NCBI GenBank assembly: GCA_016212295.1
Contig: JACRGO010000042.1
Span: forward strand, 1 to 61,754
Direction of reading: 5' to 3'
Length of the DNA stretch: 61,754 nt
Source: Nitrospinota bacterium
Lineage (GTDB): Bacteria > Nitrospinota > Nitrospinia > JACRGO01
Shown here: positions 1 to 61,754 of the stretch, one piece after another
Numbering within the stretch: position 1 is the first letter of the stretch
Layout of the letters: each line of letters starts with the position of its first letter
Notes under the pieces: generated by a model
The model's input: only the letters and a program-made list of their open reading frames with translations
The model's database searches: none
What the model was told of the DNA's origin: nothing
Position numbers and translations under genes: made by a program

Positions 1-10
1 GAAGAAAAAA

Positions 11-163
11 CTGAACGTCCAACATCGAACATCGAACGTCCAACATCGAAGTAAGAAAAATTCGTTTTACGTTTTAAATCCTTTCTTCCTTTTTCGACGT
101 TCGACGTTCAATGTTGGATGTTCGATGTTCAATTCTTTAAACTCCGCCCGAAGGGCGTTAATT
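11..163. repeat. word-hairpin element, family B (CGAACAT/CGAACGT/CCAACAT words) with conserved tail
   Basis: Left arm 11-50 (CTGAACGTCCAACATCGAACATCGAACGTCCAACATCGAA) is an imperfect reverse complement of right arm 94-131. It is followed by the tail CTTTAAACTCCGCCCGAAGGGCG (134-157). Bases 75-163 recur at about 90 percent identity at 53731-53820. Confidence 0.85.
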
Positions 164-166
164 TAA

Positions 167-577
167 ATGAAATTCAAAATCGAGGGGACAACCGCTGATA
201 AACGCCTGATCGCCTTTGGAGGCAGCCGCGAGGAGCTCTTCCAAAACGCCGCTATTGGAATGTATTCCGGGATGGTGGACTTAGAGGAAGTCCCGGAGAG
301 CGGGGCCAGGGAAATACAGATAGAAGACGCCGGGGACCTGGAAGGGCTCCTTGTGGGTTGGCTCAACGAGCTTCTCTATCTTTTTGACAGCGAGGGTTTC
401 GTGGGAAAGAGGTTCGACTTGAGGTTTTCGGAGAATGGGCCATTGAAGGTCCGGGCATACGGCGCCGTGGTTTCCCCGGATTTAATCTTCGGAGAAATAA
501 AGGCCGCCACCTACCATGAGATTCAAATAATGGAAAAGGACGGGGCTTTCGAGGCCAGGGTCATTTTGGATGTTTAA
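167..577 (+). CDS. archease family protein
   Basis: 136-aa ORF. The N-terminal GTTADKRLIAFGGSREELFQNAAIGMYS and C-terminal KAATYHEIQI segments match my recollection of the archease family. Confidence 0.75.
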   Translation: MKFKIEGTTADKRLIAFGGSREELFQNAAIGMYSGMVDLEEVPESGAREIQIEDAGDLEGLLVGWLNELLYLFDSEGFVGKRFDLRFSENGPLKVRAYGAVVSPDLIFGEIKAATYHEIQIMEKDGAFEARVILDV

Positions 578-1167
578 TTATAATACCTGGGGGTTTGGAC
601 GGAATGGCCGTGTAGGAGACTCCCCTTCAGCGGGAGGCTGCCCTTCCGGATGGCCTCGTTAAGTTGATCAGGGAAGGCGCGGTCGAAGTCGTTTAAATAT
701 TTCATGACTGAAATGCCCCAATATTTTTCGTCCGGGGATTGAATAATCGTAATATTCTTATTTTCGTAAAATTCCAGGACTTGTTTCACGGCCGCGTCCA
801 GGGCAGGCCCTTCAGTTTGGGACTTTATGGAAAAGGGCCTCACAGGGTCGACTTGCAGGACTTCCATCCCCTTCAGGTCTTCCGGGATCTCGCTGATTAA
901 ATCCTCGATGGGGATGCCAACGCCGCCTTCCCTTCCGAAAGGATTCATCAGTGTTGCAAGGTATAAGGAAGAATTTAAAATTCTGGCATGCTGCGCGTAT
1001 CCTTCCCGGATCACTGAAGCGTTTTTGGACGACGGCCCAACAACCACGAAATCCCAATGCCCATGAATAAGGTCATCCTGGGTCCTTAATATTTTCGTGC
1101 CGTCGATGATCTCCTGGAGCTTTTCAAATGACTTATAGTCCTTTGGCTTCAGGTGGAATCTGGACAT
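574..1167 (-). CDS. hypothetical protein
   Basis: Long ORF on the minus strand. I chose the ATG at 1167 (MSRFHLKPKDY) over the ORF-track start at 1275. No family recognised. Converges on and overlaps the archease stop by 4 nt. Confidence 0.5.
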   Translation of the reverse strand: MSRFHLKPKDYKSFEKLQEIIDGTKILRTQDDLIHGHWDFVVVGPSSKNASVIREGYAQHARILNSSLYLATLMNPFGREGGVGIPIEDLISEIPEDLKGMEVLQVDPVRPFSIKSQTEGPALDAAVKQVLEFYENKNITIIQSPDEKYWGISVMKYLNDFDRAFPDQLNEAIRKGSLPLKGSLLHGHSVQTPRYYN

Positions 1168-1262
1168 ACAACTTTTCCTCTCGAAAAAAAAAACAATATA
1201 TGCTGTTTTTTTAAAGAATAACACGCAAGGCCGGAAATTGTAAAGATTCCTGTAATGAAAAT

Positions 1263-2210
1263 ATGAAATCAACATCTGAAACTATAAAGGAAATAACAAC
1301 AGGGCCGGCGGACGCCGGGCAAAGGATAGACGTCCTGCTTTCCAGATATTTGGACGGTTGGACCCGGTCCCGAGCGGCAAAACTGATAAGCGAAGGGCTG
1401 GTCTTGATGGATGGGAAGACGGCCAGGGCCGGGAACAAGGTCAAGGCCGGTTCCAAGTTGACCGTGCGTATCCCGGAAGCCAAGCCCGCCTCCCTGGAAC
1501 CAGAAGCCATTCCTCTCAGAATCGTGTATGAAGATGACTGCGTTATCGTGGTGGATAAGCCTCCTGGCATGGTGGTCCATCCCTCAGCCGGGCATTCCAC
1601 CGGCACCCTGGTCCACGCCCTTTTGCATCATGGACGGTCGCTTTCCACCACCGGCGGACTGGAAAGGCCGGGGATAGTGCACCGCCTGGACAAGGACACC
1701 TCCGGACTCCTTATCGTGGCGAAGGACGAGCAGAGCCATTTGGCGCTTTGCAGGCAATTGAAAGAAAGGACATTGAAGCGGTCATATTACGCCGTGGTCC
1801 ACGGGACCTTCAAGGAGGACTCCGGGACCATTGAAACCGAAATAGGCAGACACCCCACGGACAGGAAGAAGATGTGGATCAATCCCAAGCGCGGAAGAAT
1901 GGCGGCCACCGGCTTCGAGGTGGTGGAACGGCATCCGGGCTTTACCCTTTGCCGGTTGAGCCTGAAGACCGGGCGGACTCATCAAATTCGTGTGCACATG
2001 GCCTGCAAGGGGCATCCGGTGGTGGGGGACAGCGTCTATGGCGGAAAGAAGAAGGAAAGGCATAAGGGAGTGGACCGGCTGCTGATCGGCCGCCAGGCCC
2101 TCCACGCTTATAAACTCGGCTTCCTCCATCCCAGGGACGGAAGATACCTGGAACTGGAATCCCCTTTGCCGGAGGACATTGTTGCGCTGCTGGAAAAGAT
2201 TCGTAATTAA
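1263..2210 (+). CDS. rluD: RluA/RluD-family 23S rRNA pseudouridine synthase
   Basis: N-terminal S4-like segment plus the catalytic motif HRLDKDTSGLLIVAK and the C-terminal TGRTHQIRVH motif. Confidence 0.85.
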   Translation: MKSTSETIKEITTGPADAGQRIDVLLSRYLDGWTRSRAAKLISEGLVLMDGKTARAGNKVKAGSKLTVRIPEAKPASLEPEAIPLRIVYEDDCVIVVDKPPGMVVHPSAGHSTGTLVHALLHHGRSLSTTGGLERPGIVHRLDKDTSGLLIVAKDEQSHLALCRQLKERTLKRSYYAVVHGTFKEDSGTIETEIGRHPTDRKKMWINPKRGRMAATGFEVVERHPGFTLCRLSLKTGRTHQIRVHMACKGHPVVGDSVYGGKKKERHKGVDRLLIGRQALHAYKLGFLHPRDGRYLELESPLPEDIVALLEKIRN

Positions 2211-2947
2211 TAAAAAACCCTTTCCAGGCAAAGCCCATGCGGAGGGGCGGTCCTGCCGGCTTTTTTTCTGTCCCTGGCCTCAATGATCTCCTTCATCTCC
2301 TCAGGCCTTTTTTTACCGCAGCCAAAATCCACCAGGGTCCCCACCATGATCCTCGCCATGTGCTTCAGAAAACCATTCCCCTCGAAAAACAACAATATAG
2401 TGTCCCCGCTCTTCACTATATCGAGCGAGGTAAGGTCCCGCACAGTACTTTGGGTCTTGCTCTTGGCCGCCTGAAAGGAGGCGAAGTCGTGGGTCCCGGC
2501 CAGATGCCGCGCCGCTTCCCGCATCAGGTCCATATCCAGGTTATTTGGAAATAACCAGGCAAAGGGGCGGAGAAAGGCTGAAGGATATTTCCGGTTCAGG
2601 ATGGTGTAGCGGTAGCGCTTTCCCCTGGAGGAGTGCTGAGCGTGGAATCCCGCCGGCGCCTCCACGGATTCACTGATGACGATATCCTCCGGTAGAAGAT
2701 GGTTAAGCGCCCTTTGAAACAAAGGCGCTTCCAGCGCGGCCTCAGTTTTGAAATGGGCCACCTGTCCCTCTGCATGGACCCCTGAGTCAGTCCTGCCGGA
2801 CCCATATACCGTCACCTTCCGGCCGGTGATCTTTTTCAGGCGGTCTTCCAGGACCTCCTGTATGCTCACTCCGTTGGGCTGGAACTGCCACCCGCAATAA
2901 TTGGTTCCTATATATTCGATGGTTAACTTTATGGTTTTTTGAGGCAT
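2207..2947 (-). CDS. truA: tRNA pseudouridine(38-40) synthase TruA
   Basis: 246 aa. GSGRTDSGVHAEGQVAHF catalytic-Asp motif and YCGWQFQPN N-terminus. Confidence 0.9.
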   Translation of the reverse strand: MPQKTIKLTIEYIGTNYCGWQFQPNGVSIQEVLEDRLKKITGRKVTVYGSGRTDSGVHAEGQVAHFKTEAALEAPLFQRALNHLLPEDIVISESVEAPAGFHAQHSSRGKRYRYTILNRKYPSAFLRPFAWLFPNNLDMDLMREAARHLAGTHDFASFQAAKSKTQSTVRDLTSLDIVKSGDTILLFFEGNGFLKHMARIMVGTLVDFGCGKKRPEEMKEIIEARDRKKAGRTAPPHGLCLERVFY

Positions 2948-3014
2948 GGTTCGAGCGATAGTTTTTCAATGTCCAGCATTGTCCCCTTTCCATATCATTA
3001 TGTATAATTAATCC

Positions 3015-4172
3015 ATGCCTGACAAACCGCCTATAGATATATGGGAAGTTGATAAACTCCTTCAGTTTGACCAGCCCCTTTCAGAGGATGATCCCAAATA
3101 CGTCCATACAGAAGCCGGGCGCGGAGATATCAATTTTGAAAGAATTTATAAAACTCTCTGCGTGGATTCCAAAACATTCACATTCAAGTCCATTCCTGAA
3201 AAGAAGTATATCCTGTTTTGCGGCCACAGGGGATGCGGAACTTGACCCCAATAACCTCCAGTACTCTGATATCATAGGACACGGTGGATTATTTCATCAA
3301 GCATTCCGGGGGATGTCCGAGAGAGCTTTTAAAACTCCTCCGCTATGCCTTCCTGAGAGCGGAAACAGACCAATTTGACAGGACGTCCGCTGAAAAGGCC
3401 GTCCTCGACCTAGCCTCCGATTATAAGAGAATCCTCGATTCCGAGGATTACAAAATCCTCCATGCAATAGACAAATCTCCCTCTTATGATTCTTCAGAAA
3501 AGGTCCGCAGACTCCTTTATAACCTCGCCCTCCTGGAATACAACCATTTGCTGAAAGACCTTGCCAAGGCCAATACTCTTATCCATCTCGTTAACCTGGA
3601 AAACTGGCTTTTCCCGGAAGGCTCAAAGTCCATGGTGGTGGGGTTCAACTACCAGCGGGAGTCCATAGCCAGGGAATGCCCGGCATAAAGACCTTTGCCA
3701 TTGACGCCCCGGACATGTGGGCCTGGCGCTCCGCTGTTCTGGATTTTTCCGTGGAAAAGGCCGGGATAGTCCATGAACCTGCCAGGGAATCCAGCCTGAT
3801 GGAAGGGTTGCCCTTGAAGTCCAGGATAAAACGCATCAACGAGATAAAGGAGTTTCTCGCCAATAAACCGGAAGACCTGCCCGCCTCCCTTTCCTCGTCC
3901 TTGCTTAATGAGCTTGGCCGTCTCTTTAGCAGCATAGGCAAATACGAAGTGGCCCTGAAGCACTTCAAGGAGAGTCTGAAAATCTGGAAAGAAACAGGAA
4001 ACCGCCGGGAGAGGGAGTTTCTCTTTGGAACATGGGCCGAATCTTAATGAACAAGGACAGGAAGTCGGCAATTGCTTACCTGGAAGAGGCATTGAAGATT
4101 GATAAAGAACTCAAAAATCCCGATTACGAAAAAAATAAAAAGCTCTTGGAAGAACTAACCAAAAATATTTGA
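3015..4172 (+). pseudogene. decayed STAND-like P-loop ATPase with C-terminal TPR repeats
   Basis: The reading frame breaks at least three times. Frame 1 ends inside the Walker A motif (FCGHRGCGT-stop at 3243). The sequence continues as DYFIKHSGGCPRELLKLLRYAF (3284 frame), then LNELGRLFSSIGKYEVALKHFKESLKIWKETG (3676 frame). After another shift near 4005 it reads GEGVSLWNMGRILMNKDRKSAIAYLEEALKIDKEL, ending at 4172. Confidence 0.55.
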
Positions 4173-4190
4173 GATTCAAACATTTTATAA

Positions 4191-4222
4191 AAATCTCCGC
4201 GTCTCTGTGTCTCCGCGGTTCA
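4191..4222. repeat. short GC-word repeat (CTCCGCGTCTC...TCTCCGCGG)
   Basis: ATCTCCGCGTCTCTGTGTCTCCGCGGTT. A related GCGTCTCCGCGGTT lies at 8680-8693. Confidence 0.5.
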
Positions 4223-5836
4223 TTTTTTGGATAATTTTTTCTTTGTGATCCTTGTGCCTTTGTGTAGGGAGGACAAAAACCCGCAGTCCATGCATCCCTT
4301 TTCATTAGCGGCGCAAAATTTCTTATACACATGAATAAGGCCCTGCTGCCTCATGGCGCTGTTGGCCGCAGGGGAGCGCCGGGACCGCTCCCCAAGAAGC
4401 CAGGTGTTCATGAAGCCCTGGACGGAATTTTCCGGTAATAGGGGGAAATTAGAATAAATAGCGCCGACCCTGGCCTCCAGGTTCGCGTCTCCGGCCTTTT
4501 GGGAATAAGCCGACAGCGTAGGGAGGATGGCGTTCCACAGGATCACCAAGGCCCTGTCCCGGCCTATCAGCTTTCTGGGTCTGGGTGATTTCCGGCCCGC
4601 CCAAGAATGATGGGAAGACCAAAAATCCGAAGGCTCATCCACCGCCAAGTGAAGGGCGAGTTTTCCAGCGGCCTTTCTGGAACAAACCTCCCTTGCGTCC
4701 ATGCCTGAGATTAAGTACATGAAAAATTTTAAAGGTCCTCCCTCCCTGAACCTCTCAAGAAGATAAGCGGCCCCGGCAAGCCTCACCTGCGGATAGTTGG
4801 CCGGCCTGCACCCGGCGAACAGGAATTTTTCCGGGGCATGGTTGCGGAAAATTTCTTGTCCAATGGTGGCGCTTCTTGTATTCATGGCCATTCGGGCGTA
4901 TTCCTCGGCTTCCCCGGTTCCAACGCCCTTTTCCTCATCCAGTGCAATGGGAAAAAAACCAGCGGCGGAAAGAAAAAGGGACTGCAACTCCATGGCCGCC
5001 TCTTTTTTATTAAGCCCCTCAACCACTGAAATCACGGTTTCGCACGGGACACGCCTTGCCAGTTCCAAAAAAACCGGGCCGTTGTTCTTATATCCCAGGG
5101 CCTCCATCATCCCTTCATAACAAACCTGCTCAAACCCTCCAGGCCCTGAACTTTTCAGGCGGCAGGCCGCCTTCTCCCTCATCCGGTCCTCCCCTGCCGA
5201 GTCCAAAAGGCCGGCGATCACCTCCGGATCAAGTTTTTGCAATGCCGGGCAGCAACGGCCAAGCACACTTTCACTGCGCAGCGGATAGTCGTCAGGGTCC
5301 ATTTCATCCTTCAACTCCGCTATATTTTTTCTGAGGAAGGGGGCGAGTTCAATCTGGAGCGCCTTGGACCGCGTCCGCCCCTTGCCGCCGTCGTTATTGA
5401 AAAAAACATGGAGGGCCAGTGGCTCATAGTTTTTGTCGCCGCCGTGGGAGTGGCGGTCCCAGTCATTTTTATTCACATGGACCTCCACGTTGCCTCTCTG
5501 GACCTTCCCATCGGCGTCCCTGAATACCGCGTTCAGGAAGTCAGGCCCCGCGCCGCGGTTCCACCAGCCGGGGGAAAGGATGGTAACGCTCTTCCCATCC
5601 AGCGTCTTCAAGGGCTGAAAAAATTCCTTGTCGAACCAGATGCATTTTAAAAGTTTTTCGGAGATCCTGTCTGGACCACTGAGATACGGCGCATTTTCTT
5701 CCCTCACTTCACAGGCTGGAGGGGCGCAAAAAGGCACATGCTTAGGGTTTTGCCGCCATGAATGGAGAAAGGAGGGCGCGGCCTCATTGAGGCTGTTTTT
5801 TCGCGGAAATATATGCCTGGACGCGAGAGTGGCCAT
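4220..5836 (-). CDS. DUF2851 family protein
   Basis: 538 aa. GAGPDFLNAVF...GNVEVHVNKNDWDRHSHGGDKNYEPLALHV matches my recollection of the DUF2851 signature. Confidence 0.6.
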   Translation of the reverse strand: MATLASRHIFPRKNSLNEAAPSFLHSWRQNPKHVPFCAPPACEVREENAPYLSGPDRISEKLLKCIWFDKEFFQPLKTLDGKSVTILSPGWWNRGAGPDFLNAVFRDADGKVQRGNVEVHVNKNDWDRHSHGGDKNYEPLALHVFFNNDGGKGRTRSKALQIELAPFLRKNIAELKDEMDPDDYPLRSESVLGRCCPALQKLDPEVIAGLLDSAGEDRMREKAACRLKSSGPGGFEQVCYEGMMEALGYKNNGPVFLELARRVPCETVISVVEGLNKKEAAMELQSLFLSAAGFFPIALDEEKGVGTGEAEEYARMAMNTRSATIGQEIFRNHAPEKFLFAGCRPANYPQVRLAGAAYLLERFREGGPLKFFMYLISGMDAREVCSRKAAGKLALHLAVDEPSDFWSSHHSWAGRKSPRPRKLIGRDRALVILWNAILPTLSAYSQKAGDANLEARVGAIYSNFPLLPENSVQGFMNTWLLGERSRRSPAANSAMRQQGLIHVYKKFCAANEKGCMDCGFLSSLHKGTRITKKKLSKK

Positions 5837-5906
5837 GTCTACTTATACTTCTTGATTAAAAATCTTGAAGGAATCATGAGGCTGAAAATGTTTCTTCTAT
5901 TCTGAA

Positions 5907-6917
5907 TTATTCCAGCATCCTGAAATAAGTTCTCGTTTCCAGCCTTTGCGCTTCGACGCCGCCTCCGTATCTGCTCACGAATTTGACCGTTCCGTCGCAA
6001 ATGAATTTTTCGTGGTATTCATCGAAAATGCACTTCTCGTTAAAATGGCCTGCTCCCAATTTGGCGGACTTGGAATATTTCCTGGTGAAGTTGTAGCCCC
6101 TGGTCCATTCAAACTCTTCTCCTTCTCCGCACCCAAGCAGGCAGTTTATTTTTGGAGAATCATTTTTCAGGGTAACCTCTATTATGCATCCCGCTTCCTG
6201 GCTCTGCCACTTACCTAAGACCAGGGCCGCCAAATCCTTCTTTTCCTCCTTTGCGCCTTTTACGGGTTCATCGGGTCCGCCGGATTTTTCCAGCAGGGCC
6301 TGAATCGCGTACTTCTCCTTGAAATTGGCAATGCAGCGGTCCCGCCTGAAAACATCCTTCTCGTACTTTTCATCGCAAACACTGGACTTTGCGTAAAGGA
6401 ACCCCTTGATATTTTCAGCGTCTGTCTTCCACGCCCTTAAAAAGTCCTCCGCCTCCCTTGGATATTTTTCACGAAAATCATTCCACGAATTTTTTTCAAG
6501 ATAACATAGAGCCCGCTGTTTTCCAGCCGATTCCTCGCAACCTCTGATCAGCGTCCCCTTCCATTCCTCGCATCCCCTGGCTTTTTTGCATTCGTCGACA
6601 GAGGCTTTTATCTTGTTCCTGGCCTTGTCGTGGACCTCCCGGACTTGGGACCGGTCTTTCATGTCGGCGAAATCAAGGCAGTAATTGTAGAGAGAGTCGG
6701 GCTGGGATGCGGTCTTGTCAAGACATTCCAAAAAAAGGACCTGAGGGTCCGTCTCCCTGGAGTCTTGAATCCGCTGGAAACGCTTGTCGGCCTCTTCAAG
6801 GGATTTTTCAAGGAAGGAGCAGTCGCATTCCTTGCCCTCCAAGAGACTAGTCCAAGGGGGTTGGCAGGCCAGGAAGGCCAGAAAAAATAAAAATTTTTTT
6901 ACCCTATGGCCCATCAT
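5907..6917 (-). CDS. secreted or lipoprotein-like Cys-rich hypothetical protein
   Basis: Signal peptide KKFLFFLAFLAC followed by many paired Cys residues. Its start overlaps the stop of the upstream rod-protein gene (ATGA at 6914-6917). Confidence 0.5.
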   Translation of the reverse strand: MMGHRVKKFLFFLAFLACQPPWTSLLEGKECDCSFLEKSLEEADKRFQRIQDSRETDPQVLFLECLDKTASQPDSLYNYCLDFADMKDRSQVREVHDKARNKIKASVDECKKARGCEEWKGTLIRGCEESAGKQRALCYLEKNSWNDFREKYPREAEDFLRAWKTDAENIKGFLYAKSSVCDEKYEKDVFRRDRCIANFKEKYAIQALLEKSGGPDEPVKGAKEEKKDLAALVLGKWQSQEAGCIIEVTLKNDSPKINCLLGCGEGEEFEWTRGYNFTRKYSKSAKLGAGHFNEKCIFDEYHEKFICDGTVKFVSRYGGGVEAQRLETRTYFRMLE

Positions 6918-7627
6918 GCCTTCAGGTCCAAAACCGTGCCTATCATCTGGTCCTTTGTCTTGATCGCCTTGGCTGACGCCTTGAATCCGGCCCCTGCCAC
7001 TATCATATTGACGCTCTCCCTGGCGATGTCAACATTGGACGCCTCAAGAAACCCGCTCAACAATTCCCCCCGGCCGCCGGCGCCCGGGGCGCCTGCCAGG
7101 GGAGATCCAGATGCATCGGTTTGAAGAAAAATATTCCCGCCGGCCGCCGCCAGTCCGTCCGGATTGGGAAATACGGACAAATTGATTCGGCCCAGGGGAA
7201 CGGCGTTACCTCCAACCATCGCTGAAACCACGCCGGACCTGTCAACCGAGACCCCGGTGGCATTGCCGGGAATGGTGATCGGGGGCTGCAGGACATTGCC
7301 GTTGGCGTCGGCCAATTGGCCCTGGGCGTTTGTGGAAAAACTCCCATTCCGGGAAAAACCGGCCTTTCCGCCCGGGACCGCGAGATTAAAGAACCCCTGG
7401 CCCAAGATGCTTATATCCAATGGATCGCCGGTCTGGAGCAGCCCTCCAGCTTCCTTGCTGATAGTGACGGAGGCTATATTCACGCCCCCCTGCGCGAGCG
7501 GCTGCTGGTCCGCGCGGCGGCTTTTATAACCGGAGGTTGATATGTTGGCGAGATTATTAGAGGAGGTCTCTATTTGCCTGGCATAGGCGTCCAGAGCGGA
7601 AGCAGAGGCCCCAAATCCATTAATCAT
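6914..7627 (-). CDS. flagellar basal-body rod protein (FlgF/FlgG family)
   Basis: N-terminal SSNNLANISTSGYK rod/hook motif and C-terminal GFLEASNVDIARESVNMI motif. Confidence 0.8.
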   Translation of the reverse strand: MINGFGASASALDAYARQIETSSNNLANISTSGYKSRRADQQPLAQGGVNIASVTISKEAGGLLQTGDPLDISILGQGFFNLAVPGGKAGFSRNGSFSTNAQGQLADANGNVLQPPITIPGNATGVSVDRSGVVSAMVGGNAVPLGRINLSVFPNPDGLAAAGGNIFLQTDASGSPLAGAPGAGGRGELLSGFLEASNVDIARESVNMIVAGAGFKASAKAIKTKDQMIGTVLDLKA

Positions 7628-7652
7628 TTATTTTCTCCCTTATATACTAACC

Positions 7653-7681
7653 AATATATAACCACTTATTACCCATGTCAA
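7653..7681 (-). promoter_or_regulatory. sigma-70-like promoter candidate for the rod-protein gene
   Basis: On the minus strand: TTGACA (7681-7676), a 17-nt spacer, then TATATT (7658-7653). It lies about 25 nt upstream of the ATG at 7627. Confidence 0.35.
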
Positions 7682-7742
7682 ATACGAAAAATCCAGGCGG
7701 ACAGGTGATTTTCTTTTTTAAGGGATTAGTACCCTGATGACA

Positions 7743-7788
7743 CGGATTAAAGCGGATAAAATTTCAAATCGCAATTGTCAAATAACAA
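7743..7788. repeat. family A half element (mirror of 39620-39677)
   Basis: CGGATTAAAGCGGATAAAATTTCAAATCGCAATTGTCAAATAACAA is the near reverse complement of TTGTTATTTGACAATTGTGATTTGAAATTTTATCCGCGATAATCCG at about 39620-39665. Confidence 0.8.
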
Positions 7789-7841
7789 TGCGCGGCCCTT
7801 CATGAGACAACCAGGCAAGGCTGGCGCGGAAGAGCAAAAAA

Positions 7842-8325
7842 TTGAATGATTTTCTTCTTCTGCCCACCTCTTGCCGCCATTGCGAGGACCCCTCCTGCAT
7901 GTCCAGGTGTCCGACCGGCGCGATCTCCAGGGACTTTTCAGGAGAGATTTACCATAAGGATTTCTGCGCTGGCTGCGGGAATTGCGCGAAGAATTGTCCA
8001 TACGGAAATATCTCGATGGGCACGGTATCGGACAACGGCCAGGAGGAAAAAATTACTTAATAGGCTTTTTCCCTTCTTCAAAAATAGCGAAAAGGCGGGG
8101 GAGGCCGCGCTTCCAACAAAATCCGCGCGGTTTGTGTTTCCCGGAGACAGGGACATGATCTCGGACGCTTCAGCTCAAAGGAAAAGTAAGACACGCAGGA
8201 AGGCCGCGAAATGCGATATGTGCAGGGATTATCCCTTCATGGGCTGCGTTTACAATTGTCCCTCTGACGCCGCCAGGAGGGTGGACCTAACGGAATTCTT
8301 CGCGGATTTGGCGGCTGTTGGTTGA
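7842..8325 (+). pseudogene. 5'-truncated, frameshifted 4Fe-4S dicluster protein remnant
   Basis: Frame 0 encodes CRHCEDPSCMSRCPTGAI...CAGCGNCAKNCPYG, then a stop at 8060. The third cluster, KCDMCRDYPFMGCVYNCPSDAARRV, is in a different frame (to 8325). There is no plausible N-terminus; a repeat half-copy sits directly upstream. Confidence 0.5.
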
Positions 8326-8504
8326 TTAATGAGGATACAGCCAAGGCCGGGGACTTGGCGGACCAGAAGCTGCCGTCCGTCGCGAAATGCCAGGGGTGTC
8401 ATGAAAAGAATTTGATGTATAATGATTGCGGCGCTTGCCATGGATTCCATTTGCGTGAGCGTGGCAAGTCGCACAAGAAAGAATTGATGCATGAAAAGAC
8501 GTAA
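8322..8504 (+). CDS. small ORF with two CXXCH haem-c motifs (possible cytochrome remnant)
   Basis: 60 aa with CQGCH and CGACH. TTG start overlaps the preceding stop. No signal peptide, so it is doubtful as a functional cytochrome. Confidence 0.3.
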   Translation: MINEDTAKAGDLADQKLPSVAKCQGCHEKNLMYNDCGACHGFHLRERGKSHKKELMHEKT

Positions 8505-8548
8505 GAAGCCAGGTTTCAGGGGGCAGGGGGCAGAATATATATAACCCT

Positions 8549-8696
8549 GCATAGCGCGACATGCGCGGTAATGGAATTATTGGGGCATTCGGTAATTGTA
8601 ATTTGTGATTTATTTGTAATTTGTTGTTTGTCATTTGGGATTTGGGATTTGGGATTTGGGATTTTGTTTTCCTTTTGGCTGCGTCTCCGCGGTTAA
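8549..8696. repeat. composite repeat: box variant + family A arm + (TTTGGGA)x4 + GC word
   Basis: GCATAGCGCGACATGCGCGGTAATGG (8549-8574). GCATTCGGTAATTGTAATTTGTGATTTATTTGTAATTTG is the reverse complement of the left arm at 16861-16910. A 7-nt tandem repeat TTTGGGA occurs four times at 8634-8661. Confidence 0.8.
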
Positions 8697-8707
8697 TAAA
8701 AAAAACA

Positions 8708-11632
8708 ATGTCAACCGAAATAAAAAAATTGTGGGTCTCCATGGGACTGCATTTCGCGGCGGTGGCTAGCATCATGCTCTGCAGGACCTATGTTGATTTA
8801 TTGTTTCTGTCCACATACCCGAAGTCCTGGCTCCCTTTTTACTTCATGGGGCAGACCGTCGCGACCCTTGTTCTCACCTACATCATCACCCCGCAAATAT
8901 CAAAGGGATCACGTTTAAGAATCTTTCTGAACCTTGTCATCTGCTCCCTGACCCTTGTCGCCGCCATATTCCTAATGGACCTTGAAATAGACTATTTCCC
9001 CTTTGCCCTTTGCCTGTGGCTGGCCGCGTTTTCGGTCCTACTGGGCGTGATCTCCTGGAATTGCGTCGGGGACGCCTTTGACGCCAGGGCCTTTAAAAGG
9101 ATCATTCTATGGATTAACGTCGCCGGGAGCGTCGGCGGATTGGTGGTGGGCCTGCTCATCCCCTCCATAATTTACTGGTACAGCGCGGACATGCTCTTGT
9201 ATATATTGATCGTGCTGACCCTTGTCCAGGGATGCCTGGTATACATGCTGGAGCCTTTGCCGGCCTCCTCCAGGAAGATGAAGGGCGGGCAATCGCCGAT
9301 GAATTATACCCTGTTCAAGAGCCTGGCCGTGGGCGTGTTTCTGCTTTTTGTAGTTGACACATTCGCCGACTACGCGCTCAAGGCCGAGGTGGGCGCGGCT
9401 TACACCAAGGAAGGTATCGGCAAATTCATGGGGCCGTTTTACGGCCTTTCAAGCGTACTCATCCTGGCTGTCCAGTTTGGCGGGACCAATCATCTTATAA
9501 AATATTTCGGGATCGCGGGGCTTCTGGCGGTTTTGCCCGGGTTCTGTCTTCTCGTTAATCTGGGTATGATAGCGTATCCCGGCCTTTGGGTCGCCGCCGC
9601 CTTCCGCATGGGGGAGATGGTGTTCCGCTACAGCGTGGACAACATAGGCCGCGAGCTTGCCGCCAATCCGTTGCCAAGCCCCATACGAAAGGCCGGAAAG
9701 CTTTTCCTCAAGGGAGTGGTCACGCCCATCGGCTCCGGGGCCGGAGCGGTGGTCCTGTGGCTTCTGGCCGAAACTTTCGGGCTTCGCGGCATAGCCTTCG
9801 CCACGGTGGCGGTTTCAGGGTTCTGGATGCTTGCTAACAGGCAGACCAGGAACGCATATCAGTCCACCCTGGAAGAAACGGTAAAGCAGAAGCGCTTTAT
9901 CGCTGACATGGATGGAGATGATCCGGCTAGCCGGGAGGCGTCAATGGGCGTCGCTTTACAGGCCCTTGGGGAAAAGGACCCGGACTCCATACGCTTCGGG
10001 TTGGCCTTGCTTGAGGACATTAAATTTGACAAAATACCCCAACCGGCCTTGGAGCACCTGAATTCCGAACACCCGGACATAAGGGCCTCGGTGCTGAAAT
10101 TGGCGATGAGGGTACAGGACACTGGCATTGTCCCAAGGCTTGTGAAACAGCTTGAGGCGGAGCGGGAGCCGGAGGTCGTCTGGCGGCTGCTGGACGCCTT
10201 GGCAGCCATTGACCCCGCCTCAGCCTCGCCCTTCGCGGAAAAATTATTGAAAAGCCAGGACGCCGAGATCAGGGCCAGCGCGATCCTGGTCCTGATGCTG
10301 GCCGGGAGCCTTAGCCTGCTGGCGGAAGCCGTCAATTCCTTGAAGGACATGGTTTTCAGCTCTGATCCCTTGATGCGCAAGGGGGCCGCCCGCGCCATGG
10401 GCGCTTTAAAAGGGGGCAAACTCGGACAGGAACTGCGGTTATTGATTCACGACCCTAGCGAGGACGTGTGCATAACCACCATCAGGTCCGCTTCCCAGCG
10501 CCAATCACTGTGCCTGATTGAGGACATAGCCTCCAAATTGGGGCGGGGAAGGACGTCGCACTACGCGAGCCGGGCCCTGGCGGAATTGGGAGTGGCCACG
10601 GTCCCGCACCTTCTGAAGGCAGCGCGCCAGGGAAAGGAAAGGACCATTCGCGCCGCTATAAAGACGATGGCCATGATCCCCGGGGAAGAAGTGGAAGACG
10701 CCCTGGCGGAGGTCGCCTGCTCTGAAATGCCGCTTACCAGGAACATCGTGGCCAAGGAGTCGGCCTTGCGCGCCGGCCGCATGCCGGTTTCCAAGGCGTT
10801 CAGGAAAAAGGCCATTGGCTTCGTGGAAGAAGAGGCCGGCGCGATCAGGATATTGAAATCCGGAAGGACCTTGGATTCACTTTCGGGCTTCGTGAAGTCC
10901 GAGCTGTCGTGCCGCCTGGGACTGGCCCAGACCAGGCTGCTTCATTGGTTCGCGGTCTGCACGCGGCCTGCCGAGGTGATGGGGGTGATGCCCCTGGTCC
11001 TTTCCGGCGAAAGGTCCAAGGACACGGCCGCGCGTCGCGGCGCCGCAATGGAATTGCTTGACACTCTTGCGTCCGACAAGAGGTTGAAGAATTCCATATT
11101 GGAGTTTGAAAAGGAGGCCCGCGCCAATGGGAACGCGGAAAAACTCATGGAGGAACTTAAAAATCTGAATGACCCGTGGCTCAGGAGGGTCCTTTCAGAC
11201 GAATTTCATGAATATAAAGGAGTCCCGATGAATATAGCCCAAAAGGTAATGGCGTTTAAAAAGGTCAAATTATTTGAAAGTCTGCCAGGCGAAATATTAA
11301 TGACCATCGCCGAGGAAAGCGAAACCCGGGAAATGATAAAGGGCGCTAAAATAGTGTCAACCGGCGAGGCCTCTGACGGCCTGTATATAATCGCTTCAGG
11401 GACCGTGCGCATTGAAATAAACGGCCAGCCGGTAAGGACCTTGGGGGAGAGCGATTTTTTCGGCGAGGTTGGGCTTTTGGATGATTCAGCCCGGGCCGCT
11501 GACGCAGTGGCCAACGAGGATGGGCTGCTATTTTTCATAGGAAAGGAAACCTTCGGCGCGATCACGGAAGACCTGCCGGAAGTCATGCGCGCCGTGGTCA
11601 AGACCATCATCGGTTATCTCAAGAAAAAGTAA
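8708..11632 (+). CDS. polytopic transporter-like (TLC/MFS-like) membrane domain - HEAT repeats - cyclic-nucleotide-binding domain protein
   Basis: About 420 aa of TM helices, including an RKAGKLFLKGVVTPIGSGAGA segment. The middle section has HEAT-like repeats (DPDSIRFGLALL, HPDIRASVLKLA, DAEIRASAILVL, DPLMRKGAARAMG). The C-terminal cNMP-binding fold reads FFGEVGLLDDSARAADAVA. I chose the ATG at 8708; the ORF-track start at 8621 lies inside a repeat. Confidence 0.7.
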   Translation: MSTEIKKLWVSMGLHFAAVASIMLCRTYVDLLFLSTYPKSWLPFYFMGQTVATLVLTYIITPQISKGSRLRIFLNLVICSLTLVAAIFLMDLEIDYFPFALCLWLAAFSVLLGVISWNCVGDAFDARAFKRIILWINVAGSVGGLVVGLLIPSIIYWYSADMLLYILIVLTLVQGCLVYMLEPLPASSRKMKGGQSPMNYTLFKSLAVGVFLLFVVDTFADYALKAEVGAAYTKEGIGKFMGPFYGLSSVLILAVQFGGTNHLIKYFGIAGLLAVLPGFCLLVNLGMIAYPGLWVAAAFRMGEMVFRYSVDNIGRELAANPLPSPIRKAGKLFLKGVVTPIGSGAGAVVLWLLAETFGLRGIAFATVAVSGFWMLANRQTRNAYQSTLEETVKQKRFIADMDGDDPASREASMGVALQALGEKDPDSIRFGLALLEDIKFDKIPQPALEHLNSEHPDIRASVLKLAMRVQDTGIVPRLVKQLEAEREPEVVWRLLDALAAIDPASASPFAEKLLKSQDAEIRASAILVLMLAGSLSLLAEAVNSLKDMVFSSDPLMRKGAARAMGALKGGKLGQELRLLIHDPSEDVCITTIRSASQRQSLCLIEDIASKLGRGRTSHYASRALAELGVATVPHLLKAARQGKERTIRAAIKTMAMIPGEEVEDALAEVACSEMPLTRNIVAKESALRAGRMPVSKAFRKKAIGFVEEEAGAIRILKSGRTLDSLSGFVKSELSCRLGLAQTRLLHWFAVCTRPAEVMGVMPLVLSGERSKDTAARRGAAMELLDTLASDKRLKNSILEFEKEARANGNAEKLMEELKNLNDPWLRRVLSDEFHEYKGVPMNIAQKVMAFKKVKLFESLPGEILMTIAEESETREMIKGAKIVSTGEASDGLYIIASGTVRIEINGQPVRTLGESDFFGEVGLLDDSARAADAVANEDGLLFFIGKETFGAITEDLPEVMRAVVKTIIGYLKKK

Positions 11633-11694
11633 TGGAGACAGCCCTCATCAGGGAACAGGATAGCGCATAAAAATTAAGCGGTTTTGGCCTTGGA

Positions 11695-11724
11695 AAAAAT
11701 TCGCGCGCTTGGCCGCGAATTTTT
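11695..11724 (+). terminator. Rho-independent terminator candidate
   Basis: Perfect 11-bp stem AAAAATTCGCG / CGCGAATTTTT with an 8-nt loop and a T-run at the 3' side. It lies about 60 nt after the stop at 11632. Confidence 0.4.
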
Positions 11725-11812
11725 ACAGAGAGAAACATGATTTTATGTATTTTTTGGTTTAAAATATTTTTGGATGTTTTATATTTTGGCCAATATATAA
11801 AAATTTGCGGTT

Positions 11813-12091
11813 ATGAAGTATTTCGACTGGAATGATGAGAAAAATGAAATGCTTAAAAAAACGCGCAATGTATCATTTGAACAGGTTGAATTGGCAATTG
11901 TATCAGGAGACTTGATAGATAGACTAAAGCATCCGAATTCGGCAGAATATCCAAATCAGAAGGTATTTCTGGTGAAGATTGAAGATTATATTTACTCCGT
12001 GCCATTTGTTGAAGATAGCGAAAAAATATTTTTGAAAACAATAATACCGAACAAAAAGGCAACAAAAAAATATCTGGAAGGCAATAAATGA
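11813..12091 (+). CDS. brnT: BrnT-like (DUF497) toxin
   Basis: 92 aa. FDWNDEKNEMLKKTRNVSFEQV N-terminus and IFLKTIIPNKKATKKY C-terminus. 4-nt ATGA overlap with the next gene. Confidence 0.6.
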   Translation: MKYFDWNDEKNEMLKKTRNVSFEQVELAIVSGDLIDRLKHPNSAEYPNQKVFLVKIEDYIYSVPFVEDSEKIFLKTIIPNKKATKKYLEGNK

Positions 12092-12363
12092 AAAAAACAA
12101 CGTTAGACAAAGAAGAAATCGGGCTATCAAAATCACTTGAGAGCGAAGAGTGGGTTTCCGACCTGACGGAAAAAGAGAAAAAGCAATATGAAGAATATGC
12201 TCAATATAGTCTTAATAAACAAAGACGCATTAATATTCAAATAACCGAGCGGGATTTAATGAAAATCAGGGCCAAGGCAATCGAAGAGGGCATCCCGTAC
12301 CAATCACTTATTTCCATGATAATTCATAAATACAATGAAGGGAAAGTATCAATTAACCAGTGA
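12088..12363 (+). CDS. brnA: BrnA-like CopG/RHH antitoxin
   Basis: 91 aa. C-terminal RINIQITERDLMKIRAKAIEEGIPYQSLISMIIHKY resembles a ribbon-helix-helix antitoxin. Translationally coupled to brnT. Confidence 0.6.
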   Translation: MKKTTLDKEEIGLSKSLESEEWVSDLTEKEKKQYEEYAQYSLNKQRRINIQITERDLMKIRAKAIEEGIPYQSLISMIIHKYNEGKVSINQ

Positions 12364-12369
12364 GGTGAT

Positions 12370-13128
12370 ATGAAAAAAATATTGTTCATTATTTTCAGCT
12401 TTGTTCTAATCGGCTCCTCCCATGCGGGCGAGACCTTTAAATGCTCGAAATACGTCCCGGAAAATTTCCGGCTGGAAAAACCGGCAGAGTGTGACGACAC
12501 CGTGGTCTGGCATTATGATCTGCCGCAAACGGCCGATAAAAGCAGCGACAAGTCATTTGAAACCAGGGTGATTGACAATGTCATGGAAACCTCGAACATG
12601 GGGGGCGCGTCATTCACCTTTCCCTCAGGGGTCAAGAAAAACGTTTACCGGTCCTCTTTTCTGACCGGGAAGGAGGCATGCCTGTCAAGCCTTATAAAGG
12701 ACGCCAAGGTCGGCAGCATAATCAATTACTACTATGGCACCCTGAAAAGCGCCGACAACCTCTCGGAGGAAGAACGGAAGATGTTCGCGGACCTTGGGGG
12801 CAAGGTTTATATCCGGCCCTTGAATTACCAGTATAAGTTCAAGAAATTGCCCAAGGAGGAAATTTTCGCGAAGGTCGTGGAAATTATCAATCTGGTTGAG
12901 CACGCCCCCGGCAATGTGATAGTGCACTGTTACGGCGGGATTCACAGGACCGGGGTGTTGTTCGGCGTAATGCAGAAATGCCTGAACAAAGTCCCGGTGG
13001 AGGATGTTTTAAACGAATACAAATGCCACGCCGCATGGGAAAGCGAAAAGCGGCCAGGCGGCGCGGACCCGGATAACGAAACTGTTATCAGGGAATTCCC
13101 ATGCGAAAAAATAAATGACATGAAGTAG
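12370..13128 (+). CDS. secreted Cys-based protein tyrosine/dual-specificity phosphatase-like protein
   Basis: Signal peptide MKKILFIIFSFVLIGSSHA. CX5R active-site loop HCYGGIHRTG. Confidence 0.7.
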   Translation: MKKILFIIFSFVLIGSSHAGETFKCSKYVPENFRLEKPAECDDTVVWHYDLPQTADKSSDKSFETRVIDNVMETSNMGGASFTFPSGVKKNVYRSSFLTGKEACLSSLIKDAKVGSIINYYYGTLKSADNLSEEERKMFADLGGKVYIRPLNYQYKFKKLPKEEIFAKVVEIINLVEHAPGNVIVHCYGGIHRTGVLFGVMQKCLNKVPVEDVLNEYKCHAAWESEKRPGGADPDNETVIREFPCEKINDMK

Positions 13129-13146
13129 GCGCTTATCCGCCTGCTC

Positions 13147-13172
13147 ATAGCGCGGCATGGCCGCAATCAAAA
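13147..13172 (+). repeat. GCGGC-box (REP-like)
   Basis: ATAGCGCGGCATGGCCGCAATCAAAA. Confidence 0.85.
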
Positions 13173-13207
13173 CGTAATATATAAAGCCTTTTCCTGCTAT
13201 TCCTAAA

Positions 13208-14116
13208 ATGAAAAAAGATTTTGACGACGATGACGATTTAGAGGAATTGGATGACGATGGCTTCGATGGAGAGAAGAACGGGTCTGATTCCGAGGATTAT
13301 GATTATGATGACGACCTCGATGACTTAGAGGAGTTGGAGGACGAGGAAGACGTCAAGGCCAATGTGAAAACCGGCGCACCCCCTTTCCCCGCAAAGGAAA
13401 AGGCGGATGATCTGGCGGAAGCGGAAGAGGACGCATGGGAGGAAGAAGAGGTAAGGAAAGCCCCTTCTTCCGCGAAATTGGAAAAGAAGAAAGACGATGA
13501 CGACTCCTCATTTTTCGAGGAAGCGCCGGATGAGGAGGATGATCTTGGCATCACAAAGGGGCCGGCCGCGCATGTGGCGGAGCCAGTAACAGCAGCGTTC
13601 AAGGTCCCCGCTGCTGCCCCTTTCCTCGCCGCTGAAGCCGCCAAACCAGCCGCGAAAGGGGTCCAACCTGTTTTAATCATTCTTCCGGCGATAGCCATTC
13701 TGCTGGGTATCGGGCTCTACTTTTTCAAAGGAGGGAAAAGCGGGGACTTGGCGCCCGGCCAGCCATCGCAACAGGAAAAAACGGTCCCGCCAATCCAGAC
13801 GCCCGCTTTTAAAAAACCCAAAATCGATGATTCCATCCCTGACCATTACGAGGAAATGAAGAGAATTGAGATATCCGACCCTCTTAAAATCGCTTCGCTT
13901 GCCGATCGCGGTTTATTGAAAAAAAACGCCGAGGATTCCAGCCGGGAAGTAGGGAAGTTGACGCTTGTTCTTTATAAAACGGATGTTCGATATGTGGTCT
14001 CCCAGACCTATCATTATGCCGATGGCGGCAAATGGACGGTGGAAACACAGTTTTCCGACCTTGGCGCGGACCCGGAAGAGGTGGCCAAGGCGTTCGACGA
14101 TGTTTACGCGGGTTAA
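13208..14116 (+). CDS. hypothetical single-pass membrane protein with a hyper-acidic N-terminus
   Basis: The first ~110 aa are dominated by D/E runs (DDDDDLEELDDDGFDG, DYDYDDDLDDLEELEDEED). There is one TM helix, VLIILPAIAILLGIGLYFF. Confidence 0.5.
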   Translation: MKKDFDDDDDLEELDDDGFDGEKNGSDSEDYDYDDDLDDLEELEDEEDVKANVKTGAPPFPAKEKADDLAEAEEDAWEEEEVRKAPSSAKLEKKKDDDDSSFFEEAPDEEDDLGITKGPAAHVAEPVTAAFKVPAAAPFLAAEAAKPAAKGVQPVLIILPAIAILLGIGLYFFKGGKSGDLAPGQPSQQEKTVPPIQTPAFKKPKIDDSIPDHYEEMKRIEISDPLKIASLADRGLLKKNAEDSSREVGKLTLVLYKTDVRYVVSQTYHYADGGKWTVETQFSDLGADPEEVAKAFDDVYAG

Positions 14117-14336
14117 AAAAAATCGTAATAGTTCAGCCCTGTCTAATCCAAATGAGCTGTTATGCTGGTTTTTAATAACTCCGCCATTTATGGCGGAGAA
14201 ACGAAAACAACTACCAGGCTTTATCCATGACTTTACTGCCCGCGCATCGTGCGCTGACAGGCGAATACAATCAGGGCTAAAGCCCTAGTTAGTTTGTTCG
14301 CAGGCTCCAGCCTGTATCGTGTATCCTGCGTTTCCT

Positions 14337-15290
14337 TCATCTCATTTTAATAAGGACCTTCAACGCGCCTTTCCTTGAGGCGTGCTCGAACGCCTCAACC
14401 CCTTCCTCCAGGGAAAAGGTCTTTTCTATCAAGGGGCGGACGTCAACGGTTTTCATCCGGAGGGCCCGGATGGCGGGCCCGAACCGCCCGCACCTGGACC
14501 CCAGCAGAGTAATTTCGTTTATCACCAGGAAATTTAAATCCAGGCACTCCCAATGGGCAAGGGTGGTCTTCAGAACGATGGTCCCGCGCGGCTTCACTAT
14601 TTTCACGGCGAGCTTCATTCCCGAAGGCGAGCCTGCGCAGTCCACCACGAAATCAAACTCCCCTTCGGAAAAATTTGGCTCCAGCGCGGTTTTTATCCCC
14701 TTGCCTTTCAACAATTCCAATTTTTTTTCATGCCTCCCAACCACAAAAAGGTCGCAGCCGGTGAGGGAAAGGACCTGCGCCGCCAAAAGGCCCAGCCTGC
14801 CGTCCCCAAGGACGCAAACCCTGTCCCCTGGTTTTATATGGATCTGCTGGAGGATTTCAAAGGCCGCTGCAAGGGGCTCAATGAAGACCGCCTCCTCGTC
14901 TGATACGGAACCGGGTATAAGGTGGAGGTTCCTGGCAGGGAGAGTCAGATAGTCGGCGAAGGCGCCGTCCTTGTTCAGGATGCCCAGCACGGTCCGGTTA
15001 GGGCAATGGTTCCGCATCCTGTTCAGGCAACAGGGGCACACCCCGCAGCCAAGGTTGATCTCACCCGCGACCCTCTTCCCAAGAAGCCGCTCGTCTGCGC
15101 ATTCCTCAACAGTCCCGGCGAACTCATGGCCTGGTATCCCGTTGAAGCCCATGTAGCCACGGACGATTTCCAGGTCCGTGCCGCATATTCCCGCCACTGA
15201 GACCCTGACCAGGGCCTCGTTGTACTTGGGCTTGGGGACCGGGTGGTCCGTCAGGAATTGAAGTTTGTCCTTGAATAGTAAGGCGCGCAT
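14337..15290 (-). CDS. zinc-dependent medium-chain alcohol dehydrogenase family protein
   Basis: GICGTDLEIVRGY, GHEFAGTV, and the structural-Zn Cys cluster CGVCPCCLNRMRNHC. Confidence 0.8.
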   Translation of the reverse strand: MRALLFKDKLQFLTDHPVPKPKYNEALVRVSVAGICGTDLEIVRGYMGFNGIPGHEFAGTVEECADERLLGKRVAGEINLGCGVCPCCLNRMRNHCPNRTVLGILNKDGAFADYLTLPARNLHLIPGSVSDEEAVFIEPLAAAFEILQQIHIKPGDRVCVLGDGRLGLLAAQVLSLTGCDLFVVGRHEKKLELLKGKGIKTALEPNFSEGEFDFVVDCAGSPSGMKLAVKIVKPRGTIVLKTTLAHWECLDLNFLVINEITLLGSRCGRFGPAIRALRMKTVDVRPLIEKTFSLEEGVEAFEHASRKGALKVLIKMR

Positions 15291-16775
15291 TTAATCTCCC
15301 ATCTGTGCCTTTTGCAGTCTCCCGCTAAAATCCACATATATGGTCTTCCACTCCGTGTAGGCGTCGAGGACTGTCGGGCCGCCGTCGCGATAACCGTTCC
15401 CGGTGCCCTTCACGCCCCCGAAGGGCAGGTGGACTTCAGCGCCGATGGTGGGGGAGTTGACGTAGGAGATACCGGTTTCCAAACGCCCGGCAACGGAGAG
15501 GGCCTTGTTGATGTCCTTGGAGTAAATGGAGGCTGAAAGACCATAGTCGCAATCATTGGCTGTCTCCATCGCCTCTTCCAAGCTTCCGGCAATGAGGATG
15601 GATAGGACCGGACCGAAGATCTCTTCCCTCGCGACCCTCATGGACTTGTTCACGCCGGAAAATATGGTCGGCTTGAAAAACCAGCCGTTGGCGCATTCGG
15701 GGCTCATGCATCTCTCTCCGCCCAGCAAAAGGTTGGCGCCTTCCTTTAGACCGATATCCACATAGGCCCGGACTCTATTAAGCTGGGACTCGTTTATCAA
15801 GGGGCCGATCTGGTTTCTTTCATCCAGGCCGTTCCCGCATTTCAGTTTCCAGGCCTTTTCAACAAGCATGTCAGTGAATTTTTCCGCTATATTTTTGTGA
15901 AGTATCAGCCTGCTGGTGGAAGTGCATCTTTGGCCGGTGGTGCCAAAGGCGCCCCATAGGACGCCCTCCAAGGCGAGATCCAGGTCCGCGGCCTCGTCGA
16001 CAATCACCGCGTTCTTCCCTCCCAATTCCAGTGAAAACCGCTTCATGTTTTTTCCGCATGACTCAGAGACCTTTTTGCCGGTTTCATTGGATCCGGTGAA
16101 GGCGACCATGTCAATCCCAGGATGCCGCGCCAGGGACGCGCCCAGCTCCGGGCCGGTCCCGCAGACAAGGTTGAGCGCCCCGGGGGGGAGTCCGGCCTGT
16201 TCCAAAATTTCCACAAGGCGCAAGGCGGAGAGCGGGGCAGCAGGCGCGGGCTTTAAGACAACCGCGTTTCCGGCAAGGAGGGCCGGGAATATTTTCCAGG
16301 AAGGGACCGCCATTGGAAAGTTCCACGGAGTGATTGCCGCCACCACGCCCAGGGGGACCCTCATGGACATGCACCACTTGTCCTTCAGTTCCGAGGGCGT
16401 GGTATGGCCGAGAAATCTCCTTCCCTCCCCTCCTATATAGAAGGCCATGTCAACCGCCTCCCGCACGTCCCCTTCCGCCTCCTTGAGGATTTTCCCCATT
16501 TCGCGGGTGAGCTCCACGGCAAAAGAAGATTTTTTTTTCGACAGCAATTCTCCAGCGCGGAAGAGGACCTCTGCCCTCTTTGGCGCCGGGGTATTCTTCC
16601 AGGACGGAAACGCCTCCCTGGCCGACCTCACGGCTGAGTCTATATCCTCCGGCCCTGAATCCGGAAAAATACCCACGACTTCCCGCCAGTCGGCTGGATT
16701 GCGGTTCTCGTAGGTCTTGCCGGACCTGGACCCGGCCCATTTTCCGCCGATGAAATTTAAAAATACAGAGGACAT
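15291..16775 (-). CDS. NAD(P)-dependent aldehyde dehydrogenase family protein
   Basis: FTGSNETGKKV, LELGGKNAVIV and EEIFGPVLSI motifs. I chose the ATG at 16775 (MSSVFLNFIGGKW); the ORF-track extension to 16931 runs through a repeat. Its stop abuts the ADH start. Confidence 0.85.
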   Translation of the reverse strand: MSSVFLNFIGGKWAGSRSGKTYENRNPADWREVVGIFPDSGPEDIDSAVRSAREAFPSWKNTPAPKRAEVLFRAGELLSKKKSSFAVELTREMGKILKEAEGDVREAVDMAFYIGGEGRRFLGHTTPSELKDKWCMSMRVPLGVVAAITPWNFPMAVPSWKIFPALLAGNAVVLKPAPAAPLSALRLVEILEQAGLPPGALNLVCGTGPELGASLARHPGIDMVAFTGSNETGKKVSESCGKNMKRFSLELGGKNAVIVDEAADLDLALEGVLWGAFGTTGQRCTSTSRLILHKNIAEKFTDMLVEKAWKLKCGNGLDERNQIGPLINESQLNRVRAYVDIGLKEGANLLLGGERCMSPECANGWFFKPTIFSGVNKSMRVAREEIFGPVLSILIAGSLEEAMETANDCDYGLSASIYSKDINKALSVAGRLETGISYVNSPTIGAEVHLPFGGVKGTGNGYRDGGPTVLDAYTEWKTIYVDFSGRLQKAQMGD

Positions 16776-16835
16776 AATGAAATATCCTAACCCGAATAAA
16801 CCGGAAAAGAAAAGGAATGGAACGCGGATGACGCG

Positions 16836-17000
16836 GCGCGGCATGGCCGCAACCAAAATGAAAACAAAATCCCAAATGACAAATAGCAAATAAATTACAA
16901 TTACCGAATGCAAAAAACAATTCCTTTTCATTGTTTTTCCTTGTAATTTTGGTTATTGAGATTTATTTGTTATTTGACAATTGTTATTTGGAGTTTCATA
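16836..17000. repeat. GCGGC-box + family A word-hairpin element (full copy)
   Basis: GCGCGGCATGGCCGCAACCAAAATG, then an AT-rich left arm, the loop CCGAATGCAAAAAACAATTCC, and the right module TTGGTTATTGAGATTTATTTGTTATTTGACAATTGTTATTTGGAGTTTCAT. Confidence 0.9.
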
Positions 17001-17093
17001 AAGAGTTTTCTTGCATTTTCGCTAGATTTGCCCTTAACATTAAAAGATAAAATTTGATATTTCATCGCAAAGCTTTGCGGTTATTAATATTTT

Positions 17094-19130
17094 ATGGCCA
17101 TCAACCACAAAAGATCGCTTCAGGATATCCTGAATTGGGCGGAATCCTTCACAGGCATAGGGATTTGCGTCAAGAACGGTGAAGGCGGCTTGGTCTGCCA
17201 AAGTCCGGGATTTGGACAAAAGGGAGAGATAATTCCCCCGGCGGACCGGACCTTCCGGCCTGACATCGGGAAGGATTCCCCGGAGTGGAAAATTTCCTTT
17301 GATCCGCAACCGGACGGCCCCTTGCCGGACAGAATCCGCGACTTCATCAACGCCTCCTTTTCCCATGTAATTTTTCAGGAGAGGTCCATTGAGTCCTTGA
17401 GCCGGGAAGTAGTGGAGAGCTATGGGGAGATCAATCTCTTTTATAAGCTCAGCGAGACCCTTCTGGATATAACGGATATCCAGAAAATCTGCCGGAACAT
17501 TCTGGACCAGGCCCTGGAGCGTATTCCTTCCCTTAAGGGGTCCATTCTTCTCCTGAAGCCGGAAGACGGACATTTGGATTTGGCAGCGGCCCAGGGCGAT
17601 GGACTGGAGGAAAAAGTAGGGGATGATTTTTTTTGCGCAATAAAAGGCTGCATCCTTGAAACCATATTGGAAACAAAGAAGCCGCTTTTCACTAACAATT
17701 TGGCCGGCCTTTCCATGACCGCCGGACATGAGTGCAGCCAATTGTTGGGCAGCCACTCCGTCCTGGCGGTCCCGCTGCCGATGCCTTCCGAACCGGGCAG
17801 GGACCTGCCTAAAGAGTTTTTAGGGATGATCGTCCTTTCCGACAAGAAAGCGAACGGGCACGGGTTTACGTCCCCCGACCTTAAACTCCTTTTGTCCCTT
17901 GCCTCCCAGGCCGCGCTGTCCATTACCCATTCCAAGACCCTGGCAAAGGTGCAGTCCTCGAAAAAAGCGCTGGAGGAGACTTACAACGAATTGATGCGCA
18001 CTTATGAAAGCCTTCAAAAACACGCGTCCTTGAACGAGCAGATCAACCAAATCAGCAAGCGCATACACGCCACTCAAAATATCCGCTCCATCTTCAGCGC
18101 CCTCGCGGATTACTCCAAGAACCTCCTCAGGGCCGAATTCGGCCTGGCGGTGTACAAGAAGGAGGATGAATCCATCGAATTGCACGCCACCTCTGGATTC
18201 AAGGAACACGGTAAAATAAAGGAGCTTTCAGGAAACCTGAGGCCGGGGCATTTCAGGAACATCCTGGAAACAGGGAAAAGCCTTTCCTTTTGTGAAACCC
18301 TGGACGGGGGCCTCGATTTGGGCCTGGGCCTGGAGGAAACCCCCATAAAGAGCTTTTTGGGTATTCCCATTTTTTACCACGGGGCGCCAAGGGGGATGAT
18401 CGCGGTTTTCAACAACGAAGGGACCGAGGGGTTTTCCGGGGACGATTTGGAACTGCTCAACAGCCTCGCGCTCCAGGCGTCCACGGTTTTGGAAAACGCC
18501 GCGCTCATAAATAAATTAAAGGTGGCCCAGCACACCACCATGATCAAGCTCGCGGAGTTGGCGGAAAAAAGGGACCCCGAGACCGGACTCCATCTGGAAA
18601 GGATGAGGCACTACAGCCGGGCCCTGGCCTTGACGCTTCGGGAAAATCCGAAATACCGGGAGGTCCTCACGGAGGATTTCGTGGAATCCATCTTTCAATC
18701 AAGTCCCTTGCATGACATAGGCAAAGTGGGGATACATGACTCCGTGCTCCTCAAGCCCGGAAAGTTGACCGATGAGGAATTCGAGGTGATGAAGACCCAT
18801 GCCCAGATCGGGGGAGAGATACTGGAAGGCCCTGATTTTTTGAAGATCGGACGCAACTTGGCCCTCTGCCATCATGAAAAATTCGACGGGAGCGGCTATC
18901 CCAAGGGATTAAAAGGAGATGAAATTCCCATCGAGGCCAGGATACTTTCCCTGGCCGATGTGTTTGACGCCCTGACGTCCCGAAGGGTTTATAAGGAACC
19001 ATTCCCATTCGATAAGGCGTATTCCATTATCATGCACGAAAAAGGCCGCGGCTTTGATCCAGACGTGGTGGAGGCATTCAATAACTGTTTGGAAAAATGC
19101 AAGGAAATCCAGGAGAAATATGGAGACTGA
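17094..19130 (+). CDS. GAF-GAF-HD-GYP domain cyclic-di-GMP phosphodiesterase-type protein
   Basis: Two GAF-like segments and a C-terminal HD-GYP domain (HDIGKVG, HHEKFDGSGYPKGL). Confidence 0.85.
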   Translation: MAINHKRSLQDILNWAESFTGIGICVKNGEGGLVCQSPGFGQKGEIIPPADRTFRPDIGKDSPEWKISFDPQPDGPLPDRIRDFINASFSHVIFQERSIESLSREVVESYGEINLFYKLSETLLDITDIQKICRNILDQALERIPSLKGSILLLKPEDGHLDLAAAQGDGLEEKVGDDFFCAIKGCILETILETKKPLFTNNLAGLSMTAGHECSQLLGSHSVLAVPLPMPSEPGRDLPKEFLGMIVLSDKKANGHGFTSPDLKLLLSLASQAALSITHSKTLAKVQSSKKALEETYNELMRTYESLQKHASLNEQINQISKRIHATQNIRSIFSALADYSKNLLRAEFGLAVYKKEDESIELHATSGFKEHGKIKELSGNLRPGHFRNILETGKSLSFCETLDGGLDLGLGLEETPIKSFLGIPIFYHGAPRGMIAVFNNEGTEGFSGDDLELLNSLALQASTVLENAALINKLKVAQHTTMIKLAELAEKRDPETGLHLERMRHYSRALALTLRENPKYREVLTEDFVESIFQSSPLHDIGKVGIHDSVLLKPGKLTDEEFEVMKTHAQIGGEILEGPDFLKIGRNLALCHHEKFDGSGYPKGLKGDEIPIEARILSLADVFDALTSRRVYKEPFPFDKAYSIIMHEKGRGFDPDVVEAFNNCLEKCKEIQEKYGD

Positions 19131-19500
19131 CGACGCCAAGGGCATACTGATAGTAGACGACGAGTTATGCATTGTCCACGCCCTCGCTTTTTTGTTCGAG
19201 GAGGCGGGTTATCGGGTTTTTCGCGCATCGAGCGCCGGTGAGGCCGAGGAAATTCTCGACAGGGAATGTCCCGGGCTGATCTTCCTTGACGTCAATATGC
19301 CTGAAAAGGACGGCTTTGCCCTATGCCGGGATATTCGCCGGAGGCCGGAGCTCAAGGACGTCCACATCATAATGCTTTCCGCCATGGGCCAGGAAATAGA
19401 CACAAAGCGCGGGCTGGAGGCCGGGGCCAATGAGTACATCACCAAGCCCTTTGAGCCTTCCCTGCTTCGCAAGAAAGCCAGGGAAATCCTGGGGTACTGA
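19120..19500 (+). CDS. single-domain response regulator (REC)
   Basis: ILIVDDE...LIFLDVNMPEKDG...ITKPF. I chose the ATG at 19120, which overlaps the HD-GYP stop. Confidence 0.85.
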   Translation: METDDAKGILIVDDELCIVHALAFLFEEAGYRVFRASSAGEAEEILDRECPGLIFLDVNMPEKDGFALCRDIRRRPELKDVHIIMLSAMGQEIDTKRGLEAGANEYITKPFEPSLLRKKAREILGY

Positions 19501-19557
19501 GCCATGCGGCATGGCCTCAACCCTGGTAATCCGGCAGCCTACGCTTTTTTCACTTAG

Positions 19558-19718
19558 AAAATTTTTCCTGCCTTCCTAAGAGAATACTCTAATAAGGAAT
19601 GCAGGAAACCAGGAGCCAGGAGCCAGAATATGCAAAAATTCGTAATTATTCAGGGTCTCATGCGCACTGAATAACTGCAAAAATTTTTCATTTATTCTGG
19701 CTACTGACTCCTGGGTTC
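19558..19718. repeat. word-hairpin element, family D (CCAGGAGCC words)
   Basis: Left arm GGAAACCAGGAGCCAGGAGCCAGAATA (19604-19630) versus right arm TATTCTGGCTACTGACTCCTGGGTTC (19693-19718). The leader AAATTTTTCCTGCCTTCCTAAGAGAA recurs at about 41240. A degenerate GCGGC-box lies at 19501-19526. Confidence 0.8.
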
Positions 19719-20557
19719 TTTTTTGTTCGTTTGAGAAAAATCACTCCAGCGTTGAAGGAGCTTCGGACAAATGGTCCTGAGGCCACGTGGAGAAATCCCA
19801 TCCCCTCTCCTATCTCCCTGTACTCCTCGAATCGTTCCGGGGGGACGTAGGCGGCCACTGGACGTTGTGATTTGCCAGGCTGCAGGTATTGTCCTATGGT
19901 CGCCACATCGCATCCCGCGGCCCTTAGATCTTTCAGCGCTTCAATAACCTCTTCATGGCTTTCCCCCAATCCTAGCATGATTCCGGATTTTGTTATCAGG
20001 GCCGGATTTCTTTCCTTTGCGCGTTTCAGGAGGTCAAGGGACCTATTATAATCAGACGAGGGGCGGACGGCAGGGTAAAGCCTTGGCACGGTCTCTATGT
20101 TGTGGTTGAAGACGTCCGGCCGCAGGCAGGTTTCCGGAAAAAAATCGGGGACCAGTATCTCGATGGTGGCCTGCGTCCTTTGCCGCAGCATTGATATGGT
20201 ATCGGCGTAATGGGAGGCCCCGCCGTCCGGGAGATCGTCCCGCGTGACCGATGTAATGACCACGTGTTTTAGTCGCAATTCCCCGGCCATCCTTGCCACC
20301 CGATGCGGTTCCTCCCTGTCCACCGGAAGGGGCGCGCCTTTATTCACGCCGCAAAAACCGCATGCGCGCGTGCATACGTCGCCAAGGATCATGAAGGTGG
20401 CCGTGGATCTGGAAAAACATTCATGGATATTCGGGCACGACGCCGATTCGCATACGGTGTGGAGCCGGAGCTCACGCAGCCTTTTTTTCAAAGCATGCGA
20501 TTTTCCGGAGGACGGAAAACTTTTTATCAGCCACGAGGGTTTTCTGGGAGAAGACAT
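19688..20557 (-). CDS. lipA: lipoyl synthase
   Basis: CESASCPNIHEC and CTRACGFC cluster motifs. The last ~10 codons (KKNPGVSSQNK) are encoded by the family D repeat arm. Confidence 0.9.
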   Translation of the reverse strand: MSSPRKPSWLIKSFPSSGKSHALKKRLRELRLHTVCESASCPNIHECFSRSTATFMILGDVCTRACGFCGVNKGAPLPVDREEPHRVARMAGELRLKHVVITSVTRDDLPDGGASHYADTISMLRQRTQATIEILVPDFFPETCLRPDVFNHNIETVPRLYPAVRPSSDYNRSLDLLKRAKERNPALITKSGIMLGLGESHEEVIEALKDLRAAGCDVATIGQYLQPGKSQRPVAAYVPPERFEEYREIGEGMGFLHVASGPFVRSSFNAGVIFLKRTKKNPGVSSQNK

Positions 20558-20576
20558 GGGTTGGCGAGCTTTTTTT

Positions 20577-20684
20577 CACCACAAAGACACCAAGCGCGCA
20601 AAGAAAAAATTATAAAAAAGTTTGTGGCCTTGGTGTCTTTGCGGGGAATTCTTGGTTCTCTTGGTTGCGGCCACGTTGCGCTAT
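20577..20684. repeat. family C hairpin (CAAAGAC words) + inverted GCGGC-box
   Basis: CACCACAAAGACACCAAGCGCGCAAAG (20577-20603) versus TTTGTGGCCTTGGTGTCTTTGCGGGG (20621-20646). Followed by TTGGTTGCGGCCACGTTGCGCTAT (20661-20684), the box in reverse orientation. Confidence 0.8.
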
Positions 20685-20927
20685 GGTTTTAAAAAAATCA
20701 TAACGGCGGCAAGCCCGGGAAGTCAAGGAAGGGGACGCGCAAAGACCACAAAATTTTTAAAAAATTTCAAAAATATGAATATTTTACCGATAAGCTGAAT
20801 ACTGGAGTTTTCTTCCCGTCCGCATAGGAAACAATTTCCCCTTTTCCCCTTCTCTTCAATAGTATTTCTTCCCCCTTAATTTGCCTAACTGTTTGTTTTT
20901 TAAGCGTTTTTGGAGTTGCGCCATATT

Positions 20928-20945
20928 TTGGCACGAGAGATGCTT
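20928..20945 (+). promoter_or_regulatory. sigma-54 (-24/-12) promoter candidate for fliK-flgD-flgE
   Basis: TTGGCACGAGAGATGCTT. GG at 20930-20931 and GC at 20942-20943 have the canonical 12-nt register (consensus TGGCAC-N5-TTGC). It lies about 40 nt upstream of the fliK start. Confidence 0.55.
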
Positions 20946-20980
20946 ATAACAGGACAAGTCAAAAACTTTTAGAAAGGCAG

Positions 20981-22831
20981 GTGAGACAGGCTTTGAATAC
21001 CAACTCAATACAACTCGAAAGCGCCGCTAACCTTTTAAATTTTTCCGCTAACTTGAATCAGGTCCAGAACATTGCCGGGGACCAAAAGTTTGATCAGGTG
21101 TTCCGGGAGGTTTCTCAAAAACCGCTGGCTTCTCCTCAAGAGCCCAAAAAGGCCAGTTCCATGGAGAAGGCCGGTTCCGCTCAAGGCCAGGGAAATTCCA
21201 AGGCCGCGGAAACAGAAACCAGCAAACCGGATCAAGCGGTTTCCAGGAAACAGCCTGAAACGGATAATAAAGGTAGCGAGATTGCGGCAGCAGCCGATTC
21301 CGCTGGACCGGAAAAAAAGGATTTGCCGGAAGCGGAATCCGCCAATAACGTGGAAACCAATCCAGCGGACGCGCAGGCGGGCATTTCAAGCGTTGACCAA
21401 GGAATTATCCTGGCGGCTGGAGCCGCTGAGGCCTTGAAAGCCGCCTTGATGCTGCAATCAGACGCAAACGCCGCGAACGGCGTCATGAACGCCAGCGCCG
21501 ATATTAATTCCCTGTTGACGGAACCTGGAAAGGCAATGGCTTCTTTCATTAATAATAATGAGCAATCCGGCAGCGCACAGGGAATAATGCCTCAAGACGT
21601 TTTGCAGAGTCCTTCTCAAACCCAGGAGGCGGCTATTGAATCCGCGAACAACGTGAATCAGCAATTGGCGGAAGTTCTTTCCTCCGCCACGCCGGCCGAG
21701 ACCGCTTCTTCCCTTGAGAAAACCCTTGCTCCAGATTCAACCGGATTGAATGCCATGGGCATTGACAGCCGGACCCGGCAAGCGGATATGGCCGCTTCGT
21801 CCCAGGCGGAAGACGCCATTAATCAAAGCCAGGCGGAAGCGTCAAAGGCCAAGAGTGATGCTGCGCAGGTTGTGGACGCGGCTAACGCCCAGGCCAAGGT
21901 TGATTCAGGGCAGGCTATTAATAACTCTCAAGCGGCTGCCGAGGCCAACAAGGGCCAAGAAGCAGCCCTGCCTGCCGTAGCAGCGCAATCTTCAAGCAAG
22001 GAAATCTTCAAGGTGGATCCTAAAGCGGAGCCTGTGAAGGGTCCCGATCCGCTGAAGCAAAAATCACTGGAACATTTAACAAAGCAGGTCCAACCGGAAT
22101 CCTCATTGCAAAAAAACACGGATGGGGAAAATTCCGGCGGAAATGTTTTTTCCATGAATGCCTTGAAGCGGCCGGAGAAAACGGAAAATTCACTGGACCC
22201 CGGAGCAGGCAAAATTGAGTTTCAGTCCTTTGCGGTTCAGGAAAATGCCGTAAACCAGCCAACAACGGAACCGGCCCCAACCGCCAATACATTGGGGACA
22301 GCCTCCGTAACTGGCGAGATCCGGCGGGGGGACTTTCATGCTTCGCATCTCTCGGAAAAGGCCGCCATGAAGGGCGAAATAAAGCCACAGGAGGTTTTTG
22401 AGAGGTCGGTCCTGGACCAGATAGTTTCCAAGGCGTCCCTTATCAACCGGAACGGACAAAATGAGATGCGGATTCAACTCGATCCGCCCTCCCTGGGAAC
22501 CATAAAGGTCCAGGTTTCCGTTGCCGGTGACAATGTGACCGCGAAGTTAATGACGGACAACTCCATCGCCCGTGATATTCTGGAAAAGAACATCCATCAG
22601 CTCAGGGACAGTTTTTCCGAGCAGGGTTTGAAGGTGCAGCAGATGTCGGTCCATGTTGGAAACGATCCAAGGCAGCAGGCAGCGGACCATTTCCGGCCCT
22701 TTTACATGGAAAAGGGTTTTTCCAGAATGAACTCAGCCGGGGCCGGGGAAGACGAGCAAATGAACCAGCCGGTCCTTTCCAGGAACGGCGCCGGGTATAG
22801 TGATAAAGGCGGCATCAGCGTTTTTGCGTGA
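20981..22831 (+). CDS. fliK: flagellar hook-length control protein FliK
   Basis: Low-complexity Ala/Gln/Ser-rich N-terminal two-thirds. The C-terminal Flg_hook-type domain reads IQLDPPSLGTIKVQVSVAGDNVTAKLMTDNSIARDILEKNIHQLRDSF. GTG start. Confidence 0.75.
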   Translation: MRQALNTNSIQLESAANLLNFSANLNQVQNIAGDQKFDQVFREVSQKPLASPQEPKKASSMEKAGSAQGQGNSKAAETETSKPDQAVSRKQPETDNKGSEIAAAADSAGPEKKDLPEAESANNVETNPADAQAGISSVDQGIILAAGAAEALKAALMLQSDANAANGVMNASADINSLLTEPGKAMASFINNNEQSGSAQGIMPQDVLQSPSQTQEAAIESANNVNQQLAEVLSSATPAETASSLEKTLAPDSTGLNAMGIDSRTRQADMAASSQAEDAINQSQAEASKAKSDAAQVVDAANAQAKVDSGQAINNSQAAAEANKGQEAALPAVAAQSSSKEIFKVDPKAEPVKGPDPLKQKSLEHLTKQVQPESSLQKNTDGENSGGNVFSMNALKRPEKTENSLDPGAGKIEFQSFAVQENAVNQPTTEPAPTANTLGTASVTGEIRRGDFHASHLSEKAAMKGEIKPQEVFERSVLDQIVSKASLINRNGQNEMRIQLDPPSLGTIKVQVSVAGDNVTAKLMTDNSIARDILEKNIHQLRDSFSEQGLKVQQMSVHVGNDPRQQAADHFRPFYMEKGFSRMNSAGAGEDEQMNQPVLSRNGAGYSDKGGISVFA

Positions 22832-22852
22832 TCAAATAAGGAGGTTAAAATA

Positions 22853-23518
22853 ATGATTGTTACGAAAAGCGCCGAGGTCGGCTCGGCGGCTACCACAACG
22901 GCGCAGACCGCCACCGCGAAAAAGTCCATGGGAAAAGATGATTTCATGAAGCTCCTGGTGGCCCAGTTGGAGCACCAAAATCCTCTGGAGCCGATGCAGG
23001 GAACGGAATTCACCGGCCAATTGGCCCAGTTCAGCACGGTGGAACAGATTTTCAAGATGAACGAGACCCTGCAGGGCATTAAGGATTCCAACAGCCAGTT
23101 GAATTCTTCCCTGGCCTTGAACATGATAGGCAAGCAAGTGGAAGCGGATGGAAACCAGGTCAGCCTGGGGAAGGCCGGTTCAAGCGCCCTCACCTTTAAT
23201 TTAGCGGACAAGGCCGCGAACGCGGATATCCTGGTCTACAATTCCGCCGGAGACTTCATAACAAAGATCACCCAGGAAAACCTCTCTGCTGGCAGGCACG
23301 AGGTGGTTTGGAATGGAAAAGACTCCCAGGGCGTCCGCGTAGCCGATGGAAATTACAACTTCCGCGTCACGGCAACTGACGCGGACGGCAAGGACGTGCA
23401 GGCAGCCACGTACACCAGGGGGACCATTGACGGGATCAGTTATGAAGGCAAGCAGGTCTACGCAACCATAGACAACAGGCGAATACCGGTGGAATCCATC
23501 ACCGAAATTAAACAATGA
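22853..23518 (+). CDS. flgD: flagellar hook assembly (capping) protein FlgD
   Basis: DDFMKLLVAQLEHQNPLEPMQGTEFTGQLAQFSTVEQ. AAGGAGG ribosome-binding site upstream. Confidence 0.85.
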   Translation: MIVTKSAEVGSAATTTAQTATAKKSMGKDDFMKLLVAQLEHQNPLEPMQGTEFTGQLAQFSTVEQIFKMNETLQGIKDSNSQLNSSLALNMIGKQVEADGNQVSLGKAGSSALTFNLADKAANADILVYNSAGDFITKITQENLSAGRHEVVWNGKDSQGVRVADGNYNFRVTATDADGKDVQAATYTRGTIDGISYEGKQVYATIDNRRIPVESITEIKQ

Positions 23519-23543
23519 TTTGATTTAAAGGAGGCGCTTTAAA

Positions 23544-24803
23544 ATGGGATTAGTTACTTCAATGTATTCGGGCGTGAGCGGCATCGCCGCCAACTCGCAC
23601 AATCTGGAGGTCATCAGCAACAATATCGCGAACGTGAACACCATAGGTTTTAAATCACAGAAGGCGGTTTTCTCGGATGTTCTGAGCACGGTGCTGCATA
23701 ACGGGTCAACCGCCATGCAGTTCGGACACGGCACCCAGATCAGCGCGATCAACTCCAGCTTCCAGCAAGGGTCCTTTGAAACAACCACTAACGCGACCGA
23801 CCTTGCCATTGACGGAAACGGGTTCTTTGTTGTAAACAACGGGCGGGGAAATGTTTACACGCGGTCCGGACAATTCAGGATCAGCAATCAGGGAAAACTG
23901 GTAAACCCGCAGGGCTACACCCTGCAAGGCTACACCATGAGCAACGGGGTCGCGGGAAACACGGTGGGAGACATTGACCTCACCGGCGTCCAGTCGAAGC
24001 CCCAGGCATCCACTACCTTCACCGCCGGGATCAGCTTGAATGCCGCCGCCACTGCCACGACCACTTTCAACACCCCGGTCACGCTGTATAATTCAGTTGG
24101 GCAACAGGTGATCATGAACATCACATTTACCAAGGTAGCAGGTTCCAACACCTGGACTTTCGCGCCGGCCTCGTCCGTTGGGACCGTGACAGTAGGCGGC
24201 GCGGCGTCAGGGACTGTCTCCTTTGACACCAGCGGGAACCTTGCCACCATTAACGGCGCCACGGTAGGCTCCGGGGCCGCGGAGCCGGTTTTTGCCTTTG
24301 ACTTCAGCACAGCGGACCCGCCAGCGGCCGCTATGTCCGTTACCTGGGACCTGCTTGACACCGCCGGCACAGCCACCAACGGAAAGGTGACAGGTTACTC
24401 AGCGCCTTCGAACAACAGCTCCCTGGTGCAGGATGGTTTTACCACCGGCGTATTGACAGGGCTGTCCGTTGATTCCAGCGGCATAGTCACGGGACTGTTC
24501 GACAACGGGCAAACCGAGCAGCTAAATCAGGTCGTTTTGGCTGATTTCCTTAATCCAGGGGGATTGACAAAACTGGGTATGAACATTTTCTCCGCTTCAG
24601 TGGAGTCAGGGGAAGCGACTCTTGGCACAGCCAGGACCGGCGGTTTTGGCGGTGTGCTTGGCGACACCCTTGAACTCTCCAACGTTGATCTGGCGTCAGA
24701 GTTTGTTAAGATGATCACGACTCAGCAGGCATACCAGGCCGCGGCGAGGACCATAACAACATCGGACGACCTCATGACAGAGGCCATCAATCTGAAACGG
24801 TAA
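23544..24803 (+). CDS. flgE: flagellar hook protein FlgE
   Basis: N-terminal SGVSGIAANSHNLEVISNNIANVNTIGFK and C-terminal LELSNVDLASEFVKMITTQQAYQAAAR. Confidence 0.9.
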   Translation: MGLVTSMYSGVSGIAANSHNLEVISNNIANVNTIGFKSQKAVFSDVLSTVLHNGSTAMQFGHGTQISAINSSFQQGSFETTTNATDLAIDGNGFFVVNNGRGNVYTRSGQFRISNQGKLVNPQGYTLQGYTMSNGVAGNTVGDIDLTGVQSKPQASTTFTAGISLNAAATATTTFNTPVTLYNSVGQQVIMNITFTKVAGSNTWTFAPASSVGTVTVGGAASGTVSFDTSGNLATINGATVGSGAAEPVFAFDFSTADPPAAAMSVTWDLLDTAGTATNGKVTGYSAPSNNSSLVQDGFTTGVLTGLSVDSSGIVTGLFDNGQTEQLNQVVLADFLNPGGLTKLGMNIFSASVESGEATLGTARTGGFGGVLGDTLELSNVDLASEFVKMITTQQAYQAAARTITTSDDLMTEAINLKR

Positions 24804-24861
24804 TAGCTCATGGTAAGCGTTTTTTAACCTGTCTTTTGAGTTTATCATGGTTCAGGCTTAA

Positions 24862-24934
24862 GGACCTGAGGCCAGGCGCGGGGACCGGGAAAATTATTTC
24901 CGGCCCGACATGCCCGGCCTCAGGTCTTTTTTTT
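24862..24934 (+). terminator. Rho-independent terminator after flgE
   Basis: GGACCTGAGGCC...GGCCTCAGGTC long compound stem, followed by T8 (24927-24934). Confidence 0.7.
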
Positions 24935-25039
24935 GTGGCCGCCGCGCAAGTTGCGAACCATGTAATGGAATTTTATAATTATTGAAATGTATATTCCATT
25001 ACGTTCAGAAATTTATTTTGATCGCGTCCGTACCTCGCT

Positions 25040-25504
25040 ATGAATTACCACGGATATACCTTAATAATACACATCGCCTCGGCCTCGGCTTTCGCCATGG
25101 CCATGATCATCATGCAACTGGTTGTGGCGAACGTGATGAAGCGGATTCCGGATAGCCCCGGAAAAAAGGACGCCTCTCTTTTCATACAAAAAAAATGGCA
25201 TCCGGTAGTGGACGGCATAATCATTGCCGTCGGGGCCTCGGCTGCGGTCCTGGCCGCTTCAAGCTGGGGGGTAATACAATCAAGTCCGATCTTGTCAGCC
25301 AAGGCGGCCTTCGGTTCAGCGGCCCTCTGCTCGGCATACGCCAATCATTTCGTGTTCCGGTACTGGAAAAGGGGGCTTAGCGCGTCTGGAAAAAATCCGG
25401 GCCTTCTGAAAAAACTTGGAAAGACCACCGCTGTCCTTGACAAGACGGCCCTAGTCTGCGGAGTTATCACGGTTTGCCTCGGCTGGCATTGGGGGCATGG
25501 TTAG
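25040..25504 (+). CDS. hypothetical 4-TM membrane protein
   Basis: 154 aa, hydrophobic. Its end overlaps the start of the next gene by 8 nt. Confidence 0.45.
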   Translation: MNYHGYTLIIHIASASAFAMAMIIMQLVVANVMKRIPDSPGKKDASLFIQKKWHPVVDGIIIAVGASAAVLAASSWGVIQSSPILSAKAAFGSAALCSAYANHFVFRYWKRGLSASGKNPGLLKKLGKTTAVLDKTALVCGVITVCLGWHWGHG

Positions 25505-27266
25505 AATTTTGAGAGCATCTTCTAAATCCATTTCCTTCCTTACGCTGTTCCTCCTCCCGCTCCTGGCCGTCCTTCTCTATGGCCATACGTTTAAGAGCCC
25601 CTTTCATTTCGACGACAAGGACCTGATAAAAAACAATCCGGCCATTCACGATTTATATGACCCGGAGCGCGCCATGGCCTACAACCGTCCCCGTCCGGCG
25701 TTGATGGTCTCCCTGGCCTTCAGTTACCACTTCAGCGGGACCAATGTCTTCGGCTATCACCTGTTCAATATCCTGCTGCATTGCCTGTCCTCTATTATTA
25801 TTTTTTGTGTCTCTCGTTTACTGCTCCATTCATCTGGAAAAAAAGGGCGGCTCCACGCCGCTTTCCTTGGGGCCTCATCACTTGGGGCCATGTTTTTCCT
25901 GGTCCACCCCATGAACACAGAGGCAGTGACCTATATCAGCGCAAGGTCGGATCTCCTGGCCGCTTTTTTCCTGCTGTTGTCATTTTATTTTTTTTTCAAG
26001 GCGAGAATATGTCCAGGCGCAGCATTAAAGAGCGCCTATATGGTTGCGGCTTTTCTGGCTTATTGCCTTTCCATGGCCTCAAAGGAAATAGGCGTTGTTC
26101 TTCCAATCCTTGTCCTTGGGGCGGATTACTATCTTTTCCGTTCACCTGAAAATGAAAATCACGGGCGGCCCTCTGGATTTATTGAATATTTAAAAATCCG
26201 GGGACCAGCCCTGCTTCCTTTTTTCCTGATGGTCCTTGTCCTCTTCGTCGTCCGCTACCAGTGGGAGGGCTCCTTTCTGGAAAAAAAATCGGCCTTCCTC
26301 TCCATGCACTCCAGGGCCGCTTACGTCCTTACCCAAGTGAACGTCATCCCCTGGTACTACATCAACAGGATGTTTTTTCCAGAAAATCAAAACGTTGATA
26401 TTTATTTTCCCATTTACAAAACTTTTTTCAACCTTTCCACCGCGGCGGGCGCTATATGCCTTTCAGGCATGGTTTTCCTTGCGGTCCGGAGGCGTTTTTC
26501 CAGCGCCCTGCTTTCCTTCGCGGTCTTCTGGTTCGTGGCGTCCCTGTCCCCCACATCAAGCTTCATTCCCATCACGGACGTGGCCGTGGAACGCAGACTG
26601 TATTTGCCTGGGATCGCCATGTCCTTCATGGTTGCCCACATAATGTCCGGGCCGGGCCTTCGGAAATCCATCACGCCCCTGGTGGTATTGCTCCTCTTCT
26701 GTTCCCTTGGCATAAACAGGAATTACGTTTACAGGGATGAATTGTCGCTGTGGACGGACGCGGCAAGTAAAGCCAAGGCAAATGAAAGGGCTCGCAATAA
26801 TCTTGGGGACGTCTATAACGGGTTGGGCCTGTATGAGGAAGCGGCGGCGGAGTTGAGGGAGGCGGTCCGCATTGAGCCGCGTTACGCTGAAGCGCATTAT
26901 AATCTGGGCGTGGTTTATGGCAGGATGGGACGCCGCCAGGAAGCGCTTCGCGAGTTGAGATTGTCCGAAGTCCACCATTACTCGTCCCCTGAGCTTTATT
27001 ATAATCTTGGGGTCCTGTACGAGGAGACGGGCCTGTTGGACAAGGCCGAGGAAAAATATCTCATTGCCGTTAAATTAAATCCCGGGCATTCGCGGGCCTA
27101 CAATAACCTTGGAAACATTCATGCCAGGCAGGGCAGGCTGGAGGAGGCGGCAGCGGAGTGGAAGGCCGTCTTAAGGATCGACCCGGATTTCAATGGCGTC
27201 CGGGAACGCCTGGAAAAGATTTCCATGATAACCGCAAATGACAAAGAACATAGCTTAGCAAACTGA
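25497..27266 (+). CDS. TMTC/PMT-like polytopic membrane protein with C-terminal TPR repeats
   Basis: N-terminal FHFDDKDLIKNNPAIHDL and more than 10 TM helices. The C-terminus carries 4-5 TPR units (AHYNLGVVYGRMGRRQEA, LYYNLGVLYEETGLLDKA, AYNNLGNIHARQGRLEEA). Confidence 0.7.
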   Translation: MVRILRASSKSISFLTLFLLPLLAVLLYGHTFKSPFHFDDKDLIKNNPAIHDLYDPERAMAYNRPRPALMVSLAFSYHFSGTNVFGYHLFNILLHCLSSIIIFCVSRLLLHSSGKKGRLHAAFLGASSLGAMFFLVHPMNTEAVTYISARSDLLAAFFLLLSFYFFFKARICPGAALKSAYMVAAFLAYCLSMASKEIGVVLPILVLGADYYLFRSPENENHGRPSGFIEYLKIRGPALLPFFLMVLVLFVVRYQWEGSFLEKKSAFLSMHSRAAYVLTQVNVIPWYYINRMFFPENQNVDIYFPIYKTFFNLSTAAGAICLSGMVFLAVRRRFSSALLSFAVFWFVASLSPTSSFIPITDVAVERRLYLPGIAMSFMVAHIMSGPGLRKSITPLVVLLLFCSLGINRNYVYRDELSLWTDAASKAKANERARNNLGDVYNGLGLYEEAAAELREAVRIEPRYAEAHYNLGVVYGRMGRRQEALRELRLSEVHHYSSPELYYNLGVLYEETGLLDKAEEKYLIAVKLNPGHSRAYNNLGNIHARQGRLEEAAAEWKAVLRIDPDFNGVRERLEKISMITANDKEHSLAN

Positions 27267-27370
27267 TTAATGAAAAACCTGGAACCACGAATGACCACGA
27301 ATTAAATAGTATAGGAATTTCCATTTTTTCCGCTTATAAATCAAATAGTTGCGTGTTAGCGACATCAGGC

Positions 27371-27466
27371 GATAGTCATTGGTCAATAGTCATTTCTCAT
27401 TGATAAACAGGAAGACACCCTAATGGCCAGTGACCAATGACTCTTTAAAGTCCGCCCGAAGGACGC
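27371..27466. repeat. word-hairpin element, family F (TAGTCATTGGTCA words) with conserved tail
   Basis: GATAGTCATTGGTCAATAGTCATT (27371-27394) versus TAATGGCCAGTGACCAATGACT (27421-27442), then CTTTAAAGTCCGCCCGAAGGACG (27443-27465). Confidence 0.75.
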
Positions 27467-27471
27467 TTTGT

Positions 27472-28596
27472 TCAGCGATTTGGTTTGGTTCCAAATTTTT
27501 TGTCATAAAATCTCCCTATTTCCCTTCCATCAAAATCCACCAGAATACATTCCACGGAAGCTGTTCCTTCCACTATTTTGAGGCAATGCCCAGCGGCCTC
27601 AGCGCACAATTCCCTTGCAAAACGGGGGACCAGGCTGCCCGGCATGATTTCATAAACATGCCTGGCCGTCCGCCCTATTTTAATTTCGTCCATCACTTCC
27701 TTGGCTGCTCCGATTTTTTCCGCCAAGCGGGCCAGGGCGTCCATTTTCAAGGTTGATTTTCTCGCGTGGGTCTGGCGGGCGCCGGACGCGATCTTCGACA
27801 TTTTCCCAATCATGGCCACGACTATTATTCTTTTTATCCCGGCCCTGGAAGCCGACTTCAAGGCGTGTCCCGCGAAATCGCCCATTTGGATGAATGCCTC
27901 TTCCCCAAGATCAATTAATTTCCTGGCGGCCTTCTCAGTCCTGCTCCCGGTTGTCAGCGCAATGGCGTCACAGCCGGAGGCCACGGCCACGGAGATGGCT
28001 TGGGACACGCAGCATTTATAGGCGCTGGTGGAATATGGAATCACGGTCCCGCGCGTTCCAAGTATGGAGATCCCTCCGATGATTCCCAGCCTGGCGTTAA
28101 GGGTCTTCCTGGCGATTTCTTCCCCGCCAGGGACGGAAATAACGGCGTCATAGCCCGCGCCGCTGTTGTCCGCGGAGCGAATGGCCTGCTCTATCATTTT
28201 GCGCGGGACGGGATTTATGGCAGGGTCCCCGATTTTCAGTCCGAGTCCAGGCTTGGTCACCACCCCCACGCCTTCTCCGCCGAGGATTTTGATTTCCGTG
28301 CCGCTGTTCCTCTTGGCCTCTGCGAAGATTTCCGCGCCGTGGGTAACGTCAGGGTCGTCTCCCGCGTCCTTTATGATGGAGCATTTGGCGGAACCGGAGT
28401 TAAAGCTTGTGAAATGGACAGGGAAGGAAACCCTTTCCCCTGTGGGAAGGAGGATGTCTACCGTTTCGGCCTTGGATTGTGACATCAGCGCCAGCACTGC
28501 GGCCTTGGCTGCCGCCGCTGCGCAAGCTCCGGTCGTATAACCGGTCCGAAGGCCCTTTCTGGATTTTATTTTTTCCCGTGAAATATTAAGAGGCAT
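27472..28596 (-). CDS. cbiD: cobalt-precorrin-5B (C1)-methyltransferase CbiD
   Basis: LRTGYTTGACAAAAAKAA N-terminus, typical of CbiD. 374 aa. Confidence 0.9.
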   Translation of the reverse strand: MPLNISREKIKSRKGLRTGYTTGACAAAAAKAAVLALMSQSKAETVDILLPTGERVSFPVHFTSFNSGSAKCSIIKDAGDDPDVTHGAEIFAEAKRNSGTEIKILGGEGVGVVTKPGLGLKIGDPAINPVPRKMIEQAIRSADNSGAGYDAVISVPGGEEIARKTLNARLGIIGGISILGTRGTVIPYSTSAYKCCVSQAISVAVASGCDAIALTTGSRTEKAARKLIDLGEEAFIQMGDFAGHALKSASRAGIKRIIVVAMIGKMSKIASGARQTHARKSTLKMDALARLAEKIGAAKEVMDEIKIGRTARHVYEIMPGSLVPRFARELCAEAAGHCLKIVEGTASVECILVDFDGREIGRFYDKKFGTKPNR

Positions 28597-28604
28597 GTTT
28601 TTTT

Positions 28605-30017
28605 TTACTTCGCCATGATTTTTCTTATGAAAAACAGGGATTTTATGGCGACTCTGGACAGCCCCATCCCCTTGATTATTTTCTTCGCCAGGGAACGGAG
28701 CTTGTATTCCCTGGGAATGATGCCGTGAAGAAATTCATAGTCAACTCCCTTTATCCTGGCTGAGGTGGGAAAGCGCACGCCCAAATTCCTGGTTTCATAA
28801 TCCAGGACAAGCCCGTTTTTCAAACACCAGTCCGCCAGCCAGGAGCCTGGCATGGGGGTAAAAAAGGACACTGATCTGATGTCCGGCTTTATCTCCTTTA
28901 TCGCCCGGACTGACTCAAGGTCGTCCTCCGGATGCCATTTCCCGTCCGAGTACGGCATCCCTAAAATGACATTGGCGTAAATCTGGATGCCTAGTTTCCT
29001 GCATATCTCCACGGCGCGGAAATTCTGCTCCACAGTGCCTCCCTTTTTCATCCATTCCAGCATTCTCCCGGAAAAGGACTCCAGGCCTATGCTCAGCATC
29101 TTGGCCCCGGCGTTCTTCATCATTTCAAACAATTCCTCGTTCTTGCATATAACGTCCGGGCGCGAGGCGGCCCACCAGCGAATCCCCTTTTTCACCAGAC
29201 CGGAATCGTGCATGGCCCGGCAAAACTCTTCCACCCATTTCACGTTGATAACGAACTGGTCATCATGAAACACAATGCTGCGGAATCGATACTTTTCGTA
29301 AAGGCCCAGGAGTTCCCGCATGACATTTTCCACGCTCCGGCTCCTGAAGACAGGCGCCCTCTTGCCGTCCTTTTCAATGGTGAAAAGGTTCTGCTCCCCT
29401 GGTCCGCAGCAGAACCTGCATTTCCATGGACAGCCCCTCTTGGTCAGCGCCTCCACCATTGGCGGCAGAAACGGGTCTCTGCCTGTGACGAAGAGCGGAT
29501 ACTTTATCCTTTCCCTGTAGTCGGGCCATAGCTCCCTGTCCTCGAATGGGACCTTGTCCAGGTCCGGGGTCTCGCCCCAAAAATGAGGACTGAAACTCTC
29601 CGGCCTTTCCACCAGCTTTGGAAAACTCAACTCCCCTTCACCCTTCAGCACGAAATCCACATCTTTATTTTCCAGGCATTCATCAGGAAACATAGTGGGA
29701 TGAATTCCGCCGATTACGGTTTTGATTTGCGGTAGGACCTTCTTGGCCCTTCGCAGGCATTCAAGCGAGGCCTCGAACTCGCAGGTGTGCATGGTGACGC
29801 CCAGGAAATCCGGCCGCTCCCTTCTTACGGCTTCTTCATAGGCGTCCCATCCGCGCATGGAACGGAGGTCCATGAGGCAAACCTGGTGTCCGGCCCCCTT
29901 CAACGCGGCGGAGAGAAAGGCAAGACTGTGGCGGATCAAGGTGTCATCAGGGAAGCCGATGGGAGCGGCAAAGGAACTCGTGACGATCTGAGGGTTTACT
30001 AACGCGACTTTCGGCAT
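28605..30017 (-). CDS. B12-binding-domain radical SAM protein
   Basis: N-terminal B12-binding-like Rossmann segment, and a CX3CX2C motif (CPWKCRFC). I chose the ATG at 30017 (MPKVALVNPQ); the ORF-track GTG at 30047 lies inside a GCGGC-box. Confidence 0.8.
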   Translation of the reverse strand: MPKVALVNPQIVTSSFAAPIGFPDDTLIRHSLAFLSAALKGAGHQVCLMDLRSMRGWDAYEEAVRRERPDFLGVTMHTCEFEASLECLRRAKKVLPQIKTVIGGIHPTMFPDECLENKDVDFVLKGEGELSFPKLVERPESFSPHFWGETPDLDKVPFEDRELWPDYRERIKYPLFVTGRDPFLPPMVEALTKRGCPWKCRFCCGPGEQNLFTIEKDGKRAPVFRSRSVENVMRELLGLYEKYRFRSIVFHDDQFVINVKWVEEFCRAMHDSGLVKKGIRWWAASRPDVICKNEELFEMMKNAGAKMLSIGLESFSGRMLEWMKKGGTVEQNFRAVEICRKLGIQIYANVILGMPYSDGKWHPEDDLESVRAIKEIKPDIRSVSFFTPMPGSWLADWCLKNGLVLDYETRNLGVRFPTSARIKGVDYEFLHGIIPREYKLRSLAKKIIKGMGLSRVAIKSLFFIRKIMAK

Positions 30018-30021
30018 TGGG

Positions 30022-30057
30022 TCGAAATTTATTTTGGGTGCGGCCACGCCGCGCTAT
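30022..30057 (-). repeat. extended GCGGC-box (reverse orientation)
   Basis: TCGAAATTTATTTTGGGTGCGGCCACGCCGCGCTAT is the reverse complement of ATAGCGCGGCGTGGCCGCACCCAAAATAAATTTCGA. It fills the cbiXC-to-rSAM intergenic gap. Confidence 0.85.
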
Positions 30058-31154
30058 AATTTATCGAACAACAACAGCACTGCGTTCATTATGGCCGCGG
30101 CTATGGGACTACCGCCTTTTCTTCCGCGGACCGCCACGCAGGGAATGCCGCTCTGGATAAGGGCGTCCTTGGATTCCTCGGCGTCAACGAATCCCACCGG
30201 CGTGCCGATGACGAACCCGGGCCTGAAGCCTTCCTTCTTATGCAGCCGGACCACCTCCCGCAGGGCCGTGGGGGCGTTCCCGATCAAGACTCCTCCGACG
30301 TTGGGCAGAGAGGCGCCTTTGCGGATGCCTAAGCAGGACCTGGTCAGTCCCGTCCTCTCCGACTCCGCCTTCAAGCCTTCATCGGAGATGAAACAATGCA
30401 AATCCATCCCGTATTTGGCTGTGAGTTTCCTGTTCACCCCTGCCATTACCATATTAACGTCCGTTAAAAGGGCCTTTGAGCCGGATATCGCTTCCTTCGC
30501 GGCCTCAAGGAAACCGGGATGAAAGTAGATCAACTTGGCGAATTCCAGATCGCCGGAGGCATGGACCGCCCTTTGGACAATAGGCAGTTCGTTTGGGCTG
30601 AAATGGTTCTCCCCCATTTCCTCCAGGATTATTCTAAAACTTTCCGCTTCGATTTCATCTGGTCTGAATTTTCCCACAGCGCGCGCAAGGGCCGGCGCGG
30701 CCTTGGCCTCGGCGTCATTTACTATTACGGCCTCCGAGGGGATCTCCGCCTCCCGGATGTCCTTGAAGGACGCGGCCTCAGCCAGGCGTTCGAGAAGTAT
30801 GTCCACCAATAGCGGGTGGAATCCGATGTTCCTGGCATAGGTGATCCGCATGTCCGGATATTTCAGCGCCTCCTGCTTGATTATCTCCGGGAGGTCCCTC
30901 CTCACGTGCATGCCCATGTGAAGAAAATACGGGGCCACGATGATTTGCTCCGCGCCCTTTTCCGCGCATGCCCTTATGCCTTCAGGGATGTCCGGGGGGC
31001 ATAGTTCCAGAAAGGCCGTCCGCACCGTGAGGAAGACGCCCTTTTCCTCCAACGACCTGGCCACCCTGAGCATATTGCCATTGGCTTCCTTCACCCGGCT
31101 CCCGTGTCCGAGAAGAAGGGCCGCTGTTTTTTTTCCCGCGAATTGATTGTCCAT
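30054..31154 (-). CDS. fused CbiX-like cobaltochelatase / CbiC (precorrin-8X methylmutase) protein
   Basis: The N-terminal half has LLLGHGSRVKEAN and APYFLHMGMHV (CbiX-type). The C-terminal half has GNAPTALREVV, VIGTPVGFVDAEESK and RGRKGGSPIAAAIMNA (CbiC/CobH-type). Confidence 0.8.
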   Translation of the reverse strand: MDNQFAGKKTAALLLGHGSRVKEANGNMLRVARSLEEKGVFLTVRTAFLELCPPDIPEGIRACAEKGAEQIIVAPYFLHMGMHVRRDLPEIIKQEALKYPDMRITYARNIGFHPLLVDILLERLAEAASFKDIREAEIPSEAVIVNDAEAKAAPALARAVGKFRPDEIEAESFRIILEEMGENHFSPNELPIVQRAVHASGDLEFAKLIYFHPGFLEAAKEAISGSKALLTDVNMVMAGVNRKLTAKYGMDLHCFISDEGLKAESERTGLTRSCLGIRKGASLPNVGGVLIGNAPTALREVVRLHKKEGFRPGFVIGTPVGFVDAEESKDALIQSGIPCVAVRGRKGGSPIAAAIMNAVLLLFDKL

Positions 31155-31222
31155 TAATCGCCTTTAGTTAATAAGAAAAAATTCAATAGATAAAGAAAAG
31201 TTGATTTTTTTAATAGAACATT

Positions 31223-31263
31223 GCGCGGCTTCGCCGCAACCAAAATAAATTTTCCGTGCATCA
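31223..31263 (+). repeat. extended GCGGC-box variant
   Basis: GCGCGGCTTCGCCGCAACCAAAATAAATTTTCCGTGCATCA. Confidence 0.8.
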
Positions 31264-31329
31264 AGGCATTTGATGATATTATAATACCAGACCAAACGCC
31301 AAGCCAGAACCAACGGGAGAAAATTCCGA

Positions 31330-33870
31330 ATGCCGGAAAAAGAAGCCACGGCCCGTATCAAGATCAACAAACTGCTCGAAGCCGCCGGTTGGCGCTTCTT
31401 CGCTGACGGCAACGCGCCCGCCAACATCCGCCTGGAACCCAGCGTCACCATCAAATCCTCCGATCTCGACACTCTCGGCAATAACTTCGAGAAGACGGCC
31501 AAGGGCTGCATCGACTTCCTGCTCCTCGACGCCAAGGGCTTCCCGCTTATCGTTTTGGAGGCCAAATCAGAGGACAAGAATCCCCTCGCCGGCAAGGAGC
31601 AGGCTCGCAAATACGCCCGCTCCCAGAACTGCCGCTTCATTATCCTGTCCAACGGCAACCTGCACTATTTATGGGACCTGGAACGCGGCAATCCCTGCAT
31701 CATCACCTCCTTTCCCACGCCCGGCTCCGTGGCGGGCTGCCAGAAGGTCACTCCCAACCCCCAACGCCTTATCGAAGAACAGGTGGCCGGCGACTACATC
31801 GTCCTCACCCAGCGTCCGAATTACCAATCCGAGGCCGCATGGCGGAACGAGGCGGAACGTCCCGGCTACATCCGTACCAACAAACTTCGCTTTCTCAGGC
31901 CTTATCAATTGAAGGCCATCCACGACCTGCAACAGGCCGTAAAGGACGGCAAGGACCGCTTCCTGTTCGAGATGGCCACCGGCACGGGGAAGACCCTCAC
32001 CGCCGCCGCCGTGATAAAACTCTTTCTTCGTTCCGGCAATGCCCGGCGCGTCCTCTTCCTGGTGGACCGCCTGGAACTGGAGGATCAGGCGAGGAAAACC
32101 TTCGCCGCCCTGCTCTCCGCCGATTTCAAGACGGTGATTTACAAGGAGAACCGCGACGACTGGCAACGCGCTGAGATCGTGGTCACCACCGTGCAATCTC
32201 TACTATTCAACAACAAATACCAGAGGCTCTTCTCGCCCACGGACTTCGACCTGGTGATCTCGGACGAAGCGCACCGCTCCATCGGCGGCAACGCCCGCGC
32301 CGTCTTCGACTACTTCATCGGCTATAAACTCGGCCTCACCGCCACCCCCCGTGACTATCTGAAACGGTTTAATTCAACCAATCCATCCACCCGAGATCCC
32401 CGCGAGGCGGAGCGGCGGCTCCTCCTGGACACCTACCGCACCTTCGGTTGCGAGAACAGTCTCCCAACCTTCCGCTATTCACTCCTGGATGGGGTGAAGG
32501 AATGTTATCTGATCAATCCCACGGTGGTGGACGCTCGCACTGAAATCACCACGGAACTACTCTCCGAGGAAGGCTTTGTCGTCTCCGTCACCGACGACAC
32601 GGGCGAGGACCAGCAGGAGGCGTTCAAACAGCGCGAGTTCGAGAAACGTTTTTTCGCGGACGCCACAAATCGACTTTTCTGCAAGACCTTTCTCGAAAAT
32701 GCCCTGCGCGATCCCGTGAGCGGCGAGATGGGCAAGTCCGTCATTTTCGCCGTGAGCCAAAGCCATGCCGCCAAGCTGTCGCATATTCTCAATCTGATGG
32801 CGGACCGCATGTTCCCCGGCAAATACCGGTCCGACTTCGCCGTGCAGGTAACCTCACAGGTCCCCGACGCCCAGCAATTCACCATTAACTTCGCCAACAA
32901 CAACCTGCTCGGCTCGGCCAACTTCCTCCCCGCCTACAAGACCAGCAAGGCCCGCGTCTGCGTGACCGTGGGCATGATGACCACCGGCTAAGACTGCACC
33001 GACATCCTCAATCTCGGCCTCTTTCGTCCCATCTTTTCGCCCACCGACTTTATCCAGATCAAGGGACGCGGCACCCGCAATCATGACTTCCGCGACCAGC
33101 TTTTCGACGAGGGCCTGAAAGAGATTGTTCGGGAGCCGAGGAAGACCGCCTTCAAGCTCTTCGACTTCTTCGCCAACTGCGAGTATTTCGAGGAGGAATT
33201 CAACTACGACGAAGTGTTGAAACTGCCCCGACCCAAGGGCAAGGGCGGCGATGGGCCAGGAGGTGACGGACCTGTGATCCTGGACGGCGCCTACGAACAC
33301 CTGGGAGAGGATATCCTCTCCGAAATAAAGGAAGAGACCATCGGACGGGAAGGCATGAAGATCGACCGCATGTTCTTTGAAAAATTCGAGGACACGGTGC
33401 GCGAAGACCCCAACATAGCCCAGGCGGTGGAGGCCGGACACTGGGACCGCGTCATTGATTACGTCAACCGCGAGGTCTTTAATAAACCCGAGGAATATTA
33501 TAATCTGGAGAAACTGCGCCAGGCCGCCGCCGTGGATCGCCGCCTGACTCTTCGCGAAATCCTGGAAAAGATCTTCGGGCTCATCCCGCGCTTTAAATCC
33601 AAAAACGAACTGCTGGAGGAGGAGTTCGCCAAGTTCGTGGCGGACGCCAAGCCGGAGGAGGCCGAGGCCATCCCGGCCATCAAGAATTACTTCAAGGCCT
33701 ACGTCACCAGCGACCAGGTGCGGCACATCATCGAAAGCAAACTCTTCACCGACCTGGCCACCAATCCGGTCTTCTCCTCCCGCGACTTCAAGGCCGTGCC
33801 GCCGAAGTATCACTCCATCATCCCGGATTACGTCAAGGACTATGTGTCCCTGAACCAGTTCGTCCTTTAA
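31330..33870 (+). pseudogene. hsdR: type I restriction enzyme R subunit (HsdR) interrupted by one in-frame TAA
   Basis: N-terminal nuclease-like IDFLLLDAKGFPLIVLEAK. Helicase motifs MATGTGKT, ISDEAHRS and LGLTATP. One frame runs from 31330 to 33870 except for the TAA at 32989-32991, inside ...VGMMTTG-stop-DCTDILNLGLFRPIFSPTDFIQIKGRGTR. I checked 32992-33213 and found no other stop. Confidence 0.8.
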
Positions 33871-33882
33871 ACGGAAAGACCT

Positions 33883-34599
33883 ATGTCCGAGAAAGAGACC
33901 CTCATCCCCAAACACGGCGGCTACCGGAAGCTGAAAAGTTTTCAAATAGCGCAATTGGTTTTTGATATTACCGTGCGCTTCTGCGAACGTTACATAGACA
34001 AGCGCAGCCGGACCACCGACCAGATGGTCCAGGCGGCGCGATCGGGGGTGCAGAACATCGCCGAGGGGAGCCAAGCCTCCGGGACCTCCAAAAAAATGGA
34101 ACTCAAACTCACCAACGTGGCCCGCGCCAGTATCGAGGAACTGCGCCTGGATTACGAGGATTTTCTAAGACAAAGAAACCTCCCCCTCTGGGGCCGCGAA
34201 GACCCCCGAAGACAAGACCTGATAAACAGGAGGTGTTCCACCGCCGATGAAGTGGCCCTCTGGGTAAAGGAAATACACGACCGTGGACGCCATGGACGGA
34301 GTGGACAGGGCAAACTCAAAGATCAGAATCATTCGTCCACAGCGTCCAATAGGTCCACCTCGTCCACTGTTTTTACTTCGTCCACCTATCCCGAAATCAC
34401 GGCGAATGCCGCCCTGACGCTCATTGCCGTGGCGCGCAGCCTCCTTGACCGCCAGCTTGCCGCTCAGGCAAAATCATTTGAAAGAGAAGGCGGCTTCACC
34501 GAGCGCCTCCACCGGGTGCGCTCCCAAAAACGCTCCTCCGCATCCGCCCGGTCCACGAAGTCCATTCCGTCCACCAAGAATAAAGGAACCCCATGTTAG
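33883..34599 (+). CDS. four-helix-bundle protein (TIGR02436-like, with suffix domain)
   Basis: YRKLKSFQIAQLVFDITVRFCERY...QMVQAARSGVQNIAEGS...ARASIEELRLDYEDFL. It carries an in-frame GTCCAC-word hairpin insertion. Confidence 0.7.
   Translation: MSEKETLIPKHGGYRKLKSFQIAQLVFDITVRFCERYIDKRSRTTDQMVQAARSGVQNIAEGSQASGTSKKMELKLTNVARASIEELRLDYEDFLRQRNLPLWGREDPRRQDLINRRCSTADEVALWVKEIHDRGRHGRSGQGKLKDQNHSSTASNRSTSSTVFTSSTYPEITANAALTLIAVARSLLDRQLAAQAKSFEREGGFTERLHRVRSQKRSSASARSTKSIPSTKNKGTPC
34281..34386. repeat. in-CDS word-hairpin (GTCCAC/GTGGAC words)
   Basis: CCGTGGACGCCATGGACGGAGTGGACAG (34281-34308) versus CGTCCACAGCGTCCAATAGGTCCACCTCGTCCAC...TCGTCCACC (34334-34386). Translated in frame as RGRHGRSGQG...SSTASNRSTSSTVFTSST. 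Confidence 0.75.
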
Positions 34600-37163
34600 A
34601 CACCGGCACCAAGCGCCGCATCGACACCGCCCGCGACATCCTGGTGGGGAAGGTCCCCGACCCCAAGTCCCAGGTCGAACAGATCACCATCGCCCTCATC
34701 TATAAGTTCATGGACGACATGGACGCCGAGAGCGAGGAGATGGGCGGCAAGCGCAAATTCTTCGCCAAGGAATTCGCCCGCTACGGCTGGGCCAAGCTCA
34801 TGCGCTCCGGCCTGGGCGGCCATGAAACCCTCAACCTCTACGCCGAGGCCATCGCCCGGATGCCGGAGAACCCCGGCATTCCGCCTCTCTTCCGCGACAT
34901 CTTCAAGAACGCCTATCTCCCTTACCGCGACCCGGAGACCCTGCGCGCCTTCCTTAAGATCATTGACGAGTTTACCTACGACCATAGCGAACGCCTGGGC
35001 GACGCCTTCGAGTATCTGCTCTCCGTCCTTGGCTCCCAGGGCGACGCAGGACAATTCCGCACCCCGCGCCACATCATCGATTTTATCGTGGAGGCCATCG
35101 ACCCGAAAAAGAACGAGTCCGTGCTGGACCCCGCCTGCGGCACCGCAGGGTTCCTGATCTCGGCGTACAAACACATCCTGAAGAACAATTCGGAAGAATT
35201 ACGAATGACAAATGACAAATTACGAATTGAAAACAATGGTTCCCCACCATCCGTAATTCGTAATTCTCAATTCGTAACTAATCTCACGCCCGACGACAAG
35301 GGACGTCTGGCAAAAAACTTCAAGGGTTACGACATCTCTCCCGACATGGTGCGCCTCTCCCTGGTGAACCTGTACCTACACGGCTTTACCGACCCGCACA
35401 TTTACGAATACGACACCCTCACTTCGCAGGAGAAATGGAACGAGTGCGCGGACGTGGTCCTGGCCAACCCGCCCTTTATGTCGCCGAAGGGCGGCATCAA
35501 GCCCCACAATCGTTTTTCCGTGCAGTCGAAGCGGAGCGAGGTCCTCTTCGTGGACTACATGGCCGAGCACCTGACGCCAAAGGGCAGGGCCGGGATCATT
35601 GTCCCGGAGGGGATTATCTTCACGAACCATACCGCCTACAAGCAACTGCGCAAGATGCTAATGGAGAATTCCCTCGTGGCCGTGGTCTCGCTCCCGGCTG
35701 GGGTGTTTAATCCCTATTCTCCAGTAAAGACCTCGATCCTGATTCTGGACAAGGTTCTTGCCAAACGAAGTGACTCCATCGCCTTCTTCAAGGTGGAAAA
35801 CGACGGCTTCGGCCTCGGCGCCCAACGCCGCCCCATCGAGAAGAACGACCTCCCCGCCGCTACCAATTTTCTCAAATCCTGGTTCCAGTCCCTTCGATCC
35901 ACCGCGTCCACTCTGTCCACTTTGTCCATACCCAACGGCCTCATTGTGGAAAAGGCAAAAATAGCGGCGAATGGGGAATATAACCTGAGCGGGGAGAGAT
36001 ATAGGGAGAATGGGGTTCTTGATCATGTCTTTCCACTGGTCAGGATAGGAGATGTATGCACTATCAACCCGCGTAAAAGCCAGTTGACCGATGTGGCGAC
36101 GGATACTCGCATTTCGTTTGTGCCCATGACCGATCTGAACGAACACTGCATGGCATTCAAACCCAGAGAAGAGAAACGACTTTCTGAGGTAGGGGCAAGC
36201 TACACTTACTTTGAGGACAATGATGTTCTTCTCGCTAAGGTGACCCCATGTTTTGAGAACGGAAAAGCTGGCATAGCACGTGGTCTTCTCAACGGAATTG
36301 GATTCGGTTCCAGCGAGTTTTATGTCTTACGGCCGAACGATCTGGTTTTGCCTGAGTGGATCTACTTCTGCGTGATGCACCCATCGTTCAGAGATGCCGC
36401 CGTCGCCCAAATGACCGGCACCGGTGGATTACAACGTGTTCCTAAAAGTTATGTGGAAGGATTTCAAATCCCCCTCCCCCCTCTGGAGGTGCAAAAGGAA
36501 ATCGTTTCAGAGATCGAGGGCTACCAGAAGGTCATCGACGGCGCCCGCGCCGTCCTCGACAACTACCGCCCCCACATCCCCATCCATCTTGAATGGCCGA
36601 TGGTGGAGTTGGGCGAGGTGTGCTTTTTATTTGGCGGTGGAACACCTTCGAAGCAAAGAAAGGAATATTGGAGTGGTGGAAAAATAAAATGGATATCTTC
36701 TAAACACATTAATGAAGAAGGTAAAATTACTGGTTATGAAACAATAACCAAGGAAGCTGTGAATTCTTCTTCTACCAAAGTTATTCCAAAAGGTTCGACA
36801 GTTGCGATTACAAGGGTGTCCGTCGGTAAAATTGCGTTTGCCGATGATGATTATGCAATTAATCAAGACTTAACTGGGCTTACTTCAAAAAACACAGCCC
36901 AATTGAATGAAAGTTTTTTATTTTACTCAACAAGACGATTGGGTGCGGTAATTGACAAAAATGCTCAAGGAATAGGGGTAAGAGGAGTCACAAGAGATTT
37001 TCTTTCCAAATTGAAAATCCCCCTCCCGCCCCTCGCCACGCAGAAAGCCATCGTCGCCGAGATCGAAGCAGAGCAGGCGATAGTTTCGGCCAACCGCGAA
37101 CTCATCTCCCGCTTCGAGAAAAAAATTCAAACCACTCTCGCCAGAGTATGGGAGGAGTCATGA
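34593..37163 (+). CDS. fused type I N6-adenine DNA methyltransferase (HsdM) and specificity subunit (HsdS, two TRDs)
   Basis: Motif I LDPACGTAGFL and motif IV VLANPPFMSPKGG. These are followed by two target-recognition domains separated by HsdS conserved repeats (IPLPPLEVQKEIVSEIEGYQKVID and IPLPPLATQKAIVAEIEAEQAIVS). The ATG overlaps the preceding stop. Confidence 0.85.
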   Translation: MLDTGTKRRIDTARDILVGKVPDPKSQVEQITIALIYKFMDDMDAESEEMGGKRKFFAKEFARYGWAKLMRSGLGGHETLNLYAEAIARMPENPGIPPLFRDIFKNAYLPYRDPETLRAFLKIIDEFTYDHSERLGDAFEYLLSVLGSQGDAGQFRTPRHIIDFIVEAIDPKKNESVLDPACGTAGFLISAYKHILKNNSEELRMTNDKLRIENNGSPPSVIRNSQFVTNLTPDDKGRLAKNFKGYDISPDMVRLSLVNLYLHGFTDPHIYEYDTLTSQEKWNECADVVLANPPFMSPKGGIKPHNRFSVQSKRSEVLFVDYMAEHLTPKGRAGIIVPEGIIFTNHTAYKQLRKMLMENSLVAVVSLPAGVFNPYSPVKTSILILDKVLAKRSDSIAFFKVENDGFGLGAQRRPIEKNDLPAATNFLKSWFQSLRSTASTLSTLSIPNGLIVEKAKIAANGEYNLSGERYRENGVLDHVFPLVRIGDVCTINPRKSQLTDVATDTRISFVPMTDLNEHCMAFKPREEKRLSEVGASYTYFEDNDVLLAKVTPCFENGKAGIARGLLNGIGFGSSEFYVLRPNDLVLPEWIYFCVMHPSFRDAAVAQMTGTGGLQRVPKSYVEGFQIPLPPLEVQKEIVSEIEGYQKVIDGARAVLDNYRPHIPIHLEWPMVELGEVCFLFGGGTPSKQRKEYWSGGKIKWISSKHINEEGKITGYETITKEAVNSSSTKVIPKGSTVAITRVSVGKIAFADDDYAINQDLTGLTSKNTAQLNESFLFYSTRRLGAVIDKNAQGIGVRGVTRDFLSKLKIPLPPLATQKAIVAEIEAEQAIVSANRELISRFEKKIQTTLARVWEES
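35196..35278. repeat. in-CDS word-hairpin (ATTACGAAT/GACAAAT words) inside hsdM
   Basis: GAATTACGAATGACAAATGACAAATTACGAATTG (35196-35229) versus CCGTAATTCGTAATTCTCAATTCGTAAC (35251-35278). Core stem AATTACGAATT / AATTCGTAATT. It encodes ELRMTNDKLRIENNGSPPSVIRNSQFVTN between MTase motifs I and IV. Confidence 0.8.
35896..35929. repeat. in-CDS GTCCAC-word half element
   Basis: GATCCACCGCGTCCACTCTGTCCACTTTGTCCAT encodes STASTLSTLS at the HsdM/HsdS junction. A related half copy lies at 34549-34575. Confidence 0.6.
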
Positions 37164-39457
37164 TTACGAAAATCAAACGACTTAAAAACATTGGAAAATT
37201 TTATGACTTTTCGGCACAGGCAAACGCCCTCGACTGGCATAAGAACACATTTGTTTTAGCCCCTAATGCTTATGGTAAAACAACCCTTGTCAATGTTCTT
37301 CGCTCGCTCTGTGATAATAACCCAAAGTTGATCCGCGCCCGAAAAACCCTGGGCTCAACCACCGAACCTGAAGCGATAATTGTGATTGACAGCGCGAACT
37401 ACGTTTTCAATGGCACAAGATGGGATCAGCCATATCCAGCGATTCAGATTTTCGACGCGCCCTTCATTCACGCCAATATCCTTACGCACGAAATCGGCCA
37501 TGAGCACAAGAAGAACATCCATAAAATCATCATCGGCGCGGAAGGGGTCAAGCTGGCCGATGAGCTTTCAAACCTGAAAGCGAAGGAAAAGGCGAAGAGC
37601 CAGGAAGTTGTAAATCTTGCCAAACAGTTCACTCTGGGAGGGTTCATCACCTTGTCGTTCGATGCATTCCTTGCTCTTCATCCCAACGAGGAAGCAGCCG
37701 TTGGCCCGCGCATTCAACAACTGGAACAAGACATCAAGTTGAAACAATCAGAGGGGGCCGTTCAAGGACTTGACTTCCCTCGTACAATCGAGGCCCCGGC
37801 GTTCGATTCAACCGGCATGAAGGCGACTGTCGCCAAGAAGTTGACCGCCACGCATGAAACCGCTGAAAAGCGTATGCTTGAACATATTGACTGGAACTTC
37901 AAAGACAAGGCTCACGCAAAGCAATTTATCCGCCTAGGCCTTGACCATGCACAGGCGAATTGCCCTTTTTGCGGGCAAGACCTCAAAAACGCTACGGACC
38001 TGTTAAAGGCATACAGGGAATTTTTCGACGATGCATTCCGGACGTACCAGCAAAGTATTGTCCAACAGCTCGCCGCGGTGAGTGGGTGGAATATCGATAA
38101 CGACCTCACTGCCTTGGTTTCAGCGCACAATTTAAACCTTGCTACGTTGAGACAGTGGGAGCCTTACCTCGGCACAATTGCGTTACCGGATGTCGTCACA
38201 GCAGTTGACTCATGCCGATCCAGATTAGTTGAGTTGAAAGGCAAGATTCAATCCGAACTGGAGAAGAAGCAGAAAGACCCCAATACCGACGCAGACCAGT
38301 CGCAATTCGACGCTCTTACCACTGAACTTGCCTGGTTGAAGACTGCTGTCGAGGGGTACAACGCCGCAGTGTCCTCTTTTATCGAGAAAGCCAAACAGTA
38401 CATTGCCAATCTCCCGAAGTCGGACATTACTTCACTCCAAGGTGCATTGGCTAAAGAGAAAGAAATAAAAAAATGGTTTGAGCCCGGATGGAAAAGATTG
38501 GCTACCGATTACCCAGCGACAAAGAAGGAGGCTGATGCTCTCATCAACCAAAAGAATGCGAAACAGAAAGAACTTGAGACATACGGTAAGGCCATTTTCG
38601 ATACTTATCAGAAGCGGATCAATGAATTACTCGTGACATTAGGAACCGACTTTATCATCACAGGTTTGGCCGGGAAGACAGATGCACGGGCAAATGAAAG
38701 TTACACCGATTTCGGTTTCCTCATTCTGAAACAAACAGTTCCGCTGGCAACTCGCCAGGATGATGTGCCTTGTTTCAAAAACACGCTCAGCGAAGGCGAC
38801 AAGAGCACTCTTGCTTTTGCTTTTTTTATCGCAATGCTGGAGAAGACCCCGGAACTTGAAAAACAAATCGTCGTCCTCGATGACCCGCTTTCCAGTCTGG
38901 ATGAAACACAGAGGGAGGCAACCGCCCGATTACTATTGGCCTTATCACCTGCCGTGAAACAGATTACAGTATTCACACATAAACGGGACTTTCTGTATAT
39001 GCTTTGCGATAAGATACCAGAAAACCAAGTCCTACAGATCCGTTCGGACAAAAAAAGCGGTAGCCGATTTGAGTTTTTCAACTTGGAGGAAGAGCGCAAA
39101 AGTGATCATGCCCGTATAATCGAGGATATGGAGCGCTATATTGATGAAGATTTTGGTCCAACTACCGATTCGATGCAAGGCAATATTCGGAAGCTTTTTG
39201 AAGTTGTTCTCAAAACCAAGTACTACAGCACCCTTGCCGTGGACATAAAGGCCAATCGTGGTTTATCATCCCTTTTAACCACTCTTTTCAATGCCGGGCT
39301 TCTGGATACTACCTTGAAACCACGCTTGTTTGACCTGTGTTCAGTGGCAAATGGCCCTCATCACGGTGAAATAGTTGATGCAACTCCAAGGAGGCTCAGC
39401 AGAGATGAACTTATCTCTTTAATACGGGAAGCCCTTGATCTTGTGCAAAAAGTCTAA
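37160..39457 (+). CDS. rloC: RloC-like AAA_13 (PrrC/RloC family) ATPase with coiled-coil zinc hook; candidate anticodon nuclease
   Basis: IKRLKNIGKFY start, Walker A APNAYGKTT, and a long coiled-coil insert containing CPFCGQ (37961-37975). ABC signature LSEGDKSTLAFAF, Walker B IVVLDDPLSSLD, H-loop VFTH. The C-terminal region has RKLFE and GPHHGE. The ATGA start overlaps the hsdMS stop, and a GGAGGAG ribosome-binding site lies upstream. Confidence 0.65.
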   Translation: MITKIKRLKNIGKFYDFSAQANALDWHKNTFVLAPNAYGKTTLVNVLRSLCDNNPKLIRARKTLGSTTEPEAIIVIDSANYVFNGTRWDQPYPAIQIFDAPFIHANILTHEIGHEHKKNIHKIIIGAEGVKLADELSNLKAKEKAKSQEVVNLAKQFTLGGFITLSFDAFLALHPNEEAAVGPRIQQLEQDIKLKQSEGAVQGLDFPRTIEAPAFDSTGMKATVAKKLTATHETAEKRMLEHIDWNFKDKAHAKQFIRLGLDHAQANCPFCGQDLKNATDLLKAYREFFDDAFRTYQQSIVQQLAAVSGWNIDNDLTALVSAHNLNLATLRQWEPYLGTIALPDVVTAVDSCRSRLVELKGKIQSELEKKQKDPNTDADQSQFDALTTELAWLKTAVEGYNAAVSSFIEKAKQYIANLPKSDITSLQGALAKEKEIKKWFEPGWKRLATDYPATKKEADALINQKNAKQKELETYGKAIFDTYQKRINELLVTLGTDFIITGLAGKTDARANESYTDFGFLILKQTVPLATRQDDVPCFKNTLSEGDKSTLAFAFFIAMLEKTPELEKQIVVLDDPLSSLDETQREATARLLLALSPAVKQITVFTHKRDFLYMLCDKIPENQVLQIRSDKKSGSRFEFFNLEEERKSDHARIIEDMERYIDEDFGPTTDSMQGNIRKLFEVVLKTKYYSTLAVDIKANRGLSSLLTTLFNAGLLDTTLKPRLFDLCSVANGPHHGEIVDATPRRLSRDELISLIREALDLVQKV

Positions 39458-39590
39458 GGGTGAATGCTGTATGGAAAAAGCCATAGAACTTGAAAATCAC
39501 GGGAGGCCATGCGGCGGATATAACCAGACTGCTTCAGCGACTCGTGGGAAAAAACGCCTTGACCCAGGAAGGCCAAGGCTAAAATGTTAC

Positions 39591-39677
39591 GATTTTGTAA
39601 TTTTGGTATTGAAATTTATTTGTTATTTGACAATTGTGATTTGAAATTTTATCCGCGATAATCCGCGTTATCCGCGT
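39591..39677. repeat. family A right module + (ATCCGCG) words
   Basis: GATTTTGTAATTTTGGTATTGAAATTTATTTGTTATTTGACAATTGTGATTTGAAATTTTATCCGCGATAATCCGCGTTATCCGCG. Confidence 0.85.
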
Positions 39678-39685
39678 TCTATTTT

Positions 39686-41077
39686 TTATTTTTGGTTCGC
39701 TAAAGGCAATGCGCCCTTGCATGCCCCTACGAAATTTCCCGCCATTCCGGGCTGAGAGCCGAAATGCGCGTGGATATATGACCCCAAGACATTTTTATAC
39801 GAAAACCCTTCCAGCATGTCCCCTTCACCCGCCCTTTTTGTAACGGAATATTTCATATGTACAGGCGCGGGCTCGTTTTCAATTGTGGAGTAATGGAACT
39901 CGTGTCCACGGAAAACCATTCCCTCCTCTCCCAGGATGGAATCTTCCAGAAGTCTGGCTTCCACGTACCCAAGGGCCTTCCTCTTTTCCAGCATTCCGCA
40001 TTGAAAGGGGAAAACGCCGGCCATTGGAAAGCAGTTTCCATCCGTCAATTGGATGGACCGTGACAAATACATAAGGCCCCCGCATTCAGCGTACACTGGT
40101 TTTCCCTCTTCCGCGAATTCCAGCACCGCATTCCGCATGGGCCCGTTGGAGGCGAGCCGGTCCGCGAAGATCTCCGGATATCCGCCGCCAAGATAAATCC
40201 CGCCAAGGTCCTCCGGGAGCTTCTGGTCCCTGATAGGCGAAAAGAAGATTAATTCAGCCCCTGCCTCCTCCAACAGCCGGAAGTTTTCTTCATAATAAAA
40301 GCTGAATGCCTCATCGCGGGCCACTCCGATTCTGCACCGCTTTTTCTTCCTGGAACCAGCCTTGGAATTTAGCTTTTGGACAGGCGGGGCATTGATTTTC
40401 CCGGAAGCATCGAGTATGGCGTCCAGGTCAACATGCTTTTCTATTTGAGACGCCAAGGACTTCAGCGCTCCCTGGTTCAAGGCCCCTTCCGTAGCTGGAT
40501 GCAGGCCCAAATATCTTTCCGGCAGCCGAAGGGATTCGTCCTTGAGAAGTCCGCCGAAAACGGGCAGTCCGATGTTTCCGGCCACCGCCTCCCTCAGCAG
40601 GCCCAAATGCCGCTCGCTTCCTAAGTTGTTAAAAAGAACCCCGGCGAATTTTACTCTTTTATCAAAGGACATGAAGCCTTTCAGCACGGCGCACGCGGAC
40701 CGTCCCATGCCCCTGGCGTTCACCACCAGTATCACCGGGGCGTCCAGCCATTTCGCGATCTGGGCGGAGCTCCCATCCTCGGAATGGGCGCCGAACCCGT
40801 CGTACAGACCCATCACCCCTTCGATGATGGAAATATCCGCGTCCAGTGACGCGTCCAGGAACAGCCGGCGGACATATCTTTTGTCCGTCATCCAGCCGTC
40901 CAGGTTATGCGCCGCCCTTCCGGTGATCTGGCGGTAATAGGTGGGATCAAGAAAATCCGGCCCCACTTTAAATCCCTGGACCCTCATTCCCCTTTTCACC
41001 AGGGCCGCCATGAGGCCGATGGTTCCAGTGGTCTTGCCAGCTCCTGATTGCGCTCCGGCGATTAGAATTTTTTTCAC
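39686..41077 (-). CDS. cbiA: cobyrinate a,c-diamide synthase
   Basis: P-loop GAQSGAGKTTGTIGL and a C-terminal glutamine amidotransferase region with YAECGGLMYL. GTG start. Confidence 0.9.
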   Translation of the reverse strand: MKKILIAGAQSGAGKTTGTIGLMAALVKRGMRVQGFKVGPDFLDPTYYRQITGRAAHNLDGWMTDKRYVRRLFLDASLDADISIIEGVMGLYDGFGAHSEDGSSAQIAKWLDAPVILVVNARGMGRSACAVLKGFMSFDKRVKFAGVLFNNLGSERHLGLLREAVAGNIGLPVFGGLLKDESLRLPERYLGLHPATEGALNQGALKSLASQIEKHVDLDAILDASGKINAPPVQKLNSKAGSRKKKRCRIGVARDEAFSFYYEENFRLLEEAGAELIFFSPIRDQKLPEDLGGIYLGGGYPEIFADRLASNGPMRNAVLEFAEEGKPVYAECGGLMYLSRSIQLTDGNCFPMAGVFPFQCGMLEKRKALGYVEARLLEDSILGEEGMVFRGHEFHYSTIENEPAPVHMKYSVTKRAGEGDMLEGFSYKNVLGSYIHAHFGSQPGMAGNFVGACKGALPLANQK

Positions 41078-41195
41078 GGAAAATGAATACGGCTAAAGGT
41101 TTATAATTGGCATGACAGCCATTATGCTTCAAAGCGCTTTATGGCGGCGCTTTCCAGTCCATATCCACCCACTTAAGAACTTAAAATATAAATAA

Positions 41196-41265
41196 TGAAT
41201 GCGGGAAACCAGGAAAAAACGGAAAGGCATAAAAACCATAAAAATTTTTCTTGCCTTCCTTAGAA
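41196..41265. repeat. family D partial copy
   Basis: AATGAATGCGGGAAACCAGG and AAATTTTTCTTGCCTTCCTTAGAAAA match 19594-19612 and 19558-19583. Confidence 0.65.
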
Positions 41266-41309
41266 AAAAGATTATTGCAAACAAAAATTTTAACTATCCT
41301 TGGCTAGGC

Positions 41310-42218
41310 CTAACTCTTTTTTTTCATCTCAAAAGGAGGGGTGAATACAGGCTCAAGAAATGGAATGTACGGATTTTTTTTTCTACGGCGCCTTTGTTCC
41401 ATGATCATGGGAAGGTCCAGGATGTTTCTCCAATAGGATTTCAACAATGCCACGGCCAACCCTTCCCGGAATGAATTGAAAAAAATCAGCGCAAGCCCAG
41501 GCGCGTACCGGACCAACTGGAACATATTCAAATTAATTAACATGCTGCGCAGCCTGTGAGTATTGGCCAGTAAATATGTTTTTTCTTTTCCAAGGTTGGC
41601 CTTGGAAGTTACGGAATGGTAGTGCGCGATCAGACATCTGGCGGAACGCATTATTTTATACCCCTTGCTCCTCGCCCTGTAGTTCCAGTCCATCTCTTCT
41701 CCGTAAATCGGGGAAAAATGCTCGGCGTCAAGGTAGCCGATTTCCTCAATGGTTTTTTTTCTCAACACCCACGCCACCGGGACGGTCATGACGGTCCTGT
41801 CCCTTCTCCCCTTCAGCTTTCGCAAGGCATGGGGATCATCGAGCTGTTCCTTGTTTATCTCCGTGCAACCCGCAAGGGCTATTTTAGGATCGGATTCAAG
41901 GGTTTTCAGCGCCTCCTCGATCCATCCCTCCGTGACTTCAGTATCGTTATTCAGATGAAAAAGATAATGGCCCCTTCCTTCACGATACCCTTGATTCACC
42001 CCATAGGCGAACCCCTTGTTGAATTCATTTTTAAGAAGATGAATTTGAGGGAATTCCGCCTTTAACCTTTCAGCGCTGCCGTCCGTGGAACCGTTATCTA
42101 TTAAAAGAATTTCATAATTCGGATAAACTGTGTTTTTTTCCACTGACCGCAGGCAGTCCCTAGTTATTTCGTATCCGTTCAAATTCAAGATAATTATGGA
42201 GACTAATTTATTTTCCAT
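41310..42218 (-). CDS. family 2 glycosyltransferase
   Basis: VSIIILNLNGYEITRDCLRSV...ILLIDNGSTDGS and a DXD-like NNDTEV. Confidence 0.8.
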   Translation of the reverse strand: MENKLVSIIILNLNGYEITRDCLRSVEKNTVYPNYEILLIDNGSTDGSAERLKAEFPQIHLLKNEFNKGFAYGVNQGYREGRGHYLFHLNNDTEVTEGWIEEALKTLESDPKIALAGCTEINKEQLDDPHALRKLKGRRDRTVMTVPVAWVLRKKTIEEIGYLDAEHFSPIYGEEMDWNYRARSKGYKIMRSARCLIAHYHSVTSKANLGKEKTYLLANTHRLRSMLINLNMFQLVRYAPGLALIFFNSFREGLAVALLKSYWRNILDLPMIMEQRRRRKKNPYIPFLEPVFTPPFEMKKKS

Positions 42219-42334
42219 AGCGCGCGTGGCCTATTAATTTTTAAAATTAAAATTTTATCACATTTTATTTTATCAATGCCTGTTTTCAGCCTCACCCAGT
42301 CGCAGTATTGCATTTTGGTCAAGATTATGGAAAA

Positions 42335-42949
42335 ATGTATTCCAAAAAATTAACGCGGAGAAAAAAATTGGGAAAAAAGAAAGCTAAAAAAACGGCACGG
42401 AAGGCCGCGAAAGCAGGCAAGGCAAGCAAACCAGCAAAATCACCGAAACCAAAAAAGGTAGAAGGCATCAGCAGGATAGAGCCATCGGACGGAAAAACCA
42501 AGGGGTGGTATGTCCGCGTCTATTACAAAGGAAAGACCTGTTCCAGCAAATTTTTCAGCGATAAAAAATTCGGTGGAAAGAGCAAGGCGTTGGCCGCCTC
42601 AAAGGAATTCCGTGAAAAAGAGATTGAGGCATTGAAGAAAAAACACCCTGATTATGACCAGGCTTGCAGAAGAAGGGTCAAAACCACCCACAGCAACACG
42701 GGAGTCCTGGGGGTTTCCCGTGTGGAATATTATGATAAAAGGCGAAACAAGTATTATGATTGTTTTTCGGTTTCCTGGAGGCCGGAACCCGGCAAGGCCA
42801 AGGTCACTAAATTTTCCGTGAATAAATACGGGGAAAAGCTTGCCTTCAAAAAAGCCTGCGCCCTCAGGAAGTCAAAAGAAGGGGAGATTTACGGCCCTGA
42901 AAAAGCAGGCAGAAAAAAACGGCAGCCGAAGGCCCTGAAAAAAAGATAA
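42335..42949 (+). CDS. Lys-rich protein with two AP2-like DNA-binding repeats
   Basis: GISRIEPSDGKTKGWYVRVYYKGKTCSSKFF...KALAASKEFR and GVLGVSRVEYYDKRRNKYYDCFSVSW...GEKLAFKKACALRK resemble AP2/integrase-type domains. Basic KK-rich N-terminus. I chose the ATG at 42335. Confidence 0.5.
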   Translation: MYSKKLTRRKKLGKKKAKKTARKAAKAGKASKPAKSPKPKKVEGISRIEPSDGKTKGWYVRVYYKGKTCSSKFFSDKKFGGKSKALAASKEFREKEIEALKKKHPDYDQACRRRVKTTHSNTGVLGVSRVEYYDKRRNKYYDCFSVSWRPEPGKAKVTKFSVNKYGEKLAFKKACALRKSKEGEIYGPEKAGRKKRQPKALKKR

Positions 42950-42954
42950 TAATT

Positions 42955-43067
42955 CACCGCAAAGACGCAAAGGCCGCAAAGTTTTAATTTTTTGAAGAAG
43001 AATGCCGCCATCAGGGCTTTTTTATAATTTGCTGATTTTCCTTTGCGTTCTTTGCGTCTTTGCGGTG
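42955..43067. repeat. word-hairpin element, family C (CAAAGACGCAAAG words)
   Basis: CACCGCAAAGACGCAAAGGCCGCAAAG (42955-42981) versus CCTTTGCGTTCTTTGCGTCTTTGCGGTG (43040-43067). Confidence 0.85.
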
Positions 43068-43092
43068 GGGCTGAACTAATACGGAAAAAGTA

Positions 43093-45459
43093 TTAGTTTG
43101 TGCCAAACTTTTTTTGTAGTTGTTTTTCGCATTCCGGCCGCGCCTCCTTGAACCATTCTTCAAGGGATCCGCAACGGGCGGCGAATTCTCTTTTTCCTAT
43201 TGGCCGTCCGTCCGCGAAGCTGTAACCGAAGTCGATTAAGGGAAGAAGCCGCTTCATGAAGGTAAAATGGTAATTCACGGCCTTTGCCGGATGAAAATAT
43301 TCCAAATGGGGCCAATCCAGCCTGTTTACCGGCGTTTGCTCTTTAACTCCAAGAGCTTTCAAGCACCTGGGCTCCAATACGTTGGGGATCAAAGCCCGCT
43401 CCCTCAACCGTTCCCTAAGTCCCTCCCCCATCACCTTTTCATACCCTGCCAATGGCAAATCCCCTTGGTCAAATATTTCCATTTTTGCCTTCAGCGGCCT
43501 GTCGGAACAGGCCAGGACGTAATAAGCGTCGTAGACATAGTTCATCGCGCAAAATGGAAAACTCCTGTTCAAGGTTTTTAATAAAATAGGCACGGCCTGA
43601 GGATGGAGGCGGACGTCGAACCAAAGGCTCAGGATGCCCCCAGGGTTCAAGTGCTCCACGGCCAGCCGGTAGAATTCCTCCGTATACAACTTGCTGGAAG
43701 CGGGAAAGAAGGGCGCGGTCACGGAATTGATTATCATGTCGTATTTCTTCTTGCTATTAATCAAATACTGAAAGCCGTCCCCCTGGAAAATCCGGGTCTT
43801 CGGGAGCCTGTGGACGTTGAAATTGATGTCCGCGAAGCGGTCCTGCAGCCGGATCACCTCCGGATTCAGTTCCACCATATCCACGCGCTCAAAAAAAACC
43901 GCGGCGGCGCCCGCTGACATCCCTGTCCCGAAGCCCAAGACCAGCAGATCCTTTCTTCCATCAGCATACATGGCCGCCACGCTTCCCGCCGTGGCTTCCT
44001 CGGAAGGAAGGTCCAGGCTGACGTACCCGTCCATGAAATATTTTTGCCGCTCCCTGTTTTCCTTCGGGGAGAAATAATGCCTTAAGGCAAAGGTCTGGTC
44101 ATTGGAAGGAAACTCTTCCACGAGGACCGTAAGGCGTTCTTTCTTTTGCAAGACCGAAAAGGACCTGAAGCCATCCAGACTTATAAAATAAAGGGCCTGG
44201 TTCCAGGCAAAAAAACCGCAAAATAAAAAAAGCAGCGTGATGGAGGAATACAATATCTTGAGTTTCACGGGCGTCCCGGGCAGAAAAAGAAATGAAAAAA
44301 CCGCCGCCATGGACCCGACAACAAAGACGATTTTAATCGGCAGATTTGGGTGCAGGACAAGAGTGAAAAGAAGATAACCAAAAACGTTTCCAAGCCCGGA
44401 CACAAACAGAAGCAGACCTGAGTCCCTGCTGACGGCTTCGCTTGATTGCAGGCAAGCAGGGACCGAGGCCCCAAAAAAAAGCAGGGGAAATCCCAGCCAT
44501 AGCGGGGCCAGAAACCAAGCTATCTCAGCAGGAAGGGAAAGCTTTATGGCAATGGAATTCAGGATGGCCACGGAATATAACATCGCGGGTTGGGCCAAGA
44601 ACCAAAAGGCGGTGGAAACAGCCGCCGCGGGAAATACCCGCATGGACAAGGAAGGTTTTTTCTGGACCAGCCAGGTCCCGGCGGATAGGTAAAAAAATAC
44701 CGTGGCCAGGGCGAGCGCGAAATTGGAGTTAAACCTTCCAATGGTGTAATAGACCGTTTTCAAGAAAAATAATTGGAAAATAGCGCTGGAAACGGAAATG
44801 ATGAAAAGCGACAGAAGCAACGTTGGCCGGAATGCCTTTCTCCATTCAACCGCTGCCTCGGAAAAACCGGTTTTCCGTGACAGGATAAACACGGAAAAAC
44901 CGGCAAAAAGGTTCATGGTCCCCATGATATAGGCGGTCCGGCTCACGGGCGTGGCCCTTAATAAAATAAATTCAATGAAAAGCACTCCTCCTATGGCGCC
45001 AAGGTTATAGGCGATATAAATAATCCGGAAAGGGTGTTCCCTGAAATATTCCTTGATATAACGGGCGAACATTGGAACCGACATGCCGACTAGTACCGCC
45101 GGAGCGAAAGTCAGCAAGCTGGCGCCGGCCAGGGCCGAGGAATGGGAAATGGAAAAGAGGTGAAGAAACTTGGCCCCGCCATAACTCCCGGTTGCGGAAA
45201 TAAGCCCGAAAAAGGCCATGGTGTAAAGTCCAAGCCCGGTCTCCACCAGCCACAAATAACGGATGAACTTGTGGGCCAAAAGCCCTCCGAGCGCAATGCC
45301 TGACAGAAAGGAAACCAGAATCGCGGCATTCACGGAAAAGGTATGGCCCAATACGCTGGTCAGCGCGCGGTTGTAAAGGACCTCGTAGCCTGTCCCGCAA
45401 GCCCCGGAAAGGGTGGCAAGCAAGAGGTAAAAAATCCGAATGAAATGAGTGGGATTCAT
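43093..45459 (-). CDS. fused polytopic membrane / spermidine-synthase-like (class I SAM-dependent) protein
   Basis: About 450 aa of TM helices, then LVLGFGTGMSAGAAAVFFERVDMVELNPEVIRL and MIINSVTAPF. I chose the ATG at 45459. Confidence 0.7.
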   Translation of the reverse strand: MNPTHFIRIFYLLLATLSGACGTGYEVLYNRALTSVLGHTFSVNAAILVSFLSGIALGGLLAHKFIRYLWLVETGLGLYTMAFFGLISATGSYGGAKFLHLFSISHSSALAGASLLTFAPAVLVGMSVPMFARYIKEYFREHPFRIIYIAYNLGAIGGVLFIEFILLRATPVSRTAYIMGTMNLFAGFSVFILSRKTGFSEAAVEWRKAFRPTLLLSLFIISVSSAIFQLFFLKTVYYTIGRFNSNFALALATVFFYLSAGTWLVQKKPSLSMRVFPAAAVSTAFWFLAQPAMLYSVAILNSIAIKLSLPAEIAWFLAPLWLGFPLLFFGASVPACLQSSEAVSRDSGLLLFVSGLGNVFGYLLFTLVLHPNLPIKIVFVVGSMAAVFSFLFLPGTPVKLKILYSSITLLFLFCGFFAWNQALYFISLDGFRSFSVLQKKERLTVLVEEFPSNDQTFALRHYFSPKENRERQKYFMDGYVSLDLPSEEATAGSVAAMYADGRKDLLVLGFGTGMSAGAAAVFFERVDMVELNPEVIRLQDRFADINFNVHRLPKTRIFQGDGFQYLINSKKKYDMIINSVTAPFFPASSKLYTEEFYRLAVEHLNPGGILSLWFDVRLHPQAVPILLKTLNRSFPFCAMNYVYDAYYVLACSDRPLKAKMEIFDQGDLPLAGYEKVMGEGLRERLRERALIPNVLEPRCLKALGVKEQTPVNRLDWPHLEYFHPAKAVNYHFTFMKRLLPLIDFGYSFADGRPIGKREFAARCGSLEEWFKEARPECEKQLQKKFGTN

Positions 45460-45637
45460 AACGCGACGCGGCCGCAAGCTTCTGAACGTTATAATTGTAT
45501 TCCGGCAATTGCCGCCTATCATAAGATTCAGGGTGAGCGGAGTCAACAGGCAAATTAAAAAAATTAAAATTTTGCTTCAATAGCGCATGGGGTGAAAAGC
45601 CGTCTTTGATTGTGTTAATATCATTAAATGTTTTAAT

Positions 45638-45676
45638 GCATCGAAAATTTATTTGGTTGCGGCAACGTCGCGCTAT
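45638..45676 (-). repeat. extended GCGGC-box (reverse orientation)
   Basis: GCATCGAAAATTTATTTGGTTGCGGCAACGTCGCGCTAT. The terminal CTAT plus G forms the ATG of the DUF2062 gene. Confidence 0.85.
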
Positions 45677-46127
45677 GTATCGATATTTCAGCAGAATAAA
45701 AGAACACTTCCTGCAGATTCTTATTTTAGATGGTTCACCTCACAAGGCTTCCCTGGCCTTTGCGATTGGGGTGTTCATCGCCTTTGCTCCTCACTTAGGC
45801 CTGCATACGGTCTCGGCCGTTGCCCTTTCCTGGCTTTTAAGGCTGAATCTTCCAATCATGCTGATAGGGGCGTTTTTAAATAATCCCTGGACCATTATTC
45901 CACTGTATGGATTTTGCCTGTGCGTGGGTAACTATATGCTTGGGAATGGATTCATTTGCCTTCCCGCCGGGCTTTCCGGGGACGAGCTGCTTGATTTCCT
46001 GAAAACCACCCCCCTTCCATTCGTGGCCGGGACATTAACGACTGGATCCCTGGCCTCGGTTATGAGCTATTTCATCTCGAAAAGGGTCCTGGCCCTGGTG
46101 CATCCGGCAACAGACAAAAGAACATAG
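45675..46127 (+). CDS. DUF2062 domain membrane protein
   Basis: GSPHKASLAFAIGVFIAFAPHLGLHTVSAVALSWLLRLNLPIMLIGAFLNNPWT. Confidence 0.65.
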   Translation: MYRYFSRIKEHFLQILILDGSPHKASLAFAIGVFIAFAPHLGLHTVSAVALSWLLRLNLPIMLIGAFLNNPWTIIPLYGFCLCVGNYMLGNGFICLPAGLSGDELLDFLKTTPLPFVAGTLTTGSLASVMSYFISKRVLALVHPATDKRT

Positions 46128-46129
46128 CT

Positions 46130-46287
46130 TAGCGCGGCATGGCCGCAACCAAAAACAAGAAATAACCACAAAGGACACAAATTTGAACGCTTTGTGGTAA
46201 AAAATACTCTAGCCAGAATTACAAATGACAAACAAGGAAATGGAATTGTTTTGGGCATCCGGTAATTGTAATTTGTAATTTGAACGC
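46130..46287. repeat. GCGGC-box + small family C-like hairpin + family A hairpin
   Basis: TAGCGCGGCATGGCCGCAACCAAAAAC. ACCACAAAG...CTTTGTGGT (46164-46199). GAATTACAAATGACAAACAAGG versus CCGGTAATTGTAATTTGTAATT. Confidence 0.85.
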
Positions 46288-46322
46288 CGTCTTAATTTTT
46301 TTAGGAGGTTTTTGGTCCCGCT

Positions 46323-47594
46323 TTGGACGAGTCTATAATTATTCGATTAATATTTCTCGGGGCCCTGCTTGCCCTTTCCGCCTTTTTCTCCGGCTGCGAG
46401 GCGGCCTTTTTTTCTCTTAGCAGGCTGAAGGTCGACAACCTTGAATCCCAAAAGGGCCGAAGGGGGAAAATGGTCGCCGCCCTCCTCGCCAACCCCAGGC
46501 TGCTCCTGACCGTTATTTACGCCGGCAATGAGATGGTCAACGTCGCGGCGGCAGCGGTTGTCACCTCTGTTTCCATCCATTTCCTTGGCGACTCCGGCGT
46601 CGGCTTCGCCATAGGCATCGGGACTTTGCTGATCCTGGTCTTTGGGGAAATCACCCCTAAAACGCTTGTATTGAGACACGCCGAGAGCTTCGCCCTGGGC
46701 GCCGCCCCCTTTCTCAATATTTTCTCCCTTCTCATTAAGCCAGTGAACCAATTATTGGCCCGCATCGCCGATCTTTCCGTGCACATCTTTTTACCTATAC
46801 ATAGAAAAAAGGGAGAGCTTACCGAGGGAGAAATCAAAACCATCGTCACGGTCGGGGAAGGGGAAGGGGTCATCGAAGCCGACGAAAAGGACCTTATCCA
46901 CAACATCTTTGAATTTGGAGACACCACCGTCTCGGAAATAATGACCCCGAAGAACGATGTTTTTTCCCTTGACGCCAACACCTCGGTCCCGGATATCATC
47001 TCACGCGCGAAGAAAACCTTTTTCTCCAGAATTCCGGTTTACGAGGACAATAAGGAAAATATCATCGGCGTCCTTTATATGAAGGACATCCTGAGGCTGC
47101 ATATTTCCGGCAAAAAAGATCTGTCTCTTCGCCAGATGCTGCATCCGGCCTTCATCATTCCCGAATCAAAGAAGGTGCGGGACCTGTTGAGGGACTTTAA
47201 AATCAAGAAGGTCCACCTTGCCGTGGTCTACGACGAATACGGCGGCCTGGAGGGAATCGCTACCCTTGAGGACGTCCTTGAGGAAATAGTAGGGGAGATT
47301 GAAGGGGAGCGGCGAAGGGACGATGTGCCTGTCATCAAGATGAATGAGAATGAATATGCCGTCCTTGGCAATGTGCCGATTCAGGACTTCAACGAGGAAT
47401 TCGGCTCTTCCCTGCCGGACGAGGAATACAACAGCATAGGAGGATTTGTTTTCAGCCTGCTTGGAAGGCTCCCCATCAAGGGAGAATCTGTTTCCCATGA
47501 AAACATGCGGTTTATAGTGGACAAGGTGAAGGGACCCAGGATTTTAAGGCTATTGCTGAAGGTGAATATTAAACCGGAAGAAAAGGCAGCATAG
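46323..47594 (+). CDS. CNNM/TlyC-family protein (DUF21-CBS pair-CorC_HlyC)
   Basis: FFSGCEAAFFSLSR and GEITPKT (DUF21), a CBS pair, and the C-terminal GGFVFSLLGRLP (CorC_HlyC). TTG start. Confidence 0.8.
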   Translation: MDESIIIRLIFLGALLALSAFFSGCEAAFFSLSRLKVDNLESQKGRRGKMVAALLANPRLLLTVIYAGNEMVNVAAAAVVTSVSIHFLGDSGVGFAIGIGTLLILVFGEITPKTLVLRHAESFALGAAPFLNIFSLLIKPVNQLLARIADLSVHIFLPIHRKKGELTEGEIKTIVTVGEGEGVIEADEKDLIHNIFEFGDTTVSEIMTPKNDVFSLDANTSVPDIISRAKKTFFSRIPVYEDNKENIIGVLYMKDILRLHISGKKDLSLRQMLHPAFIIPESKKVRDLLRDFKIKKVHLAVVYDEYGGLEGIATLEDVLEEIVGEIEGERRRDDVPVIKMNENEYAVLGNVPIQDFNEEFGSSLPDEEYNSIGGFVFSLLGRLPIKGESVSHENMRFIVDKVKGPRILRLLLKVNIKPEEKAA

Positions 47595-47780
47595 CGCGAC
47601 GCGGCCGCAATCAAAAGGAAATGGGAAACAAAATTACAAATGACAAATATCAAATTACAAATAAATTCCAAATTACAATTACCGAATGTCCAAAACAATT
47701 CCATTTCCTTGTTTGTCATTTGTAAATTTGGTTATTGAGATTTATTTGTGATTTGGCAATTGTGATTTGGATTTTCATAA
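47591..47780. repeat. GCGGC-box + family A word-hairpin element (full copy)
   Basis: ATAGCGCGACGCGGCCGCAATCAAAAGG; the gene's TAG stop at 47592-47594 lies inside the box. Nested inverted words follow: GGAAATGG/CCATTTCC and ACAAATGACAAA/TTTGTCATTTGT. The right module ends in TTTCAT. Confidence 0.9.
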
Positions 47781-47872
47781 CACTTTGCAAAAAAAACAAA
47801 GTGTTATACGTTTGTAGTACAGGAGGAGACTTGAAATTCTTCAGCAATCAATTCAATAAGGGCCTGCATGGT

Positions 47873-49213
47873 ATGTTTTTCCGCGCCCTGCCTGGATGTG
47901 CATTGTTAGTTGTGCTGTTTGGATGCTCCAAACCGCCGGCTGAAAACCTGCTCTTTATTTCCTTTGACACCACGAGGGCGGACCACCTCTCGGCTTACGG
48001 CTATAAAATTAAAACTTCGCCCAATATCGACGCCCTTGCCGCCCAGGGCGTCCTTTTCCAAAGGGCCTTTTCCCATGCGCCTTCCACCCTGCCGTCCCAT
48101 GCTTCCATGTTTACAGGAAAACTACCCCCGGACCACGGCGTTCGCTGCAACGGCAAATTCACGCTGCCGGAAGAACAATTAACGCTTGCGGAAATACTAT
48201 ACGGCAACGGATTTGAAACCGGCGCGGTATTGGGGGCCTTTCCGTTGGACAAGCGTTTCGGACTGGACCAGGGATTCAGTTTTTATGATGATGATTTCAG
48301 ATTGTCACAATTAACTTTAAAACACCAGGCAAGCGAAAGGGTAATGGACAAAGTGGGCTTCTGGCAGGGGCAAACTTATTTGGATTTTGAGCGCAATGCG
48401 TATGAGGTCACAACCCTTGCCACAAAGTGGCTGCAAAAAACAAAGGGAAGGTGGTTCCTTTTCGTTCATTATTTTGATCCACACGAGCCTTATGAACCGC
48501 CCCCGGCTTGGAGGACGCTCTTTGAAAATCAGTATGACGCTGAAATCGCCTTCGCGGACCGCCAGTTAGGGAAGCTCCTGGAGACCGTGAATTCGATGCC
48601 TGGGAAGACGTTAATAGTTTTTACCGCTGACCACGGACAGGGATTGGGAGACCATGGGGAGATAACCCATGATCGCTATCTGTACGACTCCACCCAATGG
48701 ATCCCCCTCGTCTTTTGCATGAAAGATAAGATTAAAGCTGGGAGCAAAATCATAAATCCTGTGAGCCATATAGATGTAATGCCGACCATTCTTGATTTAT
48801 TGGGCGTTCCTTCCACCGAAGGCATTCAAGGAAGGTCATTGGCCAAGGCCATCCTTGCCGGGGAAGACCTGGAAAATAAACCCATTTACATGGAATCCCT
48901 TAGCCATAAACTGGAAAAGCCTGAAGGCATTGACGTCAGGGGCCTGGTGCGGGATAACTGGAAATTCATACTCACCAATGAAGAACATGGGGGTAAAAAG
49001 ACTATAAGGAAAGAGCTTTATGATCTGGACTCCGGGGGGGGGGGGGGGGGGGAGAACGCCGATTTGTCATTAAAGGAAGCGGGCCGCGCCGCTGAGATGG
49101 ATAAAAAATTGTCAGGCTGGGTGGAAAAACTGGAACATGAAGGGGCTAAACCAAACCCCCTTAAAATCAGCGAGGAAACAAGGCAAAAGCTGAAAAGTTT
49201 GGGGTATTTATAA
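47873..49213 (+). CDS. sulfatase-like (alkaline-phosphatase superfamily) lipoprotein
   Basis: Lipobox-like LLVVLFGC. LLFISFDTTRADHLSAYGY metal site. The nucleophile region reads APSTLPSHASMFTG, i.e. T-x-P-S-H rather than C/S-x-P-x-R. I chose the ATG at 47873. Confidence 0.75.
   Translation: MFFRALPGCALLVVLFGCSKPPAENLLFISFDTTRADHLSAYGYKIKTSPNIDALAAQGVLFQRAFSHAPSTLPSHASMFTGKLPPDHGVRCNGKFTLPEEQLTLAEILYGNGFETGAVLGAFPLDKRFGLDQGFSFYDDDFRLSQLTLKHQASERVMDKVGFWQGQTYLDFERNAYEVTTLATKWLQKTKGRWFLFVHYFDPHEPYEPPPAWRTLFENQYDAEIAFADRQLGKLLETVNSMPGKTLIVFTADHGQGLGDHGEITHDRYLYDSTQWIPLVFCMKDKIKAGSKIINPVSHIDVMPTILDLLGVPSTEGIQGRSLAKAILAGEDLENKPIYMESLSHKLEKPEGIDVRGLVRDNWKFILTNEEHGGKKTIRKELYDLDSGGGGGGENADLSLKEAGRAAEMDKKLSGWVEKLEHEGAKPNPLKISEETRQKLKSLGYL
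49034..49052 (+). repeat. G19 homopolymer inside the sulfatase-like CDS
   Basis: I counted 19 consecutive G from 49034 to 49052. They encode Gly6 in the current frame (DLDSGGGGGGENADL). Confidence 0.95.
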
Positions 49214-49286
49214 GAAGATGCTTGCACGGAATATCCGGGAATTCGTCTCTTATCAATTAAAACCAGGAAAAAAATAAAAGATTTTT

Positions 49287-49493
49287 AACCACGAATGGAC
49301 ACTAATGAACACTAATTATTTTTAGTAGTTTTATAAAATTCGTGTTAATTCGTGGTTCAGGTTGCCTTTTTTTCAAACAGCTAAAATGTTACAAAATTTC
49401 AAATATTTTAGGATAGTTCTTAGTGTTTCTTGGCGGCTTTGTGTCTTAGTGGCAAAAAAAATGGTAAACACAAAACCACGAAGAAACACGAAT
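49287..49493. repeat. two word-hairpins, family E (ACCACGAAT / ACACTAAT / GTGTTTCTT words)
   Basis: AACCACGAATGGACACTAATGAACACTAATT (49287-49317) versus AATTCGTGTTAATTCGTGGTT (49337-49357). CTTAGTGTTTCTTGGCGGCTTTGTGTCTTAGTGG (49419-49452) versus AAACACAAAACCACGAAGAAACACGAAT (49467-49493). A related GAACCACGAATGACCACGAATT lies at about 27283-27304. Confidence 0.8.
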
Positions 49494-49550
49494 ATTCTAT
49501 GAAAACACACCTTTTGATCTTTAGAAACAATTAGCGCATAAATTATAAGA

Positions 49551-50810
49551 ATGGACCCGAACATAAGCATCATCATAATAGTCCTCTGCCTGGTTATCGA
49601 GGCGTTTTTTTCCGGCTCGGAAATCGCCTTCATTTCAGCAAACAGATTCAAGCTCAAGCATAAGTCTGAATCCGGCTCCATCGGAGCTAGGCTGGCTGAC
49701 AAACTGTTGGACCGCCCGGAACGGATCTTCGCCACCACTTCGGTGGGGACAAACCTGGCGGTAGTCACCGGCACCGCCCTTTGCACCTCCATGCTGGTTG
49801 GCCCTTATGGCGACAAGGCCGACCTCTATTCCACCCTTATCATGGTCCCCGTCATATTGCTTTTCGGCGAGATCATACCCAAGGCCATATTCCAGGAAGC
49901 GGCGGACGCGCTTTGTCCCAGAATCGCGCGCCCTCTCCAATGGTTTATGTCCATTTTTTATCCAGCGGTCGCGCTCATGTCATGGGTCACTAATACCTTT
50001 CTGAAAAGTATTTCCCAGGACCAGTTGGAGAAGGGACAACTCCTCACGAGAGACGAGCTTCAGCAGTGGCTGCAAATAGGGGGCAAGGAATCCGAACTGG
50101 ACGATGAAGAAAGAAAAATGATCCATAATATCTTCCGCTTCAGCGAGATGTCCGTGGAGAAGTGCATGGTACCCCTGATCCATACCGTGGCGGTGGAAGA
50201 GAACTCCACCGTAAGCCACGCCCTCAAGGTTTTTGAAGAATCGCAAAGCACGTACTCGCGCATGCCTGTATTTCAAAACCGCATATTCAATATCACCGGG
50301 ATTTTGAACACTTTCGATTTCCTCGATTGCACGGAGCCCGATCAAGCCATCAAGCCCTTTCTCCGCCCGGCCTATTTTGTGCCAAGGACCAAGCCCATTG
50401 ACGATCTTCTAAGGGAGCTGCAGAACATGAGGATGCACATGGCCATTGTGGTGGATGAATACGGGGGCGCCATAGGGCTCGTCACCATGGAAGACCTTCT
50501 TGAAGAGATTGTCGGAAAAATCGAGGACGAGTACGACGAGGAAGAAAAGCCTTATGAAAAGATATCGGATTATAGATACGTCATGGACGCCGCCGTGGAA
50601 ATCGACGCCATAAACGATGATCTGTCCCTGGACCTGCCTGTGGGCGACTATGAGACCCTTGGGGGATTTATCCTGGACATAATCAAGCGGATACCGAAAC
50701 AAGGGGAAAAAATAGACTTTGAAAACTTCGCCTTCCGGATCAAGGAAGCGGACCCAAAACGCATACTCTCAGTGGAGGTGTTGATCAAACCGGCGAAAAA
50801 CGCGGAGTGA
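49551..50810 (+). CDS. CNNM/TlyC-family protein (second paralogue)
   Basis: [21 protein letters not shown], a CBS pair, and [12 protein letters not shown]. Confidence 0.8.
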
Positions 50811-50830
50811 AGGGTCTCCACGGATTGCCG

Positions 50831-50959
50831 CAGCGCTGCTTCGACGCAACCAAAATGAGAGCAAAATTTCAAATCCCAAATAGCAAATTACAAATAAGTT
50901 CCAAACTACAATTGCATAGAGCGGCATGGCCGCAACCAAAATAAATTTCGATGCATTCA
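50831..50959. repeat. two GCGGC-boxes flanking a family A arm
   Basis: CAGCGCTGCTTCGACGCAACCAAAATG, then an AT-rich arm, then CATAGAGCGGCATGGCCGCAACCAAAATAAATTTCGATGCATTCA. Confidence 0.85.
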
Positions 50960-50990
50960 GGGCTGGGCCAGCAGGATAGTAAGGGAAGAG

Positions 50991-51860
50991 TTGGAAAAGA
51001 AAGATGCCGCCCCATTCAGACACTGGCGCCTGGCTGCCCAGTCCCTGCTGGATATCCACAAGGACAATAGGGACGCGGATGTGGTGCGTCTTGCAAGGCA
51101 AAGATTACAGTTTATTCTTACAGCGAAAGAAACCCCGAAAATCAAGGCCGAGGCGGGTGAGATTTTGGGGTGGCTGGGTGACCCCAGGGGGGACCTGGAG
51201 GAGCTAGTCAGGATAAAAGGGGGAGAATATGAGTTGGAGGATTTGGGCAAGGCAAATTTAAAACCCTTCGGGATAGGAAAATATCCGGTGGCCAACCAGT
51301 GGTTTGAAAAGTTTATTCAGGCCGGAGGGTATAAAGAAGAAAATTGGGAAAGATACTGGACCCCGGAAGGAAGAAAGTGGATGAAGGAGAATAAGCCCCA
51401 GGCCCCTCTGTATTGGCACGAGCGGCAATGGAATTGCCCCAACGCTCCGGTGGTGGGGGTGAGCTGGTACGAGGCGGACGCCTTTTGCCGTTGGCTCACG
51501 GAAGAAAGGAAGGATGGGTTTGTTTATCCCAGGAGTGGCAGGCTGCGGCAGCCGGAAAGGGTGAAAAGGAAAGAGAATATCCTTGGGGGGAATGTGTGGG
51601 AGTGGACAAGATCGGATTACCACGCGAGGACGGAGCGCGATGATTTTTTGTTTGATGAGGAAATACAAAAACTCTATGATACGGAGAGTAGGGATGAACT
51701 ACGAAAGAAATGGCAAGAGAAAAATCGTCAATTGCCGTCGCTCCGGGGCGGTTCGTGGTACTTCTACCGTTGTTTCGCCGGGTGCGCCTACCGCTACTGG
51801 AACTACCCGTACGTACGGTACTTCGATATCGGGTTTCGTTGCGCCAGGACTTCAAAATAA
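50991..51860 (+). CDS. FGE/SUMF1-domain protein, apparently 5'-truncated and carrying a compensated frameshift
   Basis: The N-terminus has a HEAT-like AEAGEILGWLGDPRG. FGE motifs are VVGVSWYEADAFCRWL, GGNVWEWT and LRGGSWY...GFRCART. The expected motif between them (LSQEWQAAAAGKGEKEREYPWG) is in another frame (51413 ORF). TTG start directly after a repeat. Confidence 0.65.
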   Translation: MEKKDAAPFRHWRLAAQSLLDIHKDNRDADVVRLARQRLQFILTAKETPKIKAEAGEILGWLGDPRGDLEELVRIKGGEYELEDLGKANLKPFGIGKYPVANQWFEKFIQAGGYKEENWERYWTPEGRKWMKENKPQAPLYWHERQWNCPNAPVVGVSWYEADAFCRWLTEERKDGFVYPRSGRLRQPERVKRKENILGGNVWEWTRSDYHARTERDDFLFDEEIQKLYDTESRDELRKKWQEKNRQLPSLRGGSWYFYRCFAGCAYRYWNYPYVRYFDIGFRCARTSK

Positions 51861-51921
51861 TCTTTTCCCTTTTACTCTTTTACCCTTTTGGGTTTTCTGT
51901 TTTTTGTTTTTTTGTTTTTCT

Positions 51922-51950
51922 TTGCCGCCGAAGGCGGCCGGATTTTTTTT
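51922..51950 (+). terminator. terminator candidate
   Basis: GCCGCC-GAA-GGCGGC stem-loop followed by CGGATTTTTTTT. Confidence 0.4.
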
Positions 51951-52054
51951 CTTAAATTCCCCTCTGGAGAGGGGTGGCCGAAGGCCGGGGTGTGTCTTTT
52001 CTCGTTCCCAGGGTTGTCATGAAAAACCGGAGAAAACCTCATTATCTATTTTTT

Positions 52055-52157
52055 ACATCCCCCTTGGTCCCCCATTGCTAAGGGGGAATTAAAACAGGGC
52101 CTATTTTTGGGGTTTTTCCCGTATTCCCCATTAGCAAAGGGGGACCAAGGGGGATGT
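52055..52157. repeat. word-hairpin element, family G (CCCCCTTGGTCCCCC words)
   Basis: ACATCCCCCTTGGTCCCCCATTGCTAAGGGGG (52055-52086) versus TCCCCATTAGCAAAGGGGGACCAAGGGGGATGT (52125-52157). Confidence 0.85.
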
Positions 52158-52297
52158 TGTTTCACCTGCAATTGAGCATGAAGCTGTTTTCCATGATATC
52201 CCGTGAACAGTTACCTTTTATCTTTTCTTCGCGACCTTTGCGGCTTTGCGCGAGAAAAAGAGTTTAACCTACAAGAAACATCAACAAGGAACTTTTA

Positions 52298-53449
52298 TTG
52301 AACAACCTTAAAATCCTCATGGTCGCCGGGGAGGCGTCAGGCGACAGGCATGGCGCGGACCTGATTCAAAATCTTTCCAGGACCTTTCCGGGTCTCAAGG
52401 TGGCCGGGATCGGCGGCGATAGAATGGCGGGACGGGGCGCGGAGATATTTTTTCATATCCGCGACACCGCGGTGGTGGGCCTGGTAGAAATTCTTGGAAG
52501 CGTCGGCTTCTTTTATGGCCTATACAAAAGGATGCTCCGGGAGATTGACGCCGGGGGATACGACGCGGTTGTACTCATCGACTACCCCACGCTCAATCTC
52601 CGCCTCGCGGCCAGGGCTAAAAAACGGGGAGTCCCGGTCTTTTATTACATCTCCCCCCAAGTGTGGGCCTGGCACGGGAGCCGGGTGAAAAAGCTTGCCC
52701 AAACCGTTACCAAAATGCTGGTGATCCTCCCCTTCGAGGAAAAGATTTACAGGGACGCGGGTCTTCCCTGCGCCTTTGTGGGCCATCCCTTCCTGGACAT
52801 AGTGAAGCCGGATGTTTCCAGGGAAAAATTCTGTGAAAAACATGGACTCGATCCCGCTCGGAAAATCGTGGGACTCCTCCCCGGCAGCCGGAATAACGAG
52901 ATCAACTCCCTGCTCTCCGTGATCCTTCAGTCCGCTGTGATAATCAAAAAAGAAATCCCCGGAATTCAATTCGTCCTCCCGCTGGCGCCCACCATCTCAA
53001 GGGACCGCGTGGCCCCTTTCCTGAAATCCGCCCCGGTCCAGGCCGACTTGGTGGAGGGGGAGACCTTTGACGCCATGAACGCCGCCGACGCTCTTATCAT
53101 CGCCTCAGGCTCCGCCACCCTGGAGGCGGGACTCATCGGGACCCCGATGGTAATAGTATACAAGGTGAGCCCGCTCACCTACTTTCTGGGGAAGAGGCTG
53201 GTGAAGGTCCAGTACATAGGACTAGTCAACATAGTGGCCGGGAAGGCGGTTGCGCCTGAACTCATCCAGCACGAGGCGAACCCTGAACGCACCGCGGACC
53301 TGACCCTTGAATACCTGCGGGACGAGGAGAAAAATTTCCGGACCAGGGAGGAGTTGAAGAGGCTCAGGGAATCCCTTGGCGAGAGCGGCGCTTCAAGACG
53401 CGCGGCCGGGGAGATAGCGGAGAGGCTTAAGAAGAGGAAAGGAAATTGA
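52298..53449 (+). CDS. lpxB: lipid-A-disaccharide synthase
   Basis: ILMVAGEASGDRHGADLI N-terminus, YYISPQVWAWHGSR, and ASGSATLEAGLIGTPMVIVYK. Confidence 0.9.
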   Translation: MNNLKILMVAGEASGDRHGADLIQNLSRTFPGLKVAGIGGDRMAGRGAEIFFHIRDTAVVGLVEILGSVGFFYGLYKRMLREIDAGGYDAVVLIDYPTLNLRLAARAKKRGVPVFYYISPQVWAWHGSRVKKLAQTVTKMLVILPFEEKIYRDAGLPCAFVGHPFLDIVKPDVSREKFCEKHGLDPARKIVGLLPGSRNNEINSLLSVILQSAVIIKKEIPGIQFVLPLAPTISRDRVAPFLKSAPVQADLVEGETFDAMNAADALIIASGSATLEAGLIGTPMVIVYKVSPLTYFLGKRLVKVQYIGLVNIVAGKAVAPELIQHEANPERTADLTLEYLRDEEKNFRTREELKRLRESLGESGASRRAAGEIAERLKKRKGN

Positions 53450-53730
53450 AAATTTGAAATTGTAAATTGAGGACCTTGCCGGCTCCATAATCCCGCAAGG
53501 GCGAAAGAGCAATTCCGCCAATTTAAACTGCAAGAGTGATTTTTGCGGTTTTTTCTTTTGTCGTTTTAATGGGATAAAGGTATAATAAGTTTCCTGCCAA
53601 TAAAGAAGAAACAAAATGAAGGCATTGATAGTTGACTTAAAAGACAAAACGAACGACGTGCTTTATAAGAAGCGGCGGGAGAAGGATTTAAAGAACCACC
53701 CTTTTTTCGGAATGTTGGAAGCGGACAAGG

Positions 53731-53820
53731 TAAATCCTTTCTTCCTTTTTCGACGTTCGATGTTCAGCGTTGGATGTTCGATGTTCAATTCTTTAAAGCC
53801 CGCCCGAAGGGCGTTAAATT
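53731..53820. repeat. family B half element with conserved tail
   Basis: TAAATCCTTTCTTCCTTTTTCGACGTTCGATGTTCAGCGTTGGATGTTCGATGTTCAATTCTTTAAAGCCCGCCCGAAGGGCGTTAAATT is about 90 percent identical to 75-163. Confidence 0.9.
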
Positions 53821-53918
53821 CTAATCCAACCTTGGGGCCGCTGACGCCATCATAGCCGCGACCGCGGTTGAGAATGATTTAACCCTTCTGACGTCTTTTC
53901 TCCAGGCCGGAACGCGCC

Positions 53919-56900
53919 ATGTCCGACATACAAAAATACATTTCCTTTCTAAAGGTCCACCCTCCGTTCAACCAGATGCCATACGATCTCGTGGAAAAGG
54001 TGGCCTGGACGCTCCAGGTCCACCACTATGGGGCCGGCCGGACCATCTTCCGCAAAGGTGAGGAGGCCATGATCTTCTACATCATCCACAAGGGGGTCGT
54101 CAGGGAACTGGTCCGTGGAGATGACGGGAAGGAAACGGTTATTTCCCTGCTCAGGAGCGGAGAGTGTTTCGGGGCAATATCCATCCTGACAGGCCAGAGG
54201 CGGAGGCTGGACGCGGTGGTGGAGGAAGACGTGGAGCTGTACGTCATTTATAAGGCCGACCTTGAGCGTCTGTTTTCCGAAAATCCCGGCATGATCATGT
54301 ATTTCAACCGGATACTCACCTTCAAGCTCAACATGTTTTTTGAGTATTTTGACAGGGGAATGATCACCGTGGCAGGTAAGGACAGGTCCACCGAGGAATT
54401 GGCGAGGGAACTTTCCGCCATGGATGAAATCGCCAAAATACTGAGCGCGGAGGGCGATGTTGAGGACTCCTTGCAGCAGGTGGTGGAGATCCTCAGGGAG
54501 TGGACCCGGACGGACGCCTGTTCCATGTTTCTTCTTGATAATATGTCGGACCGCCTGGAACTCAAGGCGTCCTCCGGTTTTGATATCCCGGAGGGCAAGC
54601 CGGTCATCATGAAGGCCAGCGAGGGAATAACCGGGTGGGTAGTGAGGAACTGCGAGCCGGTGAAGCTCGAAAACGCCTCTTCCGATCCGCGGGCCAAGTT
54701 CATCGCCGAAATCCATGAGGAGCGTTTTAAATCGATCCTCTCCGTGCCCCTGGTGGCTGGTGGGGAATCCTTCGGAGCGATCAACTTCCATACAATCCGC
54801 CCCAGGAAATATAAATACGAGGAGGTAAAGGGGGTGGCCATAGCCGGAGGGCACATAGCCCTGGCCCTCTCCAACGCCAAGCTCAAGAAGAGGATAGAGG
54901 TGGACACTGATATCCTGCGGCTTGAAAAGGGGGCGGAGCCTGACGACTTCGTCGGGAGGAGTCCGCTGTCGAAAAAAATAAACGAATTCGTGGACAAGGC
55001 CGCTGGTTCCAGTTCACCGGTCCTTATAGAGGGGGAGGCGGGCACCGGGAAGGAGCTCATCGCGCGGCTTATCCATTCCAGCGGGACCAGAAAGGGCGGC
55101 CCGTTTCTGGAGGCCGACTGCGGCCAATTCGCCGCGGATAGCTGGGGCGCTGAATTATTCGGCATGGAAGGGGAAGAGGCGGGGCCTGCAAGGATACTGA
55201 GGCGGGGTTATGTGGAAATGGCCGAGGGAGGGATTCTCTTTCTAAGGAATATCGAGAAACTGAACGGCGTCTGCCAGATGGCCTTGTTCAACTTCCTGGA
55301 ATCGGGGTTCTTCAATCGGGTGGGGAGCAAGACGCAGATCGGCGGCAATGTAAGGATAATCTGCTCCTCCAAGGCGTCTCTCAAGGAGCTGGCGCACAGT
55401 GGTTCTTTTAATAAAAACGCTTACGAGGCATTGAGCAGGTTCGAGTTCAAGCTGGAGCCTTTGCGGAAGCTGAAGAGATTCGTGCCGGAATTGTGTGATT
55501 ATCTTCTCAAGAGGATCGGCAGGCAGATAGGCAAGGAAGGCATGGCCCTCTCGGCGCCTGCCGTGGAAAAAGTCCTCTCTTACGACTGGCCAGGAAACGT
55601 GGCGGAATTAGAAAACGTCCTGAAAGGCGCCGCGATCCTGACGGAAGGGAAGGTGATAGGCGCCGGGCAGCTCTTCTTCCCGGCCCGGTCCTTAAAGGAC
55701 AAGCCTGTATATGACCTCCTTGCCCATTCGTGGTTGTCGAATTTTCTGCGGGGCAGGTTCTTCCCGGACTATCTGGGGAAGGGGATGTTTTTCATTTTCG
55801 CCGTCCTGCTGGGCTATCTATTAACGCACCCGGATGAAAAATTCTTTACCTCCGGGATTTGGGCTATTGGATGGTTCTCCATCTTTTTAAGCGCCTTTTT
55901 CCTGGGCCGGGTCTTTTGCGCCGTGTGTCCCTTCATGGTGGGCGGCGACCTCCTGCGAAAGGTCAAATCATTCAACCTGAAGTGCCCGCCTTTCATTTCC
56001 AATCATGGCGAGGCCGTTGCCGCTGCCTTGATCTTCGTGGTCCTGTGGATGGAGGGGGCCTTCGGATTCCATTTCACTCCCTTGTACACAGCGGGCTTGC
56101 TGCTATTCATCGCCCTTGGGGCAATGGCGTGTTCCGTTCTCTTTCAGAGGCGGGTGTGGTGCCGCTATCTGTGTCCAATGGGGAGCTTCATAGGGACCTT
56201 TTCCCTGACCTCGTTTTTGTCCGTAAGCGCGGACCGTTACGTATGCACCTACCGCTGCGCCAATCATGAGTGCTATGTGGGCAAGGGGGACTCACCTGGC
56301 TGCCAGTTGTTCTTGCATCCTTACGGTATGGAAAGCCAGGCCCAGTGCGTTTTGTGCATGCAGTGCCTGAAGAATTGTCCCTTGGGCGCGGTGAACCTGA
56401 ATCTCCAATTTCCGGCCACTGGAATCATTGCAATGGTGAAGCCCTTCATGGCCGCGGCTTTGGCGTCCTCCGGACTGCTGGGCGTCATGCCAGTGGAAAC
56501 AAAGGCCATACTTGGCCCAGGATCGTTTTTCTTCGACGATTTTAAGTCCATGGCCGGCATGGGCGCGGCGCCGCTTTACACCGTTATTTTCCTGTGCGCC
56601 GCCGTTCTGCCAGCCTTTCTTTTCTTTTTAGTGGAGAAGGTCCTGGGCGGACACGGCTTCAGGAAATCCATGGCCCGCTTTGCGTGGATAGGGTATTCGG
56701 CGCTCCCCCTTGCCGTATTGGGACACGCGGCCTTTTACTGGAAGAAGGTCGTGATGTGGGTAGAGGACGGGATGCAGGATTATGGAATACTGCCTATTGA
56801 TTTTCTTTCGGCCAACCTGATTTTTTACGCCTTGTATTTCGCGATAATGATTTTAGGGGCGCTGGGTTCCATCCATACCTTTCTAAGGCTAAGCCGCCAT

Positions 56901-56996
56901 GAACCGCGGCTGCTTCAAACCGGCGGGAAGGTCAAGGCCGGTTACCTGGGCATCCTGATGTTTTATATGTTCCTCTACATCCTTTCCGTTGCCTGA
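53919..56996 (+). CDS. cNMP-binding - GAF - degenerate sigma-54-type AAA+ - NapH/NosR-like polytopic 4Fe-4S membrane domain protein
   Basis: cNMP fold (FGAISILTGQRRRLDAV). GAF (ITGWVVRNCEPVKLEN...SILSVPL). AAA+ with Walker A GEAGTGKE, ELFG and WPGNVAELENV, but no GAFTGA loop (MEGEEAGPA instead) and Walker B LFLRNI instead of LFLDEI. There is no C-terminal HTH. Instead there are more than 8 TM helices with CAVCPF, WCRYLCPMG and CVLCMQCLKNCPLGA. Confidence 0.75.
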   Translation: MSDIQKYISFLKVHPPFNQMPYDLVEKVAWTLQVHHYGAGRTIFRKGEEAMIFYIIHKGVVRELVRGDDGKETVISLLRSGECFGAISILTGQRRRLDAVVEEDVELYVIYKADLERLFSENPGMIMYFNRILTFKLNMFFEYFDRGMITVAGKDRSTEELARELSAMDEIAKILSAEGDVEDSLQQVVEILREWTRTDACSMFLLDNMSDRLELKASSGFDIPEGKPVIMKASEGITGWVVRNCEPVKLENASSDPRAKFIAEIHEERFKSILSVPLVAGGESFGAINFHTIRPRKYKYEEVKGVAIAGGHIALALSNAKLKKRIEVDTDILRLEKGAEPDDFVGRSPLSKKINEFVDKAAGSSSPVLIEGEAGTGKELIARLIHSSGTRKGGPFLEADCGQFAADSWGAELFGMEGEEAGPARILRRGYVEMAEGGILFLRNIEKLNGVCQMALFNFLESGFFNRVGSKTQIGGNVRIICSSKASLKELAHSGSFNKNAYEALSRFEFKLEPLRKLKRFVPELCDYLLKRIGRQIGKEGMALSAPAVEKVLSYDWPGNVAELENVLKGAAILTEGKVIGAGQLFFPARSLKDKPVYDLLAHSWLSNFLRGRFFPDYLGKGMFFIFAVLLGYLLTHPDEKFFTSGIWAIGWFSIFLSAFFLGRVFCAVCPFMVGGDLLRKVKSFNLKCPPFISNHGEAVAAALIFVVLWMEGAFGFHFTPLYTAGLLLFIALGAMACSVLFQRRVWCRYLCPMGSFIGTFSLTSFLSVSADRYVCTYRCANHECYVGKGDSPGCQLFLHPYGMESQAQCVLCMQCLKNCPLGAVNLNLQFPATGIIAMVKPFMAAALASSGLLGVMPVETKAILGPGSFFFDDFKSMAGMGAAPLYTVIFLCAAVLPAFLFFLVEKVLGGHGFRKSMARFAWIGYSALPLAVLGHAAFYWKKVVMWVEDGMQDYGILPIDFLSANLIFYALYFAIMILGALGSIHTFLRLSRHEPRLLQTGGKVKAGYLGILMFYMFLYILSVA

Positions 56997-57000
56997 GGGG

Positions 57001-57196
57001 GAAACCAAATTTCAAATGACAAATAACAAATCCCAAATAAATTCCAAATTACAATTGCTGAATGTGCTGAGCAATTCCTTTTCCTTGTTTGTTCTTTGTA
57101 ATTTTGGTTATTGAGATTTATTTGTGATTTGACATTTGTGATTTGGAGTTTCATGGCGCGGCACGGCCGCAACCAAAATAAATTTCGACGTATTCA
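57001..57196. repeat. family A word-hairpin element (full copy) + extended GCGGC-box
   Basis: AT-rich left arm, the loop GCTGAATGTGCTGAGCAATTCC, the right module TTGGTTATTGAGATTTATTTGTGATTTGACATTTGTGATTTGGAGTTTCAT, then GGCGCGGCACGGCCGCAACCAAAATAAATTTCGACGTATTCA. Confidence 0.9.
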
Positions 57197-57310
57197 AACG
57201 CCCATGAAGCGTTGACGATAGTTCCGCGCCCTATCTTCTTTTCATTACTAAATCCCTGGCTCCTGATCCCTGACACCCGTGAACTATTACCGAGAATTTA
57301 ACGGGCGCGG

Positions 57311-57964
57311 TCAAACCTGTTTCAGCCTTTCCAGGTCTTCATCCTTGCCCAATACCACGAGGACGTCGCTGTCCTTTATTATAAAATCAGGGCTTGGAAT
57401 TATATTGAACTTTTCCGGGACAAGCTCCCTTATCGCCACAACCTGCACATTATAATCACTTCTTATTTTCAGGCTCTTGATCGATTTGCCGATAAATGAT
57501 TGGGGAGGGGCTATTTCCATTAAACTGTAGCCGGGCGAGAGCTCGAGTTGATCCAGGACATTCGCGGAGCTCAGGGTGTCGCCCAGCCTTACCGCCATGT
57601 CCCTTTCCGGGAATATTATGCTGGAGGCCCCTATTTTGCTCACTATCTTGGCATGGTCCTCGTTAAGCACCTTGACAATGACTTCCTTTATCCCCAATTC
57701 CTTCAGATACAGGGTGATCAATATGCTGGCGCTCATATCGCTGCCAAGGCTTACTATCACTCCATCGGCCTTTTCCAGGCCGAGGGATTTGAGGGTCTCC
57801 TTATCGCAGCCGTCCGCCACGATGGCCTCGCTGACATAATCCTTTACGTCCTGTATCTTGTCCTTGTCAATATCCAGGACCATCACCTCGCAACCATTGT
57901 TCGCCAATTGCAAGGCAAGGTGGTGGCCGAAACTGCTGAGCCCGATGACAACAAACTGTCTCAT
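57311..57964 (-). CDS. ktrA: TrkA/KtrA-type K+ uptake regulatory protein (RCK N and C domains)
   Basis: VIGLSSFGHHLALQL Rossmann motif. 217 aa. Confidence 0.85.
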   Translation of the reverse strand: MRQFVVIGLSSFGHHLALQLANNGCEVMVLDIDKDKIQDVKDYVSEAIVADGCDKETLKSLGLEKADGVIVSLGSDMSASILITLYLKELGIKEVIVKVLNEDHAKIVSKIGASSIIFPERDMAVRLGDTLSSANVLDQLELSPGYSLMEIAPPQSFIGKSIKSLKIRSDYNVQVVAIRELVPEKFNIIPSPDFIIKDSDVLVVLGKDEDLERLKQV

Positions 57965-58037
57965 TTTTTATCCTCCTGATTACGGTATATAAATTCCTAC
58001 ACTACCATTCCTAAAAGCTTTGTTTTTTTAACAAAGT

Positions 58038-58195
58038 TTCATGAAAATCCAAATAACAATTGTCAAATAACAAATAAATTGCAATAACCAAAATTGCAAA
58101 AAAACAAACAAGGAAATGACATTATTTTGGACATTCGGTAATTGTGATTTGTAATTTATTTGTCATTCGGAATTTGCCATTTGAGATTTTATTTT
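58038..58195. repeat. family A word-hairpin element (full copy, inverted orientation)
   Basis: ATGAAAATCCAAATAACAATTGTCAAATAACAAATAAATTGCAATAACCAA is the reverse complement of the right module of the 47591 and 57001 copies. It occupies the ktrB-ktrA intergenic gap. Confidence 0.9.
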
Positions 58196-58197
58196 CC

Positions 58198-59574
58198 TTA
58201 TCCCGCCATAAGCTCTTCTTCCGGATAACCATATCTTGCAAAATGTTCCTTCTGCCCCATTACCACGGCAACGGAAAGGGGGCCTACTCTCCCTATGAAC
58301 ATCATAAAGGTGATTATCAATTTCCCAAGCGGCGTCAGGCCGGCGGTTATTCCCATGGAAAGCCCGACCGTTCCGAAAGCGGAAATGGTCTCGAATAGTA
58401 TTTCCAGGAAAAACCCCCTGCTTGCCTTATGAGACAACCAACCTGCCTCTGTAATGCAAAGGGCCATTGTGACAAAGACCACGGCCAGACTGGAAACCAC
58501 TATCAATGATACGACCCTTAATACGGTTTGGGAAGATATTGTCCTCTTGAAACACACCGCGACGTCGCTGCCCCTGAATTTTGAAATCACGACCGCGGCC
58601 AGCACCCCCAGGGAGGTGGTCTTTATTCCGCCGCCGGTGGACCCTGGAGAAGCCCCGACAAACATAAGCAGAAGCATTAAAAAAAGAGTGGGATTGGCCA
58701 GCATGCCGATGTCCACCGTATTGAATCCAGCGGTCCTTGGCGTCACCGCCTGAAAATAGGAAATAAGGAGCTTGCTCTTAAGCGGAAGGCCTTGGAGGAC
58801 ATTTTCCTTTTCGAGAATAAAAACAAAAAACGTCCCTCCTAAAATCAGGACCGCCGTGGCCGTCAGGGTAATTTTGGTGTGAAGGGAAATTTTTCTGAAA
58901 TTGGCGTTATTGCCGCGGTTTTTGAAGTAGTCCGCCAATTCCATCAGAACAAAAAATCCCAGCCCCCCCAAAATAATCAGAGAGGTTATCACAAGGTTCA
59001 CGGCCAGGTCATCCTTGAAAGCGCAAAGATTATCCGGGAACAAGGCAAAGCCCGCGTTGCAGAAAGCGGAAACCGAGTGGAACACGGCAAAATATAATGA
59101 TTTTCCAGGTGAATATAAATCCATCCACCTCAACCATAGAATAAACGCCCCGCTCCCCTCTATAACAAAGGTCAAAAAGACCACGCCTCTTAAAAGAGAC
59201 CGGAATTCCTTTTCCGGCGTAGGGGCAAAAGAGCCGGTTACTATTTTTCTGTCCCTGAAGGAAATCTTTTTCCCCATGGACCAGATAAAGAAAGTTGATA
59301 GGGTAATTATTCCCAGTCCTCCGACCTGAATAAGCGCCATTATTATGATCTGTCCGAATTCAGTGAAATAAGTTCCGGTGTCCACCACCGTGAGCCCTGT
59401 CACGCAAACGGCGGAAGCCGAGGTGAAGAGGGCGTCGATAAAGCGCATGGACCCTCCCACAGTCGCCAACGGGAGCATAAGCAAAAAACTCCCGATAAGA
59501 ATGGTGAGGGCGAAGCTTAGGGCAATAACCCTGGCGGGATGAAAAGTTAAAAATGATCTTTTTCTTTTTTTCAT
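58198..59574 (-). CDS. ktrB: TrkH/KtrB-family K+ transporter
   Basis: Polytopic, with repeated selectivity-filter-like segments (CVTGLTVV, QVGGLGI, RTAGFNTV, SPGSTGGGIKT). I chose the ATG at 59574. Confidence 0.85.
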   Translation of the reverse strand: MKKRKRSFLTFHPARVIALSFALTILIGSFLLMLPLATVGGSMRFIDALFTSASAVCVTGLTVVDTGTYFTEFGQIIIMALIQVGGLGIITLSTFFIWSMGKKISFRDRKIVTGSFAPTPEKEFRSLLRGVVFLTFVIEGSGAFILWLRWMDLYSPGKSLYFAVFHSVSAFCNAGFALFPDNLCAFKDDLAVNLVITSLIILGGLGFFVLMELADYFKNRGNNANFRKISLHTKITLTATAVLILGGTFFVFILEKENVLQGLPLKSKLLISYFQAVTPRTAGFNTVDIGMLANPTLFLMLLLMFVGASPGSTGGGIKTTSLGVLAAVVISKFRGSDVAVCFKRTISSQTVLRVVSLIVVSSLAVVFVTMALCITEAGWLSHKASRGFFLEILFETISAFGTVGLSMGITAGLTPLGKLIITFMMFIGRVGPLSVAVVMGQKEHFARYGYPEEELMAG

Positions 59575-59708
59575 TGAAATAATCGCGCCGGACAAGGAGC
59601 AGGGAGATTAAAGGCGCTTCCAATACAATCCCGCTTTTTTTAAAAAAAGAAGCAGAGAGCATTTTACCGCAAGCGACTCAAAATTGCATTTAAATAGTCC
59701 CTGGCCAA

Positions 59709-59736
59709 TTGACATCTTTTATCAAAAGCATATATT
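59709..59736 (+). promoter_or_regulatory. sigma-70-like promoter candidate for the hydrogenase genes
   Basis: TTGACA (59709-59714), a 16-nt spacer, then TATATT (59731-59736). About 100 nt upstream of the ATG at 59840. Confidence 0.35.
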
Positions 59737-59839
59737 ATTACGTGCAGAAATTTACGTTTTTCGCGCAAATTTTTAAGCCGGCCACGTCGCACTATGCTTT
59801 ACATGATGCAAAAACCTATTTTTTGAGGAGCCGCCCGCT

Positions 59840-60748
59840 ATGGCTAAATTCATAGGCAGAAGGGAATTTTTGAAATCCATAGGCGCCACCGTCGCAGGGA
59901 TTTCCTTGACCCAGGTTTATAATCCCCTGGTGGCCAAGGCCTTGGCCGAGGTCGTTCAAACCGCGCCGCCCGTCATCTGGTTCGCCGGGGGGACCTGCGG
60001 GGGATGCTCCATTTCCGCCCTCAACGCCATGGCCCCCCAGATCGACGAAATCCTCCTGAAGATGATCACCCTGCACTACCACATCAATATAAGCGCCTCC
60101 TCCGGGGAAACCCTCATGGAGCATGTCTACAAGGTCATGGAGGAGCACAAGGGAAAATACATTTATATTCAGGAAGGGGTGGTCTCCACCGCGGCGGAGG
60201 GACGCTTTTGCGTGGTGGGAGAGTACAAGGGAAAGAAAATCGCCATGGCCCAGCTTGCGAAGGAATTGGCGCAAAACGCGCAAGCCGTGGTCGCGGTGGG
60301 CAGTTGCTCCGCCTTTGGGGGCATTCCCTCCGCCCCGCCCAATCCAACGGGAGTCAAACCCTTAAGCGAGGTTGTGGACAAACCCGTGATCAATATCCCC
60401 GGCTGCCCGGCCCATCCCGATGACGTCTTCGGCACATTGATTTACTATTTAAAAAACGGATTGCCCGAACTGGATCAGCACAACAGGCCAAAGCTCTTCT
60501 TCGGCGAGGAAATCCACCAGAAGTGTTTCCTCAAGCCCCAATTCGACGCGGAAAACATGGCCGAAAATTTCGGTGAGCAGGGAAAATGTTACGCCCTGCT
60601 GGGGTGCCTGGGGCCGAAAACGCATTGCAACTCCTGGAAGCGCGGGTGGAATAGCAACATCAACTGGTGCGTGAAGAGCGGGTCCCATTGCATCGCCTGC
60701 ACGGAGCCGACCTTCTCGAAAACAAAGGCCGGGATGTACGCGTACTGA
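59840..60748 (+). CDS. [NiFe]-hydrogenase small subunit (Tat signal)
   Basis: Twin-arginine leader GRREFLKSIGATVAGISL. Proximal-cluster motifs GGTCGGCSIS and GSCSAFGGIP...PGCPAHP. Distal-cluster residues HQKC...CLGPKTHC...CIAC. Confidence 0.85.
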   Translation: MAKFIGRREFLKSIGATVAGISLTQVYNPLVAKALAEVVQTAPPVIWFAGGTCGGCSISALNAMAPQIDEILLKMITLHYHINISASSGETLMEHVYKVMEEHKGKYIYIQEGVVSTAAEGRFCVVGEYKGKKIAMAQLAKELAQNAQAVVAVGSCSAFGGIPSAPPNPTGVKPLSEVVDKPVINIPGCPAHPDDVFGTLIYYLKNGLPELDQHNRPKLFFGEEIHQKCFLKPQFDAENMAENFGEQGKCYALLGCLGPKTHCNSWKRGWNSNINWCVKSGSHCIACTEPTFSKTKAGMYAY

Positions 60749-60757
60749 CGAGGCATT

Positions 60758-61066
60758 ATGAAAACGATTGCATTTGACACTCATTTATATATTAAGAAAT
60801 TAAAGGCAGTTGGAGTTCCCGAAGAGCAGGCGGAGGTGCAAGCGGAAACCATTGCCGAATTGCTGGAAGACAATTTGGCCACGAAGCGGGACTTGAAGGA
60901 GCTTGAGCAGGCCACGAAACGGGACTTGAAGGAGCTTGAGCAGGCCACGAAACGGGACTTAAAGGAACTTGAAACAAACCTTATTATGCGGTTGGGGAAG
61001 ATGTTGGCCGTCACGGCAGGCATCATTATCGCCGCGCTTTCGGCGTTGATAAAAATCCTTGTTTAA
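60758..61066 (+). CDS. DUF1640-like coiled-coil, C-terminally membrane-anchored protein
   Basis: MKTIAFDTHLYIKKLKAVGVPEEQAEVQAETIAELL start. Three copies of ATKRDLKELEQ. C-terminal TM helix LAVTAGIIIAALSALIKILV. Confidence 0.7.
   Translation: MKTIAFDTHLYIKKLKAVGVPEEQAEVQAETIAELLEDNLATKRDLKELEQATKRDLKELEQATKRDLKELETNLIMRLGKMLAVTAGIIIAALSALIKILV
60878..60976 (+). repeat. 3 x 33-bp tandem repeat inside the DUF1640 CDS
   Basis: GCCACGAAGCGGGACTTGAAGGAGCTTGAGCAG (60878-60910), with near-identical units at 60911-60943 and 60944-60976. Confidence 0.95.
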
Positions 61067-61082
61067 TAAAAAGGGGGACGCA

Positions 61083-61754
61083 ATGCAAAAGGAAATTTCC
61101 GGCAGAAAAGTCATCACCGTGGACCCGGTGGGCCGCACGGAAGGCCATCTTGGAATCACCCTATCCATAGAAAATAACAAAGTCGCCGAGGCCCACGCCT
61201 TCAGCCCTGTTTACCGGGGCTTTGAAAAAATCATGATCGGGCGGGACCCCCGCGAGGCCCAGGATCTGCCCACCCGGATTTGCGGCGTGTGCCCGATGGT
61301 CCATTCCGTTTGCGGCAGCAAGAACCTGGAAAAACTCTTCGGCGTCCCGTACAACGAAAACGCCCGGCTGATGCGGAACATCGCCCATGCCACCACCATG
61401 GTGGGCGACCATGTCCTGCATTTTTACCACCTGGCCTCCCTTGACTTCGTGAAGGGACCGGACAAGCCCCCCTTCATTCCCAGATATGGAAATGATTTCA
61501 GAATCCCCCAAAAGGAAAATGACGAGATCGTGGGCCATTACATTCAGGCCCTGGAAATCCGGCGGATAGCCGAGGAGGCGGCGGCCCTCTTCGCGGGAAA
61601 GCTCCCGCACGCCATCACCTTTGTCCCCGGCGGGGTGACGGAGACCCCCACCAAGGAAAAGGTTGCGGCCTGGAAGGAACGGTTCGTAAGGCTGCGGTCC
61701 TTTGTGAATGACGTCTGGCTCAAGGACGTGGAGGCAGTTGCGAAATATTATCCC
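61083..61754 (+). CDS. [NiFe]-hydrogenase large subunit (partial; runs off the window end)
   Basis: My own translation from the ATG at 61083: MQKEISGRKVITVDPVGRTEGHLGI...PTRICGVCPMVHS (N-terminal RxCGxCxxxH Ni-binding motif). The frame stays open to 61754. This ORF is not in the ORF track because it has no stop. Confidence 0.9.
   Translation, partial: MQKEISGRKVITVDPVGRTEGHLGITLSIENNKVAEAHAFSPVYRGFEKIMIGRDPREAQDLPTRICGVCPMVHSVCGSKNLEKLFGVPYNENARLMRNIAHATTMVGDHVLHFYHLASLDFVKGPDKPPFIPRYGNDFRIPQKENDEIVGHYIQALEIRRIAEEAAALFAGKLPHAITFVPGGVTETPTKEKVAAWKERFVRLRSFVNDVWLKDVEAVAKYYP

Follow-up and report, generated by a model that had tools for sequence, protein, structure and literature searches.

The window analysed here, a 61,754-nt stretch from a Nitrospinota bacterium (contig JACRGO010000042.1), carries on its forward strand a type I restriction-modification (R-M) operon, in which hsdR (31330..33870, 846 codons, Pfam HSDR_N and ResIII) is followed by a 238-aa gene for a four-helix-bundle and suffix-domain protein (33883..34599) and then by hsdMS (34593..37163), an 856-aa HsdM-HsdS fusion and the host gene of the insert reported below. 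The hsdR frame contains a nonsense codon, a TAA at 32989-32991 in place of a Tyr kept in 62 of 64 homologues; judged from its sequence, the gene is a pseudogene and the restriction subunit is predicted to be non-functional. In the product of the middle gene, NCBIfam recognizes TIGR02436 at aa 18-88 and TIGR04258 at aa 170-218, and Pfam recognizes 23S_rRNA_IVP. Its homologues range from 210 to 311 aa in length, and a gene of this type is missing in 35 of 78 loci, wherein hsdR abuts hsdM.

HsdMS consists of a type I methyltransferase (aa 1 to about 470) followed by a specificity subunit with two TRDs, and Pfam finds N6_Mtase at aa 133-472 (E 7e-48) and, in this one polypeptide, two Methylase_S matches. 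The AdoMet motif I DPACGTAGFL (aa 179-188) precedes motif IV NPPF (aa 292-295), which is the order xDPxxGxGxF then NPPF/Y of gamma-class N6-adenine methyltransferases, and the partners expected of such an enzyme are present as the fused two-TRD HsdS and the HSDR_N and ResIII gene upstream. HsdM chains, such as 5ybb and 2okc, are the top matches of a PDB search. Nearly all close homologues share the fusion architecture, with lengths of 810-833 aa. HsdMS scores under the NCBIfam hsdM equivalog cut-offs (TIGR00497, 51 bits vs 243; MAD2, 101 bits vs 720); it is a distinct M-S fusion subfamily.

Two short-period repeats accompany the insert in this operon. A palindrome with a 9-nt period and the words GTGGAC / GTCCAC (34283..34390, forward strand; direct/inverted repeats D1, I3, I4, I9 and I12; Tandem Repeats Finder period 9) lies in frame in the four-helix-bundle gene, between its two domains. 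A single-arm GTCCAC array (35885..35930, forward strand; Tandem Repeats Finder period 9, 2.6 copies) occupies the M-S linker of hsdMS, is read as STASTLSTLS, and is 76% identical over 41 nt to 34344-34384 of the former.

The segment between motifs I and IV of hsdMS

Alignment of HsdMS to 80 genomic loci and 120 proteins set the ends of the insert at 35190 and 35282 on the forward strand (93 nt, S200-N230), where the canonical 8 codons (TDAKGNST) are swapped for a segment that adds a net 23 aa. Translation of the segment, which lies between motifs I and IV, yields 31 aa and proceeds in frame and without a stop through ...NSEELRMTNDKLRIENNGSPPSVIRNSQFVTN LTPDD.... The PDB alignments of HsdM chains skip query aa 196-239, with 14 residues there in 5ybb, and align on both sides. 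Close homologues of HsdMS are 71-84% identical to it and come from more than 15 phyla, and about 75% of them have 8 codons at the loop; the short loop KANTDAKGNSTLTPDE occurs in 88 of 115 scorable close homologues and in 60 of the 80 genomic loci. Because the majority of alleles carry this short loop, the sequence comparison identifies segment 35190-35282 as an insertion/replacement.

The insert is AT-rich and consists of inverted arrays of the 7-nt unit AATTACG. Its left arm (35196..35229) is the heptamer array AATTACG, AATGACA, AATGACA, AATTACG, AATTG (Tandem Repeats Finder: period 7, GAATTAC x4.7, 35196-35228), its central spacer (35230..35250) appears in predicted folds as a small internal hairpin plus loop, and its right arm (35251..35278) is an inverted array of CGTAATT-type heptamers (period 7, CGTAATT x3.7, 35252-35277), all on the forward strand. 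In the right arm, the variant unit TCAATTC takes away an otherwise in-frame TAA. As inverted repeats the arms pair over 29 nt with 76% complementarity (35199-35227 / 35249-35277), around a stem core, AATTACGAATT (35218-35228) and AATTCGTAATT (35255-35265), that is complementary at 11 of 11 positions. The fold z-score is -3.2 for RNA (1 of 200 shuffles equally good) and -4.2 for DNA (0 of 200), and AATTACGAAT has 5 matches in the window vs 0.13 expected, three of them inside the insert segment. The insert therefore shows the head-to-tail 7-nt unit that defines heptanucleotide tandem repeats, as well as the terminal inverted repeats forming an extended stem, with tandem heptamers in the arms, that mark intervening sequences (IVSs) of the 23S rRNA type. 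No cargo ORF lies between its arms. The palindrome is degenerate and its stem interrupted.

The preliminary description, made from the window alone, had seen an in-frame hairpin repeat in the variable loop between motifs I and IV of a gamma-class N6-methyltransferase, read through without a stop for about 30 aa and AT-rich against a GC-rich gene. These observations hold: inverted arms are present, most homologues lack the segment, the read-through within the 34593..37163 ORF amounts to 31 aa, and the GC content drops to 0.35-0.36 at this place vs about 0.55-0.65 in the flanking gene, with values of 0.33 for the insert and 0.60 for the gene. This sharp GC drop is also the sole pointer to an assembly chimera or sequencing artefact, whose probability is virtually nil, as independent assemblies, namely L001/L153, L119, L061 and the protein P0012, have homologous in-frame inserts at this very codon. 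The homologous inserts belong to a Neomarinimicrobiota MAG (L001), an Akkermansiaceae MAG (L061) and metagenome contigs, and the window right arm is 97% identical to that of L061 over 31 nt and identical to that of L001 at 26 of 26 positions. A similar segment in unrelated taxa had been named beforehand as an argument against an insertion. Such segments do exist in L001 and L061, so that by this comparison the insert is not private to the window's host, but the majority of alleles still show it to be an insertion.

Recurrent insertion sites in the operon family

The loop is a recurrent target. Hairpin-type inserts occupy it in 19 of the 80 genomic loci, belong to at least 5 sequence classes, and are all in frame and stop-free; even in its canonical 8-aa form, the loop varies more than any other stretch of the M domain. 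The M-S linker forms a second cluster of inserts across the operon family, and at the R-M junction more than 300 nt of cargo separate hsdR from hsdM in 38 of 78 loci. A strict period-7 detector and an ungapped inverted-repeat detector (score >= 14) missed the degenerate hsdM palindrome, and the alignment of HsdR was therefore taken as the control in place of element density per region. Among 64 full-length HsdR proteins, only two short internal insertions were found, and the broken hsdR copies carry frameshifts or deletions, never hairpins. The alignments thus show three recurrent 'landing pads' in the operon family, the R-M junction, the loop and the M-S linker, with hsdR never hit, and the 33883..34599 gene of the window is cargo at the first of them. 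This recurrent hot spot, and the affinity of the arms to four-helix-bundle and IVS-type elements, had gone unmentioned in the preliminary description.

The filling of the loop in roughly one allele in four, without exception in frame and with at least 5 unrelated sequences involved, the variability of the loop even in its canonical form, and the lack of such sites in hsdR would also fit an adaptive hypervariable loop, wherein loop and linker are under diversifying selection, for instance for anti-restriction escape or the tuning of HsdR assembly, and palindromes serve as raw material. Conservation, however, is at the nucleotide and not the protein level. The L001 and L119 inserts are identical at 81 of 81 positions within an identity tract reaching from -18 to +121, and the flanks beyond are only 85-89% identical; at the level of sequence, two alleles with an 11-15% difference in their flanks can thus be shown to have identical inserts. 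In addition, the same elements are found in non-coding operon junctions and intergenic DNA. We therefore regard the adaptive explanation as unlikely.

Alternatively, the hairpin might act in cis at the RNA or DNA level, for example as an RNase III site, as a point of translational pausing or as a signal in replication or recombination, and be retained for the M : S : R expression ratio that it sets. This would account for the significant fold, the hairpins at three operon boundaries and the conservation of the arms at the nucleotide level, and IVS stems of like architecture are RNase III substrates (PMC4990558). Yet the hairpin is missing in three quarters of operons, the window stem is interrupted, and the sequence classes are unrelated, several of them folding no better than shuffles. 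Maintenance as a cis signal is thus distinctly unlikely.

The insert classes differ among themselves. The proposition that all of them are heptamer-based was dropped, as classes C and D and the GTCCAC arrays of the window have a period of 9 nt. The GC-rich classes B and E fold no better than shuffles and only 7 of the 19 inserts reach z < -2; therefore, 'one superfamily' of inserts is an extrapolation from classes A, D and F. At the same loop, L011 has a plain 10-codon tandem duplication, which is what in-situ simple-sequence expansion by polymerase slippage, with no mobile element, would produce, and heptanucleotide repeats are described as the most abundant long prokaryotic simple-sequence repeats and ascribed to slippage (Mrazek 2007, as cited in PMC4679880). 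In the window, by contrast, the arrays stand in inverted orientation to each other, the 8 native codons have been lost and not expanded, and the exact 25-nt arm recurs in at least 120 unrelated contigs and beside four-helix-bundle genes, so that slippage is a very remote explanation. Models of palindromic 'filler' at double-strand breaks and of fold-back priming were likewise set aside, because the arms were not copied from the adjoining sequence and have exact matches elsewhere.

As to how the inserts arrived, the neighbour-joining tree of alleles is star-like, and independent insertion and recombinational spread are therefore not cleanly separable. Insert status showed no association with flank haplotype outside the loop. 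Neither a target-site duplication nor a conserved junction was found for the inserts. Of the features that mark MITEs, the inverted arms are present, but the inspected intergenic copies show no duplication at their junctions, and no IS element is known as a parent.

Arms, cargo genes and known repeat families

The exact 25-nt right arm was found in 4 viral contigs and at least 120 metagenome contigs, and 22 of these contig matches fall inside stop-free ORFs of at least 200 aa that encode unrelated proteins; elements with this arm also occupy non-coding operon junctions and intergenic DNA elsewhere. Neighbouring heptamer arrays of other units accompany the metagenome matches. A BLAST of the insert against GenBank phages and a full-text literature search for the arm sequence or its peptides returned no match.

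Arms of the same class (class A) flank TIGR02436 genes in L034, L045, L129, L136 and L147 and on the Dolichospermum flos-aquae plasmid pAfl69; L206 likewise counts among the sister elements with such an ORF between these arms. The window left arm matches the array by the Dolichospermum four-helix-bundle gene at 38 of 45 positions and the left arm of the L034 four-helix-bundle element at 33 of 40, and the window right arm matches the Dolichospermum array at 26 of 29. Each of the nine four-helix-bundle genes sampled from plasmids of isolates lies between inverted heptamer arrays, the arrangement published for the Coxiella 23S IVS; inverted-repeat scores are 12.5-33.5 vs 8.7 +/- 1.3 for shuffled flanks. 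The N. punctiforme four-helix-bundle gene has AATTCGC arrays on its flanks. No class-A element with cargo was seen in the window itself. A screen of all fetched loci for rRNA motifs found none, and therefore no direct 23S rRNA copy of class A could be shown.

Based on these findings, we propose, with a probability of roughly 0.6, that the insert is a selfish palindrome, IVS-like and devoid of an ORF, which a permissive loop tolerates. It is read as a gene-less copy because its arms match the repeats flanking four-helix-bundle genes. In such an element a short unit, in this case the AATTACG heptamer, makes up tandem arrays that serve as inverted arms, and full-length relatives carry a TIGR02436 / PF05635 gene ('23S rRNA intervening-sequence protein') between the same arms. 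In hsdMS it has taken the place of the 8-codon loop that links the helix following motif I to strand beta2, and the 31-aa loop translated from it spares every methyltransferase motif. Once colonised, the loop site was presumably re-used, with turnover between element classes, and either recombination or a homing-like process with co-conversion of short flanks may have carried the element from allele to allele. The analysis identified no transposase and no homing enzyme for it.

The closest known parallel is the 23S rRNA IVS. In Coxiella, it comprises a 28-bp terminal inverted-repeat stem, tandem heptameric repeats with the heptamer GACAGAT, and an S23p ORF, and is excised by RNase III (PMC4990558). 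The IVSs of Coxiella, Leptospira, Xanthomonas and Brucella resemble the insert in having an inverted-repeat stem with heptamers in the arms, a TIGR02436/PF05635 protein as the cargo wherever there is one, forms with and without an ORF, and a sporadic, horizontal distribution, and also in that a functional molecule has one of its short native hairpins or loops replaced and is not destroyed by this. However, rRNA IVSs lie at helix 9, 25 or 45 and are excised, whereas the window insert lies in a protein-coding gene, is translated, and lacks the S23p / four-helix-bundle ORF.

Rickettsia palindromic elements (RPEs) are palindromic repeats of about 100 nt that insert in frame in ORFs, are tolerated as an extra surface peptide, and occur in intergenic DNA as well. 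The analogy with RPEs drawn at the outset applies to the behaviour, since in both cases a palindrome of about 100 nt is inserted in frame and intergenic copies exist too, but apparently not to the sequence. RPEs are confined to one genus, whereas the window arm is identical across phyla and viral contigs, which does not suit a family restricted to Rickettsia; unlike RPEs, the class-A family has tandem short-period arms, one site is struck by several classes, and elements here include four-helix-bundle or PD-(D/E)XK cargo genes.

Nor does the insert appear to be a host-specific, RPE-like jump of the window genome's own intergenic palindromic family into hsdM. The window does carry 8 copies of an intergenic family whose members measure about 150 nt, along with further heptamer palindromes, several in number, and ATTACGAATGACAAAT, with up to 3 mismatches, has 14 matches in the window vs 0.6 expected. 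The likeness in word style to these intergenic elements, pointed out in the preliminary description, is real, with a best match of 24/27 nt in the copy at 47632-47658, but it is weak and limited to heptamer words. The CG-containing unit AATTACG is unused by the host intergenic family, AATTACGAAT has only two matches in the window outside the insert, both isolated, the 8-copy family is absent from other loci, and the right arm is 97-100% identical over 26-31 nt to same-codon inserts in alleles of other phyla. A local origin is accordingly highly unlikely.

Two further repeat families share single traits with the insert. Heptanucleotide repeats form arrays of 2-10 units, often in inverted pairs and mostly intergenic, as exemplified by the cyanobacterial STRR, the Beggiatoaceae TAACTGA and the Xanthomonas GGGAATC with its 70-75 convergent pairs (PMC4679880, PMC4692102). 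They have the 7-nt unit and the inverted pairing of the insert, but those papers view them as simple-sequence repeats or G-quadruplexes and report neither a cargo gene nor in-frame insertion in an enzyme. The REP/REPIN elements, which RAYT (Y1) transposases mobilise, likewise have hairpin-forming inverted doublets and a small gene flanked by the same repeats, and one repeat class of the operon family, seen in L079 and in the linker inserts of L061 and L079, does surround a Y1_Tnp gene. In no case did a Y1 transposase accompany class-A arms, which flank four-helix-bundle genes instead. REPINs are genome-specific and vertically inherited, and each is a single imperfect palindrome, whereas class-A arms are tandem heptamers.

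Consequences for the enzyme and wider relations

The extra loop would be placed on the Rossmann-fold face that points away from the cofactor site, and could therefore be tolerated. An AlphaFold2 model of the M domain, built with 38 close homologues, was unusable (pLDDT 45), and exposure of the loop is thus deduced solely from the topology of the Rossmann fold and the sequence alignments to PDB chains. The suggestion that the insert could abolish methylation is unlikely, as the motifs are intact and 19 of 19 loop inserts are in frame and stop-free. For the window, the practical message is modest: judged from sequence, the methylase has probably kept its function, unlike the restriction subunit. 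Because the window hsdR is a pseudogene, tolerance of the insert in this copy could also reflect decay. At the RNA level, RNase III might cleave the stem, as it does in rRNA IVSs.

More broadly, we tentatively consider, as a possibility with the odds against it, that inverted 7- or 9-nt arrays, with or without a tiny cargo gene, make up one pan-bacterial selfish family, of which IVSs and the STRR/Xanthomonas repeats would be special cases, which re-uses landing pads in defence operons, spreads in a homing-like manner with co-conversion of flanks, and can become translated loops in enzymes, the hsdM insert being the first recognised protein-coding 'IVS'. The cargo in such a family would be either a four-helix-bundle or a PD-(D/E)XK 'GxxExxY' gene. 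If this is true, rRNA IVSs with their unexplained S23p ORF, over-abundant heptamers and in-frame palindromic insertions would share one explanation, and a widely transferred R-M operon would offer fixed sites that selfish elements re-use while the enzyme stays readable, which is of relevance to the accretion of small genes in defence islands. Such inserts could also reveal permissive HsdM insertion sites for engineering, and in annotation they yield odd low-complexity peptides in otherwise conserved enzymes.

The palindromic segment of hsdMS

The hsdMS ORF (34593..37163, + strand, 856 aa) fuses a gamma-class N6-adenine methyltransferase, occupying its first ~470 residues (Pfam N6_Mtase, E 7e-48), to a type I specificity subunit with two target-recognition domains (Pfam). 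The preliminary description had reported an AT-rich imperfect palindrome in the methyltransferase part, translated between motif I and NPPF, and both points were confirmed. Inverted-repeat analysis placed the palindrome at 35196-35278 (+ strand), with 29-nt arms that are 76% complementary and a core, AATTACGAATT / AATTCGTAATT, that pairs perfectly (11/11), while translation located it between motif I (DPACGTAGFL, aa 179-188) and motif IV (NPPF, aa 292-295), the peptide stretch NSEELRMTNDKLRIENNGSPPSVIRNSQFVTN being read without a stop. Tandem Repeats Finder resolved the arms into heptamer arrays, GAATTAC x4.7 at 35196-35228 and CGTAATT x3.7 at 35252-35277. The segment has a GC content of 0.35 versus ~0.6 across the gene, the 10-mer AATTACGAAT occurs five times in the window versus 0.13 expected, and a 96-nt segment folds better than its shuffles (z -3.2 as RNA, z -4.2 as DNA).

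The claim that this segment is an insertion was likewise upheld by alignment to close HsdM homologues, which also defined its exact ends. Among the thousands of relatives found in a search of 5.8 billion proteins, the best 120 were used; they show 78-83% identity, derive from widely different phyla and nearly all carry the same M-S fusion. In 88 of the 115 scorable proteins among them motif I and NPPF lie 90 residues apart, with the loop KANTDAKGNSTLTPDE; the spacing in the window is 113 residues. The short loop is also found in 60 of 80 genomic hsdMS loci (GTDB species representatives, 71-84% identity, >15 phyla), and the solved HsdM structures match both sides of the segment and omit residues 196-239, where chain 5ybb has 14. 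At the codon level, 93 nt (35190-35282, S200-N230) stand where the canonical eight codons (TDAKGNST) are absent in the window; judged from the homologues, the segment is an insertion, more exactly a replacement.

Recurrent occupation of the loop

Hairpin-type segments occur at exactly the same loop in 19 of the 80 loci, and a plain 10-codon tandem duplication in one further locus (L011). The inserts of these loci represent at least five unrelated sequence classes, with additional classes among the proteins. Class A comprises AT-rich AATTACG arrays (peptide NSELQITND...IRNSQFVIN) in the window and loci L001 and L061, and also in contigs L119 and L153 and the homologous protein P0012; class B is GC-rich (example peptide SPSPLAGEGRGEG, seven loci), class C consists of GATCGGTCN arrays (DRSDQSD, three loci), class D of CAGGATNNN arrays (MDIQDEQDK, four loci), and class E is represented by two loci. 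All 19 loop inserts are stop-free and in frame, and 7 of them (classes A, C and D) fold significantly better than shuffles versus 0/19 control segments; no GC-rich class did so. The same classes cluster a second time in the M-S linker. Insert status showed no association with flanking residues, and the classes are scattered over a star-like tree.

Random insertion with subsequent loss of harmful events does not account for this pattern when compared with hsdR, which is equally conserved and present in the same genomes, because disruptive hsdR insertions should be tolerated and none was seen: 64 full-length copies contained two short internal insertions only, and eight broken copies contained no hairpins, all being frameshifts or deletions. 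The loop would be permissive, since its inserts are uniformly in frame in about a quarter of alleles and since the helix-to-strand connection of the Rossmann fold should, from the fold topology, sit on the opposite edge from the cofactor-binding loops. Since every class replaces precisely the canonical eight codons, the most economical account appears to be a 'landing pad' model, wherein a colonised site would be re-used and its occupant turned over.

The elements may also pass between alleles by recombination. L001 and L119, from one metagenome, differ by 11-15% in their flanks and carry identical 81-nt inserts, with perfect identity extending beyond the insert by 18 nt on the upstream and ~40 nt on the downstream side, a pattern that bears the sequence signature of recent inter-allele transfer with co-conversion of short flanks. 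The right arm of the window insert shares 97% identity over 31 nt with the insert of an Akkermansiaceae MAG (L061), and 100% over 26 nt with that of a Neomarinimicrobiota MAG (L001). The insert, whose word style the preliminary description had likened to that of the window's intergenic elements, does not belong to that palindromic family: its best match to the family is 24/27 nt, and the family was absent from all other loci. This family comprises eight copies of ~150 nt in 61 kb, built of CAAATNA heptamers (~8586-8660, 16862-16995, 39594-39650, 46206-46290, 47626-47775, 50862-50915, 57001-57150 and 58044-58195), and inverted copies bracket the ORFs 46323-47594 and 57311-57964.

Class-A arms and four-helix-bundle genes

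In locus L034, a 121-aa gene of the four-helix-bundle family TIGR02436 (E 1e-33; closest solved structure 2rld) directly follows hsdMS and is bracketed by inverted class-A arms; TIGR02436-type genes in L045, L129, L136 and L147 lie likewise between such arms, and that of L031 has flanking arms of another class. BLAST of the insert against PLSDB plasmids led to Dolichospermum flos-aquae plasmid pAfl69, on which genes for a helicase and a DNA methyltransferase enclose an annotated four-helix-bundle gene that is itself framed by (CGTAATT)4 and (AATTACG)4, one array per side. The window's left arm matches the pAfl69 array at 38/45 positions, including the junction AAAACxATG beyond the repeats, and the right arm at 26/29, with local scores of 23-30 versus a mean of 6.3 for random window segments. 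When eight further annotated four-helix-bundle genes from isolate plasmids (Euhalothece, Bernardetia, Treponema, Anabaena cylindrica, Chondrinema, Nostoc punctiforme, Planktothrix and Chlorohelix) were sampled, inverted tandem-heptamer arrays, differing in unit per element, flanked 9/9 genes including that of Dolichospermum (inverted-repeat scores 12.5-33.5 versus 8.7 +/- 1.3 for shuffled flanks). Heptamer-armed four-helix-bundle genes on L211 (Anabaena cylindrica pANACY.01), L214 (Planktothrix agardhii p1), L208 and L215 lie inside defence operons, the settings being cas2|cas1, DISARM drmD|MmeI-type enzyme, beside an N6-methylase and beside a HEPN protein.

Other cargo was found in the gap between hsdR and hsdM, which contains >300 nt of variable extra DNA in 38 of 78 loci (L001-L080); among the products encoded there are four-helix-bundle+suffix proteins, Fic/DOC, KilA-N proteins, small PD-(D/E)XK proteins (PDDEXK_3) and an IS200-like Y1 transposase. 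The PDDEXK_3 genes of L033, L063, L071 and L075 lie between inverted short-period arrays (class D in L033, L071 and L075), in L071 the loop insert and the arm beside that locus's own PD-(D/E)XK gene share 97% identity over 32 nt, and the Y1 transposase gene of L079 is flanked by REP-like arms.

The class-A arm is widely spread. Its exact 25-mer GTAATTCGTAATTCNCAATTCGTAA occurs in four viral contigs, as intergenic hairpins, and in at least 120 metagenome contigs, with many copies adjoining arrays of other heptamers. Among the matches listed, 22 copies lie within ORFs that run for at least 200 aa without a stop, the hosts including unrelated PheT- and QueE-like proteins, an ABC ATPase, glycosyltransferases and several T9SS C-terminal domains, as well as three more hsdMS genes and one hsdR-like gene. 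On seven metagenome contigs (L118, L137, L141, L161, L168, L192 and L202) the arm stands at a similar position in different proteins, within their T9SS C-terminal sorting domains (peptides ITNCELRIT, LRIANYELR), which may represent another recurrent in-frame site or paralogous spread.

The best-supported reading is that 35190-35282 represents an ORF-less copy of a selfish palindrome resembling rRNA intervening sequences (IVSs), a family assignment suggested by arm similarity and shared architecture. The palindrome would have replaced the permissive HsdM loop, its 31 residues, extra or replaced, being tolerated there. Palindromic inserts that keep the reading frame have a precedent in Rickettsia (RPEs), and rRNA is a known location of IVSs with S23p ORFs. 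Heptamer repeats have been described as STRR or long simple-sequence repeats, among them inverted pairs in Xanthomonas; for the TAACTGA repeats of marine Beggiatoaceae, involvement in translational regulation has been proposed (PMC4692102; PMC4679880). The literature searched contained no description of inverted heptamer arrays around four-helix-bundle genes outside rRNA, of IVS-like elements as translated inserts in enzymes, or of a restriction-modification operon with recurrent landing pads.

The window's hsdR and other repeats

Homologue alignment revealed an in-frame TAA at 32989-32991 within hsdR (31330-33870, + strand), replacing a Tyr conserved in 62/64 homologues (motif TTGYDC, helicase domain). 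The window's hsdR would be a pseudogene, or the TAA a sequencing error; with this TAA the system could therefore at most methylate, as a putative solitary methylase. In L051 a large internal hsdR deletion leaves a 553-aa ORF (8061-9722), by chance as long as the window's truncated ORF, and hsdR is frameshifted or truncated in five other loci; therefore, restriction-subunit decay is common in this operon family. Overlapping the end of hsdMS, a 769-aa AAA_13 / SMC-like ATPase gene (37148-39457) could encode a partner protein of abortive-infection or anticodon-nuclease type for the R-M system.

A second repeat class has a 9-nt period (GTGGAC / GTCCAC). It makes up an in-frame palindrome at 34283-34390 inside the four-helix-bundle + suffix gene, with single-arm copies just upstream of the hsdM start (34545-34575) and in the M-S linker (35885-35930, peptide STASTLSTLS). 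The window starts with a heptamer palindrome of unit GAACATC (5-137), of which a solo right arm lies at 53735-53790, after a small ORF starting at 53617. Further short-period palindromes lie at 19604-19717 (CCAGGAG), 42954-43066 (CGCAAAG-type) and 52054-52156 (35-nt arms), a 33-nt tandem repeat of 2.9 copies with 95% matches at 60877-60972, and a run of 19 G at 49034-49052.

Follow-up and report, generated by a model that had tools for sequence, protein, structure and literature searches.

Membrane polyferredoxins of several kinds are known in bacteria. CcoG/FixG/RdxA and their short homologue YccM are of this type, and CcoG serves the assembly of the cbb3 oxidase. In NapH and MauN, the ferredoxin subunits of quinol dehydrogenases, a core of four TM helices with a pair of CxxCP motifs is followed at the C-terminus by a cytoplasmic ferredoxin-like region that carries two canonical CxxCxxCxxxCP motifs. 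NosR/NirI, once miscalled “transcriptional regulator”, belong to the same superfamily and have a periplasmic FMN-binding domain. CcoG, a cupric reductase, carries two [4Fe-4S] clusters, and a homologue of it has been recognized in YccM (PMC7558416). The enhancer-binding proteins (bEBPs) with a GAF input, i.e., NifA, NorR and FhlA, have a regulatory, a central AAA+ and an output domain in this order. There are also atypical, sigma-54-independent EBPs (VpsR, TyrR, PhhR, HupR, HsfA, NtrX) with N-terminal sensors and an AAA+ domain without GAFTGA that nevertheless keep the C-terminal HTH and are DNA-binding transcription factors. In VpsR the Walker B DE is replaced by a non-consensus ND (PMC6158489).

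Elements of these two worlds are joined in one protein in the window analyzed here, a stretch of 61,754 nucleotides of a Nitrospinota bacterium (contig JACRGO010000042.1, assembly GCA_016212295.1). A single gene flanked by lpxB and trkAH encodes, from an ATG start and without internal stop, 1025 aa in the order cNMP-fold, GAF, bEBP-type AAA+, lid and a 432-aa membrane domain (Table 1). The sequence-only reading of this DNA had already proposed the fusion, and it is real. The identical 1025-aa protein is encoded in an independent assembly (Logan SRR12113407), the same single-ORF architecture is found in a 97% homologue and in at least nine other full-length homologues, and at 39 reference-genome loci the fusion likewise forms one ORF. 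Consensus scanning suggests that the gene may have its own promoter, with a leader of ca. 330 nt in which no Rfam family was matched.

Table 1. Features of the fusion gene and its upstream region (coordinates in the window).
Feature	Coordinates	Strand	Basis
Terminator-like hairpin 3' of lpxB	53525..53551	+	12-bp stem, T-run; consensus scan only
Sigma-70-type promoter-like site, TTGTCG-17-TATAAT	53558..53586	+	10/12 match; consensus alone
Complete ORF, 1025 aa	53919..56996	+	Same protein in independent assembly; full-length homologues
CAP/cNMP-binding-fold sensor, aa 35-122	54021..54284	+	Pfam PF00027, E 1.8e-20; phosphate-binding cassette non-canonical
GAF sensor, NifA/PtsP-like, aa 180-317	54456..54869	+	Pfam GAF_2/GAF/GAF_3; NCBIfam NifA alignment
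bEBP-type AAA+ core, catalytically degenerate, aa 345-509	54951..55445	+	Pfam PF00158, E 1.8e-35; NtrC1, E 1e-50
Walker A GEAGTGKE, aa 372-379, kept	55032..55055	+	G372, G375 and K378 invariant in 18 homologues
L1-loop remnant GMEGEEAGPA, aa 415-424, where GAFTGA is expected	55161..55190	+	NtrC1 alignment
Walker B remnant ILFLRNIEKL, aa 439-448; DE replaced by R443-N444	55233..55262	+	NtrC1 alignment
AAA+ lid, aa 522-586	55482..55676	+	Pfam PF25601 (AAA_lid_14)
Membrane Fe-S domain, aa 594-1025, ~9 TM, N-in	55698..56993	+	Hydropathy, positive-inside, AF2, family profile search
First CxxCP, C667-C670-P671, cytoplasmic end of TM2	55917..55931	+	Invariant
Second motif C748-R-Y-L-C752-P753 (Cx3CP), cytoplasmic end of TM4	56160..56177	+	Invariant; WCRYLCP identical in E. 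coli YccM
Cytoplasmic 8-Cys loop	56244..56381	+	Invariant Cys; aligned to NapH and YccM ferredoxin motifs
Extra C-terminal 5-TM bundle, aa 834-1025	56418..56993	+	Topology, AF2; beyond hhalign matches

The central domain is of the bEBP type, as had been recognized, and its motifs could be aligned against the NtrC1 structures (PDB 1ny5/1ny6/4l4u, E ~1e-50). In this alignment GYEKGAFTGA lies opposite GMEGEEAGPA and LFLDEIGEL opposite LFLRNIEKL, confirming that the sigma-54-contacting loop and the Walker B acidic pair are lost, the latter replaced by Arg-Asn at exactly the position read from the DNA alone. The degeneration goes beyond what had been noticed and is deeper than in the atypical EBPs, since the sensor I Asn (K485), both Arg fingers (N498 and A504) and the sensor II Arg (A562, within the GNVAELEN of the lid) are also gone. 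Without either Arg finger the usual nucleotide contacts between subunits are gone, and ring assembly may be lost too. The remnant of the L1 loop at 419-424 has a pLDDT below 50 in the predicted model. What follows 3' of the lid, where a Fis-type HTH is usual (not universal) in bEBPs, is transmembrane, and the Pfam search of the 1025-aa protein gave no match to HTH_8 (PF02954) even at E<=1, in line with the lack of an HTH described before.

All these losses are a property of the family. GAFTGA is absent in 16/16 close homologues and, like the Walker B DE, was found in 0/103 representative and 0/34 genome-derived complete fused AAA+ domains; Arg finger 1 is present in none of the 103 members and the L1 loop is degenerate or deleted across the fused family. 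No homologue had an intact GAFTGA, DE pair or HTH, so ATP hydrolysis and sigma-54 remodelling, previously considered unlikely for the single protein, look unlikely for the whole family. The Walker A position holds Lys in 87/103 members, Arg in 11/103 and another residue in 5/103, and the motif reads GxxGLEK in cyanobacterial members; given these variants, nucleotide binding is not universal in the family. Conservation of the AAA+ core equals that of the other domains (57–59% within the nearest clade and ~40% in the one after it), i.e., the core is held by purifying selection although catalytically dead. By these comparisons the degenerate condition of the domain is ancestral and has been maintained, and is not that of a decayed singleton.

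At the N-terminus, the CAP-fold domain is well above the gathering score of PF00027 (73.1 against 27.5 bits). However, its phosphate-binding cassette, FGAISILTGQRRRLDA, is non-canonical: the FGE...R[ST]A of the consensus reads FGA...RRL, with the Arg retained, the Glu changed to Ala and R-S-A to R-R-L. For this reason cyclic-nucleotide binding should not be presumed. Throughout the family the Arg of the cassette is found in 21/74 and the Glu in 54/74. The GAF domain falls within the alignment to the NCBIfam NifA model, which spans residues 164-588. A large variety of inputs was found in other members (cNMP, cNMP+GAF, GAF, FHA+GAF, FHA+cNMP, REC, HisKA+REC and AIM24+cNMP), cNMP being dominant (70/150 top representatives), while the core formed by the AAA+ and the membrane domain is constant.

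The C-terminal part was indeed a polytopic membrane domain, modelled by AF2 with a pLDDT of 85 and a pTM of 0.86, to which we add a bundle of five TM helices at its end that had been overlooked. The four Cys motifs read from the sequence are all present (CAVCP 667-671, WCRYLCP 747-753, CTYRCANHEC 776-785 and CVLCMQCLKNCP 810-821), the invariant Cys amount to 12, and the predicted topology places every motif on the cytoplasmic side, adjacent to the AAA+ part. Pfam detects two Fer4_5 domains (28.1 bits, cut-off 22). In the 8-Cys loop the first group is non-canonical (C776-x3-C780-x4-C785-x9-C795) and the second canonical (C810-x2-C813-x2-C816-x3-C820-P); the loop is predicted to bind two [4Fe-4S] clusters, their number and type being uncertain because of the first group. 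The model of the complete monomer does not define the geometry between domains (pTM 0.49), and no solved structures resembling the membrane domain were found.

The assignment of this domain to the NapH/MauN/NosR type has to be modified. Hhalign matched the module to E. coli YccM (98.6%, E 7e-16, 184 columns) and to E. coli NapH (97.3%, E 2.7e-11), both matches ending at about column 240-270, while the NCBIfam models were all below their cut-offs: NapH/MauN (TIGR02163) with E 3.8e-6 and 26.6 bits against 213.05 (stand-alone relatives of the module reach 34–40 bits), CcoG/FixG/RdxA (TIGR02745) with 11.6 bits against 316.7 and NosR (NF046105) with E 1.5 and 7 bits against 1000. Judged from these profiles, the homology of the module to NapH and YccM/CcoG is genuine though distant; the YccM/CcoG branch is nearer to it than NapH or NosR are, and the module belongs to none of these families. 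With YccM/CcoG it shares the polytopic character, the CxxCP-type motifs at cytoplasmic TM ends and the cytoplasmic Cys-rich ferredoxin-like loop. However, ccoGHIS or cbb3 genes do not accompany it, the periplasmic Ig-like domain of CcoG is replaced by the 5-TM bundle, the first Cys group is Cx3Cx4Cx9C and not CxxCxxCxxxCP, and neither characterized CcoG nor YccM has anything like the ca. 590-aa cytoplasmic sensor/AAA+ part. The plan of NapH/MauN, with its core of four TM helices, pair of CxxCP motifs and C-terminal ferredoxin-like region, is also recognizable, but only one of the two ferredoxin motifs is canonical (810-821, the other being Cx3Cx4Cx9C at 776-795), and the sensor/AAA+ part and the TM bundle are additional, the latter absent from NapH and partly matched in YccM. 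No nap or mau genes (NapG/NapC partner) were found in the flanks within the window, nor nap genes in the homologue loci. Unlike NosR/NirI, the fusion lacks a periplasmic FMN-binding domain (no FMN_bind match by Pfam in the 1025 aa) and a nos or nir context.

The membrane domain defines a family of at least 794 representative clusters (50% identity) and more than 517 reference-genome loci, and fusions make up about half of the genome loci examined. They were found in Nitrospinota, Nitrospirota, Planctomycetota (anammox Scalindua), Desulfobacterota, Cyanobacteria (Oscillatoria, Laspinema, Pantanalinema, Geitlerinema, Nodosilinea), Acidobacteriota, Armatimonadota and Chloroflexota. Some hosts are in culture, e.g., Desulfosediminicola flagellatus and Laspinema olomoucense, which have the fusion, or Neobacillus drentensis and Cellulomonas septica, with the module alone. 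The stand-alone form, of ~450 aa and with the same 12 Cys, occurs in Firmicutes, Actinobacteria and Chloroflexi; to judge from these sequences the module is autonomous. A link of the module to copper is seen in CtaG+module and COX2-like+module fusions and in the gene neighborhoods. Copper-type genes, i.e., those for a YtkA-like His/Met-rich exported protein, an HMA P-type ATPase, a Met-rich protein or CoxII, lie beside the stand-alone sister clade in 26/41 loci, which agrees with a CcoG-like role (PMC7558416). The fused clade had such neighbors in 0/39 loci and no conserved partner gene in the homologue loci examined, so any inference about copper, or substrate in general, is second-hand for the fusion. 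As had been suspected, the family is uncharacterized, and the literature gave no earlier description of it.

About even odds can be given to the interpretation that we favor, a one-component membrane redox protein that is gated by signals and has a bEBP as its chassis, in which the DNA-binding output has been exchanged for a 9-TM polyferredoxin module. Its essentials, a sensor-gated Fe-S membrane module with a non-catalytic AAA+ scaffold, had been put forward in the sequence-only reading and held up in every test run: the catalytic and contact residues lost family-wide, the missing HTH, the fusion kept across phyla, the shuffled inputs and the homology to NapH and YccM/CcoG. The order regulatory, AAA+ and output would be retained, with a polyferredoxin of the YccM/CcoG/NapH superfamily as output that would offer two CxxCP sites and the 8-Cys loop at the cytoplasmic face of the membrane. 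The CAP-fold and GAF domains would take small-molecule signals, not necessarily cAMP or cGMP. The AAA+ domain, probably still binding nucleotide but without hydrolysis or contact with sigma-54, may act as a conformational or oligomerization switch that relays the signal to the membrane module. The latter would most likely pass electrons from a cytoplasmic or quinol donor to a membrane-proximal acceptor; our best guess for the latter would be a metal ion, e.g., Cu(II), in view of the analogy to CcoG and of the copper genes near the stand-alone clade.

The direction of the signal, from sensors through the pseudo-ATPase to the Fe-S module, is the most likely one because the inputs vary over a constant AAA+-membrane core. 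Redox state, O2 and NO are often sensed through Fe-S clusters, and the flow could be reversed, with the membrane module sensing the redox state of the quinone pool, O2, NO or a metal and the AAA+/GAF/cNMP part as output through contacts with partners other than sigma-54. The lack of a linked enzymatic partner or substrate gene in the fused clade and the purifying selection on a dead AAA+ would fit such a sensor, which we consider unlikely, though with an appreciable chance. However, cNMP, GAF, FHA and REC are classical inputs and precisely the parts that are shuffled, the stand-alone module sits in operons with copper-handling genes, as effectors, but not sensors, typically do, and the AAA+, with its L1 loop degenerate or deleted, has no candidate output surface.

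Another proposal from the sequence was an anti-activator that titrates a bEBP or sigma-54. Tethered to the membrane, the dead AAA+ would enter mixed inactive rings with a bEBP or bind sigma-54, sequestration being controlled by the sensors and by redox state. Hosts among Nitrospinota, Nitrospirota and Desulfobacterota generally have sigma-54. In three Desulfomonile-type loci (L052, L061 and L066) the gene is directly preceded, on its own strand, by those of a histidine kinase and of an NtrC-type bEBP in which GAFTGA and DE are intact, and another NtrC-type pair is near P0016 in locus L004. As the function of the family this is nonetheless quite improbable: a genuine bEBP is a neighbor in only 3/39 fused loci, the sigma-54-contacting loop is missing from every member, a mere anchor does not explain the strictly conserved 12-Cys, 9-TM module common to stand-alone proteins, and the fusion is found in Cyanobacteria, a phylum reported to be without sigma-54 and EBPs alike (PMC3162934).

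Even less credible is a true sigma-54-dependent activator, possibly freed from the membrane by proteolysis. The strong Sigma54_activat match in Pfam and the name given by PGAP to the homologues (“sigma 54-interacting transcriptional regulator”) would suggest it, and the GAF-AAA+ order recalls NifA, NorR and FhlA, but GAFTGA, DE, sensor I, sensor II and both Arg fingers, on which sigma-54 contact and ATPase activity depend, have all been lost together with the DNA-binding domain. The NCBIfam bEBP equivalogs are all far under their cut-offs (the best, NifA, 206.9 against 528.85), and the database label is almost certainly wrong. Finally, that two separate genes were joined by assembly error or frameshift is refuted, although other phyla do carry the membrane module as a separate gene, by the identical protein from SRR12113407, by the continuous ORF in dozens of species from at least eight phyla and by the loci examined, none of which has a separate AAA+ gene ahead of the stand-alone one.

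A large family has thus been systematically named for a function of which all the determinants are missing. The chassis of the bEBPs persists under selection without ATP hydrolysis, sigma-54 contact or DNA binding, even in a phylum reported to be free of sigma-54, and the fused proteins offer a natural case for testing the capacities of an AAA+ module that no longer hydrolyses ATP. With somewhat less than even confidence, we propose a new class of one-component transducers, spread over at least eight phyla, in which the bEBP chassis would have been re-targeted from RNA polymerase to the membrane and an AAA+ ring or dimer, able to bind nucleotide but dead in hydrolysis, would couple second-messenger, phosphorylation and FHA inputs post-translationally to an Fe-S electron-transfer or metal-reductase module. 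If true, this would be the first known case of a membrane redox enzyme gated by an AAA+ pseudo-ATPase, and several hundred “sigma-54-interacting transcriptional regulator” entries would be mis-annotated. From its associations with YtkA-like proteins, P1B-ATPases, CoxII and CtaG, the stand-alone sister clade of Gram-positive bacteria and Chloroflexi looks like one more branch, the third, of the CcoG-type reductases, and the fused clade suggests that such redox modules may be placed under direct second-messenger or phosphorylation control.

The gene under study is a single ORF with no internal stop, whose product carries, from the N-terminus, a cNMP-binding domain, a GAF domain, an AAA+ domain of the sigma-54-type enhancer-binding proteins (bEBPs) with its lid, and a membrane Fe-S domain. 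Since an independent assembly encodes an identical protein, the fusion is one gene, as the sequence-only reading had it, and a frameshift or assembly artefact is excluded for this ORF. That reading had also noted the lack of a Fis-type HTH, and indeed Pfam found no HTH_8 match in the whole protein, even at E<=1. The NCBIfam bEBP equivalogs matched only the GAF-AAA+ part, all far below their cut-offs (the top one, NifA, reached 206.9 vs. 528.85 bits). The AF2 model of the full-length monomer (pTM 0.49) left the inter-domain geometry undefined, with flexible linkers at residues 142-156, 328-343 and 589-594.

Coordinates of the features discussed (nucleotides of the window, unless given as residues, aa, or as positions in a homologue locus)
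Feature	Position	Strand	Remark
Fusion gene	53919-56996	+	1025 aa
cNMP_binding	aa 35-122		Pfam
GAF	aa 180-317		Pfam
Sigma54_activat	aa 345-509		Pfam
AAA_lid_14	aa 522-586		Pfam
Fer4_5			Pfam, two matches
Leader	53587-53918		~330 nt, promoter-like site to start codon
Small antisense ORF	53393-53647		overlaps leader region
Sulfatase gene	47735-49213		upstream of fusion gene
FGE-sulfatase gene	50991-51860		upstream of fusion gene
[NiFe] hydrogenase small-subunit gene	59840-60748
102-aa ORF	60758-61066	+	immediately after small-subunit gene
Sigma-54-like site	20929-20944	+	TGGCACGAGAGATGCT
ORF after sigma-54-like site	20981-22831		starts 37 nt downstream of the site
FGE-sulfatase gene, locus L001	7574-8380		upstream of Nitrospinota homologue
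Class III cyclase gene, locus L006	6313-7536		adjoins fusion gene

The alignment to the solved bEBP NtrC1 (E ~1e-50) placed GMEGEEAGPA opposite GYEKGAFTGA, the sigma-54-contacting loop (L1), and LFLRNIEKL opposite LFLDEIGEL, confirming the loss of GAFTGA and of the Walker B DE pair that had been proposed, with the Walker B segment located exactly. Further losses, unlisted at that stage, affect the sensor I Asn (K485), the sensor II Arg (A562) and both Arg fingers (N498 and A504); the Walker A motif, GEAGTGKE, is intact. In a census of 103 complete fused AAA+ domains, GAFTGA, the canonical DE pair, the first Arg finger and the sensor I Asn were each found in 0/103, any acidic Walker B pair in 4/103 (KN, EN, RH and RN being the commonest pairs), the second Arg finger in 7/103 and the sensor II Arg in 17/103. 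The Walker A Lys was kept in 87/103 and replaced by Arg in 11/103. The same losses recurred in 34 genome-derived fusions, so that neither set held a homologue with an intact GAFTGA or DE pair; in the cyanobacterial fusions the L1 loop is wholly deleted and Walker B reads NN. Run through the same alignments as an internal control, an ordinary bEBP (P0013) had every canonical motif. Between homologues the AAA+ core has changed no faster than the GAF and membrane parts (57-59% and ~40% identity), indicating that it is maintained by selection. Judged by its motifs, the fused AAA+ domain is a predicted, conserved pseudo-ATPase, and the loss of the Arg fingers may have abolished ring formation too.

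The fusion is a large family and not a one-off. A first homology search recovered full-length homologues with the same architecture, together with variants carrying other N-terminal sensors (FHA+GAF and FHA+cNMP among them); identity to the window protein was 97% for the closest, 51-58% in Nitrospinota MAGs and 36-38% in Nitrospirota and Scalindua. A word-indexed search that used only the membrane domain underestimated the family (9 matches) and an exhaustive profile search with this domain was required; at E<=1e-3 it gave 4359 representative clusters, and 794 at the stricter E<=1e-30. The top 150 matches were mostly 820-930 aa long with the membrane domain C-terminal. When these and 17 earlier matches were classified, cNMP+AAA+ was dominant (70) and the window type, cNMP+GAF+AAA+, a minority (7), accompanied by GAF+AAA+, by fragments truncated at the N-terminus and by stand-alone forms; Pfam added REC, HisKA+REC and AIM24+cNMP in otherwise unexplained N-termini. 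With each GTDB species represented by a single genome, a scan gave more than 517 loci with the membrane domain, and the best 80 of these comprised 39 fusions and 41 stand-alone genes. The 39 fusions came from Desulfobacterota, Scalindua and other Planctomycetota, Nitrospirae, Thermoanaerobaculia, Armatimonadetes, Dehalococcoidia and five Oscillatoriales-type cyanobacteria, and the 41 stand-alone proteins (~450-485 aa) from Firmicutes, Actinobacteria and Chloroflexi. One Thermodesulfobacteriota MAG has two paralogous genes for a cNMP-AAA+-membrane fusion, separated by three genes' distance (locus L072, ORFs 2 and 5).

The membrane domain has about nine TM helices with the N-terminus inside, according to hydropathy, the positive-inside rule and an AF2 model (pLDDT 85, pTM 0.86). 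CxxCP motifs are predicted where TM2 (C667/C670) and TM4 (C748/C752) reach the cytoplasm, an 88-residue cytoplasmic loop holds eight further Cys (Cx3Cx4Cx9C plus a canonical CxxCxxCxxxCP), and a 5-TM bundle follows C-terminally. Invariant residues are twelve Cys, W648, R664, R744, R749, G755 and one acidic position in TM3. The four Cys motifs quoted in the sequence-only reading were all exact. Its assignment to the NapH/MauN/NosR type held as far as distant homology to E. coli NapH is concerned (hhalign 97.3%, E 2.7e-11); the short CcoG-type protein YccM of E. coli is another distant homologue (98.6%, E 7e-16), with an identical WCRYLCP. However, the domain scores far below the curated NapH/MauN, CcoG and NosR cut-offs and, although alike in the membrane part, departs from the YccM/CcoG and NapH families in thresholds and contexts; NosR membership was rejected. 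The PDB gave no meaningful match by sequence (best E 0.65) or by fold (Foldseek with the confident AF2 model, best E 0.41, TM below 0.2), and no solved structure offers a template for the mechanism.

The fused genes gave no direct evidence on what this module does. At 18 of the 41 stand-alone loci (L011, L020, L022, L023, L028, L030, L031, L033-L036, L047, L049, L051, L055, L063, L064, L070) a gene for a YtkA-like, His/Met-rich exported protein lies immediately upstream of the match (at ~8001 of the locus) on the same strand; other neighbours were HMA-domain P-type ATPases (6), Met-rich small proteins (4) and CoxII-cytochrome c (4). Among the best 80 of more than 517 loci, at least one copper-type neighbour was found in 26/41 stand-alone loci vs. 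0/39 fusions. In Firmicutes and Chloroflexi the stand-alone and YtkA-like genes form an apparent two-gene operon, often with genes for a copper P-type ATPase, CoxII or an OmpR-type two-component system close by. The pair has the look of an uncharacterised system for handling copper, one separate from ccoGHIS. Two more distant relatives carry the membrane Fe-S domain fused to CtaG, the CuB-insertion factor of cytochrome oxidase (P0125, 754 aa), and to a COX2/cupredoxin-like domain (P0126, 674 aa). YccM has a characterised relative in CcoG, a cupric reductase that contains two [4Fe-4S] clusters (PMC7558416). By analogy, the best available inference is that the module would be an electron-transfer or metal (Cu) reductase, which for the fused clade specifically comes second-hand from the stand-alone relatives.

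No partner gene common to the fused-clade loci was found. Synteny was lineage-specific only (hisD/prs/rsmG/leuB in Desulfobulbales, ftsZ in Oscillatoriales), and GGDEF/EAL/HD-GYP genes occur near a few fusions. In the window the fusion gene comes after lpxB and before a trkA-trkH pair that converges on it, and it looks monocistronic; the 470-bp upstream gap contains a terminator-like hairpin and a 10/12 match to a sigma-70-type promoter, followed by a leader partly overlapped by a small antisense ORF. Rfam gave zero matches over the whole window, leader included. Sulfatase and FGE-sulfatase (formylglycine-generating enzyme-like) genes precede the fusion gene, and an FGE-sulfatase gene also precedes the Nitrospinota homologue L001, probably as lineage synteny and not as a functional link. 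Further downstream, a 102-aa ORF with three tandem copies of ATKRDLKELEQ sits where the large-subunit gene of a [NiFe] hydrogenase might be expected.

Across the family the variable part is the N-terminus (cNMP, GAF, FHA, REC or HisKA-REC, all classical input modules), the constant part is the degenerate AAA+ plus membrane domain, and the membrane domain is also an autonomous protein in other taxa. The regulatory-central-output logic of bEBPs is kept, with a membrane Fe-S module in place of the DNA-binding output. The N-terminal sensors would bind their signals, and the AAA+ module, hydrolysis-dead but presumably still nucleotide-binding, would alter its oligomeric state or its conformation, in the way that bEBP rings respond to their regulatory domains. 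The change would act as a switch on the cytoplasm-facing Fe-S and CxxCP sites, affecting how active they are or how they are arranged, and these sites would perform electron transfer or metal reduction. As a whole, this scheme, the one that we favour, seems to us about equally apt to hold or to fail. The reversed flow, with the Fe-S membrane module as the sensor, we regard as unlikely. The ligand need not be cAMP or cGMP, since the cNMP pocket of the window protein departs from the canonical FGE...R[ST]A, reading FGA...RRL, and the key Arg is present in 21/74 family-wide. Class III adenylate/guanylate cyclase genes adjoin fusion genes in three unrelated loci (L006, L007 and L014), consistent with a cyclic-nucleotide input and too sparse as proof.

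Another alternative is that the fusion acts as an anti-activator of bEBPs or sigma-54. In three Desulfomonile-type genomes (L052, L061 and L066) the two genes before the fusion (-2, -1), on the same strand, encode a histidine kinase and a genuine NtrC-type bEBP with GAFTGA and DE intact, the only neighbourhood to suggest crosstalk with true sigma-54 activators. However, such bEBP neighbours are rare, and the cyanobacterial members also tell against this role, which we consider very improbable. All sequenced Cyanobacteria, as well as Actinobacteria, have been reported to lack sigma-54 and its EBPs (PMC3162934). As to sigma-54 INDEPENDENCE, the fusion is present in Oscillatoria, Laspinema, Pantanalinema, Geitlerinema and Nodosilinea despite that reported phylum-wide absence. 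A genuine sigma-54 activator was considered and rejected as next to impossible. No sigma-54 promoter pattern was found upstream of the fusion gene, and the whole window held 10 matches vs. 28 expected by chance. One site, TGGCACGAGAGATGCT, differs from the -24/-12 consensus by one mismatch; it may be nothing, the pattern being rarer than chance in the window, and if real it would mean that the host uses sigma-54.

Degenerate AAA+ domains are also known in atypical EBPs such as VpsR, which lacks GAFTGA and has ND for DE, TyrR, NtrX and others (PMC6158489). Unlike the fusion, these all keep the HTH and bind DNA. The architecture had not been recognised as that of a characterised family, and full-text literature searches yielded no description of it; databases label it by domain only, as 'sigma 54-interacting transcriptional regulator' or, at JGI, '.../polyferredoxin'. 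We rate the fusion as known kinds recombined, an atypical EBP chassis with a CcoG-type polyferredoxin, and consider it possible, if somewhat short of probable, that this is a truly new kind of membrane redox device gated by signals.
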